Below are positions 1 through 64,000 of a stretch of 64,000 nt of DNA, piece by piece. The position numbers and the translations under genes are program-made. The stretch's first letter is position 1. Each line of letters opens with the position of its first letter. The notes below the pieces were generated by a model. It saw only the letters and a list, made by a program, of their open reading frames with translations. It was not told the origin of the DNA and ran no database searches. The stretch is from Salinispira sp. (lineage in GTDB: Bacteria; Spirochaetota; Spirochaetia; DSM-27196; Salinispiraceae), in the NCBI GenBank assembly GCA_965226555.1, contig CBDDDG010000021.1:320001-384000 (forward strand), read 5' to 3'.

Positions 1-2950
<2,950 letters not shown>

Positions 2951-3092
2951 ATTTTTCGTTGTTGATTGTTTCCAGAAGAAATATCTTGAGTATTGTTCTG
3001 CCCATCCAGTGCGCAGCATACCTTGTCTGCTTTCTCTCTCCTTTTATATTAGTGTAAAACCGCCGCTGGCGGGTATGTATAGTGAATTGTGT

Positions 3093-3208
<116 letters not shown>

Positions 3209-3392
3209 TTTTTGTTTTTACATTCATAGAAAGTTTTTTTCTTGATTGTGCTGTCCCAATGTGATATAACTATAGTACGGCTTTTCGAACTGATATACTG
3301 TACCGATAGGTGCAGGAACAGTCGGAAATGCCGATGAAAAATATTGAAGCATAAAGAGGTATAAAATTATGCGAACTACGTTATTGAAAAGT

Positions 3393-3401
3393 GGGGGGGG
3401 G
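3393..3401 (+). repeat. G9 homopolymer in a lipoprotein signal-peptide region
   Basis: ATG 3369 (RBS agaggt) stops at TAA 3402 with G9; G10 or G7 would join it in frame to ORF 3425-5413. Confidence 0.85.
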
Positions 3402-3424
3402 TAACCCTCTTCCTATTTTGCGCA

Positions 3425-5413
3425 ATGTTCATTGCGCTGCTTGCCGGATGTCCAATGCCGGAACCAAGCCCTGAACCCGATCCAATGGCGGAACTAACTG
3501 CCCCGGGCACCATGGCTGCTCCAACCCTTGAAGTGGGAAATGGTCAACTAAGGGTTAACTGGACTCCGCCGGAAAATAACGGCAGCGACATTACCGCGTA
3601 TGAACTTCGCCATAGCGATGACGGCGGGAGCAACTGGTCGGATGACATTACTACAGCCGACGCGCCAGCCGTAAGCACCGCCATTGAGGGGCTGACAAAC
3701 GGCACCCCCTACGTCGCGCAGGTGCGCGCACGGAACAGCGCGGGCGCAGGCGAATGGTCGGAATCGAGCGCAGAAGCAACACCTATTGCCGCCGTTCCCA
3801 CGGCGCCGAATGGGTTCATGCTTTCAGTGAGTATGCAAACAATTACCGCAACATGGACTGCGCCGACCGATGCTGGCGACAGCGCCATTACTCACTATGA
3901 ACTACAACATCGCGAAGTTGGAGCAGACGAGTGGGAACCTGTCATTGCCACCGCCGATGCCGACACCCTGACCCTGACCATCCCCATCCTGACAAAAGGT
4001 GCCGAGTACGAGGTGCAGGTCTACGCTGTCAATACAGATGGAAATGGTAACCCAACGGAAATTATGAAAATAACAATTCCGGCTACCACACCCAGCGCGC
4101 CGATAGCTCCTACGCTCACAGCTGGAAATACCCAGATCACCGCAACATGGGGCGCGCCGAATGACGGCGGCAGCGAAATTACCGCGTACCATGTGCAGCA
4201 CAGAATAAGCGCCTCCGGCACGTGGTCAACGGCTGATACAGATAACATCGCCACTATTACTGATGGGGGTACCACGAGTCACATCATTACCGGGCTGACA
4301 AACGATACCTCCTACCAAGTACGGGTGCGCGCTGTCAACGCTATCGGCACTGGCGGCTGGTCATTATCCGCAACGGAAACGTCGCAATTTTCTGCGACAC
4401 AGGTTCCTTATGGTACGGCAGCGACGGTAAGCCTTACGCCTGCCGTTAATGCCATTATTGCCGCTCAGAGTCCAACCGTTTCATTGACCGTGGTGGAACC
4501 GGGCACTCTCGCGGTTAGTGGATCAGGAGACATTACGATCACCGCCGCAACTGCGCCCGTAGGGGTTACCGTTCCGACAGTTAATGCGAGTACCGGAGTT
4601 GTTTCGGTTGCTACGGGTACAACGGCAGGAACATATCTGGTATACGGCACTGAATCTGGAGGTACAGACATACTGTTTGCCGAATATTTTTACGTTACCG
4701 TGAGTCCTGCTGATAACGCTGCACTGGACGCAGCGGTAGCTGCGGGAATATCAAACTGGGGCAATACTGCCGATCTCAACTACATTATTACCACGGCAGT
4801 AACGAATATGGCCGAGGTGTTTTTTAGTAGCGTATTCAATGGCGATATCTCGGGCTGGGATACCAGCGCGGTAACGAGTATGTATAGGATGTTCAATGAG
4901 GCACTCTTATTCAATGGCGATATTTCCGGCTGGGATGTCAGTTCGGTAACGAATATGAGATTTATGTTCCGTTATGCAAGCGTATTCACTGGCGATATCT
5001 CGGGCTGGGATGTCAGTTCGGTAACAAATATGAGCACTATGTTCAATCAGGCAAGCGCATTCAATGGCGACATTTCCGGCTGGGATGTCAGCAAGGTAAT
5101 GAATATGTCCTTAATGTTCAATAACACAAGCGCATTCAATCAGAATATCTCGCGCTGGGATGTTAGTTCGGTAACGAATATGAGCTCTATGTTCCATGCT
5201 GCAAGCGCATTCAATCAAGATCTTGAGGAGTGGAAGGATCATTGGTCGACTGCTGCCGGGACGCTCGATGACAGTGGCAAATACACCGGAAACAAAACAA
5301 ATACGTTTACGGATTCCGGTGTGGAGAATGGGATTATTGATAATAAAGGCACTACAGATACTAGTGATGATGTGGTGGTGGAGGCTGCTGTGGGTACTCC
5401 ATCATGGTATTAG
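3425..5413 (+). CDS. Surface lipoprotein with 3 fibronectin type III domains and 6 DUF285/BspA-like 25-aa repeats (probable true start 3369, frameshifted at G9)
   Basis: Lipobox LLAGC; FN3 motifs (W..P...G..IT.Y, Y.V.VRA.N..G.G.WS); FNGDISGWDVSSVTNM repeats. Confidence 0.88.
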   Translation: MFIALLAGCPMPEPSPEPDPMAELTAPGTMAAPTLEVGNGQLRVNWTPPENNGSDITAYELRHSDDGGSNWSDDITTADAPAVSTAIEGLTNGTPYVAQVRARNSAGAGEWSESSAEATPIAAVPTAPNGFMLSVSMQTITATWTAPTDAGDSAITHYELQHREVGADEWEPVIATADADTLTLTIPILTKGAEYEVQVYAVNTDGNGNPTEIMKITIPATTPSAPIAPTLTAGNTQITATWGAPNDGGSEITAYHVQHRISASGTWSTADTDNIATITDGGTTSHIITGLTNDTSYQVRVRAVNAIGTGGWSLSATETSQFSATQVPYGTAATVSLTPAVNAIIAAQSPTVSLTVVEPGTLAVSGSGDITITAATAPVGVTVPTVNASTGVVSVATGTTAGTYLVYGTESGGTDILFAEYFYVTVSPADNAALDAAVAAGISNWGNTADLNYIITTAVTNMAEVFFSSVFNGDISGWDTSAVTSMYRMFNEALLFNGDISGWDVSSVTNMRFMFRYASVFTGDISGWDVSSVTNMSTMFNQASAFNGDISGWDVSKVMNMSLMFNNTSAFNQNISRWDVSSVTNMSSMFHAASAFNQDLEEWKDHWSTAAGTLDDSGKYTGNKTNTFTDSGVENGIIDNKGTTDTSDDVVVEAAVGTPSWY

Positions 5414-5462
5414 GAGCAGTTTCATAGCCCGCAGCGACTATTGAAACGCGGCAATTCAACTC

Positions 5463-5539
5463 AGGCAGGCGCGGATTTTTCCCCGGATGCTTGGGCGAGC
5501 AGGCGCGGAGCGCCGACCAGCCCCGTGCCTGCCTTTTTT
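5463..5539 (+). terminator. Intrinsic terminator interrupted by a GC-rich hairpin element
   Basis: Stem aggcaggcgcgg/ccgtgcctgcct plus T-run; uninterrupted homolog at 52872-52909. Confidence 0.75.
5481..5524 (-). repeat. GC-rich ~42-bp hairpin element, copy a
   Basis: Reverse complement ggggctggtcggcgctccgcgcctgctcgcccaagcatccgggg. Confidence 0.85.
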
Positions 5540-5567
5540 CGATAAAACGGCTGATCGGCGTACGCTT

Positions 5568-5611
5568 GGGCTGGTCAGAGGCGTGCGCCTCCGGTTCGCT
5601 TATGCGTCTGG
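5568..5611 (+). repeat. GC-rich hairpin element, degenerate copy b
   Basis: gggctggtcagaggcgtgcgcctccggttcgcttatgcgtctgg. Confidence 0.7.
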
Positions 5612-5630
5612 ATCAGGCTAATATCTCATT

Positions 5631-5780
5631 TGGAATGCTGTCTTTGTGCTTAGCATACTCTCATTTTGTAGAAAGTTTTGCATTGATAAAATTTTGCATT
5701 GGAAAATTGTGCAAGCACAATTTCCAGTAGCAAAATTTTCAGTAGCAAAACTCTGTAATAAAACTTTTTGAAAAACTTTC
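5631..5780. repeat. AT-rich palindromic intergenic repeat (composite)
   Basis: ggaatgctgtctttgtgcttagca...aaagttttgcattgataaa...ggaaaattgtgcaagcacaatttccagtagcaaaa, recurring through the window. Confidence 0.8.
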
Positions 5781-6195
5781 TCATATTCACCGTTCATATT
5801 TTACCCGTCTATATGGTATGAGCAAAAAATATATCGGTATGGTACACGCTGGAAATATGCTTTTGAAAATCCCCTGATATTCAGGGACTTCATATATTCA
5901 TACTTCAACAAAGACCTCGCGCTGAGCATTGTTCCCGGGAGCGTGCGTCAATACACCCTATAATACAGGGCGAATTCAACCATACGCTCACCCCATTCCT
6001 GCCCACTCATCCCTCCTTCCCCCATCCCTGAAAAAAAATTCACAAATTTTGCAAAATTCTTTCCGAAAACATAGTCAAAAATGACAGTTTACCCGTCACA
6101 GATATAGAGGAGAGAATTCACCATGGGACCATGTCGCCATGGGAGCTCCCCTATTCAGAAAGAAACGTTCAGAAAAAAACCTTCAGGAGGATTGT

Positions 6196-7284
6196 ATGAT
6201 CGATTTCAAAGAAAAACCCGCCCCCGTTCCCTACGACCAGGGATACCGCTCCCTGCTGTTCCAACCCGCAATAATGCTCCAATTTCTGCAACGCTTTGTC
6301 GGAGGCGCATGGACGAAAAAACTGCGAACCGAGGATATAACCATCGAAAACGGCACATTTTTCATCGACCATGCGAAAACACAAATGGCCGACATTGTCT
6401 GCAAAATCAGAACTCGGGATCACACGGGAGATGTTGCTATCTATGTGCTCCTTGAGCATCAGTCTGGAGTGGACAAAGACATGCCCCTCCGCATGTCGGA
6501 GTACACAAATCTTCTCTATAGAAACATTCACCGCTCCGGCGCAATTCCCGATGACTGCGAGTTGGTATTTCTGCCCATTGTGTTCTATAATGGTACGAGA
6601 AAATGGAAGGTGCCGGGGAATGTCAGAAAGCAACGGAAGCGGGAATTCCCGCAGTATCTTGCCCCTTTTCCTTATGATCTTATTAGCGAGAACGATTATT
6701 CTGCGGAACAGCTACAGCAGCGGGGAAGAATGTTTGCGGCTGTTATGTACCTTGATCTGTACTCGAAAAATCTGCTGAATACGGATTGGGACATTCGGAA
6801 GGTAGAGAAAGCGATAGCAGGAATGCTGAATGAAGAATCGCTGGAGCTGATAGAGGAATTTGTCGGCGTGGTAGATTCGATGTTCGGAATTGTTATAGAC
6901 TTAGATACGTTAATGAACAGATTAGAAAGAACAAAAGAACCGAGAGGTAAGGAGGTAGCAAAAATGTTCAGAATGAATGCGGAAACATTCAGAGCGCGCA
7001 TTGCGGAAATGGGTCGGCAGGAAGGACTACAGACAGGTCGGCAGGAAGGACTTCAGACAGGACTACAGACAGGTCGGCAGGAAGGACTGCGGACAGGTCG
7101 TGAAGAAGGACTTCAGAAGGGGCTACAGACAGGTCGGCAGGAAGGACTGCGAACAGGTCGTGAAGAAGGCATTCGAGAAACGGCCCGCAGTATGTTTTTG
7201 GAAGGCTTGTCGACCGAGGCTGTTCAGAGGATTACCGGGCTGAGCGATGAGGAAATGCGGACAGTGCGGAACGGATCGCATTAA
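6196..7284 (+). CDS. Rpn/YhgA-like recombination-promoting nuclease (PD-(D/E)XK), copy 1
   Basis: YD..Y..L, ADIV, YVLLEHQS..D..MPLRM..Y and PIVFYNG...W motifs; C-terminal GRQEG repeats; RBS aggagg before ATG 6196. Confidence 0.9.
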   Translation: MIDFKEKPAPVPYDQGYRSLLFQPAIMLQFLQRFVGGAWTKKLRTEDITIENGTFFIDHAKTQMADIVCKIRTRDHTGDVAIYVLLEHQSGVDKDMPLRMSEYTNLLYRNIHRSGAIPDDCELVFLPIVFYNGTRKWKVPGNVRKQRKREFPQYLAPFPYDLISENDYSAEQLQQRGRMFAAVMYLDLYSKNLLNTDWDIRKVEKAIAGMLNEESLELIEEFVGVVDSMFGIVIDLDTLMNRLERTKEPRGKEVAKMFRMNAETFRARIAEMGRQEGLQTGRQEGLQTGLQTGRQEGLRTGREEGLQKGLQTGRQEGLRTGREEGIRETARSMFLEGLSTEAVQRITGLSDEEMRTVRNGSH

Positions 7285-7296
7285 TTGGCGCCGCTC

Positions 7297-7339
7297 GGCC
7301 TGGTCGGCGCTGCGCGCCTGCTCGCCCATGCATCCGGGG
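7297..7339 (+). repeat. GC-rich hairpin element, copy c
   Basis: ggcctggtcggcgctgcgcgcctgctcgcccatgcatccgggg. Confidence 0.85.
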
Positions 7340-7347
7340 CGGTTAGA

Positions 7348-7389
7348 GAGTTCGAGGTGTCGCGCAACACGGTGCGGCGGTGGGTTCGG
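7348..7389 (+). mobile_element. 42-bp internal fragment of an IS481-like transposase gene
   Basis: 41/42 identical to the reverse complement of 50694-50735 (EFEVSRNTVRRWVR). Confidence 0.85.
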
Positions 7390-7400
7390 AGGATTGTTAT

Positions 7401-7829
7401 ATGAAGAAAACACAGTTACTTAATGCTTCTGTTTCCCGCATTGTTGCAGAAATGGGACATACCGATGGTCTCTGCATTGCAGATGCCGGGTTGCCGATTC
7501 CGGTGAGTACAGATTTTCCGGCTCGGATTGATCTTGCCGTCAGCCCGGGGGTACCGTCATTTCTGGAGGTACTGAGGGCAGTACTCTCTGAAATAGTGGT
7601 GGAGAGGGTGCTTATGGCCGAGGAGATTAAGACGATGAATCCGTCTATGTGGGAAGCAGTTTATAAGTTGCTGAAGCCGGAACTGAGCGCGGAAGCAGCC
7701 GGGGGCTGTATTGAATACCTGAGCCATGAGAAATTTAAGAAGCGTACACATGAAACCCGGGCGGTGCTGAGAACCGGTGAGTGCAGCCCATATTCCAACA
7801 TTATTCTCTATTCCGGAGTTGCATTCTGA
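7401..7829 (+). CDS. rbsD: D-ribose pyranase
   Basis: MKK..LLN...S...A.MGHTD...IADAGLPIP...RIDLA...RTGECSPYSNIIL.SGV.F. Confidence 0.95.
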   Translation: MKKTQLLNASVSRIVAEMGHTDGLCIADAGLPIPVSTDFPARIDLAVSPGVPSFLEVLRAVLSEIVVERVLMAEEIKTMNPSMWEAVYKLLKPELSAEAAGGCIEYLSHEKFKKRTHETRAVLRTGECSPYSNIILYSGVAF

Positions 7830-8794
7830 TGGTACAGGGTCAGACGCGGACATGGTCCCATGTTGGGCAGTATGTACAGCGTTCAGGATTGTTGCTGGCA
7901 TTCCTTGTGCTTTGTGTTATCCTCGCGCGTCTCTCCGATCGTTTTCTCACACTACCCAACATTCTGAATGTTCTCAGACAGTCATCTATTAATGGGATTA
8001 TTGCGGTTGGTATGACGCTGGTCATTCTCACCCGGGGCATTGATCTGTCGGTAGGAGCGGTGCTTGCGCTCACTGCGGTGATAACAGCGGAGCTTCTGGT
8101 TCTTGGTTTGCCGCCGGTATCTGCCTCAATTATTGGGATGCTGGCAGGCGGGCTGCTCGGTCTGTTCAATGGGGTTATTGTGACGGTATTTCATCTTCCT
8201 GCCTTTATTGCGACCCTGGGAACTATGACCTTTGCGCGGGGGCTTGCCCTGAATTTCACACAGGGGAAACCCGTTACCGGGCTTCCGGAAGCATTCCGAT
8301 GGCTGGGTACTGGTTTTATTGCGATGGTGCCGGTGCCGGTTATTGCGGCAGGGATGGTGTTTCTCATTGCTGCTGTTGTACTCAAGGGTACTGTGCATGG
8401 GGAGCGTATTTATGCCCTGGGGAACAATCCTGAAGCGGCGCGCTTTACCGGCATTCCAGTGAAGGCCTACATAACAATGATGTATGTCATAACCGGTATT
8501 CTGACGGCGCTTGCCGGACAGATTCTTGTTGGTCGTTTGGACTCGGCGCAGCCGGTTATGGGTATGGGATATGAGTTCAATGCGATTGCGGCGGTTGTTG
8601 TGGGGGGAACAAGTCTTGCAGGCGGGAGCGGCGGTATTGCGGGCACCATTATCGGTGTACTCATTATTGCTGTCATCAACAATGGTCTGAATCTGCTCAA
8701 TGTTCCATCATTCTGGGAACAGGTGGTAAGAGGGGTAGTTATTGCATCTGCCCTGCTTGTGCATAGAGCATCTGCCAGAAAAAAATTAGTATGA
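7829..8794 (+). CDS. rbsC: Ribose-type sugar ABC transporter permease
   Basis: GMTLVILTRGIDLSVG, GNN.EAAR..GI, YE..AIAAVVVGGTSL.GG.G; start overlaps the rbsD stop. Confidence 0.85.
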   Translation: MVQGQTRTWSHVGQYVQRSGLLLAFLVLCVILARLSDRFLTLPNILNVLRQSSINGIIAVGMTLVILTRGIDLSVGAVLALTAVITAELLVLGLPPVSASIIGMLAGGLLGLFNGVIVTVFHLPAFIATLGTMTFARGLALNFTQGKPVTGLPEAFRWLGTGFIAMVPVPVIAAGMVFLIAAVVLKGTVHGERIYALGNNPEAARFTGIPVKAYITMMYVITGILTALAGQILVGRLDSAQPVMGMGYEFNAIAAVVVGGTSLAGGSGGIAGTIIGVLIIAVINNGLNLLNVPSFWEQVVRGVVIASALLVHRASARKKLV

Positions 8795-8914
8795 AAAAAT
8801 CATCCCAGAGCAAGGGACATATCCAGACAGAGCCTTCAAGATCGCCTACTACAGAACCCCATAGATGATTCCCGACCTGCTGCGGCTGTTCAGTAGGGGA
8901 AAACAGTATTAAGA

Positions 8915-8975
8915 GAAATTTTTGCATTGATAAAGTTTTGCCTCATGAAAAACTTGACTAATGCAAAACTTTCTA
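8915..8975. repeat. AT-rich palindromic repeat
   Basis: tttgcattgataaagttttgcc...atgcaaaactttcta. Confidence 0.65.
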
Positions 8976-9003
8976 CGATAATAAAAATTAATGGAGGAAA
9001 TTC

Positions 9004-10401
9004 ATGAAGAATTTGAACATTAAACACCGGAAGCATTCCGCGCAGAAAGGTTTCGGATTGTACGCTCTCACGGCATTTTTTATTGCGGGAATACTTCTCA
9101 CTGCCTGTGATATGTGGGGGTTTTATGACGATGGTATTCACTATATCACCGGCACGGAATACGACCTCTACGGTTACAACAAAGACGGCTACAATGCTGA
9201 CGGTTACGATATTGATGGCTATAACGCAGATGGTTACGATGCGGAGGGCTACAACAAAAACGGTTACAATGCAGACGGCTACAATAGAAATGGTTATAAA
9301 GCAGACGGCTACAATGCTGCGGGTTTCAATGCTGACGGCAAACATCGTAACGGCACGAAATACAACGATGATGGCTATGACGAACAGGGTTATAACGCAG
9401 AAGGCTTTAACGCTGCGGGCAAACATCGCGACACCGGCGAGGAATACGACCTCTACGGTTATGGCAAAGACGGCTACAATGCAGCCGGTTTTGATGCCAA
9501 TGGCATTCACCGCGACACTGGCACACAGTACAACCTGTCCGGCTACGACGAAAATGGCTATGATCCATTTGGCTTTAACAGTGAAGGCATTCACCGCGAC
9601 ACTGGCACACAACATGACCTGCGCGGGTTTAAGAAAAACGGGTATAATGCCGCAGGTTTCTACCGAGACGATTTTCTCACACTTGCTGCTGCAGGGAATA
9701 CTGCACCATCCGGTATCTGGTCGGATGGAATAACGATGTGGGTGGCTGATAATACCAATGACAAAATCTACGCCTACAACATGGGTAGCAAGGAACGCGA
9801 TGCAGACAAAGATTTCAACACACTTACAGCTGCCGGGAATACCAACCCCAACGACATCTGGTCCGATGGAACAACAATGTGGGTAATAGATGCAAGCAAG
9901 GATAAAATCTATGCCTATAATATGGTGAGCAAGGAAAACGTACCGACAAAAACTATCTCCGTTGTTGCTGGTAGCGCGGGAATCTGGTCAGATGGAGAAA
10001 CAATGTGGGTAGTACGGGAGTTGGCTGATTCTCCTATTTATGCCTATAATATAAATACTGGGAATCGTACCGATACAAAAGATATTGAAATAATGTTTAC
10101 TGTCCGACGCCTCTGGTCAGATGGGGAAACAATGTGGGTGCTGCAAGCACTTGGCGCCAATAAAGGAATTGCAGCCTACCCGTTGGGCGGTGTCGGTGAC
10201 GGCGAAGTACGGTCTTCATCAAGAGATATCAACATCGCCATGCCTGCTGATATTAGGGGTGCGGGTACTACTGATGGTATTACTGACGCCTCCGGTATGT
10301 GGTCGGATGGGACAACAATGTGGGTGCTGGATAATGCCAGTGACAAAATTTACGCCTACGACTTAGCGACCGGAGCCCGCCCGCCCAAGGCAGCAGAATA
10401 A
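9004..10401 (+). CDS. Lipoprotein with GY(N/D)xx 5-aa repeats and C-terminal WSDG.TMWV repeats (probable beta-propeller)
   Basis: RBS ggagg; lipobox LLTAC; 15-bp tandem repeats; five WSDG repeats. Confidence 0.85.
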   Translation: MKNLNIKHRKHSAQKGFGLYALTAFFIAGILLTACDMWGFYDDGIHYITGTEYDLYGYNKDGYNADGYDIDGYNADGYDAEGYNKNGYNADGYNRNGYKADGYNAAGFNADGKHRNGTKYNDDGYDEQGYNAEGFNAAGKHRDTGEEYDLYGYGKDGYNAAGFDANGIHRDTGTQYNLSGYDENGYDPFGFNSEGIHRDTGTQHDLRGFKKNGYNAAGFYRDDFLTLAAAGNTAPSGIWSDGITMWVADNTNDKIYAYNMGSKERDADKDFNTLTAAGNTNPNDIWSDGTTMWVIDASKDKIYAYNMVSKENVPTKTISVVAGSAGIWSDGETMWVVRELADSPIYAYNINTGNRTDTKDIEIMFTVRRLWSDGETMWVLQALGANKGIAAYPLGGVGDGEVRSSSRDINIAMPADIRGAGTTDGITDASGMWSDGTTMWVLDNASDKIYAYDLATGARPPKAAE

Positions 10402-10658
10402 GCGCGCCCGAGTCCGCCCCGAATGCTCGGGCGGACGGAAGCACGTACTAATTGTTGATGCCGAGATCATCGAAGCCCCCAGCGTCGGGTAAATCTCCCC
10501 GCTGAACATACCGGCAATACGACAGAGCATGATGATGACCCATCAGCGCAGGAGATTCACGGCACAGACCACAGCATTACCGGTCTGACAAACGGCTATA
10601 TGCCAGCCCCGGTCGCCATTCTGATTAACGCAAATTCGGAGAGATTTTACCTGCATGG

Positions 10659-11105
10659 TTGAGAATGTCCCTGTCACATGTGAAACCCCCGCCTGCCCCA
10701 TCCCGAAAAAAAATAAATTTTTTTCAGAAAACATATTCAGAATCCCATAAATTTCTGTTTGCCGATGCGGAGTCCATACATCAACTGCTGCAATTTATTA
10801 ATGATGACTGGATACGGTATGTTTGCCCTGAGAACATTACCCTTATGAGCAACGAGTTCATCGAGAGAGTGCTCGGCAGAGAGCAGTCGAAGAATTTCAG
10901 GCGTAAAATATCGGACATTGTTGCGAAAGTTTCCTTCTGCTGCGGGAAAGAGAAGGAAGAGAAAATGGTGTATATTATTCTGGAGCATCAGTCATCTGTG
11001 GACTATGCCATGAGTGATCGCCAAATTTTCGAATATCCTGTTATCGATGTGAGAGCGCTTGAGGAGGATAAAATACTCAATTCCAGCGGTCGCGTGGCTG
11101 CCTAA
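10659..11105 (+). pseudogene. Truncated, internally deleted Rpn-family nuclease
   Basis: KISDIVAKV...YIILEHQSSVDYAM, no PIV.YNG segment, early stop. Confidence 0.7.
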
Positions 11106-11159
11106 ATGTGCATACTTCTGCTTGACCGATATGTTCTGAGCAGGTACCTTCATTGTACT

Positions 11160-12308
11160 ATGGCGGAAAAAAATCCCTCAAGAAAGCCGGGAAAAAAACT
11201 AAGCAGCAAAACGAGCAAAACCAGCGGGCGCAAGCCAACGCGCAAACACGGGCGCAAGCCAACACTCAGCCCAACGCGCAAACACGGGCGCAAAGGAAGC
11301 GCGAGCAATGGCGACACGATAATACGGATACTTATTATCCTTGTCATCATCGTTCTCGCCGCTCTCTTATTCAGTCTCATTTTCAGCCCTGGATTTTTCG
11401 GATCAGAAACTGCTTCTGAACCCAATCCATACCCCGAACCGCAGATACCGCTGCCTGCCGATCCATCTGCCGAACAATACCCCGAACACATACCATTCTC
11501 CGAACAATATCCCGATCCCCAACCCAACGGCGATCAGCCGGCAGCAGAAAAATCAGCAGAAAATCAGCTGCCGAAAAAATCAGCAGAAAAATCAGCAGAA
11601 AATGCGCCGGCAGCAGAAAAACTACCCCCCGCCGGCGAAGTACCATTACTCATTATCGTCATCGATGATGTTGGCTATAATCTGGAAGATGTGGATGCCT
11701 TTCTTGAAATACCCATTCCTGTTACCTTTGCAGTTTTACCGCAGGTTACCTATTCCGATGAAGCAGCTGTCCACATAGCAGAAGCCGGACAGGAATTGAT
11801 CCTTCATCTTCCTATGGAAAGTAGAACCGGACAGTTCCCGGGCCCCGGAACCCTTACCGAGGAAATGTCCGATGCGGAATTAATGAATCTCATACAGGAA
11901 AACAGCCGTACTGTCCCGGGGATAGTCGGCATTAATAATCATATGGGGAGTAAGGGCAGCGAAGACAGGCGCATAGTATCTGCGGTACTTGAATTTGCGC
12001 AGCAGAATTCCCTGTTTTTTCTCGATTCCCGAACAACGGCGAACACTGTTATCCCTGAGCTCATTCCCGACTACGGCATAGCCTTTGCCGAACGAGATGT
12101 GTTTCTCGATAATAGCAAAATACGGAGCGACATTGCCGATTCGATGGAAACGGGAAAGAACGTTGCCCGGGAACAGGGCTATGCTGTTCTCATAGGGCAT
12201 GTCGGAACCCGTGAACTGGCTCAGTTTCTTTTGGAAGAATACAGCGGCATAATTTCTGAAGGTTTTGAGTTTGCGGCGCTCAGTAGTCTCTTTTCAGGAG
12301 AAAAATAA
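11160..12308 (+). CDS. Divergent polysaccharide deacetylase family protein
   Basis: IVIDDVG, ILHLPME, GINNHMGS, FLDSRTT, RDVFLDN, IGH; N-terminal TM helix. Confidence 0.9.
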   Translation: MAEKNPSRKPGKKLSSKTSKTSGRKPTRKHGRKPTLSPTRKHGRKGSASNGDTIIRILIILVIIVLAALLFSLIFSPGFFGSETASEPNPYPEPQIPLPADPSAEQYPEHIPFSEQYPDPQPNGDQPAAEKSAENQLPKKSAEKSAENAPAAEKLPPAGEVPLLIIVIDDVGYNLEDVDAFLEIPIPVTFAVLPQVTYSDEAAVHIAEAGQELILHLPMESRTGQFPGPGTLTEEMSDAELMNLIQENSRTVPGIVGINNHMGSKGSEDRRIVSAVLEFAQQNSLFFLDSRTTANTVIPELIPDYGIAFAERDVFLDNSKIRSDIADSMETGKNVAREQGYAVLIGHVGTRELAQFLLEEYSGIISEGFEFAALSSLFSGEK

Positions 12309-13372
12309 TGCTGATTCTCGGCATAGAAACCTCATGCGATGAATGTTCCTGCGCTCTTGTTCGGGATGGCCGCGCAATTATCTCCCACATTGTTGCTACG
12401 CAGATGCGTTTTCATCGGCCCTATAAAGGAGTGGTGCCGGAAATAGCAGCCCGTAAACACATTGAAATGATTCTTCCGGTATTTGAGCACTGTATGAGAG
12501 AGGCGGAAGAACAGGGAATTACTCTTTCCGAAATTGATGGTATAGGTGTTACGTCCTGCCCGGGGCTCAGCGGCAGTCTGGCGGTCGGGCTGGGCTTTGC
12601 CAAGGGGCTTGCGCTCACATTACAGCGGCCATTTATTGGTATAAACCATATACTGGCGCATTTTTATGCGCCGCGCATGGGTTCCGACATACCGTATCCT
12701 CATTTGGGTTTGTTGGTATCGGGAGGGCATACGATCATTTCAAAAATAATGGACTATGATGATCTGGAAATTCTGGGAACGACCATCGATGATGCCTGCG
12801 GAGAGGCCTTCGATAAGGTGGCCAGACATTTTGATCTTGGGTATCCCGGCGGAAAAATTATTGATGACTTAGCAAAAAAAGGGAACGATACGGCATTTAC
12901 CTTTCCCTTTGCCAACTTATCCAAGCGGGGAAAGAACTATGCTGTTTCATATTCAGGTCTTAAAAATGCTGTTATTAATCAACGGGATCGGTTTTGGGAC
13001 GGTAAAAGTACACAGAGTGTCGAAAACATTTGCGCCAGCTTTCAGCGTGTGGCAATTGACAGTGTATTACGAAAACTTGATCAGGCAGTCAACGATACCG
13101 GTCTGAAAACAGTGGTTGTGGGGGGCGGGGTTGCCGCAAACAGTTATCTTCGCATGGCTCTTGGTTCCCGTCATGGCGATCATCGTGAATCCCGTTCGGA
13201 ATCTCGCCCGGAATTTCGGCGCGGCTATCGGGCATATTTTCCTTCACTGAAATTGTGTACCGACAATGGCGCCATGGTCGCAGGCCTTGCATATCATTAC
13301 CTGAAAAACGGTAAAACCAGCGCCATGGATCATGGAGTATCTGCCCGTGTTAATGCCTTCCGATTTCAGTAG
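12308..13372 (+). CDS. tsaD: tRNA N6-threonylcarbamoyltransferase
   Basis: ILGIETSCDE, GVVPEIAAR.H, VSGGHT, DDACGEAFDK, GGGVAAN, CTDNGAM. Confidence 0.96.
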   Translation: MLILGIETSCDECSCALVRDGRAIISHIVATQMRFHRPYKGVVPEIAARKHIEMILPVFEHCMREAEEQGITLSEIDGIGVTSCPGLSGSLAVGLGFAKGLALTLQRPFIGINHILAHFYAPRMGSDIPYPHLGLLVSGGHTIISKIMDYDDLEILGTTIDDACGEAFDKVARHFDLGYPGGKIIDDLAKKGNDTAFTFPFANLSKRGKNYAVSYSGLKNAVINQRDRFWDGKSTQSVENICASFQRVAIDSVLRKLDQAVNDTGLKTVVVGGGVAANSYLRMALGSRHGDHRESRSESRPEFRRGYRAYFPSLKLCTDNGAMVAGLAYHYLKNGKTSAMDHGVSARVNAFRFQ

Positions 13373-13450
13373 GCAGTGAGCGGGGGCGGCGGCATCAGCG
13401 CAAGCATCACAGGCCGTAATGCCTTCCGATTTCAGTAGGCAGTGAGCGGG
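13351..13450 (+). repeat. Two identical 34-bp direct repeats (13351-13384, 13417-13450) with a 32-bp spacer
   Basis: taatgccttccgatttcagtaggcagtgagcggg x2, including the tsaD stop codon. Confidence 0.9.
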
Positions 13451-13548
13451 AAAAAGTGTAATATGAAGAAGTGTCGTAAGATGCGCTGTTGTTTATGGCA
13501 TATCGAACTGACCCTGAGCATCGGGTCAGATACATACTGGGAGCTATT

Positions 13549-14079
13549 ATGGACCTGAAAACATTCGATGAGGCGATCCGGCGAATTTGGAATTTCCCCA
13601 AACCAGGGATCAATTTTTATGACATTACCAGTGTCCTTGGCAATGCGGAGGCTTTCCGATTCACTATTGATCGTATTACTCAATGGAGCGGGGAATTACA
13701 GGTAGATGTTGTTGTTGGTGTGGAAGCCAGAGGATTTATTTTTGCGGCGCCGGTGGCTGAGAAGAGGGGTATTCCGCTGATACTTGCCCGAAAGAAGGGT
13801 AAGCTCCCCGGTGAGGTGTGGTGCCAGGATTATGATCTGGAATATGGGGTAGATGCAATTTGTATTCAGAAGTCGGATATCCCCGAAGGCAGCAGGGTAC
13901 TCCTCGTTGATGATCTTATTGCAACTGGAGGAACATTTAAGGCAACGGCGGCAATTGTTGAGAAGAAAATGCATTCTACCGTCGCAGGATTCACTGCGGT
14001 CATCGGACTTCCTGCCCTTGGCTATGAGAAAGTTTTAACAACTGCGCCCATCTATACGATCATTAATTTCACGCAGTGA
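13549..14079 (+). CDS. apt: Adenine phosphoribosyltransferase
   Basis: FPKPGI.FYDIT, EARGFIF, RKKGKLP, YDLEYG, VDDLIATGGT. Confidence 0.96.
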   Translation: MDLKTFDEAIRRIWNFPKPGINFYDITSVLGNAEAFRFTIDRITQWSGELQVDVVVGVEARGFIFAAPVAEKRGIPLILARKKGKLPGEVWCQDYDLEYGVDAICIQKSDIPEGSRVLLVDDLIATGGTFKATAAIVEKKMHSTVAGFTAVIGLPALGYEKVLTTAPIYTIINFTQ

Positions 14080-14195
14080 AATTTTTGCAGTGAAAGTTTT
14101 GCTCCTGGAAATTGCGTAAGCAATTTTCCGAGGCAAAACTTTCTATGATGAGAGAATCCTCATTGGAAAATTGTGCAGAGCACAATTTTTGCAGT
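14078..14195. repeat. AT-rich palindromic repeat (two modules)
   Basis: ctggaaattgcgtaagcaattttccgaggcaaaact; cattggaaaattgtgcagagcacaatttt. Confidence 0.75.
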
Positions 14196-14224
14196 AAATA
14201 CATGGATACGCGCGCCGATGAAAA

Positions 14225-14253
14225 TTGACAGAGCCGCGGTTTTCTGCTATCGT
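14225..14253 (+). promoter_or_regulatory. Sigma70-like promoter of tRNA-Gln
   Basis: TTGACA-17 bp-TATCGT with TG extension. Confidence 0.6.
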
Positions 14254-14264
14254 TTGCGCATTAT

Positions 14265-14336
14265 TTCCCGGTGGTGTAATTGGTAACACTACAGATTCTG
14301 GTTCTGTCGTTGGGGGTTCAAGTCCTCCCCGGGAAG
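14265..14336 (+). tRNA. tRNA-Gln(CTG)
   Basis: Acceptor ttcccgg/ccgggaa; anticodon arm acaga-ttCTGgt-tctgt; T-loop gttcaag; CCA not encoded. Confidence 0.93.
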
Positions 14337-14343
14337 ATCATTG

Positions 14344-14396
14344 AAACTTTTGCATTGGAAAATTCTGCTTGCACAATTTCCAGTAACAAAATTTTC
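14344..14396. repeat. AT-rich palindromic repeat
   Basis: ttttgcattggaaaattctgcttgcacaatttccagtaacaaaa. Confidence 0.8.
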
Positions 14397-14442
14397 TCAT
14401 TGTGTTTTTAATTTCTGAAAGCTACTTCGGGAGGGGCAGAGC

Positions 14443-15654
14443 TTGAGAGAACGAGTATGGTTAGTCCTCGCAGATGGCGAGGTTTTCAAAGGGAGGGGAT
14501 TCGGACATCCCGCTCCCTTTGCCGATAGTCTTGGAAAGAATGATTATGCCGGTATCGGCGAGGTCGTATTTAATACTGCGATGGTCGGATATCCTGAAGT
14601 TCTTACCGATCCATCGTACACAGGGCAAATTGTTGCCATGACCTATCCGCACATCGGTAACTATGGCGTGAATGAGGCATGGAGCGAAAGCGGCCCGACC
14701 GGCACTTCTCATGCGGATCGGCGTCCGGTAAAGGTTGCCGGTTTCATACTTCGAAAACTCTATCCCGGACCTATTCCCGCAGGACGGCAGACCCTGCATG
14801 CCTACCTCCATGAACATTCCATACCCGGTATCAGTGATGTTGATACCCGATCCCTCACATTACGGCTCAGGAAACAGGGAAGTATAAACGGTATTCTTGT
14901 TCAATCCGGCAATTCTTTTCTCAGTGAATCTGAACTGTCTGCTGCGCTGAACTGTCTGAATACCTTTCCGTCCATGGAGGGCCGTAATCTTCTTTCCGCG
15001 GTCGGCAGCCGTGAAATTGTTCCTCCATCCGCATTCTCCGCCCCCGCCGCCGTTTCAGCCGCCGCCGACACCGACCGAAACAATGCCGATATCAGTCTTG
15101 CTCTGTACGATTGCGGGATCAAGGCGAACATTATCCGTGAATTTAAGAACATTTCCTGCGTGCCGACAGTGTATCCGTCAACAGCCTCAGTTTCGGAAAT
15201 CCTTGCCGGAAATCATCACGCGCTCATGGTTTCAAACGGCCCCGGCGATCCTCAAACGCTGGATTATCAAATTCAGACGGTAAAAAAACTTATCGGAAAA
15301 ATTCCCATATTCGGTATTTGTCTCGGACATCAGATTATTGCTGAGGCACTCGGAGCAAAAATTTACAAAATGAAGTTCGGGCATCACGGCATTAACCATC
15401 CGGTTCGCGATGAACGGAGTAAGAAGGTATTTGTTACCAGTCAGAATCACGGGTTTGCGGTGGATGAGGGGAGCCTGCCGGCTTCTACAGAGATCTGGTT
15501 CAGAAATGCGAACGACCAGAGTAATGAAGGCATTAGAAATGATGATCTTGCAGTGTTAAGTGTTCAATTTCATCCTGAAAGCGCTCCGGGGCCATATGAT
15601 TCCCGTTGGATATTTACGGAATTTCTCACTGCTATTCCGATGAAAACTTCATAA
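14443..15654 (+). CDS. carA: Carbamoyl-phosphate synthase small subunit
   Basis: [40 protein letters not shown]. Confidence 0.97.
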
Positions 15655-15665
15655 AGGAAGCTGAT

Positions 15666-18600
15666 ATGCCCGCGAGAAAAGATATACAAAAAATACTTAT
15701 TCTGGGATCAGGCCCCATTGTCATTGGCCAGGCCTGCGAATTTGATTACTCAGGAAATCAGGCTGTCAGGGCGCTTAAAGAAGAAGGATATACTATTGTA
15801 CTTCTGAACCCCAACCCCGCCACCATAATGACAACCCCCGGCATAGCAGATGCAATTTACATGGATCCGCTTGAACTCGCCTATGTTGAAAAAATAATTG
15901 CGCATGAGAAGCCCGATGCGGTTCTGCCGACCATGGGCGGGCAAACAGCGCTGAACCTCGCTCTGGAAATGGAAAAAGCAGGGCTTTTCAAAAAGTATGA
16001 CATTGAACTTCTCGGGGCAAAGATCGAAAGCATTGAGCTTGCAGAGGACCGCGGCAAGTTCAAAATTCTTATGAACAGCATTGGACTCGAAAGCGCCCGC
16101 TCGGTAATTGCATCTGATCTCCATACCGCCCTGAGCTTTGCCGAAAAACAAGGCCTTCCCCTTATTGTTCGTCCAAGCTACACCTTGGGCGGAAAGGGCG
16201 GCAGCATAGTTGAGAAGAAGGAAGACCTTGTACCTGTTATTACCCGCGCCTTTGATGAAAGTCCTGTTCATCAGGCACTCATTGAGGAGAGCCTTCTGGG
16301 TTGGCAGGAATTTGAAATGGAAGTTATGAGAGATAGCGCGGATAATGCTGTTGTCATATGTTCCATTGAAAATGTTGATCCAATGGGAATACACACCGGC
16401 GATTCCATTACTGTTGCCCCTGTTCAAACGCTGTCGGATCAGGAATATCAGCGTATGCGCACAGCCTCCATTGCCATTCTCCGAGCGGTGGGTGTTGACT
16501 GCGGGGGATCGAACGTACAATTCGCGTATAATCCTGCGAATGGCCGTATGATTGTTATTGAAATGAACCCCCGGGTAAGCCGTTCCTCTGCGCTTGCCTC
16601 CAAGGCAACAGGTTTTCCCATTGCCCGCTGTTCCGCGAAACTTGCCGTTGGATATACGCTTGATGAGATTGTTAATGAAATTACCGGAAAAACAGTGAGT
16701 TGTTTTGAACCATCTCTCGATTATGCAGCGGTGAAAGTTCCCCGATTTGAATTGGAAAAATTCCCCCAGGGATATAATCAACTCGGTACGCAGATGAAGA
16801 GTGTTGGAGAATCTCTGGGGCTTGGCCGTTCATATAATGAGGCTCTGAACAAGGCTCTGCGCTCCTGTGAGCTCGGTGTTCAGGGGCTTGATGATCTCGA
16901 TACATACAGCGATGAGGAAGTAGACGATCTTATTTCCCGCCTTCATCCGAAGCGTATTTTTGCCGCGTACACAAAAATCCTGCGCGCCTGCCGTGCCGCA
17001 AATATCACCGCAACATCCACCGCAGACCCCGCCGATACCTCAGAGCTTCCTGAGTCCCTCCACAGAGTGATCCGTGAAATATCCGAAAAAAGCGGATACT
17101 CTCTCTGGGTTCTCTACAATATGTGTGAACTGGCGAAGATTGAACAGCACATTACGACAGAATTGAATCCAGACATTATGCTGGAAGCCAAACGATCCGG
17201 ACTCTCTGATGAACGTATTGCCACACTCAGGGGCTGCGGCAGTGAGGATATAGGGAAATATCGGGAAGAGAACAACATTCATGCCTGCTATCATTTTGTC
17301 GATACCTGCTCGGGTGAATTTGAAGCCGAAACGCCCTATTTCTATTCAAGCTGGGGAGAAATAAATGAAGCAGCGCCCCTCGGAAACAATGCGGTTATCA
17401 TTCTGGGTTCCGGGCCAAACCGGATTGGCCAGGGACTTGAGTTTGATACCTGCTGTACGCTTTCAAGCCTGAGTTATCAGAAACGCGGAAAGAAAACCAT
17501 TATCATTAATTCAAACCCGGAAACAGTCTCCACCGATTTTAACGTTTCCGACCGGCTCTACATGGAGCCCCTTGTTTTTGAAGACGTAAAGGAAATTCTG
17601 AACACTGAAAGTGTGCGGGATATTATTGTACAGCTTGGCGGCCAAACGCCATTGAATATGGCAAGGCAGTTGCATGAATGGGGCGCGCGCATTGTCGGAA
17701 CATCCATTGAGAACATTGAACACGCTGAAGATCGGAAATTTTTCTCTGAATTTCTCAGAAAAATCGGTCTGCGGCAACCTGAGAACCGCAGCGCGACACA
17801 TCTTGATCAGGTCGAAAAATGTGCCGAGGAAATTGCCTATCCGGTACTTCTGCGCCCGAGTTATGTTCTCGGGGGACGCAGTATGGTCATTGCCTTCAAT
17901 AAAGAGGAAGTGAAGGGATTTTTAAAGCAGGATATCAATGTCAGCCCGGAGAAACCGATCCTTGTGGATAAATTTTTAGAAGACGCCTTCGAGTATGATG
18001 TCGATGCCATCTGTGACGGTGAATGTGTGTATATTGCGGGAATCATGCAGCATATTGAATCGGCAGGTATACATTCAGGCGATTCAGGCTGCATATTCCC
18101 CCCGTACAAAACAAGCCCTGAAATGGAAAAAGAAATAATTGATGCGACAGTTCGTATTGCTCTTGGAATTGAGATAAACGGTTTTCTCAACATTCAATTT
18201 GCCGTCAAAGATCATGTACTGTTTGTTCTCGAAGTAAACCCCCGCGCCAGCCGTACTGTTCCATTCATTTCCAAGGCCAGCGGCATCAATCTTGTTGAAT
18301 CGGCGGTACGCATCTGGGAAGGGCAGAATTTGAGGGAGCAAGGTCTTGTAGCAAAAGATTCGATATATGGCATTGGTACATGTCAGACAGGATGGGCAGT
18401 TAAAGAGGCCATGTTCAGTTTTGACCGCTTTCACAACATTGATCCCCTGCTGGGCCCGGAAATGAAATCGACGGGGGAAGTTATTGGTCTCGGCAGCAGT
18501 TTCGGAGAAGCATTTGCCAAGGCAACTCTTGCTACAGGAACACGGCTTTCGCTCAGGGGCTGCGCCTTTGTTTCAGTTCATGATGCCGATAAGGAAGCGA

Positions 18601-18947
18601 GTATCGCCATTGTGAAAGACCTTGTTGAGCTGGGTTTTGAGATAATGGCAAGCAGGGGAACAGCTGAGTATCTCTTTAAGGCAGGTATTCTATCCGCTGT
18701 TGTATTGAAGCACTATGAGGGGCATCCAAATGCCATAGACTATCTTGAGGCGGGAAAAATTGATCTTATTATCAATACGCCGCTGGGCCGCTTTACTCAG
18801 GCTGAGGATACTGTGTTTCGCATCACGACAATGCGGTACAAGGTGCCGTATACAACAACTATCTCAGCAGCTCAGGCAATGGTCGAAGCTATACGATATC
18901 TGAAGAAAGGGAAGGTGAGTGTTCAATCACTTCCGCAGAATGCCTGA
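15666..18947 (+). CDS. carB: Carbamoyl-phosphate synthase large subunit
   Basis: [43 protein letters not shown]. Confidence 0.98.
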
Positions 18948-18968
18948 TGCGATATGAACTGATGCGAT

Positions 18969-19766
18969 ATGAATGTTGATTCAGCCTTGAAAATTTTACA
19001 TGTTTCGGAAGCGGCTACCTATGATGAGGTCAATGCCTCATATCGCAGGCTCCTCAAGGAATATCACCCCGATAAAAATCGGGAACGCAGCGAATGGTCC
19101 CATAGAATGACCATTCGGCTCACTGAAGCATTCAAGGCGGTAAGCGCTCATCTCCGGAAAAAACCGGAAAAAATCATATCCGATAAGTTTACCGAACCCA
19201 ATTCAGGGTATGGTCTCTATAGTCTCTCCATGCAGGCCCGTATTGCCGCTCTCTACGACAGCTTACTTGAGCATCTTTACAAATACTATTCTGAAGGAAT
19301 GCATAATCTGTATCTCCGTGAAGAGGGAACGCTCCGGCAGCATTACAAGCTTACCCTGCGCCGGATGGAACAAACAATACATGATTTGCGGGGCACGCAG
19401 AAATGGCAGGGAAGCGCGCATCAACATCATCAGGCAAAAATTATTACCAATTTTGCTATTTCGTTTTATGAAAATATGCGTATAAAACCTCGGAAACAGG
19501 AAGTCGGAACTCATCTCAATCTCAAAGCAGAGAAACTTTACAATGCCGGCACATTGGCGCTCGATACATCAATAAAACGGGGAATGCTGACACTTGAACA
19601 CATACAGGGTCTCATATGCCCCGCAGCCCGATACCAAGCAGAACAGAATTTCATTCTGCTTCTGACCAAATACTATGATAGCCCCTATGTTTCTGATACT
19701 CTGGTGAAATTGTCACTGCTGAAAGTCTTTTCGGCATTGTGCGAACAGCTTGAAACATCTCTCTAG
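18969..19766 (+). CDS. J-domain (DnaJ-like) protein
   Basis: N-terminal YRRLLKEYHPDKN. Confidence 0.85.
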   Translation: MNVDSALKILHVSEAATYDEVNASYRRLLKEYHPDKNRERSEWSHRMTIRLTEAFKAVSAHLRKKPEKIISDKFTEPNSGYGLYSLSMQARIAALYDSLLEHLYKYYSEGMHNLYLREEGTLRQHYKLTLRRMEQTIHDLRGTQKWQGSAHQHHQAKIITNFAISFYENMRIKPRKQEVGTHLNLKAEKLYNAGTLALDTSIKRGMLTLEHIQGLICPAARYQAEQNFILLLTKYYDSPYVSDTLVKLSLLKVFSALCEQLETSL

Positions 19767-19844
19767 TTTCTCATATCACGAGCAGGCAGACACGAAAACG
19801 CTGACAAAAACCGGCAGAAAACCAACAGAAAACCGGAATTTTCC

Positions 19845-22463
19845 TCAGCCCTGATCTTCGTTCTTCAGATTCATCTGGGCTATTGCAAGCTTTGCAATGG
19901 GTATTCCATACGGTGAAACAGAAACATAATCCAGTCCGGTTTCGGCAATAAAGTCAATGTTCCGTGGTTCGGCGCCATGTTCTCCGCAAAGACCGAGTTT
20001 AAGATCGGGTCGGGTCATCCTTCCTCGAAGTGTTGCGATGCCAATAAGCGATTGTATCTGAGGCTGCAATACCTGAAAGGGATTATCAGGAAGAATGTCA
20101 AGTTCTGTATAGTCTGAAAAGAAGGTATTGAAGTCATCACGCGATAAGCCGTAGGTTGTCTGAGTAAGATCATTCGTGCCGAATGAGAAAAAATCGGCGT
20201 ACTTGGAAATTTCCGAAGCATCAAGGGCAGCAGCAGGGAGTTCAATCATCGTTCCGACAAGGTAGTCGAGTTTGCCGCTTTTATATTTCTTTCTTACTGT
20301 TTCTTCAATTTCTGCAATACTGAGAATGGTTTTTCCTTCCATACGCTTTCCGTTTCGCATGACCTTAAGTTCATGTTTATTCATTATGAGGGGTATCATA
20401 ATTTCAGGACGGGGATCTTTCCCTTCTTTTTTCAGTTGATACGCAGCTTCAAAAATCGACTTTATCTGCATCTGATAAATTTCAGGATATGACATGGCAA
20501 TGCGAACACCGCGATGTCCAAGCATGGGATTAAACTCATCAAGCAATTCAGTCCGTTCAGCAATGGCAGCGGAGGTGAGACCAACTCCATCGGTTTTAGC
20601 CTGCTTCACAAAATTCTGCATGGCGGTTTTACCGTGAGGCAGGAATTCATGGAGCGGGGCATCAAGGAGCCGGATGGTTACCGGGAAGGAATCCATTATT
20701 TTAAAGAGCCGGTAAAAATCCTGGGTCTGATCTTTTGCAAGGCTATCCAGAATTTTAATACGCATTTTTTTATCTTCTGTGAAAATCATATAACGGAAAC
20801 GATTAATTCTCGATTCATCGAAGAACATATGTTCGGTTCTGCACAGACCAATTCCATGAGCATTGAATTTTTTTGCAAGTTCCGCATCCCGCGGCTGATC
20901 TGCATTAGCATGCACATCCATATTCCCGATATGATTCTGCACAACTTCAAGAAATTCAAGAAGTCCGCTGTCTTCCAATACTGGTTTGGTAAGTGCTCCC
21001 TTACCGATATAGAGCATGGGTTCCTCATAATAGGGAACATTCATGGTCAGATAATCGCCTTCTTTAATAGTTTGTTCGCCTATTATCATGGAATTTTTTT
21101 TGAAAACGGCATTCGGCAGTACAAGGGCAACCTTTCCAAGACTGCGGGCAACCACCGGCGCATGGGAAGCATATCCCCCCTCCGAGGTGAGTACTCCCTG
21201 AGCGAGTTCAATGGCCTTAACATCTCCGGCAAAGGTGGAGGGCATGGCCAGTATCATATGTGTGTCGTCTCCGGCAAGTTGGGCCTGACGGTAGGCAGTA
21301 ACGAGGTTTTCAGCATTAAAATAAACCTTTCCTATGGCGGCGCCTATGGCTCCTGCAATACCTCCCTGCTGTTCGTCAAATTTTTTTACGGAATTTAGGT
21401 CAAGAACAGAGTGAAGAATTTCGGAGATCCGTCCGGGTTTAACTTTTTTGATGATGTAGCGTGAATCAATGACCTTTTCCTGAAGCAGATCAAGGAGGGT
21501 CTTAATTTCAGCCTGAGCTGATTTATTGGGGACAGATGACTGATCAACCAACCATAGTTTCTCGGCTTCAATAGCAAAACGCACCCAGCGCAATTCCTTA
21601 TAATAATACTCAAGCTTTCGCGCAAGTTCCTTCAATATTTTTGTGTTTTTTTCATCAAGTTTACTTATGTCCCTTCCCTTAGTGGATTTTTCATCGTATG
21701 ATTCGGGAAAAAATTCTCCTTGGAGTGTATGTTTTCCGCTTATGATGTGGTGTGTGTAGAAGTATCCGGTAGCACTTTTTTCCTGCATGTTTCCATAGAC
21801 CATTGCCTGAACCATGAGAGCAGAATCGTTCGTTGTCGGGCTTTTTTGAAATACTTTATGGAATTGTTGGATTATGTACTCAAGTTGAAAAAATGGGTTG
21901 GTATAGAATTTTTCAGGGAGAACATCCGTAAAAGATTCAATGGACCTGGTAATACCTGCCTTTGACCTTGTCTTTGCCAGCGCCCTAGCATAGGCCTCAA
22001 TTCTGGAAGTTTCTGATGTATCATCACATATAATATTATTCAGTTTTAGTATGCAATTAATAAGATAGGCATATTCTCCATATGCGAATTTTTCATTGGT
22101 TATCTGCGCAATGGCTTCCACTGCGTCAGTGGTGAGTCCAACATGATGAATTGACGGAAGAGCACTTTGAATGTTGAGCATGGGACTTTCAACAATTTTC
22201 AGCAGGAGCAGATTATTCTTGTGACCATAGCCCTTACCCATAATTTTTTCGATCTGGGTGATGGCCTTTTTTGTTGGATCAAGCATATCCTTGGGTGTAT
22301 CGACAAAGGCCTGTGCCATTTCGGGAGTGATAATAAAACCCGGACAGATCGGCATATCAAGTTCCGCAAGGAAAACTGCCCTGATTCCACGGCTGCCAAG
22401 GATATCCCGATGCTTCAGGGCATCACTGTTTTTTGCGCATCCAAATGAAATAGGTGTACTCAT
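19845..22463 (-). CDS. ppdK: Pyruvate phosphate dikinase-like PEP-utilising protein
   Basis: SHAPVVAR phospho-His motif, GIGLCRTEHMFF, E.NPMLGHRG, FSFGTNDLTQ, CGEHG; N-terminal domain divergent. Confidence 0.85.
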   Translation of the reverse strand: MSTPISFGCAKNSDALKHRDILGSRGIRAVFLAELDMPICPGFIITPEMAQAFVDTPKDMLDPTKKAITQIEKIMGKGYGHKNNLLLLKIVESPMLNIQSALPSIHHVGLTTDAVEAIAQITNEKFAYGEYAYLINCILKLNNIICDDTSETSRIEAYARALAKTRSKAGITRSIESFTDVLPEKFYTNPFFQLEYIIQQFHKVFQKSPTTNDSALMVQAMVYGNMQEKSATGYFYTHHIISGKHTLQGEFFPESYDEKSTKGRDISKLDEKNTKILKELARKLEYYYKELRWVRFAIEAEKLWLVDQSSVPNKSAQAEIKTLLDLLQEKVIDSRYIIKKVKPGRISEILHSVLDLNSVKKFDEQQGGIAGAIGAAIGKVYFNAENLVTAYRQAQLAGDDTHMILAMPSTFAGDVKAIELAQGVLTSEGGYASHAPVVARSLGKVALVLPNAVFKKNSMIIGEQTIKEGDYLTMNVPYYEEPMLYIGKGALTKPVLEDSGLLEFLEVVQNHIGNMDVHANADQPRDAELAKKFNAHGIGLCRTEHMFFDESRINRFRYMIFTEDKKMRIKILDSLAKDQTQDFYRLFKIMDSFPVTIRLLDAPLHEFLPHGKTAMQNFVKQAKTDGVGLTSAAIAERTELLDEFNPMLGHRGVRIAMSYPEIYQMQIKSIFEAAYQLKKEGKDPRPEIMIPLIMNKHELKVMRNGKRMEGKTILSIAEIEETVRKKYKSGKLDYLVGTMIELPAAALDASEISKYADFFSFGTNDLTQTTYGLSRDDFNTFFSDYTELDILPDNPFQVLQPQIQSLIGIATLRGRMTRPDLKLGLCGEHGAEPRNIDFIAETGLDYVSVSPYGIPIAKLAIAQMNLKNEDQG

Positions 22464-22495
22464 GCTGTCGGTCTCCTCATCTTTATGACGATGTA

Positions 22496-23428
22496 TTAAA
22501 AGAGTTCCAGGGGCTGATCAATACTCCCCTTAAGGAATACTTCAAAACGCGGACTCGCCCCTTCGAACAAGTACCGGCGGAGTTTTGAAACATCCTTAAT
22601 ATGCACGCCGCCCACGCTAATCCTGATCGGCGTACCATGTTTTACCTTGCCCCATTTGAATAAGGCATTTAGATCATTGATTCGCTCGCCATCATAATAC
22701 ACGAGGACATCTAAGTCATCATACGATGAACGATAGCTGGCAATTATACGCTTCCACGATTCAACATTACCGTTATGAAATAGTTCATTAGTAACCAATA
22801 CCGAATATTTTGGAGTAATGCGGTAATTTTCGGTTTTTGAAGGTTCGGGAGATGCAGATGTAGCCGGAGTTGGAACCAGTGCCGGAGCAGAAAATCTCCC
22901 GCCCCCCGCCGCTCGGTATTCTTTTGCCCCTGTAACATCGTTGCCGGCAAGCACCTCATGCACATCATATACTGCCTGATCCTTCATTTCCTTACTCACA
23001 TTACTGTTGAACGATTGAAGATATACGACAAGCAACTCATCCTTCATTATAGGAAGAACCGGTTTCCATGATTCAGGCTGTGTAGGGTTGATAAGGCACA
23101 TACCAATTTCAGGATGCTGATAGGTGATCACAATCTGAAACGCAGTCCATTGGGAGAGCGTTTTACAGATTTTTCGGCAGTCGTCAAAACCCCGCACTGA
23201 GTTTTTGGAACAATAGCTGTATTCAAACTTGTCAACAAGCATGGAACTGATAATGGGAGGAATGTGTTCCTTTATTATTGTATTGTTTGTCAGAGCGGGT
23301 TGGAGAAGATCTGCAAGGTTTTGACCCGAGCTGATGGGTTTGATGAGACTGCTAACATATTTAAAATACCGCAGAGCAACGTTAAACCCTGCTCTGCGGG
23401 AAAAAATATCAAAATTGCCAGAGGACAT
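22496..23428 (-). CDS. Hypothetical protein of the spirochaete cfpA cluster
   Basis: 310-aa ORF between cfpA and ppdK, the order known from Treponema. Confidence 0.75.
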   Translation of the reverse strand: MSSGNFDIFSRRAGFNVALRYFKYVSSLIKPISSGQNLADLLQPALTNNTIIKEHIPPIISSMLVDKFEYSYCSKNSVRGFDDCRKICKTLSQWTAFQIVITYQHPEIGMCLINPTQPESWKPVLPIMKDELLVVYLQSFNSNVSKEMKDQAVYDVHEVLAGNDVTGAKEYRAAGGGRFSAPALVPTPATSASPEPSKTENYRITPKYSVLVTNELFHNGNVESWKRIIASYRSSYDDLDVLVYYDGERINDLNALFKWGKVKHGTPIRISVGGVHIKDVSKLRRYLFEGASPRFEVFLKGSIDQPLELF

Positions 23429-23434
23429 ATGCCT

Positions 23435-25405
23435 TTAAAGCTCCTGCAATCCATCGTCAGCAATGTTACCCGAAGCCGGTGAAATATCAGCCTTCCCCTT
23501 TACACCAGCCCCAACAGGACTGGCAACAGGCGGAGCGCTTGTCTCGTTGTCATCTACATTTTCATCATTGTCAGCATTGTAGCTCATGCCAATATCCTCA
23601 CGGACAGTTGAACGGCGGCGCGTAAATGCCGCAAAAGCCGCATCCTGAAAACCTTTTGAAACTCCATGGAGGAATTCATTAAGTACGTTTGCCATACTGT
23701 TCAGCGTATGTTTCTTACGTTTGATACTGGTAATATCAACATCGAAGAGAATGCCCGCCTGAATATGATAGGGATTAATCTGATAGTCAAAATCTTCAAA
23801 CTGCTGACGCAGAAATGTAACCCTGTTATCAAGTATTACCCGCTCCTTTGGGTTCTGAAAACCGTAGAGAGTAGATATTTTCTTGGTAAAGTCCGAAAAC
23901 ATTTTTTTGAAGAGCTTCTTTTCATGGAGATATGTTTGATTAAGACGCTCCACTTCTGTTACATCCGCCTTGATATGAGAAATCTCGTTCCAGACCTTTT
24001 TGAGTTCGGCAACGATGGGGTCACCGGTAACATCGAAGCTGGCAGTTTCTTTCCTGCGGCCAATTTTCTGGCTGAGACGGTTGACAAGGCTGTCGAAATC
24101 GGCTACTGCAAAATTTGACCGGTTATCACGATACACTTGCTCAATCACATCATACAGCCGCTGAATTTCCCTGCGGAACGCTTCAAGCTGTGCATCGTAG
24201 GCAGCCTGTTCAACATGGATCTGTTCGGAATCATAGAACTTCAGGCGTATTTGATAACGCTCATCGGGAATATTTTCAATATCGGTATCCTCATATTCCC
24301 GAATGATCAGCTCGCGGGCATTTTTGAGGTTCTCAATGTATTGATAGCCCATTTTACTCCAGTCGAGAATTGAGGTAAGAGAATTAATGACAGTATTGAA
24401 ACCGCGGTTTCGAATGTTTTCAATGTCAATAATCTTTTTCAGATTTTCACGGATGTTTGCGGGATCAAACTCCTTGGGATCGATATCTGCGCGAAGGCCG
24501 GATATTTTATCCATGAGCGATTTCGCGAGAAAACGATAGCGCTTTGAGGCTTCATCACTAACATTGTCATCGGTGAACTCAGGAACCCTGCTCATCTTCT
24601 CGAAAATAATTTCGGAATCGGTCAGTTCTTCCTGTCCATCATCAATACGCTCCATCTGGTAATTTTCAATTTCCTGATCAATAAGGGTGGTGATGGCACG
24701 GCTGATTTGATCCTTTATAAGATATTCAACGGTTGCCTGATACTGAAAGATGGGGCTGATAAGTTCAGAATCAAGAACATTAACTGAGAGCTTAACATCG
24801 AAGACTGTTTTGGGTTTGTGAATGTTATCCTTAAAGGCGCATTTTACAACAGAATAGGCGTTTTCACCGCGGATAAATGCTCCAACATCGGTCTTTTGAC
24901 GGAGCATGGCGTTTGTTTCATTTTCGAGATCATTCATACCCCGCTGAACATGGCCCTGAAGATGTCCGTACATATTTACAATCGATTTCTCAACTTCACC
25001 GGTATTGAATTTTTCAGATCCGGCTACTTCATCAAGAAGAGAAGCAATTTCCTTGGGGGTATAGCGGGCAAGCGACTTATGCTCCTCCTTATCAACAAAA
25101 TTGCGGATCTTTTTCACCATTTCATCTTCAGTTGTGGTGATATAGCGATTAAACATATTCTGGTAGTTTTGATTGAAGTAGTCGTAAAGCTTTTCTTTCA
25201 AACCTCCGCTAATATGCAATTGTTCCAGCGCCTCTTTGGGAAGCTTGGTTTGGATTGTTTTAAGGATACGATCTGTTTCCTCATGGACAAGATTATCATA
25301 TTCTTGTCGATGGTCTCGTCCATCCTGGGCCAAACTGTTTCGCGACCCCACGGCCGATGGCTTGGTCGGATGAAAAACATTTGGACTACGGGCAAGGTCT
25401 GACAT
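23435..25405 (-). CDS. cfpA: Cytoplasmic filament protein CfpA
   Basis: N-terminus [21 protein letters not shown] matches Treponema CfpA; RBS gaggag. Confidence 0.9.
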
Positions 25406-25504
25406 AATTAAACTCCTCATCATGTCGTCTTCAGGTGTTTTTAGTACCTTCGTTATATTTTGGTATTATGTAGTGTCACACTCACTATACCATAATTTAC
25501 TTTC

Positions 25505-25585
25505 AAAAACTTTTGCATTCTGCAAAACTTTGGTATGTGCTTAGCATTCTCGCACCTTGTAGAAAGTTTTGAATTCTGCAAAACG
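25505..25585. repeat. AT-rich palindromic repeat
   Basis: ttttgcattctgcaaaactttggtatgtgcttagcattctc...tagaaagtttt. Confidence 0.7.
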
Positions 25586-25590
25586 TTATT

Positions 25591-27891
25591 TCAAAAATTC
25601 ATTGTTTGATTATAATCTAAATTCCGGATTAATTCACGGAAATCTTCTTCATTAACGAGAGTTTTTTCAAAACTTCGATCAAGGAAGCTGCTCGCGATAA
25701 ACCAGATAGTTGCGCTTCCCGCAATTTCGTGAACTGACTGGTCGGGAAGGGTAAGTGTATTTCCCGGATATATCCAGTCTGGGTTTCGTTCAAAGATTGT
25801 TTCTTCACCCAGAAAATCATATCCATTATTATAGCTTATCCAGTTACTAATAAAAAGTACTTCTTCCAGACTCCATTCAATTTTTTCGAATTTATCCGCT
25901 ATAACAGTATCGGCAGCTCTCTCTGTATCTTGATTCTGGGAGGATGTTTCTTGATTCAGGGAGGATATCGCCGCTTCACTTTGAGAAGATGCCGCCGCTT
26001 CACTTTGGGAAGGTGCTTCCTGATTCTGGGCAGATGCTGCCGCTTCGCTTTGCGATTGTTCCTCTGCAGCGCGTGTGTCGCCGTTTTCTCCAGGGGACGA
26101 TTGTGCTCCCCCTGAAAAAAACATGGCAAGGAATAGTACCAGTATGATGGCTGTTCCTGCTACGAGTAAGGGGATAGCAATGTTCCGTTTTCCGGTCTTG
26201 GGCTTTTCTGCGTTCCGTTTTCCGGCATCCTGAGTTGTATATCTTTTATTGGGGGTACCCGCCCTATTGGGATCCTCCGACATCTCTGTTTTGTTGGGAG
26301 TGTTTGCCTTATCGGAAACATTTTTCGATGTATCGGTATGTGAAATTTCCGAGCCGGGGGCAGGTGCATAATAATGTTCTTCAGGATCTCCTTCTGCGGT
26401 TTCATTGCCATGGAGCAGATACTGAAGCGTATTGATGAGCCTCGTGAGTTCATCGTTGTATTCGGATGTTTTCGGTTTGTGCCCTGCAAGATCGGCAATT
26501 TTTCCACGGGTCTCATCCCATGAACGGAAGGTTTTCCGGGTTATTCCTTCAGCCATAAAAAACAATACTGTCCATTTTTTGTCTTGCTGGATAAGCGCTG
26601 CGCGGACAGGAAGCTTTACCGTCATCTGAAGCGATGTAATGTGTTCGGCAATGAATGATGCATCATTGGCGGCGCTGCCGATTTCCAGATGAAGATTAAC
26701 ATAATTCCACACCCACAGGAGAACGGTGAAGCGGGTAATATGATCATCCTGCCTGAGCGATTCAAGCTGCGTTTTTATACCGGATGTAAGATCAAGATTA
26801 TGAATCAGTTCCCGTCCGCGGCTTCCCATAAATTGTTCCAGCGAATTCTGAGCGGTATCGGAATCAACATTCACTGAAACAGAACCGGCAGCGCCGCCGG
26901 GAAGGTAATACGGAACAAGGGGGAGAAGAGGTGGAGGAAGATGAAGCCATGTTTTTCCCTTGGGAAGTGAGAGCGATGTAACAGTATGTTTGGAATTCCG
27001 TTCACTGATTCTGAGATGCTGTTTATACGATTGTACTTTCAGGCAAAAGGGAAGACCTTCTGGCGCGCCTATGTTCACATTCACCGCAAGGTTTTTGAGA
27101 AGGGCAATGAATTTTCCGGTATTTCCCTTCGGATCAGCGTCTGCAACAATTGTGATGTCGGTTTCCTGATCTTTCCCCCGTGATCTCTGCCATTTTACCA
27201 TATTCATGAGGTCCCCCGCATGTGAGGATCCTGCAAAATTCCGGATCATTGATGGAGGAATCATGGCTTCGGCAATGGAGGCAACAGTGCTGTAAACCAT
27301 TCCTGCCGGCTGAACTATTCCATTTTCAAAGAGGGCAAAACTCTTATCCGGGAATACAATAAAACCGGGAAATAAAAGATCATCAGGGGTGAGGAAGTTC
27401 TCTGTTTTGCGTACAAGATCGTCTATTCGCTGAATAAGCTCAATGGCATGACGATCGGTCTTCTCCCGTTCCAGCAGATCAAAGAGACAATTGCCATTGA
27501 GAAATATTTTGCAATTCTCATCATCATAAAAAACAACATTGTCATTATAATTCCGGGCATCATCCTGAGAAATGGAATGATCCATGGCTTTTTTATTCCC
27601 GATAATACGTATCATCGCATCAACAAGTTCCTGAGAACCAACATAGTTTGTCGGTTCCGAAGCAGATGCGGCAATACATGAAGATTCAATGAACCAGTTA
27701 CCGGTTAATCTATCGGTGAGGATAACATATCCGATATAGGGGCGAATGCTTTCGGGGATCGCCGCGCTGTTGCCGATGCGTATGAAAGGTTTGCGCATAT
27801 GGCTCGGGCAACCCGTGTAAAGAATATAGCATTCCTGATCAATATGATATAAGCGGTTGCTGGTAATGTTTGTTTTTCTCTTGGCATTCAA
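25591..27891 (-). CDS. Hypothetical membrane-anchored protein with a C-terminal LysM-like motif
   Basis: 766 aa; TM helix IAIPLLVAGTAIILVLFLAMFF; QSEAAAS repeats; NPDWIYPGNTLTLP. Confidence 0.7.
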   Translation of the reverse strand: MNAKRKTNITSNRLYHIDQECYILYTGCPSHMRKPFIRIGNSAAIPESIRPYIGYVILTDRLTGNWFIESSCIAASASEPTNYVGSQELVDAMIRIIGNKKAMDHSISQDDARNYNDNVVFYDDENCKIFLNGNCLFDLLEREKTDRHAIELIQRIDDLVRKTENFLTPDDLLFPGFIVFPDKSFALFENGIVQPAGMVYSTVASIAEAMIPPSMIRNFAGSSHAGDLMNMVKWQRSRGKDQETDITIVADADPKGNTGKFIALLKNLAVNVNIGAPEGLPFCLKVQSYKQHLRISERNSKHTVTSLSLPKGKTWLHLPPPLLPLVPYYLPGGAAGSVSVNVDSDTAQNSLEQFMGSRGRELIHNLDLTSGIKTQLESLRQDDHITRFTVLLWVWNYVNLHLEIGSAANDASFIAEHITSLQMTVKLPVRAALIQQDKKWTVLFFMAEGITRKTFRSWDETRGKIADLAGHKPKTSEYNDELTRLINTLQYLLHGNETAEGDPEEHYYAPAPGSEISHTDTSKNVSDKANTPNKTEMSEDPNRAGTPNKRYTTQDAGKRNAEKPKTGKRNIAIPLLVAGTAIILVLFLAMFFSGGAQSSPGENGDTRAAEEQSQSEAAASAQNQEAPSQSEAAASSQSEAAISSLNQETSSQNQDTERAADTVIADKFEKIEWSLEEVLFISNWISYNNGYDFLGEETIFERNPDWIYPGNTLTLPDQSVHEIAGSATIWFIASSFLDRSFEKTLVNEEDFRELIRNLDYNQTMNF

Positions 27892-27937
27892 TTTAATGTA
27901 TTATATGATAAGAAAATTAATGGGTCAATAAAATATG

Positions 27938-27998
27938 AAAAACTTTTGCATTGATAAAGTTTTGCCTAAAAAAATTTTGCAAAATGCACAATTTTCTA
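27938..27998. repeat. AT-rich palindromic repeat
   Basis: aacttttgcattgataaagttttgcc...ttttgcaaaatgcacaattttc. Confidence 0.7.
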
Positions 27999-28040
27999 TA
28001 AGTGCCCATAGTACATTTTTTGCGGGATGAATACAGAATT

Positions 28041-29186
28041 ATGATTGTCACACAGCGGACAAAGACAAAGATAATACCTATTGCAGGCGGGAAGGGCGGT
28101 GTCGGTAAAACAGAATTCTGCGCGAATTTAGGTGTTCATCTCGGACAGCTCGGATATAAAGTCATTCTCATAGACCTTGATCTGGGCGGGTCAAATCTTC
28201 ATTCAACACTTGGGCTTAAAAATAAGTCGGTTGGTGTCGGAAACTTTCTCTCAGATAGAAAACTCAATTTCAACAATCTGATCAGCCAGACACACTATTC
28301 GAATGTCGGTTTTATTCCCGGCGATGTATTGGTAGCCGGAACGCCGAATCTCGGCTTTGCGCAGAAACAGAGTCTTATACATAATATCGAAAAACTGGAT
28401 GCCGATTATGTTCTCATTGATCTGGGTTCAGGTTCCTCAAATAATGTGGTCGATTTTTTTCTCATTTCCAATTCAGGAATTTTACTTACCTCTCCCCACA
28501 TTGGGTCAATACTCAACACATACAGCTTTTTGAAAAATACCATATTCCGTTTTCTTATTCGCGCCTTCTCAGGAGAATCGGATGTTGAAAAATATCTCAG
28601 AGAATCCATAAAGGAACGCCGCCCGGGAAATCCGGTAACAATTGCCAATGTATTTGCGGGCATTGAGGAAATGGATTCTGCCTTTGCAAGGAAGGCAAGG
28701 CGATATGTGGATTTGGTACGCCCTCTGCTTGTATTAAATATGGTGAGAACTGCTGATGATTTTGATATTCTCGAAAGATTACGGGATCTTACCGGCAACA
28801 ATCTTGATGTTAAACTGGAAACTCTGGGGATGATCATTCATGATGACAGCATAGCTGCCTCCCATCGTTCGAAAATTCCCATGGTTGAAATTGTTCCCGA
28901 AAGCCTTTTTAGTATTGAGGTTGACCGTATTACCCAGAAAATTGTTCAGTCGCCCAATTTTCCCGAGCTTGCTCTTGCCACCGATCTCTATCCCGATTCC
29001 TATGCGCTCATGCATATAGAATCGAAACAGGATCTGGAACAGCTTTATCAACAGCGCACCGCTCCCGAACGTCAGGCTCAGGCAGATGCCACAGAATTCC
29101 TCGAAGTGCTCAGCACGCAGAAAAAACAAATTCATGAATTACGAAATACTGTTCGGATGCTCTCCATGAAAAACCCTCCGACGTGA
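28041..29186 (+). CDS. MinD/FlhG-family P-loop ATPase
   Basis: Deviant Walker A GGKGGVGKT; IDLDLGG.NL. Confidence 0.88.
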   Translation: MIVTQRTKTKIIPIAGGKGGVGKTEFCANLGVHLGQLGYKVILIDLDLGGSNLHSTLGLKNKSVGVGNFLSDRKLNFNNLISQTHYSNVGFIPGDVLVAGTPNLGFAQKQSLIHNIEKLDADYVLIDLGSGSSNNVVDFFLISNSGILLTSPHIGSILNTYSFLKNTIFRFLIRAFSGESDVEKYLRESIKERRPGNPVTIANVFAGIEEMDSAFARKARRYVDLVRPLLVLNMVRTADDFDILERLRDLTGNNLDVKLETLGMIIHDDSIAASHRSKIPMVEIVPESLFSIEVDRITQKIVQSPNFPELALATDLYPDSYALMHIESKQDLEQLYQQRTAPERQAQADATEFLEVLSTQKKQIHELRNTVRMLSMKNPPT

Positions 29187-30749
29187 ATCGGTCTGTTTAT
29201 TAAGAAAATACTCAAAGCTGTCCAGAAGGGCTTCCCAACTCGCTTCCACAATGTTTTCATTAACGCCAACGGTGCCCCAGTCTTCTGTTCCATCGGAACT
29301 GGTAATAAAAACCCGCACCTTTGCGGCAGAAGCACTTTCCGGATTAAGTACCCGAACCCTGTAGTCGATAAGGCGGATTTTTTCCAGTTCCGGATAATGG
29401 GGGCCGAGGGCATTACGGAGAGCAGCATCCAGAGTTTCGACCGGGCCGATTCCCACAGCCGCTCCCATAATTTCAGTTCCGGCATCATCGAGAAACATAC
29501 GCCCAATGGTGCTGCTCTGCAAATGCGTGGTTTTATAGCTTTCTAAATGGTAGTTTTTCAGCTGCACAAAGGGGCGGTAGGTTCCCAGCGCTCTGCGTAC
29601 AAGAATGTCGAAACTGCCTTCGGCCGCCTCATATTCATAGCCTTCGTTTTCTTTGTGCTTGAGTGTTTCAATAAGCGTTTTTACCACGCTGCTGTTTTTG
29701 TCGTAGTTTCCGTACTTGCGCAGTTTTTCGACTATGGTCGATTTTCCTGCCAGTTCACTGAGCAGTACCTGGCGTGAGTTTCCCACGAGAGAACCATCCA
29801 TGTGTTCCATGAGCCGGGGGGCCTTGAGGATGACATCCGCATGCTGTCCGGCCTTATGCGCAAAGGCCGCAATACCAACGAAGGCCTGCCGTTTTTCAGG
29901 AATAATGTTCGCCTTTTCGGCAACAAAACGGCTGAGTGCTGTGAGATGCTCCATGTTTTTTTCGCAATAGGCTTTGTAGCCCATCTTCAGGGTGAGATTC
30001 GGCATAATTTCACAGAGGTTCGCGTTTCCGCAGCGCTCACCCCAGCCGTTTATGGTTCCCTGAATGTGCATTGCTCCATGATGTACCGCTGTAATACTGT
30101 TGGCAACGGCAGTGCCGCAGTCGTTATGAAAGTGTCCGCCGAGGTTCGTGTATCCTGAGCCGGAGAGTTCCTTATACATTGCTGTAACTTCATGGGGGAG
30201 GGTTCCGCCGTTTGTATCGCAGCAGACCAGAACATCGGCGCCAGCCTCTTTTCCGGTCTGTAATACACGGAGCGCATAGTCTTTGTTATCCTTCCAGCCG
30301 TCAAAGAAGTGTTCCATATCGAAAATAACTTCTCGTTCCTCTTTTTTGAGGAAGCTGATGGAGTCGGATATCATACGGAGATTTTCTTCAAGGTCAGTGC
30401 CGAGTACTTTGTGTACATGCTCAGTCCATGTTTTCCCGACAATGACAACGGTATCGGTTTCTGCCTCAAGAAGAGCGCGAATCTGAGCGTCGCTCTCCGC
30501 CTTTCCTCCGGCTTTCCGCGTAGAACCAAAGCTGGCAATGCGCGCGTGCTTTATACTCATTGATTTTATGCGCTTGAAAAACTCGGCTTCCTTTTTGTTG
30601 CTCAGGGGAAAGCCGCCTTCAATGTAGTCAATACCAATTTCATCGAGTCTTCGGGCAATCTGGAGCTTATCATCAAGCGTATAGCTTATCTCAATGCCCT
30701 GCATTCCATCGCGGAGAGTTGTATCGAAAATTGAAATTGTTCTACTCAT
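29139..30749 (-). CDS. cimA: Citramalate synthase (LeuA-like)
   Basis: DTTLRDG.QG, YIEGGFP.SN, HFHNDCG, GERCGNANL, AFAHKAG.H, YRVRVL...VRV. Confidence 0.9.
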   Translation of the reverse strand: MSRTISIFDTTLRDGMQGIEISYTLDDKLQIARRLDEIGIDYIEGGFPLSNKKEAEFFKRIKSMSIKHARIASFGSTRKAGGKAESDAQIRALLEAETDTVVIVGKTWTEHVHKVLGTDLEENLRMISDSISFLKKEEREVIFDMEHFFDGWKDNKDYALRVLQTGKEAGADVLVCCDTNGGTLPHEVTAMYKELSGSGYTNLGGHFHNDCGTAVANSITAVHHGAMHIQGTINGWGERCGNANLCEIMPNLTLKMGYKAYCEKNMEHLTALSRFVAEKANIIPEKRQAFVGIAAFAHKAGQHADVILKAPRLMEHMDGSLVGNSRQVLLSELAGKSTIVEKLRKYGNYDKNSSVVKTLIETLKHKENEGYEYEAAEGSFDILVRRALGTYRPFVQLKNYHLESYKTTHLQSSTIGRMFLDDAGTEIMGAAVGIGPVETLDAALRNALGPHYPELEKIRLIDYRVRVLNPESASAAKVRVFITSSDGTEDWGTVGVNENIVEASWEALLDSFEYFLNKQTDSRRRVFHGEHPNSIS

Positions 30750-30763
30750 ATCAGTATACAGTT

Positions 30764-30837
30764 CGGGAATGACGGGATTTGAACCCGCGACCTCCGGCTT
30801 GACAGGCCGGCGTTCTAACCAGCTGAACTACATCCCC
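30764..30837 (-). tRNA. tRNA-Asp(GTC)
   Basis: Reverse complement ggggatgtagttcagctggttagaacgccggcctGTCaagccggaggtcgcgggttcaaatcccgtcattcccg. Confidence 0.95.
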
Positions 30838-30861
30838 ATTTATTGTGTGTAATTGTCAGGA

Positions 30862-30890
30862 ATTATGTAACAAGATATGTACTGTGTCAA
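30862..30890 (-). promoter_or_regulatory. Sigma70-like promoter of tRNA-Asp
   Basis: Minus strand TTGACA-17 bp-CATAAT. Confidence 0.7.
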
Positions 30891-30929
30891 GTGCTCTTTT
30901 TTTATATGGGTGAATTCGCCCGCATATAT

Positions 30930-31070
30930 AAAAAGGCGGCTGATATGGAGTCAGCCGCCGGGACATATCCAATGGTAAAGGAGCAAAACCATTTGATACA
31001 TTACACAATTAAACATCACTAATTTAGGAGGTAGTTGATGCACCTTTATATAAAAGAAGACAACGAACTT
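30930..31070 (-). ncRNA. Candidate sRNA: three stem-loops with CUCC(U) loops, ending in an intrinsic terminator
   Basis: Hairpins at 31014-31040, 30967-30998 and 30935-30959 plus U-run; 5' end inferred from a TGnTACCAT motif near 31076-31084. Confidence 0.5.
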
Positions 31071-31179
31071 CTCTCATGGTAACAAAAATATGATTTGTGA
31101 GAATGGGATATTACAGGTTCCCTACAAAGTTTTGCAAAACTTTCTGTGGTTATGTGCCGCATGTTACATTATAATTATA

Positions 31180-32435
31180 GAAACCTTTGAATAACTCCAT
31201 TATATCTGCCGGTAGTCTTTTTTCCACGCAGAAAAAATTATTCATCGTTTTTCACGTTATTCTCTTCAGCATCCTCCGTCTTTTTTCGGCGCGATACGCG
31301 CTATATTCGTTCTTTTTTTCATCTTTTTTCAGTATTTCCCTCATTTCCGGCAGCAGTACCGCCATAAGGGCACAGCTATCCTGTTGTTATGCCGCAACCG
31401 CAGAGTTTTCCAGCGCCATGTTCCCCATTCGCCGTTTCATGCCGATCATCTGTTTCAGATTATACATAATCGCCATACACATAAACCGACTCTGATTCCT
31501 CTGAACTCCCATATACCGCGCCTTTCTTGCGCCGCAATGGAGTTTGCTCAGCCCAAAAAACCGCTCCACCGTATTCCTTACGCGCGACCGCCCGTAATTC
31601 GCCTGCTTCTGCTCATCGGTTAACGGTGTGTTCCGATACGCCCGCTCATGTATTTGATTCTCTATGCCCATCTCCTCAAGCATCGCAGCAATCGCTTTAC
31701 TCCGGTACGCGGCATCCGCGTACACCACCGTCTCATTTACCGTCACGTGTATCTTGAAACCGTAGGTTGTTCGTACCGTTCCATCGCCTCCCTTCTTACT
31801 CGCGTAGGCCGCTTCAGGATCCTGTGTCGATTCTCCTGCGTCATTTTTTTTCTTCCGATGCCGCGAAGCCTGTATGACACTCGCGTCAATTATGCTGACT
31901 GCGCCCCGGTGCACTTCACAATCCTGCGTGTCCAACTGCGCATTCACCGTGTCCAAGAGCGCACTAAGAATATTCTTACGGGTCAGTTGTTCCCGAAACC
32001 GCCATATCGTGGAATGATCGGGAGTATCATCGAGAACATTGAGCCCCACAAAACGCTTGTATGCCAAGTCGCAGGCAAGAGCATTTTCCATGCCTTCATC
32101 GCTGAGATTCTGCCAAGATTGCAGCAACAGCACTTTGAACATCATAACCGGATGATATCCTTTCGCGCCCATCGATTTGTTGTTGATAGCACAGAGCATC
32201 TCCCCAATTTCCTTCCAATTGATCAGTTCATACAGGCTATCGAAGCGTTTCAGCGCTTTACTTTCCTGAATACCCTGATTGATCAGCGATCCATGATGTT
32301 CTTTCCAATTATTTCCCATTGTGTTCTCCTGTTTCAGCGCCGGACAGCGCGCAATACAACCCGATTGCTCATTCCCAGCTCTCTGTGTGAATTTTCTTCA
32401 AAATACCATTATTCCCGATGATGTGCAAAGGTTTC
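31180..32435 (-). mobile_element. IS5-family element A
   Basis: Terminal IRs gaaacctttg.../...caaaggtttc; ttata direct repeats at 31175-31179 and 32436-32440. Confidence 0.85.
31387..32319 (-). pseudogene. IS5-family transposase with an apparent in-frame internal deletion
   Basis: PDHSTIWRFR, IIDAS, YGFKIH joined almost directly to VYADAAY (no TTPANVHD segment), R..VER.FG. Confidence 0.7.
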
Positions 32436-32659
32436 TTATATGAGACCATTGCATAATCCATGGTTTTATTGATGTAGGGAAGGATGATAAAAAATTTGAG
32501 ATAAAGTGATGGGATGATGCGGGAAAAACGGGGTGATAACACCATCTGAGTGCCTGCAAAGGATCGCATTTCGCTCATTTTCGACCGTTTCTCCGCTGGT
32601 TTTTGTCTTTCGGGCGTCTGTTGCCGGTCGGCTTCTGCCGTTTGTCCCGAATGCGGTCG

Positions 32660-33757
32660 CTAAGCCGCCCATTTTCCCTGTTTCTGCAATTCCAAAATCT
32701 TCGGTACCCGTTTCAAATTATACGCAATAGCAGACAACAGATGCTGCGTATGCGCTTTTGTTATTCCGACATAGCGGGTTCTCCCCCCGCCAAACCATTG
32801 GTGCATTCCTCCGAATGTGCGTTCTATTTTGTACCGTCCGCCCTGTATCTCTTTGTTCCTCAGTTTCTGCTCCGCGGTCAATTGCTTCTTCTTCTCACCC
32901 TTCTTCGCTCTGGCTACCTTCCACATAATGCCGTCTTTCAGCTTTCTCTTCTTCAGCGCCGCTCGGTTCTTCGTGCTTGTATATCCTTTGTCCGCCTGCA
33001 CTTCTGCATTCTCATCCAATTGCCCCTTATCGAGTAGCGTTTCAAACACCGTACTGTCATGGACATTCGCCGGGGCTGGTCGGAGGCTGCGCCTCCTGCT
33101 CGCCCATGCGTCCGGGGTGGTCTTGACCGCTACCATAAGCCCATTGTCATCGGCAAGACAATGCTTCTTCGCGCCAAAATGAAATTCCCCGTTCTTTTTC
33201 GTCCACCTCATATCGGTATCTACTCTGTCCGCAAACTTCTCCGGTTCCCGCTCTAAGGATTTATTATCCGATTGAGCGCATTTATCACTGTCTGTGCGAT
33301 CAACAATCCCGCGGGGTTTTCTCGGACTTCTGGTAATGCTCGCATCAACTTTGACCACTTTCTTTATCATGATCCCGCGCGTTTCAAGCTGTCGGTTTAT
33401 TTCAGTAAGCAACTGGTCAAAGATTCCCGCTTTCGTCATGGCCGTGCGAAACCGGCTGAGAACACTGTGATCCGGCACATCATCTTCCACAATAAGACCG
33501 CAGAAATTCGATGCTCCCATGCTGTCGTTCACCATATCTTCCACACCATAATCACTGAGATTATTCCACATCCCCAATAGAAGCATTTTGAACAGCAACA
33601 GGCCAGGGTAGGCAGCCCTGCCGACCGCGCTGCTTCCTCGGGTATCGTGTTCTGTAATAATATCCTCAATGGGCTTCCAGTCGATAATCTGGTCAATTTT
33701 CCGATAGAAGGTGTTTTTCCGTGTACGTCTTTCCATACTGTCTGCGACAAATGACAT
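32660..33757 (-). CDS. IS5-family transposase carrying a 14-aa in-frame insertion
   Basis: PDHSVLSRFR, VDAS, ADKGY, RYKIERTFG; TTP[DAWASRRRSLRPAP]ANVHD. Confidence 0.9.
   Translation of the reverse strand: MSFVADSMERRTRKNTFYRKIDQIIDWKPIEDIITEHDTRGSSAVGRAAYPGLLLFKMLLLGMWNNLSDYGVEDMVNDSMGASNFCGLIVEDDVPDHSVLSRFRTAMTKAGIFDQLLTEINRQLETRGIMIKKVVKVDASITRSPRKPRGIVDRTDSDKCAQSDNKSLEREPEKFADRVDTDMRWTKKNGEFHFGAKKHCLADDNGLMVAVKTTPDAWASRRRSLRPAPANVHDSTVFETLLDKGQLDENAEVQADKGYTSTKNRAALKKRKLKDGIMWKVARAKKGEKKKQLTAEQKLRNKEIQGGRYKIERTFGGMHQWFGGGRTRYVGITKAHTQHLLSAIAYNLKRVPKILELQKQGKWAA
33070..33117 (+). repeat. GC-rich hairpin element, copy d (36-bp core between ccgggg duplications)
   Basis: ccgggg-ctggtcggaggctgcgcctcctgctcgcccatgcgt-ccgggg. 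Confidence 0.92.
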
Positions 33758-33966
33758 AGTGTGCTCCTGAGATTTGATCATGGTAAGGATCATAACATAT
33801 ATATGAGGACTGATTACAGCCAGAAAGCAAAAAATCGAAAGAAAAATTCAAAAAAGTTCATATGGGATGTTGACACTCTGGATAAATGAACGGTACTATA
33901 ATATCACCGATGAGACTGTTGCCATGCAATGATCTCTATATATATGGACGGTTATAAACTGTGGGT

Positions 33967-35358
33967 ATGAAAATTAGACAATTCAGAATCTGGCTGGTCA
34001 TTACCATTGTTCCGATTCTATTTCTCGCATCCTGCTCCATGGACAATCCTGTGCCCGACCCCATGGACAATCCGGTGGACGAGCCCATGGACAATCCGGC
34101 GGACGAGCCCATGGACAATCCTGCGGACGACCTCATAGCGAAAATACTGAATCCGCAGGTTGCTGTTTTTCAGGCTGCCGATACGCAGGAGGATCGGGGG
34201 TTTGGATACGATGTTGATATATCCGGCAATGCGGTAATTGTCGGAACCACTGATACTGGCGGCTCCCCGCGGGAATCGGTGTATGTTTTTGAATGGGACG
34301 GAACAGAATGGCGGCAGGCCTATAACAGGGAAGTAAGCCCCTCTGAGGCGACTGCCTTCGGAGAATCGGTTGCCATAAGCGGCAATACCGCAGCCTTCGG
34401 ACAGGGCGGCTATGAATATTCGGGAAATACGCCCGGGTTTGCGCACATTCTCGCCAGAGACAGTACGGGCGCATGGACGGCGGCAACAGGGTCGATTAGC
34501 GGAACCTCCGGCACAGATCAGCGTTTTGGATGGGATGTTGCCGTCGATGGAAGTACGGTGCTGGTTGGCAGCGGATATGACATTGATATTGATATTAACG
34601 GGGAGGGAGAATCAGATTATTACTACCTCGTTCAGGTACTCGACAGCACAGACGCGAGCATCAATTATTATGTTCCCTACCCTGAAATTGAAACAACAAT
34701 AAATCATTTCGGCGTTGCCCTTGCCATAAGCGGCAATACCATTGCTGTTGGAAATGTCGCTGCCACAAACCAAGTAGCCCGCTTCATCATTAACGTTTTC
34801 AAGGTTCCGGGAGCCGATGAAAAGGGCAGCGTGTATGTGTACACCAGCAACAGCGCAGGTTCCTGGGCAGACAGTACCCCCGCGCACATTAGCCCCAATG
34901 ACCTTGAAATTGGTGATGATTTCGGAACCGCCATTGCCGCGGATTCCGCCGCGCTTGTCGTTGGCGCGCCGGGAGATTCCGCCGACCGCGGCGCGGTCTA
35001 TGTTTTCGGAAAAAGCGGGGGAACATGGAGCGCAGCTCCGACCGCGGTACTCAGGGCTGCCGGTGGGGCTGAAGGCGACAGATTCGGGCACAGTGTTGAT
35101 GTTTCGGTTTCGGGGAGGGTTGTTATTGTCGGAGCTCCGCAGGCCGATAGCGCCGCAGGCGCTGTGTATGTTTTTTACCTCAAAAATGGAACATGGACAG
35201 AGTCAAAATTCACCGCCCGAAATGAAAACGGACAGGCAGACAGGGCAGCCAATAACCTGTTCGGCAATAGCGTTGCCATAGACGGCGCTGCCGTCATTAT
35301 TGGCGAACCGGGCTATTCAAACAGGAATGGCCGTGTGCATATTCTCAATAACAATTAG
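33967..35358 (+). CDS. FG-GAP repeat (integrin-alpha-like propeller) lipoprotein
   Basis: Lipobox FLASC; four 24-bp MDNP repeats; repeated FG.SVAISG...VGAP...G.VYVF. Confidence 0.88.
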   Translation: MKIRQFRIWLVITIVPILFLASCSMDNPVPDPMDNPVDEPMDNPADEPMDNPADDLIAKILNPQVAVFQAADTQEDRGFGYDVDISGNAVIVGTTDTGGSPRESVYVFEWDGTEWRQAYNREVSPSEATAFGESVAISGNTAAFGQGGYEYSGNTPGFAHILARDSTGAWTAATGSISGTSGTDQRFGWDVAVDGSTVLVGSGYDIDIDINGEGESDYYYLVQVLDSTDASINYYVPYPEIETTINHFGVALAISGNTIAVGNVAATNQVARFIINVFKVPGADEKGSVYVYTSNSAGSWADSTPAHISPNDLEIGDDFGTAIAADSAALVVGAPGDSADRGAVYVFGKSGGTWSAAPTAVLRAAGGAEGDRFGHSVDVSVSGRVVIVGAPQADSAAGAVYVFYLKNGTWTESKFTARNENGQADRAANNLFGNSVAIDGAAVIIGEPGYSNRNGRVHILNNN

Positions 35359-35361
35359 AAG

Positions 35362-35428
35362 GTTTTGCTACTGGAAATTGTGAAAGCACAATTTTCCAAG
35401 GCAAAACTTTATCAAAGCAAAAATTTTT
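35362..35428. repeat. AT-rich palindromic repeat (reverse orientation)
   Basis: ttttgctactggaaattgtgaaagcacaattttccaaggcaaaactttatcaa. Confidence 0.8.
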
Positions 35429-35442
35429 GTTAGAATGAAGGG

Positions 35443-36333
35443 ATGATGAAAACAGCCCTCATTACCGGCGCCAGTTCAGGCATTGGAGCTGCCTTTGCCC
35501 GGCAGCTTGCTCAGGAAGGATACAACCTTATTATTCATGGCCGGAGAAAGGAAAAGCTTGCAGAGCTTGCCGGGGAACTGCGCCGTTTGCGCGCCGAAGC
35601 TCGCGCCGAAACTCGCGCTGAAACTGCGGGAGGGTCAGAATCTCCATCAGAAAAATCTCCATCAGGAAAATCAAAATCAGAGTCAGAAAGGCCGAACGAA
35701 GAAGTCGTCCGAATTGTATGCGGCGATCTCATGGAGCAGGACACCCTAAACGAGCTTGCTGGAGTGGGTCGGGAAGAGAAGGTTGATCTACTCATAAATA
35801 ATGCGGGGTATGGCGCCATGCAGGATTTCTTTAGCGATGGTGATATGCAGCTCAATATGCTCAGGGTTCACTGTTATGTTCCTGCTCTGCTGTGCAGGGA
35901 GCTTATTCCCGGAATGATTGAGCGCGGCGGCGGACAGGTGATTAATGTGAGCTCGGTAGCGGGAGAACAGCGGCTGCCTCAGGCAATTATGTACACATCG
36001 ACCAAGACCTTTCTCACCGTTTTTACTGAGAGCCTTGCAATGCGGGTGAGAGATGATGGGGTGCGGGTTCAGGCCCTTCTGCCCGGTTTTACTCGGAGCG
36101 ATTTTCATGCGCGCATGCCCGAGTGGAAACGGGAAAGACGGAACAGAGGTATTGTCCGCTGGCAGACCTCAGAGCAGGTAGCTGCCTTTTCGCTGCGGAT
36201 GATCCGTACGCGGAGAGCGGGAACAATAGTTATTTCAGGGTTTTTGAACCGTTTTATCGTATGTGTTACTACCATTCTTCTGGGGAACAGAATGGGGAAG
36301 AAGCTATACCGTTATCTGGTCAGAAACATGTGA
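35443..36333 (+). CDS. SDR-family oxidoreductase
   Basis: TGASSGIG, NNAG, YTSTK (YxxxK). Confidence 0.93.
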   Translation: MMKTALITGASSGIGAAFARQLAQEGYNLIIHGRRKEKLAELAGELRRLRAEARAETRAETAGGSESPSEKSPSGKSKSESERPNEEVVRIVCGDLMEQDTLNELAGVGREEKVDLLINNAGYGAMQDFFSDGDMQLNMLRVHCYVPALLCRELIPGMIERGGGQVINVSSVAGEQRLPQAIMYTSTKTFLTVFTESLAMRVRDDGVRVQALLPGFTRSDFHARMPEWKRERRNRGIVRWQTSEQVAAFSLRMIRTRRAGTIVISGFLNRFIVCVTTILLGNRMGKKLYRYLVRNM

Positions 36334-36533
36334 AGCGCCCGCTATGCCGATTCTCCGGGGCGGGTATCCGCTGCATTCTCTATTCCTTCCCTGATAGTTT
36401 TTCTGCCGCTGATAATATCTTCCACGTTTCTGATTCCGCGGACCATTTCAGGAAAAATGTCGGCGCTGCCGGAGGCGTTACGGAGCTGTTCGCGGTATAT
36501 GGATAATACTTCTGTATTATGGATATTTCAAGG

Positions 36534-36714
36534 AGAAAGTTTTGCAAAATGCAAAACTTTCTATAAAATAGGAGAATGCTAAGCACAAAGAAAGCATTCC
36601 TGACGGACGCATGGGCGAGCAGGAGGCGCAGCCTCCGACCAGCCCTCGGAAACTTTTGCTATTGGAAATTGTGCTTGCGCAATTTTCCAATGCAAAAGTT
36701 TCAAGGAGAAAGTT
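36534..36714. repeat. Composite: AT-rich repeat, GC hairpin copy e (36604-36645, minus strand), AT-rich repeat
   Basis: gagaatgctaagcacaaagaaagcattcc; cggacgcatgggcgagcaggaggcgcagcctccgaccagccc; ttggaaattgtgcttgcgcaattttccaatgcaaaa. Confidence 0.85.
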
Positions 36715-36762
36715 TCTTGACAGGCACGGCAGAAGTGTTATAACATCATACATGTTGTTCAC

Positions 36763-36835
36763 GGGCGAATAGCTCAGCTGGGAGAGCGCCTGCCTTACAA
36801 GCAGGATGTCGGGGGTTCAAGTCCCTCTTCGCCCA
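36763..36835 (+). tRNA. tRNA-Val(TAC)
   Basis: gggcgaatagctcagctgggagagcgcctgcctTACaagcaggatgtcgggggttcaagtccctcttcgccca. Confidence 0.96.
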
Positions 36836-36952
36836 TTGTTATTTTTTGATAAGTATAGTGCATTATGCGGGAATGCTCCGCGCATAAAAGCGTTCCCTGC
36901 CCGCGCCTGTTGCGCTGGGGTTGGTCGGCACAGCAAGGCGCAGCGCCGATGC

Positions 36953-38351
36953 TTATTCTGCCTTGGGAGGACGCTCGCGGGTTGCCATGTCGTAGGCATA
37001 GATTGTTGCTGATTGTTCATCCAACACCCACATTGTTGTTCCATCCGAATAGGTGCTAGTGGGATGTTGCATAGTGCCCCCAATAAGATTATTGAAATCT
37101 TTTGAGGAATCTCGTCCCCTAGTATCCAGAGTATAGGCATAGATTTTGTCGGTGTCATAATCGGGCACCCACATTGTGCTCCCATCCGACCAAATGCCTG
37201 TAATTTTCATATTCTCATCGTCAAGTATGTCCCTGTCAAAATCTTTAGCGGCATCGCGAGTTCCGCGTTCATTCTTAGCCATTTTGTAGGCATAGATGAT
37301 CGCAGCACTGCCAACAGCCACCCACATTGTTTCAGCATCTGCCCAGATGCCGCCAAGGAGGATTCCTCCCGATGGAATAGTTATGCTAAAATTTTCATTC
37401 TCCATAGACGGCATCTTGGTTGCCATGTCGTAGGCATAGATTGTGCTTGTTTTTTCATCCAGCACCCACATTATTTCACCATCTGACCAGATGCTTCTGG
37501 GGTCATCAATAGTGCTACCAAGGTCGAAATCTTCATCCGCATCGCGCGCCGTGGTCTCCATATTATAGGCATAGATTTTTTCGGTAGTATCCTTGTTGTT
37601 ATCATTATTCAGAACCCACATTGTTGTTCCGTCCGACCAAATGTCTCTGGGTTTAGCATTTTCCAAGGTAGGGAAATCGTCTCGGTAAACACCTTCGTCA
37701 TTGTAGCCGTCTTTCTTGAAATCGCGCAGGTCATATTTCGTTCCAGTATCCTGATGATTACCGTCAGCATTAAAACCGGCTGCATTGTAGCCGTTCGCGT
37801 CATAACCATTTGGGTTGTAGTGCGTACCGGTGTCGCGGTGAATGCCCGCGGCATTAAAGCCGTTTATGTCGTAACCGGCCGCGTCATAGCCCGCTGCGTT
37901 AAAGCCATCTTTGTCGTACCCGTTTGACGAATAGCCTTCTGCATTGTAACCATCTTTGTCGTACCCGTTTGATGAATAGCCTTCTGCATTGTAGCCGTCT
38001 TTGTCGTACCCGGCCGCGTCATAGCCCGCAGCGTTAAAGCCGTCTGCGTTATAACCCTGCTCGTCATAGCCCTGTGGGTTTGTATATCGTGTCGGTGTCT
38101 CGGTGTTTACCGTCAGCATTAAAACCGGCCACATTGTAGCCGTTCGCGTCATAACCGTAGAGGTCGTATTCCGTGCCGGTGATATAGTGAATACCATCGT
38201 CATAAAACCCGCGCATATCGCAGGCGCTGAGAACGAGTATGAGGGAAAACACAAAAAGGATTCCCCGCAACAAATGCGGGCTTTGGAAATGGTTCCGGGA
38301 TTTTACGCTATGCGCAGGTGCCAGCGTGGATTGATTGTTATAGTTCATCAT
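36953..38351 (-). pseudogene. GY-repeat/WSDG-repeat lipoprotein, paralog of 9004-10401, with a +1 frameshift near 38080
   Basis: ORF 38064-38354 has lipobox VLSAC and DMRGFYDDGIHYITGTEYDLYGY; ORF 36953-38254 carries the remainder; may be a sequencing error. Confidence 0.8.
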
Positions 38352-38540
38352 CAAAAACTCCTATCATCAATAATAATTGAAACCTTTGAGAATTGCAAGC
38401 ACATTATGAATAATCTCATGTGTTTTTATTGGGATATCAGTATTTGACAAATTTTTTCGGATGATATTGCTCGCTCCCGCTTCCCCGCCTATTGATATGA
38501 AAAACGGTACTGTCTATGGTGCTTACCGCTTCGTTAATAA

Positions 38541-38940
38541 GAGACCGTTGCATAATCCATGGTTTTATTGATGTAGGGAAGGATGATAAAAAATTTGAGA
38601 TAAAGTGATGGGATGATGCGGGAAAAACGGGGTGATAACACCATCTGAGTGCCTGCAAAGGATCGCATTTCGCTCATTTTCGACCGTTTCTCCGCTGGTT
38701 TTCGTCTTTCGGGCGTCTGTTGCCGGTCGGCTTCTGCCGTTTGTCCTGAATGCGGCTGCTAAGCCGCCCATTTTCCCTGTTTCTGCAATTCCAAAATCTT
38801 CGGTACCCGTTTCAAATTATACGCAATAGCAGACAACAGATGCTGCGTATGCGCTTTTGCTATCCCGACATAGCGGGTTCTCCCCCCGCCAAACCATTGG
38901 TGCATTCCTCCGAATGTGCGTTCTATTTTGTACCGTCCGC
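38541..38940 (-). mobile_element. Truncated copy (400 bp, 3' end) of IS5 element B
   Basis: Near-identical to 32442-32841 including the IR gagaccgttgcataat. Confidence 0.92.
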
Positions 38941-39025
38941 GCTGGTCGGAGGCTGCGCATCCTGCTCGCCATGCGTCCGGGCTGGTCGGAGGCTGCGCCT
39001 CCTGCTCGCCATGCGTCCGGGCTGG
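38941..39025 (+). repeat. Tandem dimer of the GC hairpin element (two 40-bp units)
   Basis: gctggtcggaggctgcgc(a/c)tcctgctcgccatgcgtccgg x2, then gctgg. Confidence 0.9.
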
Positions 39026-39049
39026 AATGTTCTTTATGTGCTGGCGCTT

Positions 39050-40843
39050 TCAATTATGAATGAGTATTGCCTTTATGCGGCGCACACCCTGAGAGCTCGA
39101 TTGTTCTTTTGTAATTTTGAATTGTCCTAATTGCGCGGTGTTTTCCGCATGAGGGCCTCCGCAGACCTCTTTTGAAAAATCTCCAATAGAATATACCTTT
39201 ACGGTATTATCGTATTTTTCTCCGAAAAGCGCGCGGGCGCCGATCTTCTTAGCATCATCAAGCGCCATACTGTCATATTTTACGGGCAGACTATTTTTAA
39301 TTTGCTCATTCACAAGCTCCTCAACGTCCCTAAGTTCTTCATAACTCAGTTTTGCAGAATGTGAAAAATCGAAACGCAGGCGATCCGGGGTAATGTTACT
39401 GCCTTTTTGAGCAACATGGTCACCGAGAATACGGCGGAGCGCTTCATGGAGAAGATGAGTTGCCGTGTGCAGGGCTGTTGTTTTCTCTCCATGATCCGCA
39501 AGCCCTCCTTTAAATGTCGCCTTCGCATCCGTTTTCGATAATTCCTGATGCCTTCGGAATGCCCGTTCGAATCCTTCTTTATCTATGCTGAGTCCATGCT
39601 CTCCCGCAAGTTCCTCGCTGAGTTCAAGCGGAAAACCATAGGTATCATACAGTTTGAAAACGATGCGGCCGGGAATAATTCGGTTGGAACTTTTGAGAAG
39701 ATTCGGGAGCATTTTCTCAAATTCCTGCTCTCCGTGCCGGAGAGTTTTGGTAAAGCGTTCTTCTTCATGTGTAAGTTCTTTCTGAATAAAATTCTTTCCG
39801 GACTGAAGTTCCGAATACACATCCGAGTATATTTCAATGACAGTTCTGCTCAGCTCCGAAAGAAAGCCCTCGGGCAATCCAAGTTTGAGTCCGTGGCGGA
39901 TACTTCGGCGAATGAGTCTTCTCAAAATATACCCCCGCCCAATGTTGGACGGACGGACTGCCTGCTGATCGCCGAGAATAAAGCAGGATGTCCGCAGATG
40001 ATCGCTAATAATTCGAAACGAGCGATCCGTATTGTTCTCGCTGCCGCCATATTGTATGGCGCTTAATTCCTGAATTTTATTGATGATGGGGCTGAAGAGT
40101 TCGGTTTCATATACCGATTTTTTTCCCTGAAGAATGGTAATGGTACGTTCAACTCCCATTCCGGTATCAACGCAGACGCGTTCTAGGTTGAGAATACGTC
40201 CATCATCGGTCCTGCGATACTGCATAAAAACATTATTCCAGATCTCAAGCCATTTCCCATCGTTTATTCCCGGACGGCTCTGATCATGACCGGGAATTCC
40301 GGTATCAATAAATATCTCTGTATCGGGCCCGCAGGGGCCGGTTTTGCCCGGAGGCCCCCACCAGTTATCTTTTTTTGGCAGATAAAATATACGATCCTTC
40401 GGCACACCCATTTTTCGCCAGAGTTCGGCGCTTTCGGTGTCACGCGGAGCATCTTCATCGCCCGCAAAAATAGTTACTGCCAGCTTTTCCGAATTAATGC
40501 CGAGCCAGTCTGCGCTGGTCAGAAATTCCCAGCTCATGCTGATGGCATCTTCCTTAAAATAATCGCCAAGGCTCCAGTTTCCCAGCATTTCGAAAAAAGT
40601 CAGATGATTCGAATCGCCAACTTCATCAATGTCGCCGGTTCGAATGCACTTCTGAACATTCACCAGACGTTTTCCCGCCGGATGTTCCTCGCCCAGAATG
40701 TAGGGAACCAGAGGATGCATGCCTGCGGTTGTGAAAAGGACGCTTGGATCATTCTCGGGAATAAGGCTTTTTCCCGATATTTCACTATGGAGATGTTCAA
40801 TAAAAAACGATATATATTTTTCACGCAATTCTTTGGCGGTCAT
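39050..40843 (-). CDS. alaS: Alanine--tRNA ligase (short form without C-Ala domain)
   Basis: LFTTAGMHP, TFFEMLGNWS.GDYFK, DTGMG.ER, HTATHLLH, CGGPH. Confidence 0.97.
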   Translation of the reverse strand: MTAKELREKYISFFIEHLHSEISGKSLIPENDPSVLFTTAGMHPLVPYILGEEHPAGKRLVNVQKCIRTGDIDEVGDSNHLTFFEMLGNWSLGDYFKEDAISMSWEFLTSADWLGINSEKLAVTIFAGDEDAPRDTESAELWRKMGVPKDRIFYLPKKDNWWGPPGKTGPCGPDTEIFIDTGIPGHDQSRPGINDGKWLEIWNNVFMQYRRTDDGRILNLERVCVDTGMGVERTITILQGKKSVYETELFSPIINKIQELSAIQYGGSENNTDRSFRIISDHLRTSCFILGDQQAVRPSNIGRGYILRRLIRRSIRHGLKLGLPEGFLSELSRTVIEIYSDVYSELQSGKNFIQKELTHEEERFTKTLRHGEQEFEKMLPNLLKSSNRIIPGRIVFKLYDTYGFPLELSEELAGEHGLSIDKEGFERAFRRHQELSKTDAKATFKGGLADHGEKTTALHTATHLLHEALRRILGDHVAQKGSNITPDRLRFDFSHSAKLSYEELRDVEELVNEQIKNSLPVKYDSMALDDAKKIGARALFGEKYDNTVKVYSIGDFSKEVCGGPHAENTAQLGQFKITKEQSSSQGVRRIKAILIHN

Positions 40844-40970
40844 GAGCTCAATATACACATATACCTATTGTTTTGTACAGCGGAGTATTGTTTCGCTGGC
40901 ATTCTGCCGACATTCTGCTTGCATTCCGTAGAGTTCACAGATTCCTCCGGCATTTCACAGCATGGTTATG

Positions 40971-41477
40971 TCAGAATATAACATCTGTACGCGTATCCGG
41001 CGTGAGAAATTCCTGAAATACATATACCTTGAGGCCGTTACTTCGTTCTCCCTGAACTGCGTGCCCCTTTGTAACCATACTTTCCAGTTCTTCCTGAACC
41101 TGCTCAGTTGAAAGGCCGGACTCAATAACAAGTTGAGCGGTACTGAGAATACCGTTGTTATCTTTTGCAAGAATGAATATAAGATGTTCAAGACTATGGG
41201 CCTGGCTTTGCATGCGCTGTCGGGAAACATCCGGTTCAGAAAAATCGTGTGATCTTTCATCAAGCCGATCTTCAATATATGCTGTTTGATTTGCGCTATC
41301 TACGAGGTTCCGCATATTCAGGAGATCAATAACTGTTCCAATTCCGAAAAATCCTCCGGTAATAAAATACAGGAAGCCCGATACGTATTTACCCAAATAA
41401 AATCGATGAATACCGGAAAGCCCGAAAAAACCAAGAGCCGCGAGCACATACGCATCACGCAATTTCTTTTTACCCAT
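40971..41477 (-). CDS. TM2 domain protein
   Basis: AY.L...GFFG..GIHRFYLGK...G.LY..TGG.FGIG. Confidence 0.85.
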   Translation of the reverse strand: MGKKKLRDAYVLAALGFFGLSGIHRFYLGKYVSGFLYFITGGFFGIGTVIDLLNMRNLVDSANQTAYIEDRLDERSHDFSEPDVSRQRMQSQAHSLEHLIFILAKDNNGILSTAQLVIESGLSTEQVQEELESMVTKGHAVQGERSNGLKVYVFQEFLTPDTRTDVIF

Positions 41478-41484
41478 TCTGTAC

Positions 41485-42540
41485 CTATTCCTCCAATTCG
41501 CAGAGCGTGTCAATGAATTCTCTGGTCATTTCATCAACCTTCTTGCGGGAAACCGCCCCCATGAAATGATATGCCTCACTCACCGATATTGCGCGTTGCC
41601 TGCTTACGTTATTCAAAAAACGGCGCCGAATATTTTCACTCTTTCCCTTCATGAGCAGAGCAATATCGTTATCTTCCATTTCCGCGAGAATACGCTGAAG
41701 ATCATTATCCCGGATATGAAGTACCTGTTCAATAGTAAAAAGGTAATCCTGAATTTTTTCCCGTATGTCGGGGTCTGTCATGCCCAGTTCATTGAGAATA
41801 TTCCTTCCTTTTGACGTATCCATATTTCTGAGAATCTCTGCCAGTATTCGTGTGCCGTCAGGAGTTTCATTCTGTTGGGTGCCGACAAGCCGGATTTTTT
41901 TCTTAAGCGATTCCTCAATACTGTTCATGGTTTCCGATGAAAGTCGGGCGGGGTTTTTCATCGTGTGTATAATCCGGGGGGTGAGAGCAGCGGGAAGAAT
42001 TTTCAGAAGATCGGCTGCCAGCGTGCTTTCAAGATGAGCTAAAATTATGCCGATGAGCCGCGGCGGTTCCTTTATGAGGAGTTGCCGGAGTTGGGCAGGT
42101 TCTAATTCATTCAGAAAACGGAGATGTGGAATGTTTTTAGCAGGAGCTATCCGTCTCAGAATGTTTTCGGCCTGTTCTTTGTTCAGCGATTTTTCAAGTA
42201 GCGCGCGGGCGGTCTCGTATCCGCCATGGAGTTTTTTCTGTTCTTCCTTAGCCGCAAGATGAAAACGCGTAAGTATTGCCGTTCGTTCCTCCGGTTTGAG
42301 GGTTGTAATTCGGCTTATTTCAAAAGCGATCTTTTCAATGAGGTGTTCAGGGAGGTGGGCGATAATTTTTGAAGCGGCATCCTTACCGAGAAGCATGAGA
42401 AAACCGGCAATTTCGCGCAATTCAGGGCCCTTTGCCGAATCATCGGGGGTAATAATCTTCAGAATATGAGAATTAGGTGGCGTATTTTTTTCGTTAAGCG
42501 GCTGTTTGTAGACTTTTTGCAGATGCTTTTCCATATTCAC
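41485..42540 (-). CDS. fliG: FliG-like flagellar motor switch protein (paralog)
   Basis: GG...AR.LL...L, E.P......ILAHL, LFT.E.......DLQ.IL.E.....IA...KG. Confidence 0.75.
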   Translation of the reverse strand: MNMEKHLQKVYKQPLNEKNTPPNSHILKIITPDDSAKGPELREIAGFLMLLGKDAASKIIAHLPEHLIEKIAFEISRITTLKPEERTAILTRFHLAAKEEQKKLHGGYETARALLEKSLNKEQAENILRRIAPAKNIPHLRFLNELEPAQLRQLLIKEPPRLIGIILAHLESTLAADLLKILPAALTPRIIHTMKNPARLSSETMNSIEESLKKKIRLVGTQQNETPDGTRILAEILRNMDTSKGRNILNELGMTDPDIREKIQDYLFTIEQVLHIRDNDLQRILAEMEDNDIALLMKGKSENIRRRFLNNVSRQRAISVSEAYHFMGAVSRKKVDEMTREFIDTLCELEE

Positions 42541-42711
42541 CTGTCATGTCCTCCAAAATAATGATAGACTCTTTGCGGGCGCAGGTCAAATACTAATATC
42601 CCATCCATATGTTGGGAACCGTTATGTTTCCATATGCGATGTTCTCCAGATGATGCCCAAGGGTATTGACACTGTCTCTTCATACTGGTATATCATTGGT
42701 AATGATTCTTC

Positions 42712-42784
42712 GCCGCTGTAGCTCAGTCGGTAGAGCAAGGGACTGAAAATCCCTGTGTCATCAGTTCAATTCTGATCGGCGGCA
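42712..42784 (+). tRNA. tRNA-Phe(GAA)
   Basis: gccgctgtagctcagtcggtagagcaagggactGAAaatccctgtgtcatcagttcaattctgatcggcggca; TTGACA at 42666. Confidence 0.95.
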
Positions 42785-42832
42785 AATTTTACTATGAGAG
42801 TCGGTCTTCCGGCTCTTTTTTTATTACGGAAT

Positions 42833-43279
42833 ATGGAAACAGGAAAAAGTGAATTACATATGGAGTTGCAAGCGCTAATCGGCAGTATGGGTTATGTTCT
42901 TCTGGAAGTAAAAACCGTTCACATATCAGCGGGGCGGAAAGTGTATATGGTCATACATTCCGAACAAGGTATTAGTATGGAAGATTGCGCGTTTATCAAC
43001 AAAACAATTCTTCCCCGGCTTGAGATACTATTTTCTTCACGTGAAATTACACTTGAGGTGAGTTCTCCGGGTCTGGAAAGAGAACTGGCGGGGTTTGATG
43101 AATTTATGATATTTCAGGGAAAATATGTTAGAGTTCTGCTTGAAGATTCCCGGTGGATATACGGGGTCATTGCAAAGGCAGACGAAAAAAGTCTATTCTT
43201 AAATAAAGCAGGAATTATGCGTGAAATCAGAAACGATCACATACGTAAGGCACAGTTGATCTATCGGGGAGAAAAATAG
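42833..43279 (+). CDS. rimP: Ribosome maturation factor RimP
   Basis: GI..EDC, LEVSSPGLER.L; directly upstream of nusA. Confidence 0.9.
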   Translation: METGKSELHMELQALIGSMGYVLLEVKTVHISAGRKVYMVIHSEQGISMEDCAFINKTILPRLEILFSSREITLEVSSPGLERELAGFDEFMIFQGKYVRVLLEDSRWIYGVIAKADEKSLFLNKAGIMREIRNDHIRKAQLIYRGEK

Positions 43280-44935
43280 ATGGCCTCAGACATTATAGAT
43301 GCAATTAAAGCGGTTGTTGCGGAAAAAGGTATCTCAGAAGATCTTGTTCGGCACACAATTGAGGAATTTCTCCTTGCAGCATACAAGAAAAAATACGGTG
43401 CCTCGGATAATGCGGTTATTAAATTTTCGGATGATGATGTATCGATCTATGCCCGCAAGGCGATAGTCGAAGAAGTGCTTAATCCGATAGAGGAAATCGG
43501 GCTGTCTGAAGCGCAGAAGTACAATTCAGATGCCGACATTGGCGATGAATTGCTTATCAAGATTGATCCGAAAACCTTCGATCGCTCCGCCGTTCAGAGC
43601 GCAAAACAACGAGCGCAGCAGGAACTGAGAGACATAAAAAAAGACACCCTCTATTCTGAATTCAAAAGTAAAGAGGGAGAAATGGTCATTGGGTACTATC
43701 AGCGGGAGCGGAACGGAACCATTTTTGTCGACCTCGGAAAGACTGAGGGAATTCTCCCGCGCCGCTATCAGAGCCCCCGGGAATCCTATCGAACGAATGA
43801 CAGAATCAAAGCCATGATTTATGAAGTTGAGAAATCCGCAACCGGACTTCAAATCATCCTCACACGAACTCATACTGAATTTGTTCATAAAATATTTGAA
43901 CTGGAAGTTCCCGAAATTTACGACAAAACAGTTGAAGTGTTTAAAATCGTCAGGGAGCCGGGCTACCGGACAAAAATTGCCGTGTATTCAAACCGCATCG
44001 ATGTTGATCCTGTCGGCGCCTGCGTTGGTCTGAAAGGAGTCCGCATACAATCCATTGTCCGTGAACTTGAAGGTGAAAAAATTGACATGCTGAAATTTGC
44101 CACCGATCCCCGGGAATTAATACAAAATGCGCTCAGTCCGGCTGTCGTCAGCCAAGTAGTTATTGTCGATGAAATAAAAAAGCACGCGCTCGCAATTGTT
44201 GAAGAAGATCAGCTCAGTCTTGCCATCGGTAAACAGGGCCTCAACGTACGGCTCGCAAACAGACTTGTCGACTGGAACATTGATGTTAAGACAGAAGAAC
44301 AATTTGAGGAAATGGATATTACTATTGCCAAAAAACAGGCAATAAGCGAACTGTTTAACGATGACGAGGTTGAAATTACACGAATTGCAGAACTGCCGAA
44401 TATAAGCCCCCGTCTGGTTGCAATTCTTACCCGCGATAACATTGAATACATTGAAGACCTCATGAGTCTCGATCAGGATGAAATGAAACAGCTGGCTAAC
44501 ATTACTGAAGATGACGTGGCATATATTCAGAAACTTATGAAAGATTCGCTTATTGTTGAGGATGGAAGCCCCTCCGAAGCCGAAGCTCAAGCCGCCGAAA
44601 ATACCGAAAATACTGAAGATGCCGGACATACTGAAGCTCAGAATGCGGACGGCGATAAAGGCGGGGGCGATAAAAAAGCATTGCCTGCCGAAGATGAGCC
44701 TGCGAAGGAACCTGAAGATGAAGCAGAAGATGAGATCACGTTTGTATCGGAACTTCCAGATATTCCTGAGAGGATCGTTACTGTACTTAAAGCAGAGGGA
44801 ATTGTTGAAATTATTGATCTCCTGAATATGAATGACGATGAGCTCCGTAAAATTTCGAATCTTGAAGATGAAGATATTACCCTCATTCAGGATATTATCA
44901 AAAATACCATTGAAGTTATTGAAGAGGATGAATAG
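43280..44935 (+). CDS. nusA: Transcription factor NusA
   Basis: REPGYRTKIAV, DPVGACVG.KG.RI, LSLAIGKQGLNVRLA; acidic C-terminal repeats. Confidence 0.97.
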   Translation: MASDIIDAIKAVVAEKGISEDLVRHTIEEFLLAAYKKKYGASDNAVIKFSDDDVSIYARKAIVEEVLNPIEEIGLSEAQKYNSDADIGDELLIKIDPKTFDRSAVQSAKQRAQQELRDIKKDTLYSEFKSKEGEMVIGYYQRERNGTIFVDLGKTEGILPRRYQSPRESYRTNDRIKAMIYEVEKSATGLQIILTRTHTEFVHKIFELEVPEIYDKTVEVFKIVREPGYRTKIAVYSNRIDVDPVGACVGLKGVRIQSIVRELEGEKIDMLKFATDPRELIQNALSPAVVSQVVIVDEIKKHALAIVEEDQLSLAIGKQGLNVRLANRLVDWNIDVKTEEQFEEMDITIAKKQAISELFNDDEVEITRIAELPNISPRLVAILTRDNIEYIEDLMSLDQDEMKQLANITEDDVAYIQKLMKDSLIVEDGSPSEAEAQAAENTENTEDAGHTEAQNADGDKGGGDKKALPAEDEPAKEPEDEAEDEITFVSELPDIPERIVTVLKAEGIVEIIDLLNMNDDELRKISNLEDEDITLIQDIIKNTIEVIEEDE

Positions 44936-44946
44936 GGAGCATTATC

Positions 44947-47900
44947 ATGAACCAGCAGGAACCCAAGGCGGAGCTCATAAAGCGGTCTGCAAAAGAAAAA
45001 AAACCAGCAGAACCCTCTGAGCAGGAACAAAAGTCGACGAAGAAAAAGGTAGTAGTTAAGAGAAAACCAACCGCAAAAGAATCCCCTTCCAATACCAAAA
45101 CCGCTACCAAAACCGCTCAGCGCCCATCCCGCAACCCGAACCAGGCAAAAAATACCGCAATGAAGCAGGGCGTAGTCGGCGGGAAATATGTCGGCCATCC
45201 AAGCGGCCGTAAAAATTTCGGACAATATGCAAAAGACCAAACACACAAATCCTACAAATCGAACAGGGCAAAACCCTCCGATACGAATCAGGGCTATAAT
45301 CGAAACCGCAACGACTACCGCCGCCCGGGCGGTGGAGCGAACCGTTTCGGCGGAGCGAACCGTTTCGGCGGGGGAGGGCGGGGACCAGGCTACGGCGGGG
45401 GATCCGGCTACGGCGGCGCCGGCCGCGGTTCTCCCGGCGGCTACCGCCCCTCCGGTTACGGTTCTTCCGGCGGCTACGGCGCCGGGGGCGCCGGCCGCGG
45501 TTCTTCCGGCGGACCTCCCCGCCCCGAAAGCGATGCGCGCCCATCCGGCACCGGCAAGCGATCCTTCAAGCCAAAGAAAAATACCAACAACTATCGGCGG
45601 AAAGATCGGCATCAGGAGAAGGAATTCCAATTCAAGAAAAAATCGATTGAACTGGCTAATCCCGTTCCAAAATCCATTGATATGATGGAAGTTATTACCG
45701 TTTCCGATCTGGCCCGAAAAATGAACCTGAAGGCCTCCGAGCTCATTGCCAAACTCATGGGAATGGGTATGATGGTTACCATTAACCAGCAGATCGATGC
45801 GGACACTGCCGGCATACTCGCTTCCGAATATCATTGTGAAGTGAAAATCGTATCCCTTTACGATGAAACACTTATTGAAACAGAAGAAGATCATGACCAT
45901 CAACTTCAGCCCCGCCCCCCCATTGTTACGGTTATGGGACACGTTGATCATGGGAAAACAAAACTCCTCGACACCATTCGTTCCAGTAATGTCATTGGCG
46001 ATGAATCGGGCGGAATTACCCAGCACATCGGCGCGTATCAGGTGGAATCATCAGGGAATAGCATTACCTTTCTCGATACTCCCGGGCACGAAGCCTTTAC
46101 GCTCATGCGATCCCGCGGCGCTCAGGTAACCGATATTGTTGTTCTTGTTGTGGCGGCGGATGATGGTGTTATGCCCCAGACAGTTGAGGCAATTCATCAT
46201 GCTCAGGATGCCGATGTGCCGATTATTGTTGCGGTAAATAAGGTTGACCTTCCCAATGCGAATGTTGACAAGGTGAAACAGCAACTTTCCGAGCACAAAC
46301 TTCTTGCTGAAGATTGGGGCGGCGATACGATGTTTCATGAAATTTCCGCGCTCAAAAATGAAGGAATATCGGAGCTCCTTGAAAACATCATTATTCAGGC
46401 AGAACTCATGGAGTTGCGGGCAAACCCCGATGCCCGCGCCGAGGGACGAATCATTGAATCGAGAATTGATCCCGGCAGGGGGACAATTGTAACCATTCTC
46501 ATTGAACGGGGAAAGTTGCGCGTTGGCGATAATTTCCTCGCGGGCGTATACCCCGGGCGCATTAGAGCAATGTTTAATGACAGAGGACAGGAACTCAATG
46601 CCGCCGGGCCCTCCATGCCGGTTGAAATAACCGGTCTTTCCGGTATTCCGAACACGGGCGATCCCTTTCAGGCGACCGAGTCCGAAAAGAAGGCCCGTCA
46701 GGTTGGCGGAAAGCGGCAGGAACTTAAAAAACTTGAAGCCGCAAAAAATGTTAAAAAAATCACCCTCAACAATCTCTACACCAGCATTCAGGAAGGAGAA
46801 ATTCAGGAAGCAAAAATAATTATTAAGGGAGATGTTCAAGGGTCGGTAGAGGCCATTCAAGGCTCATTGGAAAAACTTTCCACATCGGAAATTCGCATTC
46901 AGGTTATTCATTCCGGAGCTGGAGCAATTAACGATTCCGATGTTAACCTCGCCGTTGTTTCACAGGCAATAATCATTGGTTTTCATGTGCGGCCGACAAA
47001 CCATGCGCAGATCCTTGCCGATCGGGAAAAGGTCGAAATTCGTAAGTACAGCGTCATTTACGATGTTATTGAAGATATTCGATCGGTTATGGAAGGAATG
47101 CTGAGCCCCGAACTGAAGGAAGAGAACATCGGTACGGTCGAGATTCGCGAAACCTTCAAAGTTCCCCGCATAGGTATTGTTGCCGGCTGCTTTGTTTCTC
47201 AGGGAGTCGTTAAACGAAACAGCAGGGCACGGCTGTACCGCGAGGGTGTGGAAATTTTTAATGGAACGATGAACAGCCTGAAGCGTTTCAAGGACGATGC
47301 TAAGGAGGTCGCTAAGGGCTATGAGTGCGGTATTGGACTGAAAGATCATAGCGATATAAAAGTTGGCGACATTCTTGAGATTTTCGAAATGAAGGAAATT
47401 GCCCGTAAGCTCGGTAAGCCTCTTGTTGAAATTGAAGCAGAAAAGAAAGAATCGGGTAAGAGTAAGGCCAATGCTGCGGATAAGGTTGCGGCTAAGAGTA
47501 CGCCTAAGAGTACGGCTGCGCCTACGAGTACGGCTGCGGCGAAGAGTACGGCTGAGGCTACGAATACGGATACGGCTAAGAATACGGCTGCGGCTAAGAA
47601 TACGGCTACGGCTAAGAGTACGGATAAGGCGAAGAGTACGGCTGCGCCTAAGAATACGGCTGCGGCTAAGAGTACGGCTGCGGCTACGAATACGGCTGAG
47701 GCTAAGAGTACGGCTGAGGCTAAGAGTGCGGCTGAGGCTAAGAATACGGCTGTGGCGAAGAGTACGGCTGAGGCTACGAATACGGATAAGGCGAAGAGTA
47801 CGGCTGCGGCGAAGAGTACGGCTGCGGCTAAGAATACGGCTGCGGCTAAGAATACGGCTGTGGCTACGAGTACGGATACGGCTGCGCCTAAGAATACGGA

Positions 47901-48975
47901 TAAGAGTGCGGCTAAAAGTACGGCTAAGAGTACGGCTGCGCCTACGAGTACGGCTACGGCTAAGAGTGCGGCTGCGGCTAAAAATACGGCTGTGGCTAAG
48001 GCTAAGAGTACGGATAAGGCGAAGGTTGCGGATAAGGCTAAGAGTACGGCTGCGGATAAGAATACGGCTGTGGCTACGAGTACGGATACGGCTGCGCCTA
48101 AGAATACGGATAAGAGTGCGGCTAAAAGTACGGCTAAGAGTACGGATACGGCTAAGAGTACGGCTGCGGCTAAGAATACGGCTGTGGCGAAGAGTACGGC
48201 TGAGGCTACGAATACGGATACGGCTAAGAATACGGCTGCGGCTACGAATACGGCTGAGGCTAAGAGTACGGATACGGCTAAGAGTACGGCTGCGCCTAAG
48301 AATACGGCTGCGGCTACGAATACGGCTGCGGCTACGAATACGGATACGGCTAAGAATACGGCTGCGGCTAAGAGTACGGCTGCGGTTAAGAATACGGCTG
48401 CGGCTACGAGTACGGCTGCGGCTAAGAATACGGCTGCGGCTAAGAGTACGGCTGCGGCTACGAATACGGATACGGCTAAGAATACGGCTGAGGCTAAGAG
48501 TACGGATACGGCTAAGAGTACGGCTGCGGTTAAGAATACGGCTGCGGCTACGAGTACGGCTGCGGCTAAGAATACGGCTGCGGCTAAGAATACGGCTGCG
48601 GCTAAGAGTACGGCTGAGGCTACGAATACGGATACGGCTAAGAATACGGCTGAGGCTAAGAGTACGGATACGGCTAAGAGTACGGCTGCGCCTAAGAATA
48701 CGGATAAGAGTACGGCTGCGGCTAAGAATACGGCTGCGGATAAGAGTACGGCTGCGGCTACGAGTACGGATACGGCTAAGAGTACGGCTGCGCCTAAGAA
48801 TACGGCTGAGGCTAAGAATACGGCTGAGGCTAAGAATACGGCTGCGGCTAAGAATACGGCTGCGGCTAAGAGTACGGCTGCGGCTAAGAGTACGGCTGAG
48901 GCTAAGAATACGGCTGCGCCTAAGAATACGGCTAAGGCGAAGAGTACGGATAAGGCTAAGAGTACGGGAGAATGA
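44947..48975 (+). CDS. infB: Translation initiation factor IF-2 with a ~520-aa repetitive C-terminal tail
   Basis: GHVDHGKT, DTPGH, NKVD; SLKRFKDD.KEV..G.ECGI then A/K/S/N/T repeats. Confidence 0.95.
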   Translation: MNQQEPKAELIKRSAKEKKPAEPSEQEQKSTKKKVVVKRKPTAKESPSNTKTATKTAQRPSRNPNQAKNTAMKQGVVGGKYVGHPSGRKNFGQYAKDQTHKSYKSNRAKPSDTNQGYNRNRNDYRRPGGGANRFGGANRFGGGGRGPGYGGGSGYGGAGRGSPGGYRPSGYGSSGGYGAGGAGRGSSGGPPRPESDARPSGTGKRSFKPKKNTNNYRRKDRHQEKEFQFKKKSIELANPVPKSIDMMEVITVSDLARKMNLKASELIAKLMGMGMMVTINQQIDADTAGILASEYHCEVKIVSLYDETLIETEEDHDHQLQPRPPIVTVMGHVDHGKTKLLDTIRSSNVIGDESGGITQHIGAYQVESSGNSITFLDTPGHEAFTLMRSRGAQVTDIVVLVVAADDGVMPQTVEAIHHAQDADVPIIVAVNKVDLPNANVDKVKQQLSEHKLLAEDWGGDTMFHEISALKNEGISELLENIIIQAELMELRANPDARAEGRIIESRIDPGRGTIVTILIERGKLRVGDNFLAGVYPGRIRAMFNDRGQELNAAGPSMPVEITGLSGIPNTGDPFQATESEKKARQVGGKRQELKKLEAAKNVKKITLNNLYTSIQEGEIQEAKIIIKGDVQGSVEAIQGSLEKLSTSEIRIQVIHSGAGAINDSDVNLAVVSQAIIIGFHVRPTNHAQILADREKVEIRKYSVIYDVIEDIRSVMEGMLSPELKEENIGTVEIRETFKVPRIGIVAGCFVSQGVVKRNSRARLYREGVEIFNGTMNSLKRFKDDAKEVAKGYECGIGLKDHSDIKVGDILEIFEMKEIARKLGKPLVEIEAEKKESGKSKANAADKVAAKSTPKSTAAPTSTAAAKSTAEATNTDTAKNTAAAKNTATAKSTDKAKSTAAPKNTAAAKSTAAATNTAEAKSTAEAKSAAEAKNTAVAKSTAEATNTDKAKSTAAAKSTAAAKNTAAAKNTAVATSTDTAAPKNTDKSAAKSTAKSTAAPTSTATAKSAAAAKNTAVAKAKSTDKAKVADKAKSTAADKNTAVATSTDTAAPKNTDKSAAKSTAKSTDTAKSTAAAKNTAVAKSTAEATNTDTAKNTAAATNTAEAKSTDTAKSTAAPKNTAAATNTAAATNTDTAKNTAAAKSTAAVKNTAAATSTAAAKNTAAAKSTAAATNTDTAKNTAEAKSTDTAKSTAAVKNTAAATSTAAAKNTAAAKNTAAAKSTAEATNTDTAKNTAEAKSTDTAKSTAAPKNTDKSTAAAKNTAADKSTAAATSTDTAKSTAAPKNTAEAKNTAEAKNTAAAKNTAAAKSTAAAKSTAEAKNTAAPKNTAKAKSTDKAKSTGE
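47480..48966 (+). repeat. ~1.5-kb tandem array of mostly 18-bp units (gctaagaatacggctgcg) built from hexamers
   Basis: Directly visible; encodes AKNTAA/AKSTAE-type units. Confidence 0.97.
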
Positions 48976-48979
48976 GTAC

Positions 48980-49669
48980 TTATTGCATCGTGTAACGAAG
49001 ATGCGGAGTATAACCGGCTGGAATGAGAATGCGCTGTTCGTCTTCGGAGCTGAGTTCAATACCCTTTTCTGTGCGCTGTATAACAGTGAAACAGTCGCCG
49101 AGTTTTATATTGTTTTCATAAATAAAGCTCAACAATCCTTCTGTTTCTTCCCCCTCTTCACTTATTCTCATAAGAATAAAGGTATCCTGCGGTTTAAGTA
49201 ATTGAATAGATGGAGCATTGAGTATTTCCTGCTCCCCGGGACTTCCCGGTATTGGGTTCCCATGAGGGCAGGTCTGTGGTCTTCCCAGTACTTCATACAT
49301 TTTTTCAGCGAATTTATCGGAAATGTTATTTTGGAGATGCTTTGCTTCTTCATCTATCTCATCCCAGGTCATATTGAGGTTTTTCAGGAGAAAATGTTCA
49401 AGAAGATAATGCCGACGGAGCATTTTTACCGCAAAGTCTTCTCCGTCTTTTGTCAGAGCGATATCACCGTAGCGTTCCTGGGAAAGATATCCGAGGATTT
49501 TCAGGCGCTTAACAGCCTGACTTACCGCGGGGCGGCTCACTTTGAGCCATGAAGCAATACGTGAATTTGTTATTATTCCATCATCCCTGCGAATAAGGTA
49601 CATGGCGGCGAGATAATCGCTTGCGGCAGGGAAGCTTTGGAGAATTTCACGGTATTCCATAAGCGCCAT
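48980..49669 (-). CDS. DtxR/MntR-family metal-dependent regulator with FeoA-like C-terminus
   Basis: DYL..MY, HTH IA..L.VS.PAVS, RRH.LLE.FL, EA..L, P.TCPHGNPIP. Confidence 0.92.
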   Translation of the reverse strand: MALMEYREILQSFPAASDYLAAMYLIRRDDGIITNSRIASWLKVSRPAVSQAVKRLKILGYLSQERYGDIALTKDGEDFAVKMLRRHYLLEHFLLKNLNMTWDEIDEEAKHLQNNISDKFAEKMYEVLGRPQTCPHGNPIPGSPGEQEILNAPSIQLLKPQDTFILMRISEEGEETEGLLSFIYENNIKLGDCFTVIQRTEKGIELSSEDEQRILIPAGYTPHLRYTMQ

Positions 49670-49710
49670 TGTATCATTATCTACACGTTTTGAAAACTTT
49701 TATCAATTTT

Positions 49711-50961
49711 GGGATATTAAGGTTTGAACAGACCCCCACTTTGACCTATTATGCGATCATTTCTTCCGAGTGCCAAGCCCTCCATCGCTCAAGCGTCGGT
49801 CGTGTGAGCCGTTGCTCCATTATGATCGGCTTGAGCCGGAGAATATCACTATCCACATTGGTATTCCGTTGCCTCAAAAGATCCAGCGGAGTCCCTTTTC
49901 GGTAGGTGTTGAACCGCCGGTAATTGAAATCTATCTGATACTCCTCGGCTTCCTTAAGAAACTCATTGAGCTTTGGATTCATCACCTGACTGTAGAACTC
50001 ATCCTCAATGAGCCGGTGCGAGGACTCGACAGAACTGTTCCATGTGCACTGCCCGGGCGGAATACGCCGATACTCGACACCCGCCTGTATGAGCGCCTGC
50101 TCAAACCCCGACGTTCGGGTCTTGCTCAGATGCCGAACGGTGAACTCTGCCCCGTTATCGGTCTGAACCGTTATGCCGTTGACAAGGTCTCCGCCGCGAT
50201 TCCGCAGGTGCTCCAGCAGGTACTCGGCGAACAAGGTTGTTACCATACTGCTCTTCTCATTGGCGAAGGCGTACCACAGAGCCCCTGTCGCCCGATCCCG
50301 GGCGGTTATCTGGTACTTCGGAACGTCTAAACACTTCTGAGAAAACCGCATAGCGGGAATGTCCGTCAGATACTTGATATCAATCTGAATGCACTCGCCG
50401 AACTTCATCCTGTCGGTTACCTCCCGCAAATCTCTCTTGGGTAGCGCCTTCGGCTTCTTTGTTTTCCGCGCCCCTATCTGCTTTAGCGTCTTGATAATCG
50501 TCGGCAGGCTGTACTTCCCGCCAACTTCCGTCTGCAACTGCTTTTGCACCTGAGTTCCAATGATTTTGTTGTGATTCCGATTCTTGGTCTGGACAAGACT
50601 CTCGAGATGACACCGGTGCCCGAATTTCATCTTCATCGGATGATTGGTCGTGCCCCGCTTCTTGTCTTCAAGCCCCTCGCCGGATTCAAAGCGCCGAACC
50701 CACCGTCGCACCGTGTTGCGCGACACCTCGAACTCCCGAGCAGCCGCCTTGATCGAATGCTCCTGGGCATACCGAACCATCCGCAACTGCCAATCATACA
50801 TCGAAGCCGCCTGATACTTCCGAGACTTGAGATGATACTGAGAATATGTGATACTACTGTTCACTGTTTCCCTCCTTTTATGTTTTATACAACCCCCAGT
50901 GTATACGAATAACCTTCGTTTTACACTGGGGAGGAGGGGTCTGTCCAAAGGTTTATATCCC
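49711..50961 (-). mobile_element. IS481-like insertion sequence with a 17-bp target duplication
   Basis: Imperfect IRs gggatattaaggtttgaacagacccc / ggggtctgtccaaaggtttatatccc; aaacttttatcaatttt at 49694-49710 and 50962-50978. Confidence 0.88.
49749..50864 (-). CDS. DDE (rve) transposase, IS481-like
   Basis: HTH AAREFEVSRNTVRRW; QIDIK, QTDNGAEF, N..VESSH; RBS aggagg before GTG. Confidence 0.9.
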   Translation of the reverse strand: MNSSITYSQYHLKSRKYQAASMYDWQLRMVRYAQEHSIKAAAREFEVSRNTVRRWVRRFESGEGLEDKKRGTTNHPMKMKFGHRCHLESLVQTKNRNHNKIIGTQVQKQLQTEVGGKYSLPTIIKTLKQIGARKTKKPKALPKRDLREVTDRMKFGECIQIDIKYLTDIPAMRFSQKCLDVPKYQITARDRATGALWYAFANEKSSMVTTLFAEYLLEHLRNRGGDLVNGITVQTDNGAEFTVRHLSKTRTSGFEQALIQAGVEYRRIPPGQCTWNSSVESSHRLIEDEFYSQVMNPKLNEFLKEAEEYQIDFNYRRFNTYRKGTPLDLLRQRNTNVDSDILRLKPIIMEQRLTRPTLERWRAWHSEEMIA

Positions 50962-51129
50962 AAACTTTTATCAATTTTCTCTTGATTATCAGCATAAACT
51001 AATTTATACTGTCACTTCATCATCTTTCTGTCCTCTTGGTAGTGTATTTTTTCTCTATATGCGCGCTATCTCAGAGGGCAGGGAGGTGGTGTACGTATGG
51101 TTGAATTCGCCATTCGGTGGATGTTGTGA

Positions 51130-51158
51130 TTGACAAGTTTTCTGATCGCAATTATACT
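51130..51158 (+). promoter_or_regulatory. Near-consensus sigma70 promoter upstream of the lipoprotein gene
   Basis: TTGACA-17 bp-TATACT. Confidence 0.7.
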
Positions 51159-51223
51159 GGCTTTATCATTTGAGACAGTTGCTGTGCAACGATCTCAATT
51201 ATATGACCTTGGAGGTAACATAT

Positions 51224-52828
51224 ATGAAAATTAAAGGAATAACCTTTTGTATTTTCTGCGCAATATCCATTGCGTTGATTTCTGGATGCCCAACACCAGA
51301 ACCGGAACCCGGGCCAACTGCGCCGCCTGTTATGTCTGCTCCGACTCTCACAGCGGGAAACGGACAACTTACAGCCTCATGGATTGATCCGACTACATGG
51401 AATTGGGGAGATAACAAAGCGGTCAACGCTATTACCTCGTACAATCTGCGCTATCGGGAAGTCGGCAGCGAGAGCTGGACGGAGATTAACTCCGGTATAA
51501 CCGGCACAAGCCACACCATTACCGAACTGACAAACGGCGACACCTACCACGTGCAGGTGCGCGCCATCAACGCTCAGGGCACTGGCGGCTGGTCGGCATC
51601 TGCCACAGCAACACCTATTGCGCCGCCAACTGCGCCCCCTGTCGCGCCGGGCACAATGGCTGCTCCAACCCTTGAAGTGGGGAATGGACAGCTCATTGCG
51701 ACATGGACTGCGCCGGAAAATGATGGCGGCAGCCCCATTACCGGGTATGAACTGCAATATCGCACAGATGCTGGAGCATGGACGCGCATTAGCTCCGGCA
51801 TTGCCTGCGAAAACAGCGAGGGGCAGACAGAAGTCTGTCATTTTTCCTTCTCATCGTACTCTTCCTACACAATTCACAGCATTACGGCAGACGGCGCCAA
51901 CTACCAACTACAGGTACGCGCCGTCAACGCGCAGGGCAGTGGCGAATGGTCTGCAACAGCAATGTTGCTTTTTGCAACGCAGGTTCCTGCGGGCGAGGCA
52001 GCGGTCGCAATTTTTCCGGCTGATATTGATAACCCCATTGCCCCTGAAATTGTCACTGAGCTCAGCATTTCTTTGACCGCGGTGGGGGCGAGCAATATCA
52101 TCACGGTCGGTGATGGAGACATTACGTCGGTCACCTCCGTAGCGACGCCCAATGGAGTTACCCCGCCGACTGTTGATTCGAGCAGCGGACTTATTACGCT
52201 TACGGTTACCGCAGATACAACGGCAGGAACATATGTGATATATGACAACAATGCAACCGGAACCGATGGTCTCCTCTTTGCCGAATATTTCTTTGTTACT
52301 GAGAGTCCTCAAGATAAAACTCAACTGCAAACACGGGTAACTGAGGGTATAGATACTTGGGGCAATACTGGTAATTTCAACTACATCATTACCGCTACAG
52401 TAACGGATATGTCTAGCATTTTCAATAGTAAAACCTCATTCAATGGCGATATCTCCGGCTGGGATGTCAGCGCGGTAACGAATATGTTTCAGATGTTCAA
52501 TAACGCAAGCGCATTCAATGGCGATATCTCCGCTTGGGATGTCGGTTCGGTAACGATTACAACCCAGATGTTCAATAGCGCTGCTACATTCAATACCGAT
52601 ATCTCCGGCTGGGATGTCGGCTCTTTAACGACTATGCCCTTTATGTTCAATTCTGCAATCGCATTCAATGTCGATCTTGAGGAGTGGAAGGATCATTGGA
52701 CGCTTGATGGCGATGGAAAATATACCGGAACCATAGTAAGTATGTTTGATGGTTCCGGTGTGGTGTCGAATACGGACGGGTCGGATATGAGTAAGCCTAC
52801 AGGTGTTGGTACTCCATCATGGTATTAG
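51224..52828 (+). CDS. Surface lipoprotein with 2 FN3 domains and 4 DUF285/BspA-like repeats (paralog of 3425-5413)
   Basis: RBS ggaggt; lipobox LISGC; same C-terminus VGTPSWY. Confidence 0.9.
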   Translation: MKIKGITFCIFCAISIALISGCPTPEPEPGPTAPPVMSAPTLTAGNGQLTASWIDPTTWNWGDNKAVNAITSYNLRYREVGSESWTEINSGITGTSHTITELTNGDTYHVQVRAINAQGTGGWSASATATPIAPPTAPPVAPGTMAAPTLEVGNGQLIATWTAPENDGGSPITGYELQYRTDAGAWTRISSGIACENSEGQTEVCHFSFSSYSSYTIHSITADGANYQLQVRAVNAQGSGEWSATAMLLFATQVPAGEAAVAIFPADIDNPIAPEIVTELSISLTAVGASNIITVGDGDITSVTSVATPNGVTPPTVDSSSGLITLTVTADTTAGTYVIYDNNATGTDGLLFAEYFFVTESPQDKTQLQTRVTEGIDTWGNTGNFNYIITATVTDMSSIFNSKTSFNGDISGWDVSAVTNMFQMFNNASAFNGDISAWDVGSVTITTQMFNSAATFNTDISGWDVGSLTTMPFMFNSAIAFNVDLEEWKDHWTLDGDGKYTGTIVSMFDGSGVVSNTDGSDMSKPTGVGTPSWY

Positions 52829-52871
52829 TTTCATAGCCCCCAGCGGTTATTGAAAAGTGACAAGTCAACTC

Positions 52872-52909
52872 AGGCAGGCACGGAAAAAAAATCCGTGCCT
52901 GCCTTTTTT
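52872..52909 (+). terminator. Intrinsic terminator
   Basis: aggcaggcacgga/tccgtgcctgcct followed by a T-run. Confidence 0.85.
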
Positions 52910-52913
52910 CGAT

Positions 52914-53010
52914 TGCTCGCCATGCGTCTGTTGCTGAGGCGGGGGGGCTGGTCGCGCTGCTCGCCATGCAGCCGGGCTGGTCGGAGGCTTGCGTCCGGCT
53001 CGCTTATGCG
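52914..53010 (+). repeat. Degenerate tandem copies of the GC hairpin element
   Basis: tgctcgccatgcgtc; gggctggtc...ctgctcgccatgcagccggg; ctggtcggaggcttgcgtccggctcgcttatgcg. Confidence 0.75.
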
Positions 53011-53302
53011 CGCTCAATTTTCGGGCTATATCTTACGCAGTCAGTCGGATATCGCCATAAACGCGCTATCCTGAGCGCACCCCTTCCCGTCCACTCACCC
53101 GCATTTCAGAGCCCTCCCCTCCCGTAGCCCCAAAAAAATCACACATTTTGCAAAATTCTTTCAAATTCTCTCAAAAAACATAGTCAAAAATGACTTTTTA
53201 CCCGTTATAGATATAGAGGGGAGAATTCACCATGGGACCATGTCGCCATGGGAACTCCCCTATTCAGAAAGAAACGTTCAGAAAAACCTTCAGGAGGATT
53301 GT

Positions 53303-54379
53303 ATGATCGATTTCAAAGAAAAACCCGCCCCCGTTCCCTACGACCAAGGATACCGCTCCCTGCTGTTCCAACCCGCAATAATGCTCCAATTTCTTCAACG
53401 CTTTGTCGGAGGCGCATGGACGAAAAAATTGCGAACCGAGGACATAACCATTGAAAACGGTACCTTTTTCATTGACCATGCGAAAACACGGATGGCCGAC
53501 ATTGTCTGCAAAATCAGAACTCGGGATCACACGGGAGATGTTGCTATCTATGTGCTCCTTGAGCATCAGTCTGGAGTGGACAAAGACATGCCCATCCGCA
53601 TGTCGGAATATACGAATCTGCTCTATAGAAACATTCACCGCTCCGGCGCAATTCCCGATGACTGCGAGTTGGTATTTCTGCCCATTGTGTTCTATAATGG
53701 CACGAGAAAATGGAAGGTGCCGGGGAATGTCAGGGAGCAGAATACGCGGGAATTCCCGCAGTATCTTGCTCCTTTTCCCTACGATCTTATTAGCGAGAGC
53801 GATTATTCTGCGGAGCAGCTGCAGCAGCGGGGAAGAATGTTTGCGGCTGTTATGTACCTTGATCTGTACTCGAAAAATCTGCTGAATACGGATTGGGACA
53901 TTCAGAAGGTGGAGAAAGCGATAGCAGAAATGCTGAATGAGGAATCGCTGGAGCTGATAAAGGAATTTATCGGCGTGGTAGATTCGATGTTCGGAATTGT
54001 TATAGATTTAGATACGTTAATGAATCAATTAGAAAGAACAAAAGAACCGAGAGGTAAGGAGGTAGCGAAAATGTTCAGAATGAATGCGGAAACATTCAGA
54101 GCTCACATTGCGGAGATGGGTCGGCAGGAAGGACTACAGACAGGACTGCGAACAGGTCGACAGGAAGGCCGTGAAGAAGGTCGGCAGGAAGGATTGCAGA
54201 CAGGTCGTGAAGAAGGACTTCAGACAGGACTGCAGAAAGGACTACAGACAGGTCGGCAAGAAGGCATTCGAGAAACGGCCCGCAGTATGTTTTTGGAAGG
54301 GTTGTCGACCGAGGCTGTTCAGAGAATTACCGGGCTGAGCGATGAGGAAATGCGCACATTGCGAAACGGGTCGCATTAA
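53303..54379 (+). CDS. Rpn-family nuclease, copy 2
   Basis: Highly similar to 6196-7284; C-terminal repeat order and number differ. Confidence 0.9.
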   Translation: MIDFKEKPAPVPYDQGYRSLLFQPAIMLQFLQRFVGGAWTKKLRTEDITIENGTFFIDHAKTRMADIVCKIRTRDHTGDVAIYVLLEHQSGVDKDMPIRMSEYTNLLYRNIHRSGAIPDDCELVFLPIVFYNGTRKWKVPGNVREQNTREFPQYLAPFPYDLISESDYSAEQLQQRGRMFAAVMYLDLYSKNLLNTDWDIQKVEKAIAEMLNEESLELIKEFIGVVDSMFGIVIDLDTLMNQLERTKEPRGKEVAKMFRMNAETFRAHIAEMGRQEGLQTGLRTGRQEGREEGRQEGLQTGREEGLQTGLQKGLQTGRQEGIRETARSMFLEGLSTEAVQRITGLSDEEMRTLRNGSH

Positions 54380-54399
54380 GTTGGAACCGCTCTGTCTGC

Positions 54400-54428
54400 T
54401 TGACATGATGTCCCAATGATGCTAAGCT
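54400..54428 (+). promoter_or_regulatory. Sigma70-like promoter of rplU
   Basis: TTGACA-17 bp-TAAGCT. Confidence 0.6.
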
Positions 54429-54482
54429 CGGAAATTATCAACGAAATGTGTTGAAAGCCAAATTTTATCAGGAATTACATTC

Positions 54483-54794
54483 ATGTATGCATTAATAGAT
54501 ATCAGAGGTAAGCAATATCGGGCGGAAAAGGATGCTCTCATTCAGGTCGATAGATTGCATGAGGAAGCAGGGGCGCAAATTACGTTCAATTCTGTTCTTC
54601 TTCTTAATTCCGGGAAGGATGTGAAGGTCGGACTTCCATATGTTAAGGGAGCAAAGGTTACGGCGGAAGTTGTTGAACACCTGCGGGGGAAAAAAATTAC
54701 GGTATTTAAGTATCGCCGCAGAAAAGATTCCATGAGCAAAAATGGCCACCGTTCACATTATTCCATTCTGAAAATAACCGATATCACCATGTGA
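54483..54794 (+). CDS. rplU: 50S ribosomal protein L21
   Basis: MYA.....GKQY, G.PYV.GA.V, K..VFKYRRRK......GHR. Confidence 0.97.
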   Translation: MYALIDIRGKQYRAEKDALIQVDRLHEEAGAQITFNSVLLLNSGKDVKVGLPYVKGAKVTAEVVEHLRGKKITVFKYRRRKDSMSKNGHRSHYSILKITDITM

Positions 54795-54853
54795 ATTGCG
54801 CTATATGTGCGCCATTGTCAGCAGCCCTGAGTTTGCTGCCGCGGATCTTACCT

Positions 54854-55192
54854 ATGATACACTGTGTAATTACGGAATCGTCCGGTGTTCTTCGAAGGCT
54901 TGAATCGAAGGGGCATGCTCATACGGACAGTCGGCAGGGAGCGGTGAGTATTTCCTGCGCTGCCGTCAGCGCGCTTATCAGGAGTCTTGGAATGGCTCTT
55001 GAAAAGCGAAGTGATGTAGAAGTTCGTGTTCATACCCTTTCCCCGGGAAATGTATGTTTTCACATTGTTTCATCAGCGCCGGAATCGCAGGGCTGGCTTC
55101 GGGGTCTTACGGATATGTTTATTCAGGGAATGGAAGGAGTGAAAAACGATTTTCCCGATCAAATTTCCTTTGAGAGAAAAAAATCGATATAA
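54854..55192 (+). CDS. prp: Ribosomal-processing cysteine protease Prp
   Basis: GHA...CAAVS motif; follows rplU. Confidence 0.85.
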   Translation: MIHCVITESSGVLRRLESKGHAHTDSRQGAVSISCAAVSALIRSLGMALEKRSDVEVRVHTLSPGNVCFHIVSSAPESQGWLRGLTDMFIQGMEGVKNDFPDQISFERKKSI

Positions 55193-55198
55193 CCTAAA

Positions 55199-55570
55199 AT
55201 GAGCAACTTCCGTTTTGAAAAAATTACATCCCGTCTTCAGCACCTTCTCAATGAAATCATTGTAAATAATGAGATCAAAGATCATCGGGTGAATAGCCTC
55301 TTAAGCGTCAGCGCCGTTGAGCTTTCCCGCGATGGTTCGCATGCAAAAATTAAGGTAAGCGGGTATCTTGCGAAGAATGACTTAGATGAGGGCATAGTTG
55401 GTCTCAATAGCGCTGCGGGGTATATTCAGAAAATTGTCGCATCGCGTCTTCATACGCGTCGTACCCCAAAACTCACCTTCATAAAAGACGAAGCGCTCAT
55501 TCATGGCATGGAAATATCACAGCGCCTAAAAAAATTATCCGATGATCCTCCCAGCGCTCTACCTCATTAA
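55199..55570 (+). CDS. rbfA: Ribosome-binding factor A
   Basis: IKD.RV, VELS.D.SHAK, L.SAAGYI, R.TPKLTF..D. Confidence 0.93.
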   Translation: MSNFRFEKITSRLQHLLNEIIVNNEIKDHRVNSLLSVSAVELSRDGSHAKIKVSGYLAKNDLDEGIVGLNSAAGYIQKIVASRLHTRRTPKLTFIKDEALIHGMEISQRLKKLSDDPPSALPH

Positions 55571-56468
55571 CAAACCCCCCGGCATAACCAGCTTTCAATT
55601 TCTTTCTCCCATTAAAAAGCGGCTCGGTACAAAAAAAATTGGTCATGCGGGCACGCTCGATAAATTTGCGGAGGGTCTCATGGTGGTTCTGGCAGGGCAG
55701 GCAACACGATTTGCGGAGTATCTTGCGAATCTCGATAAATCGTATTGTGCTGAGCTGAGCTTTGGAGCCGAGACAGATACATTAGACCCTCACGGCAGGG
55801 TTGCGGCTACCGGTCCATTACCGCATAGGGATTCGCTGCTCAGATGCATGAGGCAATTTCAGGGAAAAATAGATCAGACGCCGCCTGAATTTTCTGCCAT
55901 TCACATACAGGGAAAAAGAGCTTATCAACGCGCCCGCTCTGGAGAAGAATTTACGATGCCGACCCGCAGAATACATATATATTCTCTTCGCCTGCTCAAT
56001 TATGATGGTTCTCATGCGTCAATTTCTCTTGAATGCTCGAAGGGAACCTATGTGCGGAGCCTTGCCCGCGATATTGCCCATTGCGCGGGAACCCGGGCTC
56101 ATCTCACACAACTTCAGAGAACCTCCATTGGCGCATTCACCTCACTCAATGCCCTTGATCTTGACGATTTTCTCGCACTCTCGAACGCGGAAATAGGAAA
56201 ACGCCGTATCTGGGGCAGTAAGCTTCTTCAGGCAGTTCCCCATATCCAGAAAATCACAATATCCGATACTATACTGCCGGCTATCAGAAATGGTAAACAA
56301 TTATACCTCTCCGACATTGCCGGCGCATCAGCAGAATTGGAACCTGGCCTCAGCGCCTTAGTGAATAGTTCGGATGACATACAGGCCATTGTTGAAGTGC
56401 CGGAAGATCTTTCATCTGCGCCGGTACGGATAAAATACCGAAGAGTATTTTATACACTTGACATATAG
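55542..56468 (+). CDS. truB: tRNA pseudouridine(55) synthase
   Basis: KP.GITS, GHAGTLD, PP.FSAI...G.RAY, CSKGTYVRSLA.D. Confidence 0.96.
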   Translation: MILPALYLINKPPGITSFQFLSPIKKRLGTKKIGHAGTLDKFAEGLMVVLAGQATRFAEYLANLDKSYCAELSFGAETDTLDPHGRVAATGPLPHRDSLLRCMRQFQGKIDQTPPEFSAIHIQGKRAYQRARSGEEFTMPTRRIHIYSLRLLNYDGSHASISLECSKGTYVRSLARDIAHCAGTRAHLTQLQRTSIGAFTSLNALDLDDFLALSNAEIGKRRIWGSKLLQAVPHIQKITISDTILPAIRNGKQLYLSDIAGASAELEPGLSALVNSSDDIQAIVEVPEDLSSAPVRIKYRRVFYTLDI

Positions 56469-56486
56469 ATTGATTATCATCATAAT
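56458..56486 (+). promoter_or_regulatory. Sigma70-like promoter of rpsO
   Basis: TTGACA-17 bp-CATAAT. Confidence 0.65.
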
Positions 56487-56545
56487 TATTCAGAAATTTT
56501 TATGCGGTAAGATAATTACCGGACGAAAAAAAGGAGTTACAATAC

Positions 56546-56815
56546 ATGCCGCTTTTGAAAACACGGGTGGAGAAAATTATAAAAGAATTTGGAAGTTCTG
56601 AACAAGACTCTGGTAGAACAGAGGTGCAGATTGCTCTTTTACATGAGAGAATCCATGAACTGAATGAGCATCTTCAAACCCATAAAAAAGACCACGCATC
56701 CCGTCGCGGACTGCTTAAGCTTGTCGGACAGCGGCGCAGGCTACTCCGCTATTTAAAGCGGAAAAATCTTGAAAGTTATCGTGCTATTCTTGCAAAATTA
56801 GGTCTGCGAAAATAG
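56546..56815 (+). CDS. rpsO: 30S ribosomal protein S15
   Basis: [33 protein letters not shown]. Confidence 0.98.
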
Positions 56816-56818
56816 TAC

Positions 56819-57018
56819 AAAGTTTTGCAGAAATAAAATTTTCTGCAAATTGAGAGAATGCTGAGAATAGAAAAAGCATTCCAACCCGGACGTATGGGCA
56901 AGCGGGAGGCGCAGCCTCCGACCAGCCCTCTGAAACCTGCGCGTTACGCAAAAGTTTCATGTAGAAAATTTTGCATTGGAAAATTGTGCGTGCACAATTT
57001 CCAGTAGCAAAAGTTTCA
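56819..57018. repeat. Composite: AT-rich repeat, GC hairpin copy (56885-56928, minus strand), AT-rich repeat
   Basis: Same module types and order as 36534-36714. Confidence 0.85.
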
Positions 57019-57039
57019 TGTACTATCTTAGGAGAACCA

Positions 57040-59328
57040 ATGCATCGTATCGCATTACAAATTGGGGCGGAAACCCTTACTCTTGAAACCGGCAGAATGG
57101 CTAAGCAGGCAAATGGATCTGTATTTGCTACCTTAGGCGAATCTGCTGTTATCGCAACAACCTGTTGCGGATCAGAACCAGTGGAAGGACTCGATTACGT
57201 CCCTCTTTCTGTCGAATATAACGAAAAATATTATGCCGCAGGCAAAATTCCCGGGGGCTTCCTGAAACGGGAAGGGCGCCCGAAGGATAAGGAAATACTT
57301 GTCTCACGCCTCATTGATCGGCCCCTGCGCCCGCTTTTCGACAAGGCATTCGGCAGGGAGATACAGGTTGTTCCAACAGTTATTTCAACCGATATGGTAA
57401 ACCCGCCGGATATACTTGGCATGGTTGCCGCATCGGCTTCTGTTGTTATTTCAGACATTCCCTTCAATGGTCCTGTGGGGGCTGTGCGGGTGAGTCTGAC
57501 GAATGATGAATACATCATTAATCCATCATTCCAGCAAATTTCTCAGAGCACACTGGATATTGTTGTTGCAGGTACTATGGACGGTATTACCATGGTCGAA
57601 GGCGGCGCAAAGGAAGTGAGTGAAGAGCAGATGATTGAGGCCATTGAGAAGGCCCGTCCTGTTATTACACAAATTTGCGAACTTCAGATGGAACTGCAGA
57701 AACTGGCAGGCAAAAGTAAGTTGCCCATTCAGAAGGAAAAAGACGATCTTGAATGCGCCGATGCCATACGCTCGAAAGCGCGAGCGGGAATGGAAAAGGC
57801 CTGTTTTATAAAGGGTAAATTTGAACGGCGTGAAGCCATAAACGCAATTATCCATGAATGCGCCGCCGAATTTGCCGACAAACTTGCGGAAGGGAGCGAA
57901 AAGCAATTTCATGCGATCTTTGAAGATATGGAACAGAGCATTCTCCGCACTTCCATTATTGAAAAAAATCTTCGTGTAGATGGAAGGTCTCCCGTTGACA
58001 TTCGTCCGATACGTGTTGAGAAAGATGTGCTCCCGAGGGCCCATGGTTCGGCCTTGTTTACCAGAGGAGAAACGCAGGCTCTGGCAGTAACAACTCTCGG
58101 TACCGTAAACGATGAGCAGGTTCGGGATGACATTGATGGAGACAGGCGCGAGTCCTTTATGCTCCACTATAACTTTCCCCCATTTAGTGTTGGTGAAACA
58201 GGCCGCCTCGGAACCGGCCGCAGAGAAATTGGTCACGGACATCTTGCCTACAGGGCATTGTCTTCTGTACTGCCGGTAAAGCATGATTTTCCATATACAA
58301 TCCGGATTGTTTCCGAAGTTCTCGAATCAAACGGATCATCATCCATGGCAACAGTCTGCGCCGGTGCGCTCTCCCTCCTCAATGCGGGGGTTCCTGTGAG
58401 CAAGCCGGTCGCCGGTATTGCAATGGGAATGGTTCAGGAAGGTGAAAATACTGTCATACTCAGTGATATTCTTGGAGAAGAGGATCATTTGGGCGATATG
58501 GATTTTAAGGTTGCGGGCACGGAAAATGGAATTACTGCCTTCCAGATGGATATAAAGGTCTCAAATGTCAGCCCTGAAATAATGAAAACAGCGCTTTCTC
58601 AGGCTCGTGAAGGACGTTTGCACATACTTAACATTATGAATGAGCTCATATCGGAACCGCAGACTGAGTTGAGTGAGTATGCTCCCCGTATTATCACCTT
58701 CACTGTCGATGCCGATGTTATCGGAACCCTCATTGGTCCCGGCGGTAAAACAATTAAGAGCGTAAATGAAAAGTATGGAGTCGAAACCAACATTGAAAAC
58801 AGCGGCACCATTACCATCTATTCCACGAATGCGGATGCTGCCCGCAAAGCCAAGGACAGCTTTCTCACTCTCCTAGAAGACCCTGAGGTCGGGAGGGTAT
58901 ACGATGGCGTTGTCAGGCGGATAACCGATTTCGGCGCCTTCATTGAAATACTGCCCGGTAAGGACGGGCTGTGCCACATTTCAAAAATGTCAAAGGAACG
59001 GATTGATAAGGTTGAAGATGTTCTTCAGATGAATCAGCAGGTGAGCGTGCGGGTTATTGAGGTTGATAGAATGGGTCGGGTGAATCTGACAACTCTTATT
59101 GATGAAGATATCAAACCATACCGGAGAGATGACGGCGGGCCGCACCGGAGAGACGGAGGCGGGTCGCACCGAAGAGACGGCGGCGGATCGCATCGGCACG
59201 ATGGCGGCGGTTCACATCGTCGGGATAGCGGACCCTACCGGAGAGATGACGGTGGTTCGCACCGGAGAGATGACGGCTCCTATAACAGACGAAAACCAAA
59301 CCATCGCCCAAGGAATCCGCGAGGCTAG
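57040..59328 (+). CDS. pnp: Polyribonucleotide nucleotidyltransferase
   Basis: ETGRMAKQA.G, GKIPGGF.KREG, RREIGHG, ESNGSSSMA, DMDFKVAG, KH and S1 domains; C-terminal 24-bp repeats. Confidence 0.98.
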   Translation: MHRIALQIGAETLTLETGRMAKQANGSVFATLGESAVIATTCCGSEPVEGLDYVPLSVEYNEKYYAAGKIPGGFLKREGRPKDKEILVSRLIDRPLRPLFDKAFGREIQVVPTVISTDMVNPPDILGMVAASASVVISDIPFNGPVGAVRVSLTNDEYIINPSFQQISQSTLDIVVAGTMDGITMVEGGAKEVSEEQMIEAIEKARPVITQICELQMELQKLAGKSKLPIQKEKDDLECADAIRSKARAGMEKACFIKGKFERREAINAIIHECAAEFADKLAEGSEKQFHAIFEDMEQSILRTSIIEKNLRVDGRSPVDIRPIRVEKDVLPRAHGSALFTRGETQALAVTTLGTVNDEQVRDDIDGDRRESFMLHYNFPPFSVGETGRLGTGRREIGHGHLAYRALSSVLPVKHDFPYTIRIVSEVLESNGSSSMATVCAGALSLLNAGVPVSKPVAGIAMGMVQEGENTVILSDILGEEDHLGDMDFKVAGTENGITAFQMDIKVSNVSPEIMKTALSQAREGRLHILNIMNELISEPQTELSEYAPRIITFTVDADVIGTLIGPGGKTIKSVNEKYGVETNIENSGTITIYSTNADAARKAKDSFLTLLEDPEVGRVYDGVVRRITDFGAFIEILPGKDGLCHISKMSKERIDKVEDVLQMNQQVSVRVIEVDRMGRVNLTTLIDEDIKPYRRDDGGPHRRDGGGSHRRDGGGSHRHDGGGSHRRDSGPYRRDDGGSHRRDDGSYNRRKPNHRPRNPRG

Positions 59329-59345
59329 GGGAACGCAGGGCCATC

Positions 59346-59834
59346 ATGAACGACGAAAGCCGCCCGCAGGAAAATCGGCAGAGAAGCCACCCGCGCATTT
59401 CCATACGCTGCCATGTTTCCGGCGGCGGCCCTGTGCCATTCTACGGAACGCCGTATTCATCGGGCTGTGACATCGCAGTAGCAATTTCACAGCCTGTGAA
59501 TGTTCGCCCCATGGAGCGGGCGCTTCTTCCAACGGGAATCCGCCTAGAAATTCCAGCCGGATACGAGGCCCAGATACGCCTTCGTTCGGGAAAGTCGCTG
59601 AACGGTCTGATCCTGCCCAATGCGCCCGCAACCATTGATGCCGATTACCGCGGTGAAATAAAACTCATATGCGCAAATGTGGGCATTGAACCGATTCTCA
59701 TACAGCCCGGCGAGAAAATTGCCCAACTTGTCTTTGCCCCGGTCGTCCATGCCAATTTTATTGAAGTTGAAAACGAGGAAGATTTACTGAAAAGCACACG
59801 GGGCGGTAAGGGCTTTGGAAGTACCGGATTCTGA
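59346..59834 (+). CDS. dut: dUTP diphosphatase
   Basis: G.D, RSG, TIDADYRGEI, IAQLV, RG..GFGSTG. Confidence 0.95.
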   Translation: MNDESRPQENRQRSHPRISIRCHVSGGGPVPFYGTPYSSGCDIAVAISQPVNVRPMERALLPTGIRLEIPAGYEAQIRLRSGKSLNGLILPNAPATIDADYRGEIKLICANVGIEPILIQPGEKIAQLVFAPVVHANFIEVENEEDLLKSTRGGKGFGSTGF

Positions 59835-59835
59835 C

Positions 59836-61146
59836 ATGACAATTCCCTCAGCTATCGGGCGCAGCCGCGCACCCTATGATAGAAAAATACCATTACCCGG
59901 TCTTATGTTACAGCGCTATATATGCGCGGAATATTTGTTTTCGTTTTTTGTGGCATTTCTGTTTTTCGTTTCCATTTTTTTTGTTAACCAAATACTTGTG
60001 CTCGCCAGAAATCAGTTGGCGGAGATGGTCTCACTGCTGGATACCCTGCGCCTTATTCTCTACGCATTGCCGGCAATTATCGCGCTTGCGGTGCCCTATG
60101 CATCCTTCATTGGTGTTATTCTGGCAATTGGTAAACTCAGCGAGGGTTGCGAGATTCTTGCCGCAAGAGCCAACGGGTTCGGCATATTTACCCTCCTCAT
60201 TCCGGTGTTACTCACTGCGCTGGGGCTCAGCAGTATATCGTTCATGGTTAATGATTATTTACTGCCGGTAAGTACAATGAATTACAGTCGATTTTATCAG
60301 GAATTACTTTACTCAAACCCCCGGCTGGTAATTGAACCCTATGCTATCCGAAAATATGACAATAGCATTCTCATTACCGGCAATGTCGATGATCTGAGTA
60401 TCGATGGTCTTATGATTCTCGACAAAACAAACGATGGCACTGACCGCACAATAAATGCCCGTCAGGCTGAACTGCAGCGCAATGATCGTCAACAGGGAAT
60501 TATCACACTTAAGCTGGAAAATGTGGAAATGTTCAGCATGACCAATTCAATTATCCAAGAGAGTTCCGCGGACTCCATGGAATACAATATCCTCCTTGAA
60601 GACATTGCGCTCAGTGTCGGTAATCCAAGTGTGCGTGAAATGAGTGCCAGAGATGTGCATGGACTCATACAGGAGCAGGAAATAGTCGCGGAAACCCAAT
60701 TCAAAACCGATCTGATGCAGTATGTTAATGCCGCTTCGGCATTCTATATCAATTACTTCGCCCACATAGCCATGGAAAACAGCAATGATCATTCGCAGAT
60801 TTTAGATTATCATAAAAACCTTCCCGAACTTCCCAGGGAGTCCGGATATAATCGCACGCTCAGGTTATATCGGATGGAATTCTGGAAAAAATTTTCCATA
60901 CCCTTTGCAAGCCTGACCTTTATTCTCATAGGATTTCCGCTTGGCCTCACAGCTTTGAAGGTTGGAAGAAATGTCGGTATCTTTACCGGCTTTCTTCTCG
61001 GCGGAATATACTGGGGACTGCTTCTTCTCAATGAGTTTATCGGCATTCGGCTCATTGAGGTTCCGACCTTCTTCATTGCCTTTTCCCCCAATTTTGCAAT
61101 GATTATCGTTGGCATTTTATTGATCCGTCTTTACTTCAAGCACTGA
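59836..61146 (+). CDS. lptF: LptF/LptG-family permease
   Basis: Multi-TM protein, LS...EILA....G motif; first of a tandem pair. Confidence 0.75.
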   Translation: MTIPSAIGRSRAPYDRKIPLPGLMLQRYICAEYLFSFFVAFLFFVSIFFVNQILVLARNQLAEMVSLLDTLRLILYALPAIIALAVPYASFIGVILAIGKLSEGCEILAARANGFGIFTLLIPVLLTALGLSSISFMVNDYLLPVSTMNYSRFYQELLYSNPRLVIEPYAIRKYDNSILITGNVDDLSIDGLMILDKTNDGTDRTINARQAELQRNDRQQGIITLKLENVEMFSMTNSIIQESSADSMEYNILLEDIALSVGNPSVREMSARDVHGLIQEQEIVAETQFKTDLMQYVNAASAFYINYFAHIAMENSNDHSQILDYHKNLPELPRESGYNRTLRLYRMEFWKKFSIPFASLTFILIGFPLGLTALKVGRNVGIFTGFLLGGIYWGLLLLNEFIGIRLIEVPTFFIAFSPNFAMIIVGILLIRLYFKH

Positions 61147-61241
61147 GAAAATCGCTCGCAACGCAAAACTTTCCATTATGTGTATGCAAAGTGTGAGACA
61201 GAATCATACAAATTGTGTATATTAGCGTTCTGAGCTGTTTC

Positions 61242-62339
61242 ATGTCTACGTTGTCGAAGTTATTGCTAATTAATTTTCTTCCGGTATTTATCGGAGCATT
61301 CGCATTTTTTGTTATTCTCATTAACATTGCCGATCTCTTTGTAAGTATTGTCCGATACATTGAAAACGATGTTGCGTTTCTGAACATCCTCCAGCTTCAA
61401 TATCTCTTTTTACCCCAATGTATGGTATTTGCGCTCCCAATTGCGCTCCTCTTTTCTGTATCGTATTCCATGGGAATGCTGTATTCCAATAATGAAACAA
61501 TCGCAATTTTCGGGAGCGGAATCAGTCTGAAGCAATTTATCACTCCCCTGATCATAATTGCAGTGTTCCTGAGCGTCGCTCTTTTTCTTACACAGAATTA
61601 TCTTGCTATCCCCCTGTTAAAAGATAAGGATACCCTGAGTCAGCAGTTGCTGAGAAATCAACCAATTAATCTTGATCAATCCGATGTGAACATTCAGACA
61701 GAAAGCGGGAGGGTAATTTACAGCGCGGGATATTACGACAGCGCTGACAATAAGCTCACCGATGTAACAGTCATTATCCGCGATGAGAATAGGGCGATAC
61801 TCACTCACATTGCAGCTGAATGGGCGCTGTGGGAGGATGAAAAATGGCAATTTTATGAAGTAACATATATTACCCGTCTTCCGGCATCAGATAATGCTGA
61901 GAGTTCCGACTTTGTTATAGAGGAACATGCCGTGCATTCACAGGACGATGTGAACCTTCTTCCTGAAAATTTCCAAAACCAATTTGGCGAAATTGAAGAA
62001 ATGGATATTACAGAGGCGCGGAACTATGTGCGGTTTCTCCGAAACAGCGGATTTCCCTTCAGAGAAGAGCTCACAAAATATCATGAGCGCTATTCATTCG
62101 CATTAACGCCCCTCATTGTTACCCTGCTTTCTGTGGCAATTGGCGGAAGGTACCGGAAAAACATTCTGGGCATGAGCCTTCTGGTTTCACTCAGCCTTTC
62201 AATTGTGTATTACTGCATTCAATTATTGTCTGGTCTTCTTGCCACCGTCGGCGCTCTCGACAGCATTGTCGGCGCGTGGGCAGGAACACTTCTTACCGGA
62301 AGCAGCGCGATGTATCTGCTGAATAAGGCCAAAACCTAG
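61242..62339 (+). CDS. lptG: LptF/LptG-family permease
   Basis: LP.......LP.A.L, L..NNE..A...SGIS motif; second of the pair. Confidence 0.75.
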   Translation: MSTLSKLLLINFLPVFIGAFAFFVILINIADLFVSIVRYIENDVAFLNILQLQYLFLPQCMVFALPIALLFSVSYSMGMLYSNNETIAIFGSGISLKQFITPLIIIAVFLSVALFLTQNYLAIPLLKDKDTLSQQLLRNQPINLDQSDVNIQTESGRVIYSAGYYDSADNKLTDVTVIIRDENRAILTHIAAEWALWEDEKWQFYEVTYITRLPASDNAESSDFVIEEHAVHSQDDVNLLPENFQNQFGEIEEMDITEARNYVRFLRNSGFPFREELTKYHERYSFALTPLIVTLLSVAIGGRYRKNILGMSLLVSLSLSIVYYCIQLLSGLLATVGALDSIVGAWAGTLLTGSSAMYLLNKAKT

Positions 62340-62348
62340 GAAGCATGA

Positions 62349-64000
<1,652 letters not shown>

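Follow-up and report, generated by a model that had tools for sequence, protein, structure and literature searches.

REP, BIME and REPIN repeats, which go together with RAYT transposases, are imperfect hairpins of 30-45 nt with a tetranucleotide 5' of the stem, a mismatch region and one active strand, which occur in arrays and occasionally as in-frame copies (PMC3333891, PMC3733652, PMC3116915, PMC6006769); TnpA-REP requires both the 5' tetranucleotide and the stem mismatch (PMC3333891). IS200/IS605 elements and their derivatives have neither terminal inverted repeats nor a true target duplication, insert 3' of a motif resembling their own 3' end and pass through a joined-end intermediate (PMC3333891, PMC6006769), while their cleavage site pairs with a guide lying 5' of the foot of the hairpin, a single strand being active (PMC3333891). 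There are also CGTC repeats without a dedicated transposase (Di Nocera 2013, PMC3733652), and the elements SDR1-8 of the Nostocaceae, which are very small and gene-less, insert precisely, nest in themselves and in other repeats, show compensatory changes and are not known to have an enzyme (as cited in PMC5861425, PMC4390886, PMC2884548). NTS/SRM repeats, which go with Ssn, are directional single-stranded DNA (ssDNA) hairpins with a conserved unpaired 5' sequence and hundreds of copies (PMC11893778), and Flavo-1 (RF01705) is a dispersed hairpin with internal loops and a free inner stem (PMC2864571). Apart from the pairing of a guide with the cleavage site, which is speculative for it, the unit that we describe here shares the features just listed with each of these systems in turn, its own joined-end intermediate being putative.

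The unit was found in a genome of Salinispira sp. (G000; 2.98 Mb, 93.5% complete), within a window by which we mean the whole 64,000-nt stretch of DNA that was analyzed. It is a one-hairpin element that works like the REP/IS200 type but is not REP. The original prediction, made from the window alone, had called it REP-like, and this stood as far as the imperfect stem, with its conserved mismatch region and one folding strand, is concerned, but not as regards the GTAG or CGTC tag, the RAYT and the inverted dimers. All aligned copies carry GCAT where REP carries GTAG or CGTC (a CGTC in the window copy belongs to the opposite strand and falls on free positions), and units stand singly or in head-to-tail arrays, whereas REPs form inverted dimers. 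Moreover, no RAYT lies beside a unit and several carriers have none at all, the outer helix of the unit varies and is completed only across joined ends, and units occur in clostridia, which PMC3733652 does not name among the host phyla. Compared with IS200/IS605 elements, the unit has one hairpin for both ends instead of separate left and right hairpins, no Y1 gene or remnant in G000 and no clear lagging-strand bias. It has no coding capacity and, unlike MITEs, its ends are not inverted repeats, both as predicted, nor is there a duplication of fixed length (0-12 nt, and none at two G000 sites). The closest kind in behavior, by description only, are the SDR elements, from which the unit is set apart, again by description, by its other phyla, its fixed internal loop and tail and the lack of a HIP1 target. 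The SDRs that Elhai et al. described in 2008 are reportedly 21-27 nt long, the unit being about twice that size. NTS/SRM repeats have a CGTC-type tag and flank a small GIY-YIG gene (PMC11893778), neither of which was found for the unit, while Flavo-1 is longer and has another conserved sequence (PMC2864571). One Flavo-1 copy abuts a unit (locus L104).

The unit lies inside an IS5-type element (32442..33936, minus strand) bounded by terminal inverted repeats and flanked by a 5-bp target duplication, whose transposase ORF (32660-33793, minus strand; matches to DDE_Tnp_1 and DUF772) contains 14 extra residues. The segment initially delimited there, on the plus strand (33070..33117), consists of CCGGGG, 36 nt and CCGGGG. 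An empty allele exists in the same genome: a 95%-identical IS copy (C1:57370-58825) is exactly 42 nt shorter, has one CCGGGG instead of two and reads TTPANVHD, in agreement with the prediction of a precise 42-bp in-frame insertion. Five full-length copies of this IS were found in G000, each with a 5-bp target duplication of its own, and four of them carry the same 14 extra residues; a sixth copy (C10:480732-481221) is truncated and ends at the same site with a different inner-stem variant, and a seventh (window 38537-38944) terminates at two units. At 3 SNPs the empty copy is close to two filled ones, while 26-32 SNPs separate the window copy from every other; to judge from these alignments, the site has therefore undergone precise loss, repeated insertion or conversion, three events that the copies do not distinguish. 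The suggestion that the element disrupts or fragments insertion sequences was right for the two IS5 copies that end at it, but not for the four filled copies with duplications of their own. Since these four have their own duplications, and since nine group II intron copies with an intact reverse transcriptase in another carrier (G004) adjoin the same unit variant, hosts evidently keep moving with the unit aboard. A DNA search of 99 genomes gave no empty allele of the G004 intron.

By the family rule for its ends, the 42-nt unit of this IS5 copy spans 33074..33115 on the minus strand, the 6-bp repeat permitting other registers in the window copy. Read along the minus strand, it begins with a base that we call X (33115), followed by a spacer base, GG, two free bases, GCAT, the arm GGGC, GAGCA, a stem-loop, GACCA and three bases of the 3' arm (33076-33074). 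The outer-helix 5' arm (33102-33105) and the unpaired 5' tail (GCAT at 33106-33109, GG at 33112-33113 and X) together occupy 33102..33115 (minus strand), and a fixed 5x5 internal loop, GAGCA opposite GACCA, surrounds the inner stem (33077..33101, minus strand). The latter is a free stem of 6 bp with a C-GCA-G triloop (33082..33096, minus strand). The family as a whole follows this plan on the minus strand, with a spacer of 0-2 nt after X, a 4-nt arm whose last base is C between GCAT and GAGCA, and a free stem-loop of 11-21 nt between GAGCA and GACCA; units are 40-46 nt long.

All the other copies that had been listed for the window are present as well. A profile built from G000 copies scores six full units, at 5483, 7300, 33073, 36604, 38941 and 38979, while the copy listed at 56885 is substituted and those at 5568 and 52914-53010 are degenerate. 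The copy at 5483..5523 (plus strand) has a short inner stem and sits in the loop of a terminator-like repeat, with a degenerate copy nearby (5568..5611, minus strand), and that at 7297..7337 (minus strand) directly follows an Rpn/YhgA-like gene and abuts an IS481-like fragment (7338-7396). Another (36604..36645, plus strand) is nested in the spacer of a second hairpin element of ~131 bp, with no duplication on insertion, and two head-to-tail units (38941..39020, minus strand) are joined to the IS5 fragment of 38537-38944 at a stretch resembling a unit junction. A mosaic of degenerate and partial units lies upstream of an Rpn/YhgA-like gene (52914..53010, minus strand), and the substituted copy (56886..56928, plus strand) lies beside the second hairpin element. 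Three of the loci touch IS DNA, as noted at the outset: 33070 inside IS5, 38941 joined to an IS5 fragment and 7297 next to the IS481-like one.

The whole genome contains 93 full units at 70 loci, two of them apparently spurious, compared to 0 in each of 3 shuffles; with the profile, at E <= 0.01, there were 151 matches in 111 loci, or about 150 copies. By organization, 54 loci are single, 9 double and 7 triple, the clusters being mostly head to tail; the 83 distinct direct unit-unit junctions have a spacer of 0-2 nt, unlike CRISPR arrays, in which unique spacers separate the repeats. One array lies in frame within an RseP-like, housekeeping-type protease gene (C1:80811-82298; gene named by eye). 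Other landing sites include tRNA genes, terminators and other repeats.

Relatives of the unit were recovered by BLAST as sequences having the same two ends around unrelated yet still paired inner stems. When 12 of the 64 parts of the GTDB collection were searched with an exact pattern, 113 loci were obtained, the estimate being ~670 stretches; by record title, 85 loci belong to Bacillota/Clostridia, 18 to spirochaetes and 4 to other or unassigned taxa, and the remaining six, stemless matches in Nocardia, Ancylobacter and Piscinibacter, were dropped as chance. With the outer helix left free in the pattern, carriers make up 24 of 70 genomes in the window's order, 7 of 251 in its phylum (with a slightly stricter pattern) and 44 of 117 in a clostridial order, that of G290, in which a genome may contain as many as 117 exact copies. 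Of 131 metagenome matches, 71 showed pairing of the inner stem; viral contigs contain few units (a loose viral scan gave 4 convincing matches among 120, the rest being mostly chance). Controls with reversed patterns gave 0 matches throughout the genome scans and, together with the shuffles and the spread over genomes, exclude chance or an assembly artefact. At gathering score, Rfam returned only rRNA and tRNA in the window and covered the unit, by RF01705 or any other family, in none of 10 short loci, and a literature search that included the motif text found no description of the family, though a supplement or subscription paper could hold one. The family is thus real, widespread in dozens of spirochaete and clostridial genomes and apparently undescribed.

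Taken alone, the window copy folds no better than its shuffles (z -0.02 to -1.28), and predicted energies are equal for both strands; the case for a fold rests on comparison. The 90 distinct sequences whose inner part is 15 nt long showed pairing in 94.3% of 900 cells and two-sided changes at 9 of 10 pairs, and such changes filled 218 cells compared to 56 in shuffles, slid controls being 29-34% paired; the covariation counts come from related sequences and do not represent independent events. At least 5 perfect pairs were found in 68 of 100 distinct inner sequences, compared to 0.25% of shuffles. The conserved motif columns had been part of the search patterns, so their invariance is not independent, while covariation of the two helices was unforced; the GAGCA/GACCA motifs of the internal loop were themselves first seen unforced, in the BLAST matches of relatives. 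Lastly, among held-out metagenome matches, 65 and 64 of the 71 that have the stem showed complementarity at arm positions 2 and 3, compared to 18 and 12 of the 60 that lack it. Within these alignments, the data demonstrate two helices covarying around a fixed internal loop. The two inner-stem variants that had been noticed, which differ on both arms together, are both real; a covarying stem, empty alleles and head-to-tail arrays agree with the forecast of a non-autonomous mobile hairpin.

Loop types and the pattern of wobble mismatches point to the minus strand, as DNA, as the strand that folds. Plus-strand mismatches in 95 distinct stems comprised 20 A.C and 3 G.T; on the minus strand there were 40 A.G, 25 G.T and 11 A.C. 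In the 202 foldable of 211 distinct stems, the loops included C-GNA-G (74), C-GNNA-G (22, namely 17 GNYA and 5 GNRA) and C-ANA-G (16). G-N-A and G-NN-A loops closed by a C-G pair form very stable mini-hairpins in DNA, whereas RNA would favor GNRA. The target hairpins of diversity-generating retroelements (DGRs), demonstrated in DNA, have a 5'-GRNA loop (PMC3240598). The unit would thus fold as an ssDNA hairpin of the minus strand, and an RNA fold on the plus strand is disfavored by the mismatch counts and DNA-type loops, despite the equal strand energies. A test of replication strand with GC skew as proxy gave 54 vs 81 (p 0.025) unfiltered and no significant result with skew thresholds, the figures for G000 being 20 vs 30.

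Empty alleles were found at further sites. Two group II introns have a 42-nt insertion each, and in G000 there are empty alleles of a terminator-like repeat, of the second hairpin element and of the site C16:90713, with nothing duplicated at the latter two. The comparison is exact in two IS91 genes (L261/L263) and in an IS110 gene (L274), leaves one extra base in two other IS91 genes (L233, L249), and an empty allele exists at L213 too. In a tRNA-like gene, a 44-nt insert splits the T stem and ARAGORN no longer calls the gene. The sequence common to both ends of the insert varies from 0 to 12 nt with a mode of 2-3 (84 blocks), end registers differ at two G000 sites, and the conservation of the flanks is one-sided, with only a weak G (45/89) on one side and GG(G) on the other. 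Consequently, two parts of the original prediction had to be given up: the 6-bp duplication, given that some sites have no common sequence at all, and the CCGGG/CCGGGG integration core, given that the core shared across genomes is 2-3 nt and can be absent. The 6-bp repeat in IS5 is best read as a target that resembled the unit junction, with no target duplication. As for the target, its last base is C in 36 of 48 cases and the preceding base in 26 of 48, the commonest class being CC-like, often after a purine; a constant preference for a pyrimidine is well supported. Comparison of alleles thus demonstrates precise presence or absence of one unit, inserted without a true target duplication at a pyrimidine (mostly CC) target, and head-to-tail arrays, the latter probably arising by insertion into the unit's own 3' end. 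What the prediction had named as evidence against itself did not materialize: one IS copy lacks the 14 residues, empty sites exist and no known REP family matches.

Two features of the ends suggest where the unit is cut and joined. The 3'-arm positions 2, 3 and 4 complement the 5' arm in 36, 38 and 21 of 41 terminal variant units, compared to 75, 74 and 61 of 77 units that are followed by another unit; from this difference, the cut would lie behind the third 3'-arm base and so separate pairs three and four of the outer helix. In addition, base X complements the first arm base at 75 of 96 sites, in 12 of 12 held-out clostridial cases and in 25 of 34 metagenome cases, and it does not derive from the target, being absent from the empty tRNA and IS91 sites. 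Since X and its partner in the helix can meet only where the ends are joined, in a circle or a tandem junction, their pairing implies an end-joined intermediate, to the extent that such covariation can.

It is speculative that the 5' arm of the outer helix also pairs with the target and partly selects it. In the discovery set, two target bases match the arm in 40 of 84 cases compared to 23.5 by permutation (0 of 5000 reaching this), five other offsets not being significant, and the ratio is 35/74 vs 21.9 without 5 possible remnants; of 32 positions at which the arm calls for G, only 7 have it in the target. The test as first specified failed at held-out metagenome sites with an arm other than CC (5/30 vs 7.3), where an offset one base further gave 15/30 vs 8.5. 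A post-hoc version that tolerates the spacer gave 29 vs 20.9 (p 0.002) in the discovery set and 13 vs 9.9 (p 0.096) in the held-out one.

A RAYT or HUH gene flanked by copies, which the original prediction had proposed to look for, was not found: G000 has no Y1 match and 0 of 17 Y1 loci in three carriers have a unit. No match to Y1, IS110, Y2, the IS91 zinc finger, RT (reverse transcriptase) or Rep_trans was obtained in G000 (93.5% complete; the controls of two of the searches gave no signal), tblastn with the Y1, IS91, IS110, RT and MobL proteins of relatives revealed no remnant there, and a MobL-type relaxase was not found in it either. PF01797 (Y1) had no match in G000, G083 or three carriers assembled as single contigs (G004, G006 and G299). 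G000 gave three tyrosine-recombinase matches, XerC/XerD-like by eye, and the unit alignment contains no attC R-box core. Across the 70 genomes of the order, Y1 occurs in 7 of 24 carriers and 17 of 46 non-carriers (kin not being independent), IS91 in 7 of 24 and 11 of 46, and Rpn in 16 of 24 and 23 of 46; RT is the sole enriched family (10 of 24 compared to 7 of 46, p 0.02 uncorrected), and co-occurrence points to no usable mobilizer.

These figures bear on the idea that the activity came, transiently, from a known enzyme since lost, either a Y1 (RAYT or the TnpA of IS200/IS605) or the Y2 of IS91. The anatomy of the unit does fit REP/IS200 logic (PMC3333891), and copies occur within IS91 genes of several genomes and in an IS605 element; the units, however, break IS91 frames rather than mark IS91 ends and, with neither family enriched in carriers, four carriers (G000, G004, G006, G299) lacking Y1 and the Y1 loci devoid of units, we hold this distinctly unlikely. 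The enrichment of RT, together with the many copies in or next to group II introns and a 0-2-nt spacer that could be untemplated addition, speaks for a different course, in which a reverse transcriptase copies a transcript of the unit, the cDNA folding as a DNA hairpin and arrays forming by template switching. This enrichment is partly circular, however, since introns carry the unit; G000, G006 and G299 have no RT match, the target duplication expected of target-primed insertion is absent and the loops are of DNA type, and such copying thus appears very improbable.

The neighborhood of the units was examined through 317 ORFs (134 of 140, 112 of 115 and 71 of 81 in three sets, duplicates, element-derived or shadow frames and skipped ones being left out) and 68 more by eye. 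No recurrent partner gene emerged from the 317 scanned ORFs, and clustering yielded only hosts: RT, IS110, IS91, toxin-antitoxin and cassette-like genes. The neighbors are indeed hosts throughout, namely group II introns, IS91, IS110, IS66, an IS605 TnpB region, toxin-antitoxin, cassette-like, phage and ordinary housekeeping genes. Many copies sit in elements with an ssDNA phase, such as IS91 genes, group II introns and the IS605 TnpB RNA region, an observation made on examples and not a controlled count. Several apparent partners were dismissed on inspection: the inverted pair of units at L135 proved to be a decayed IS91 gene, those at L446 and L447 were tRNA clusters, and of the units on either side of a TnpB gene one lies inside the TnpB RNA region.

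In G000, an Rpn ORF lies no more than 300 bp away for 42 of 111 element loci, compared to 207 of 1362 gaps, and the genome has 140 Rpn matches; units also lie in or beside IS110 genes at three independent loci and, in their short core and arrays, are IS110-like. An IS110 recombinase or Rpn/YhgA proteins might accordingly be supposed to act on the unit as a non-autonomous substrate. PF02371 (IS110) has no match or remnant in G000, the one genome screened for it, while Rpn occurs in 16/24 carriers vs 23/46 non-carriers, the single-contig carriers G006 and G299 have no Y1, RT or Rpn match, and the enrichment of units near Rpn in G000 appears to reflect co-amplification of Rpn genes with their flanks, which leaves this reading barely credible.

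The lack of a partner is also what would be expected if there were no dedicated transposase, the unit being cut by an Ssn-like ssDNA nuclease or by host repair and copied to microhomologous sites by template switching, slippage or gene conversion. SsnA binds and cuts a directional hairpin repeat as ssDNA (PMC11893778), the ends of the unit are imprecise, and targets in G000 resemble the junction over up to ~10 nt, two IS5 copies being fused to units there. Many targets share only 2-3 nt with the unit, however, and the covariation of X across the junction would be hard to keep without a defined cut-and-join step. Nor was a suitable nuclease found: there is no small GIY-YIG gene in G000 (two matches, in frames of 601 and 304 aa) or among the 317 neighbor ORFs, and DUF559 and GxxExxY, rejected as partners, each occur in only 3 of 5 carriers tested. 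We consider this reading rather unlikely.

The reading that we somewhat favor is that of a gene-less hairpin of 40-46 bases that moves as ssDNA, its ends being joined, cut and re-joined by an enzyme acting in trans. The minus strand would fold as a DNA hairpin, of which a protein may read the 5' tail (GG..GCAT) and the internal loop, the inner stem serving only as a structural handle. The cut would be made between the third and fourth pairs of the outer helix, the fourth being present only when the ends are joined, and the transfer would be to a target similar to the unit's 3' end, arrays presumably being built likewise. By analogy with the IS200/IS605 guide and the requirements of TnpA-REP, the protein, which would lie outside the families tested, probably uses the HUH tyrosine chemistry of IS200/IS605 and REP transposases.

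How repeats of <50 bases spread with neither terminal repeats nor an adjacent transposase, as SDRs, CGTC repeats and in-frame palindromic inserts do, is an old question, which this family makes testable by its clean empty alleles, its natural variants of every helix, its defined cut position and a base pair whose closure requires joined ends. It is possible, if doubtful, that the unit represents a new class of minimal transposon, a circularizing ssDNA hairpin of 40-46 nt, present in two phyla, that has its own 2-3-nt target guide and is moved by a member of a protein family not yet known as a transposase. The element is in any case common; it travels aboard insertion sequences, introns and phages and contributes in-frame residues to proteins. 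If its enzyme is new, the family would provide a very small system for cutting and joining ssDNA, one end of which could be redesigned.

Copies of the 42-nt hairpin unit were found within or beside several kinds of host gene. In the window's own genome (G000), the gene for an RseP-like protease (C1:80811-82298) carries an in-frame insertion made up of one full unit and several partial ones, and in the tRNA clusters of two genomes (L456 and L457; L446 and L447) a tRNA-Leu(TAG)-like gene is common to both, with its T stem split by a unit. Another carrier genome, G004, harbors nine near-identical copies of a group II intron whose 465-aa reverse transcriptase is intact, each with a hairpin unit upstream of the reverse transcriptase (for example at L228, L243, L244, L247, L250 and L255), and the intron seems to have spread together with the unit.

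The unit shares G000 with other dispersed repeats. A second hairpin element, modular and ~131 bp long, interrupts three IS5 copies of this genome (C26:9485-9616, C10:540010-540141 and C10:480601-480732), where a duplication is not evident, and has relatives in the window near 5630-5740, 14338-14403, 35351-35426, 36536-36715 and 56818-57018. One composite, in which the 42-nt unit is nested in the spacer of the ~131-bp element, recurs about ten times. The third is a GC-rich hairpin that resembles a terminator. It lies at window 5470-5545 and at many other sites of G000, and its highly variable loop holds the unit and unit fragments.

In the eight-unit array at L296 (G006:C1:1800541-1800837), the outer helix has lost its pairing and GAGCA comes after a G, which reflects either decay with subsequent slippage or a further subtype. 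Cassette-like arrays were also observed (L237, L459, L462, L463, L464 and L065), in which each of a series of short genes (GNAT, glyoxalase, toxin-antitoxin) has in front of it a longer repeated module with the unit inside.

Genes of the Rpn/YhgA-like family, three of which lie in the window (6139-7284, 10659-11105 and 53240-54379), are extremely expanded across the G000 genome, with 140 Pfam matches and 172 ORFs by a local profile, compared to 0-9 in relatives; they often form tandem arrangements in which the flanking repeats are the same. Within window 44887-49201, the 1342-aa IF-2 ORF (44947-48975) shares sequence with an extended array of 12/18-bp repeats, present in >80 copies from about 47350 onward, and its domain order and repeat tract suggest a long repetitive extension or read-through. 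Two related ORFs in inverted orientation (window 9004-10401 and 36953-38254) are rich in decapeptide (GYN/GYD) repeats. Elsewhere in G000, an ORF of 290 aa that matches GIY-YIG weakly (C21:221282-222151) looks internally duplicated.

Finally, Flavo-1 (RF01705), catalogued as a candidate RNA, adjoins units at L104:437-514, and similar flanks were found at L053, L055, L078 and L088; in spirochaetes, Flavo-1 behaves like another dispersed mobile hairpin.
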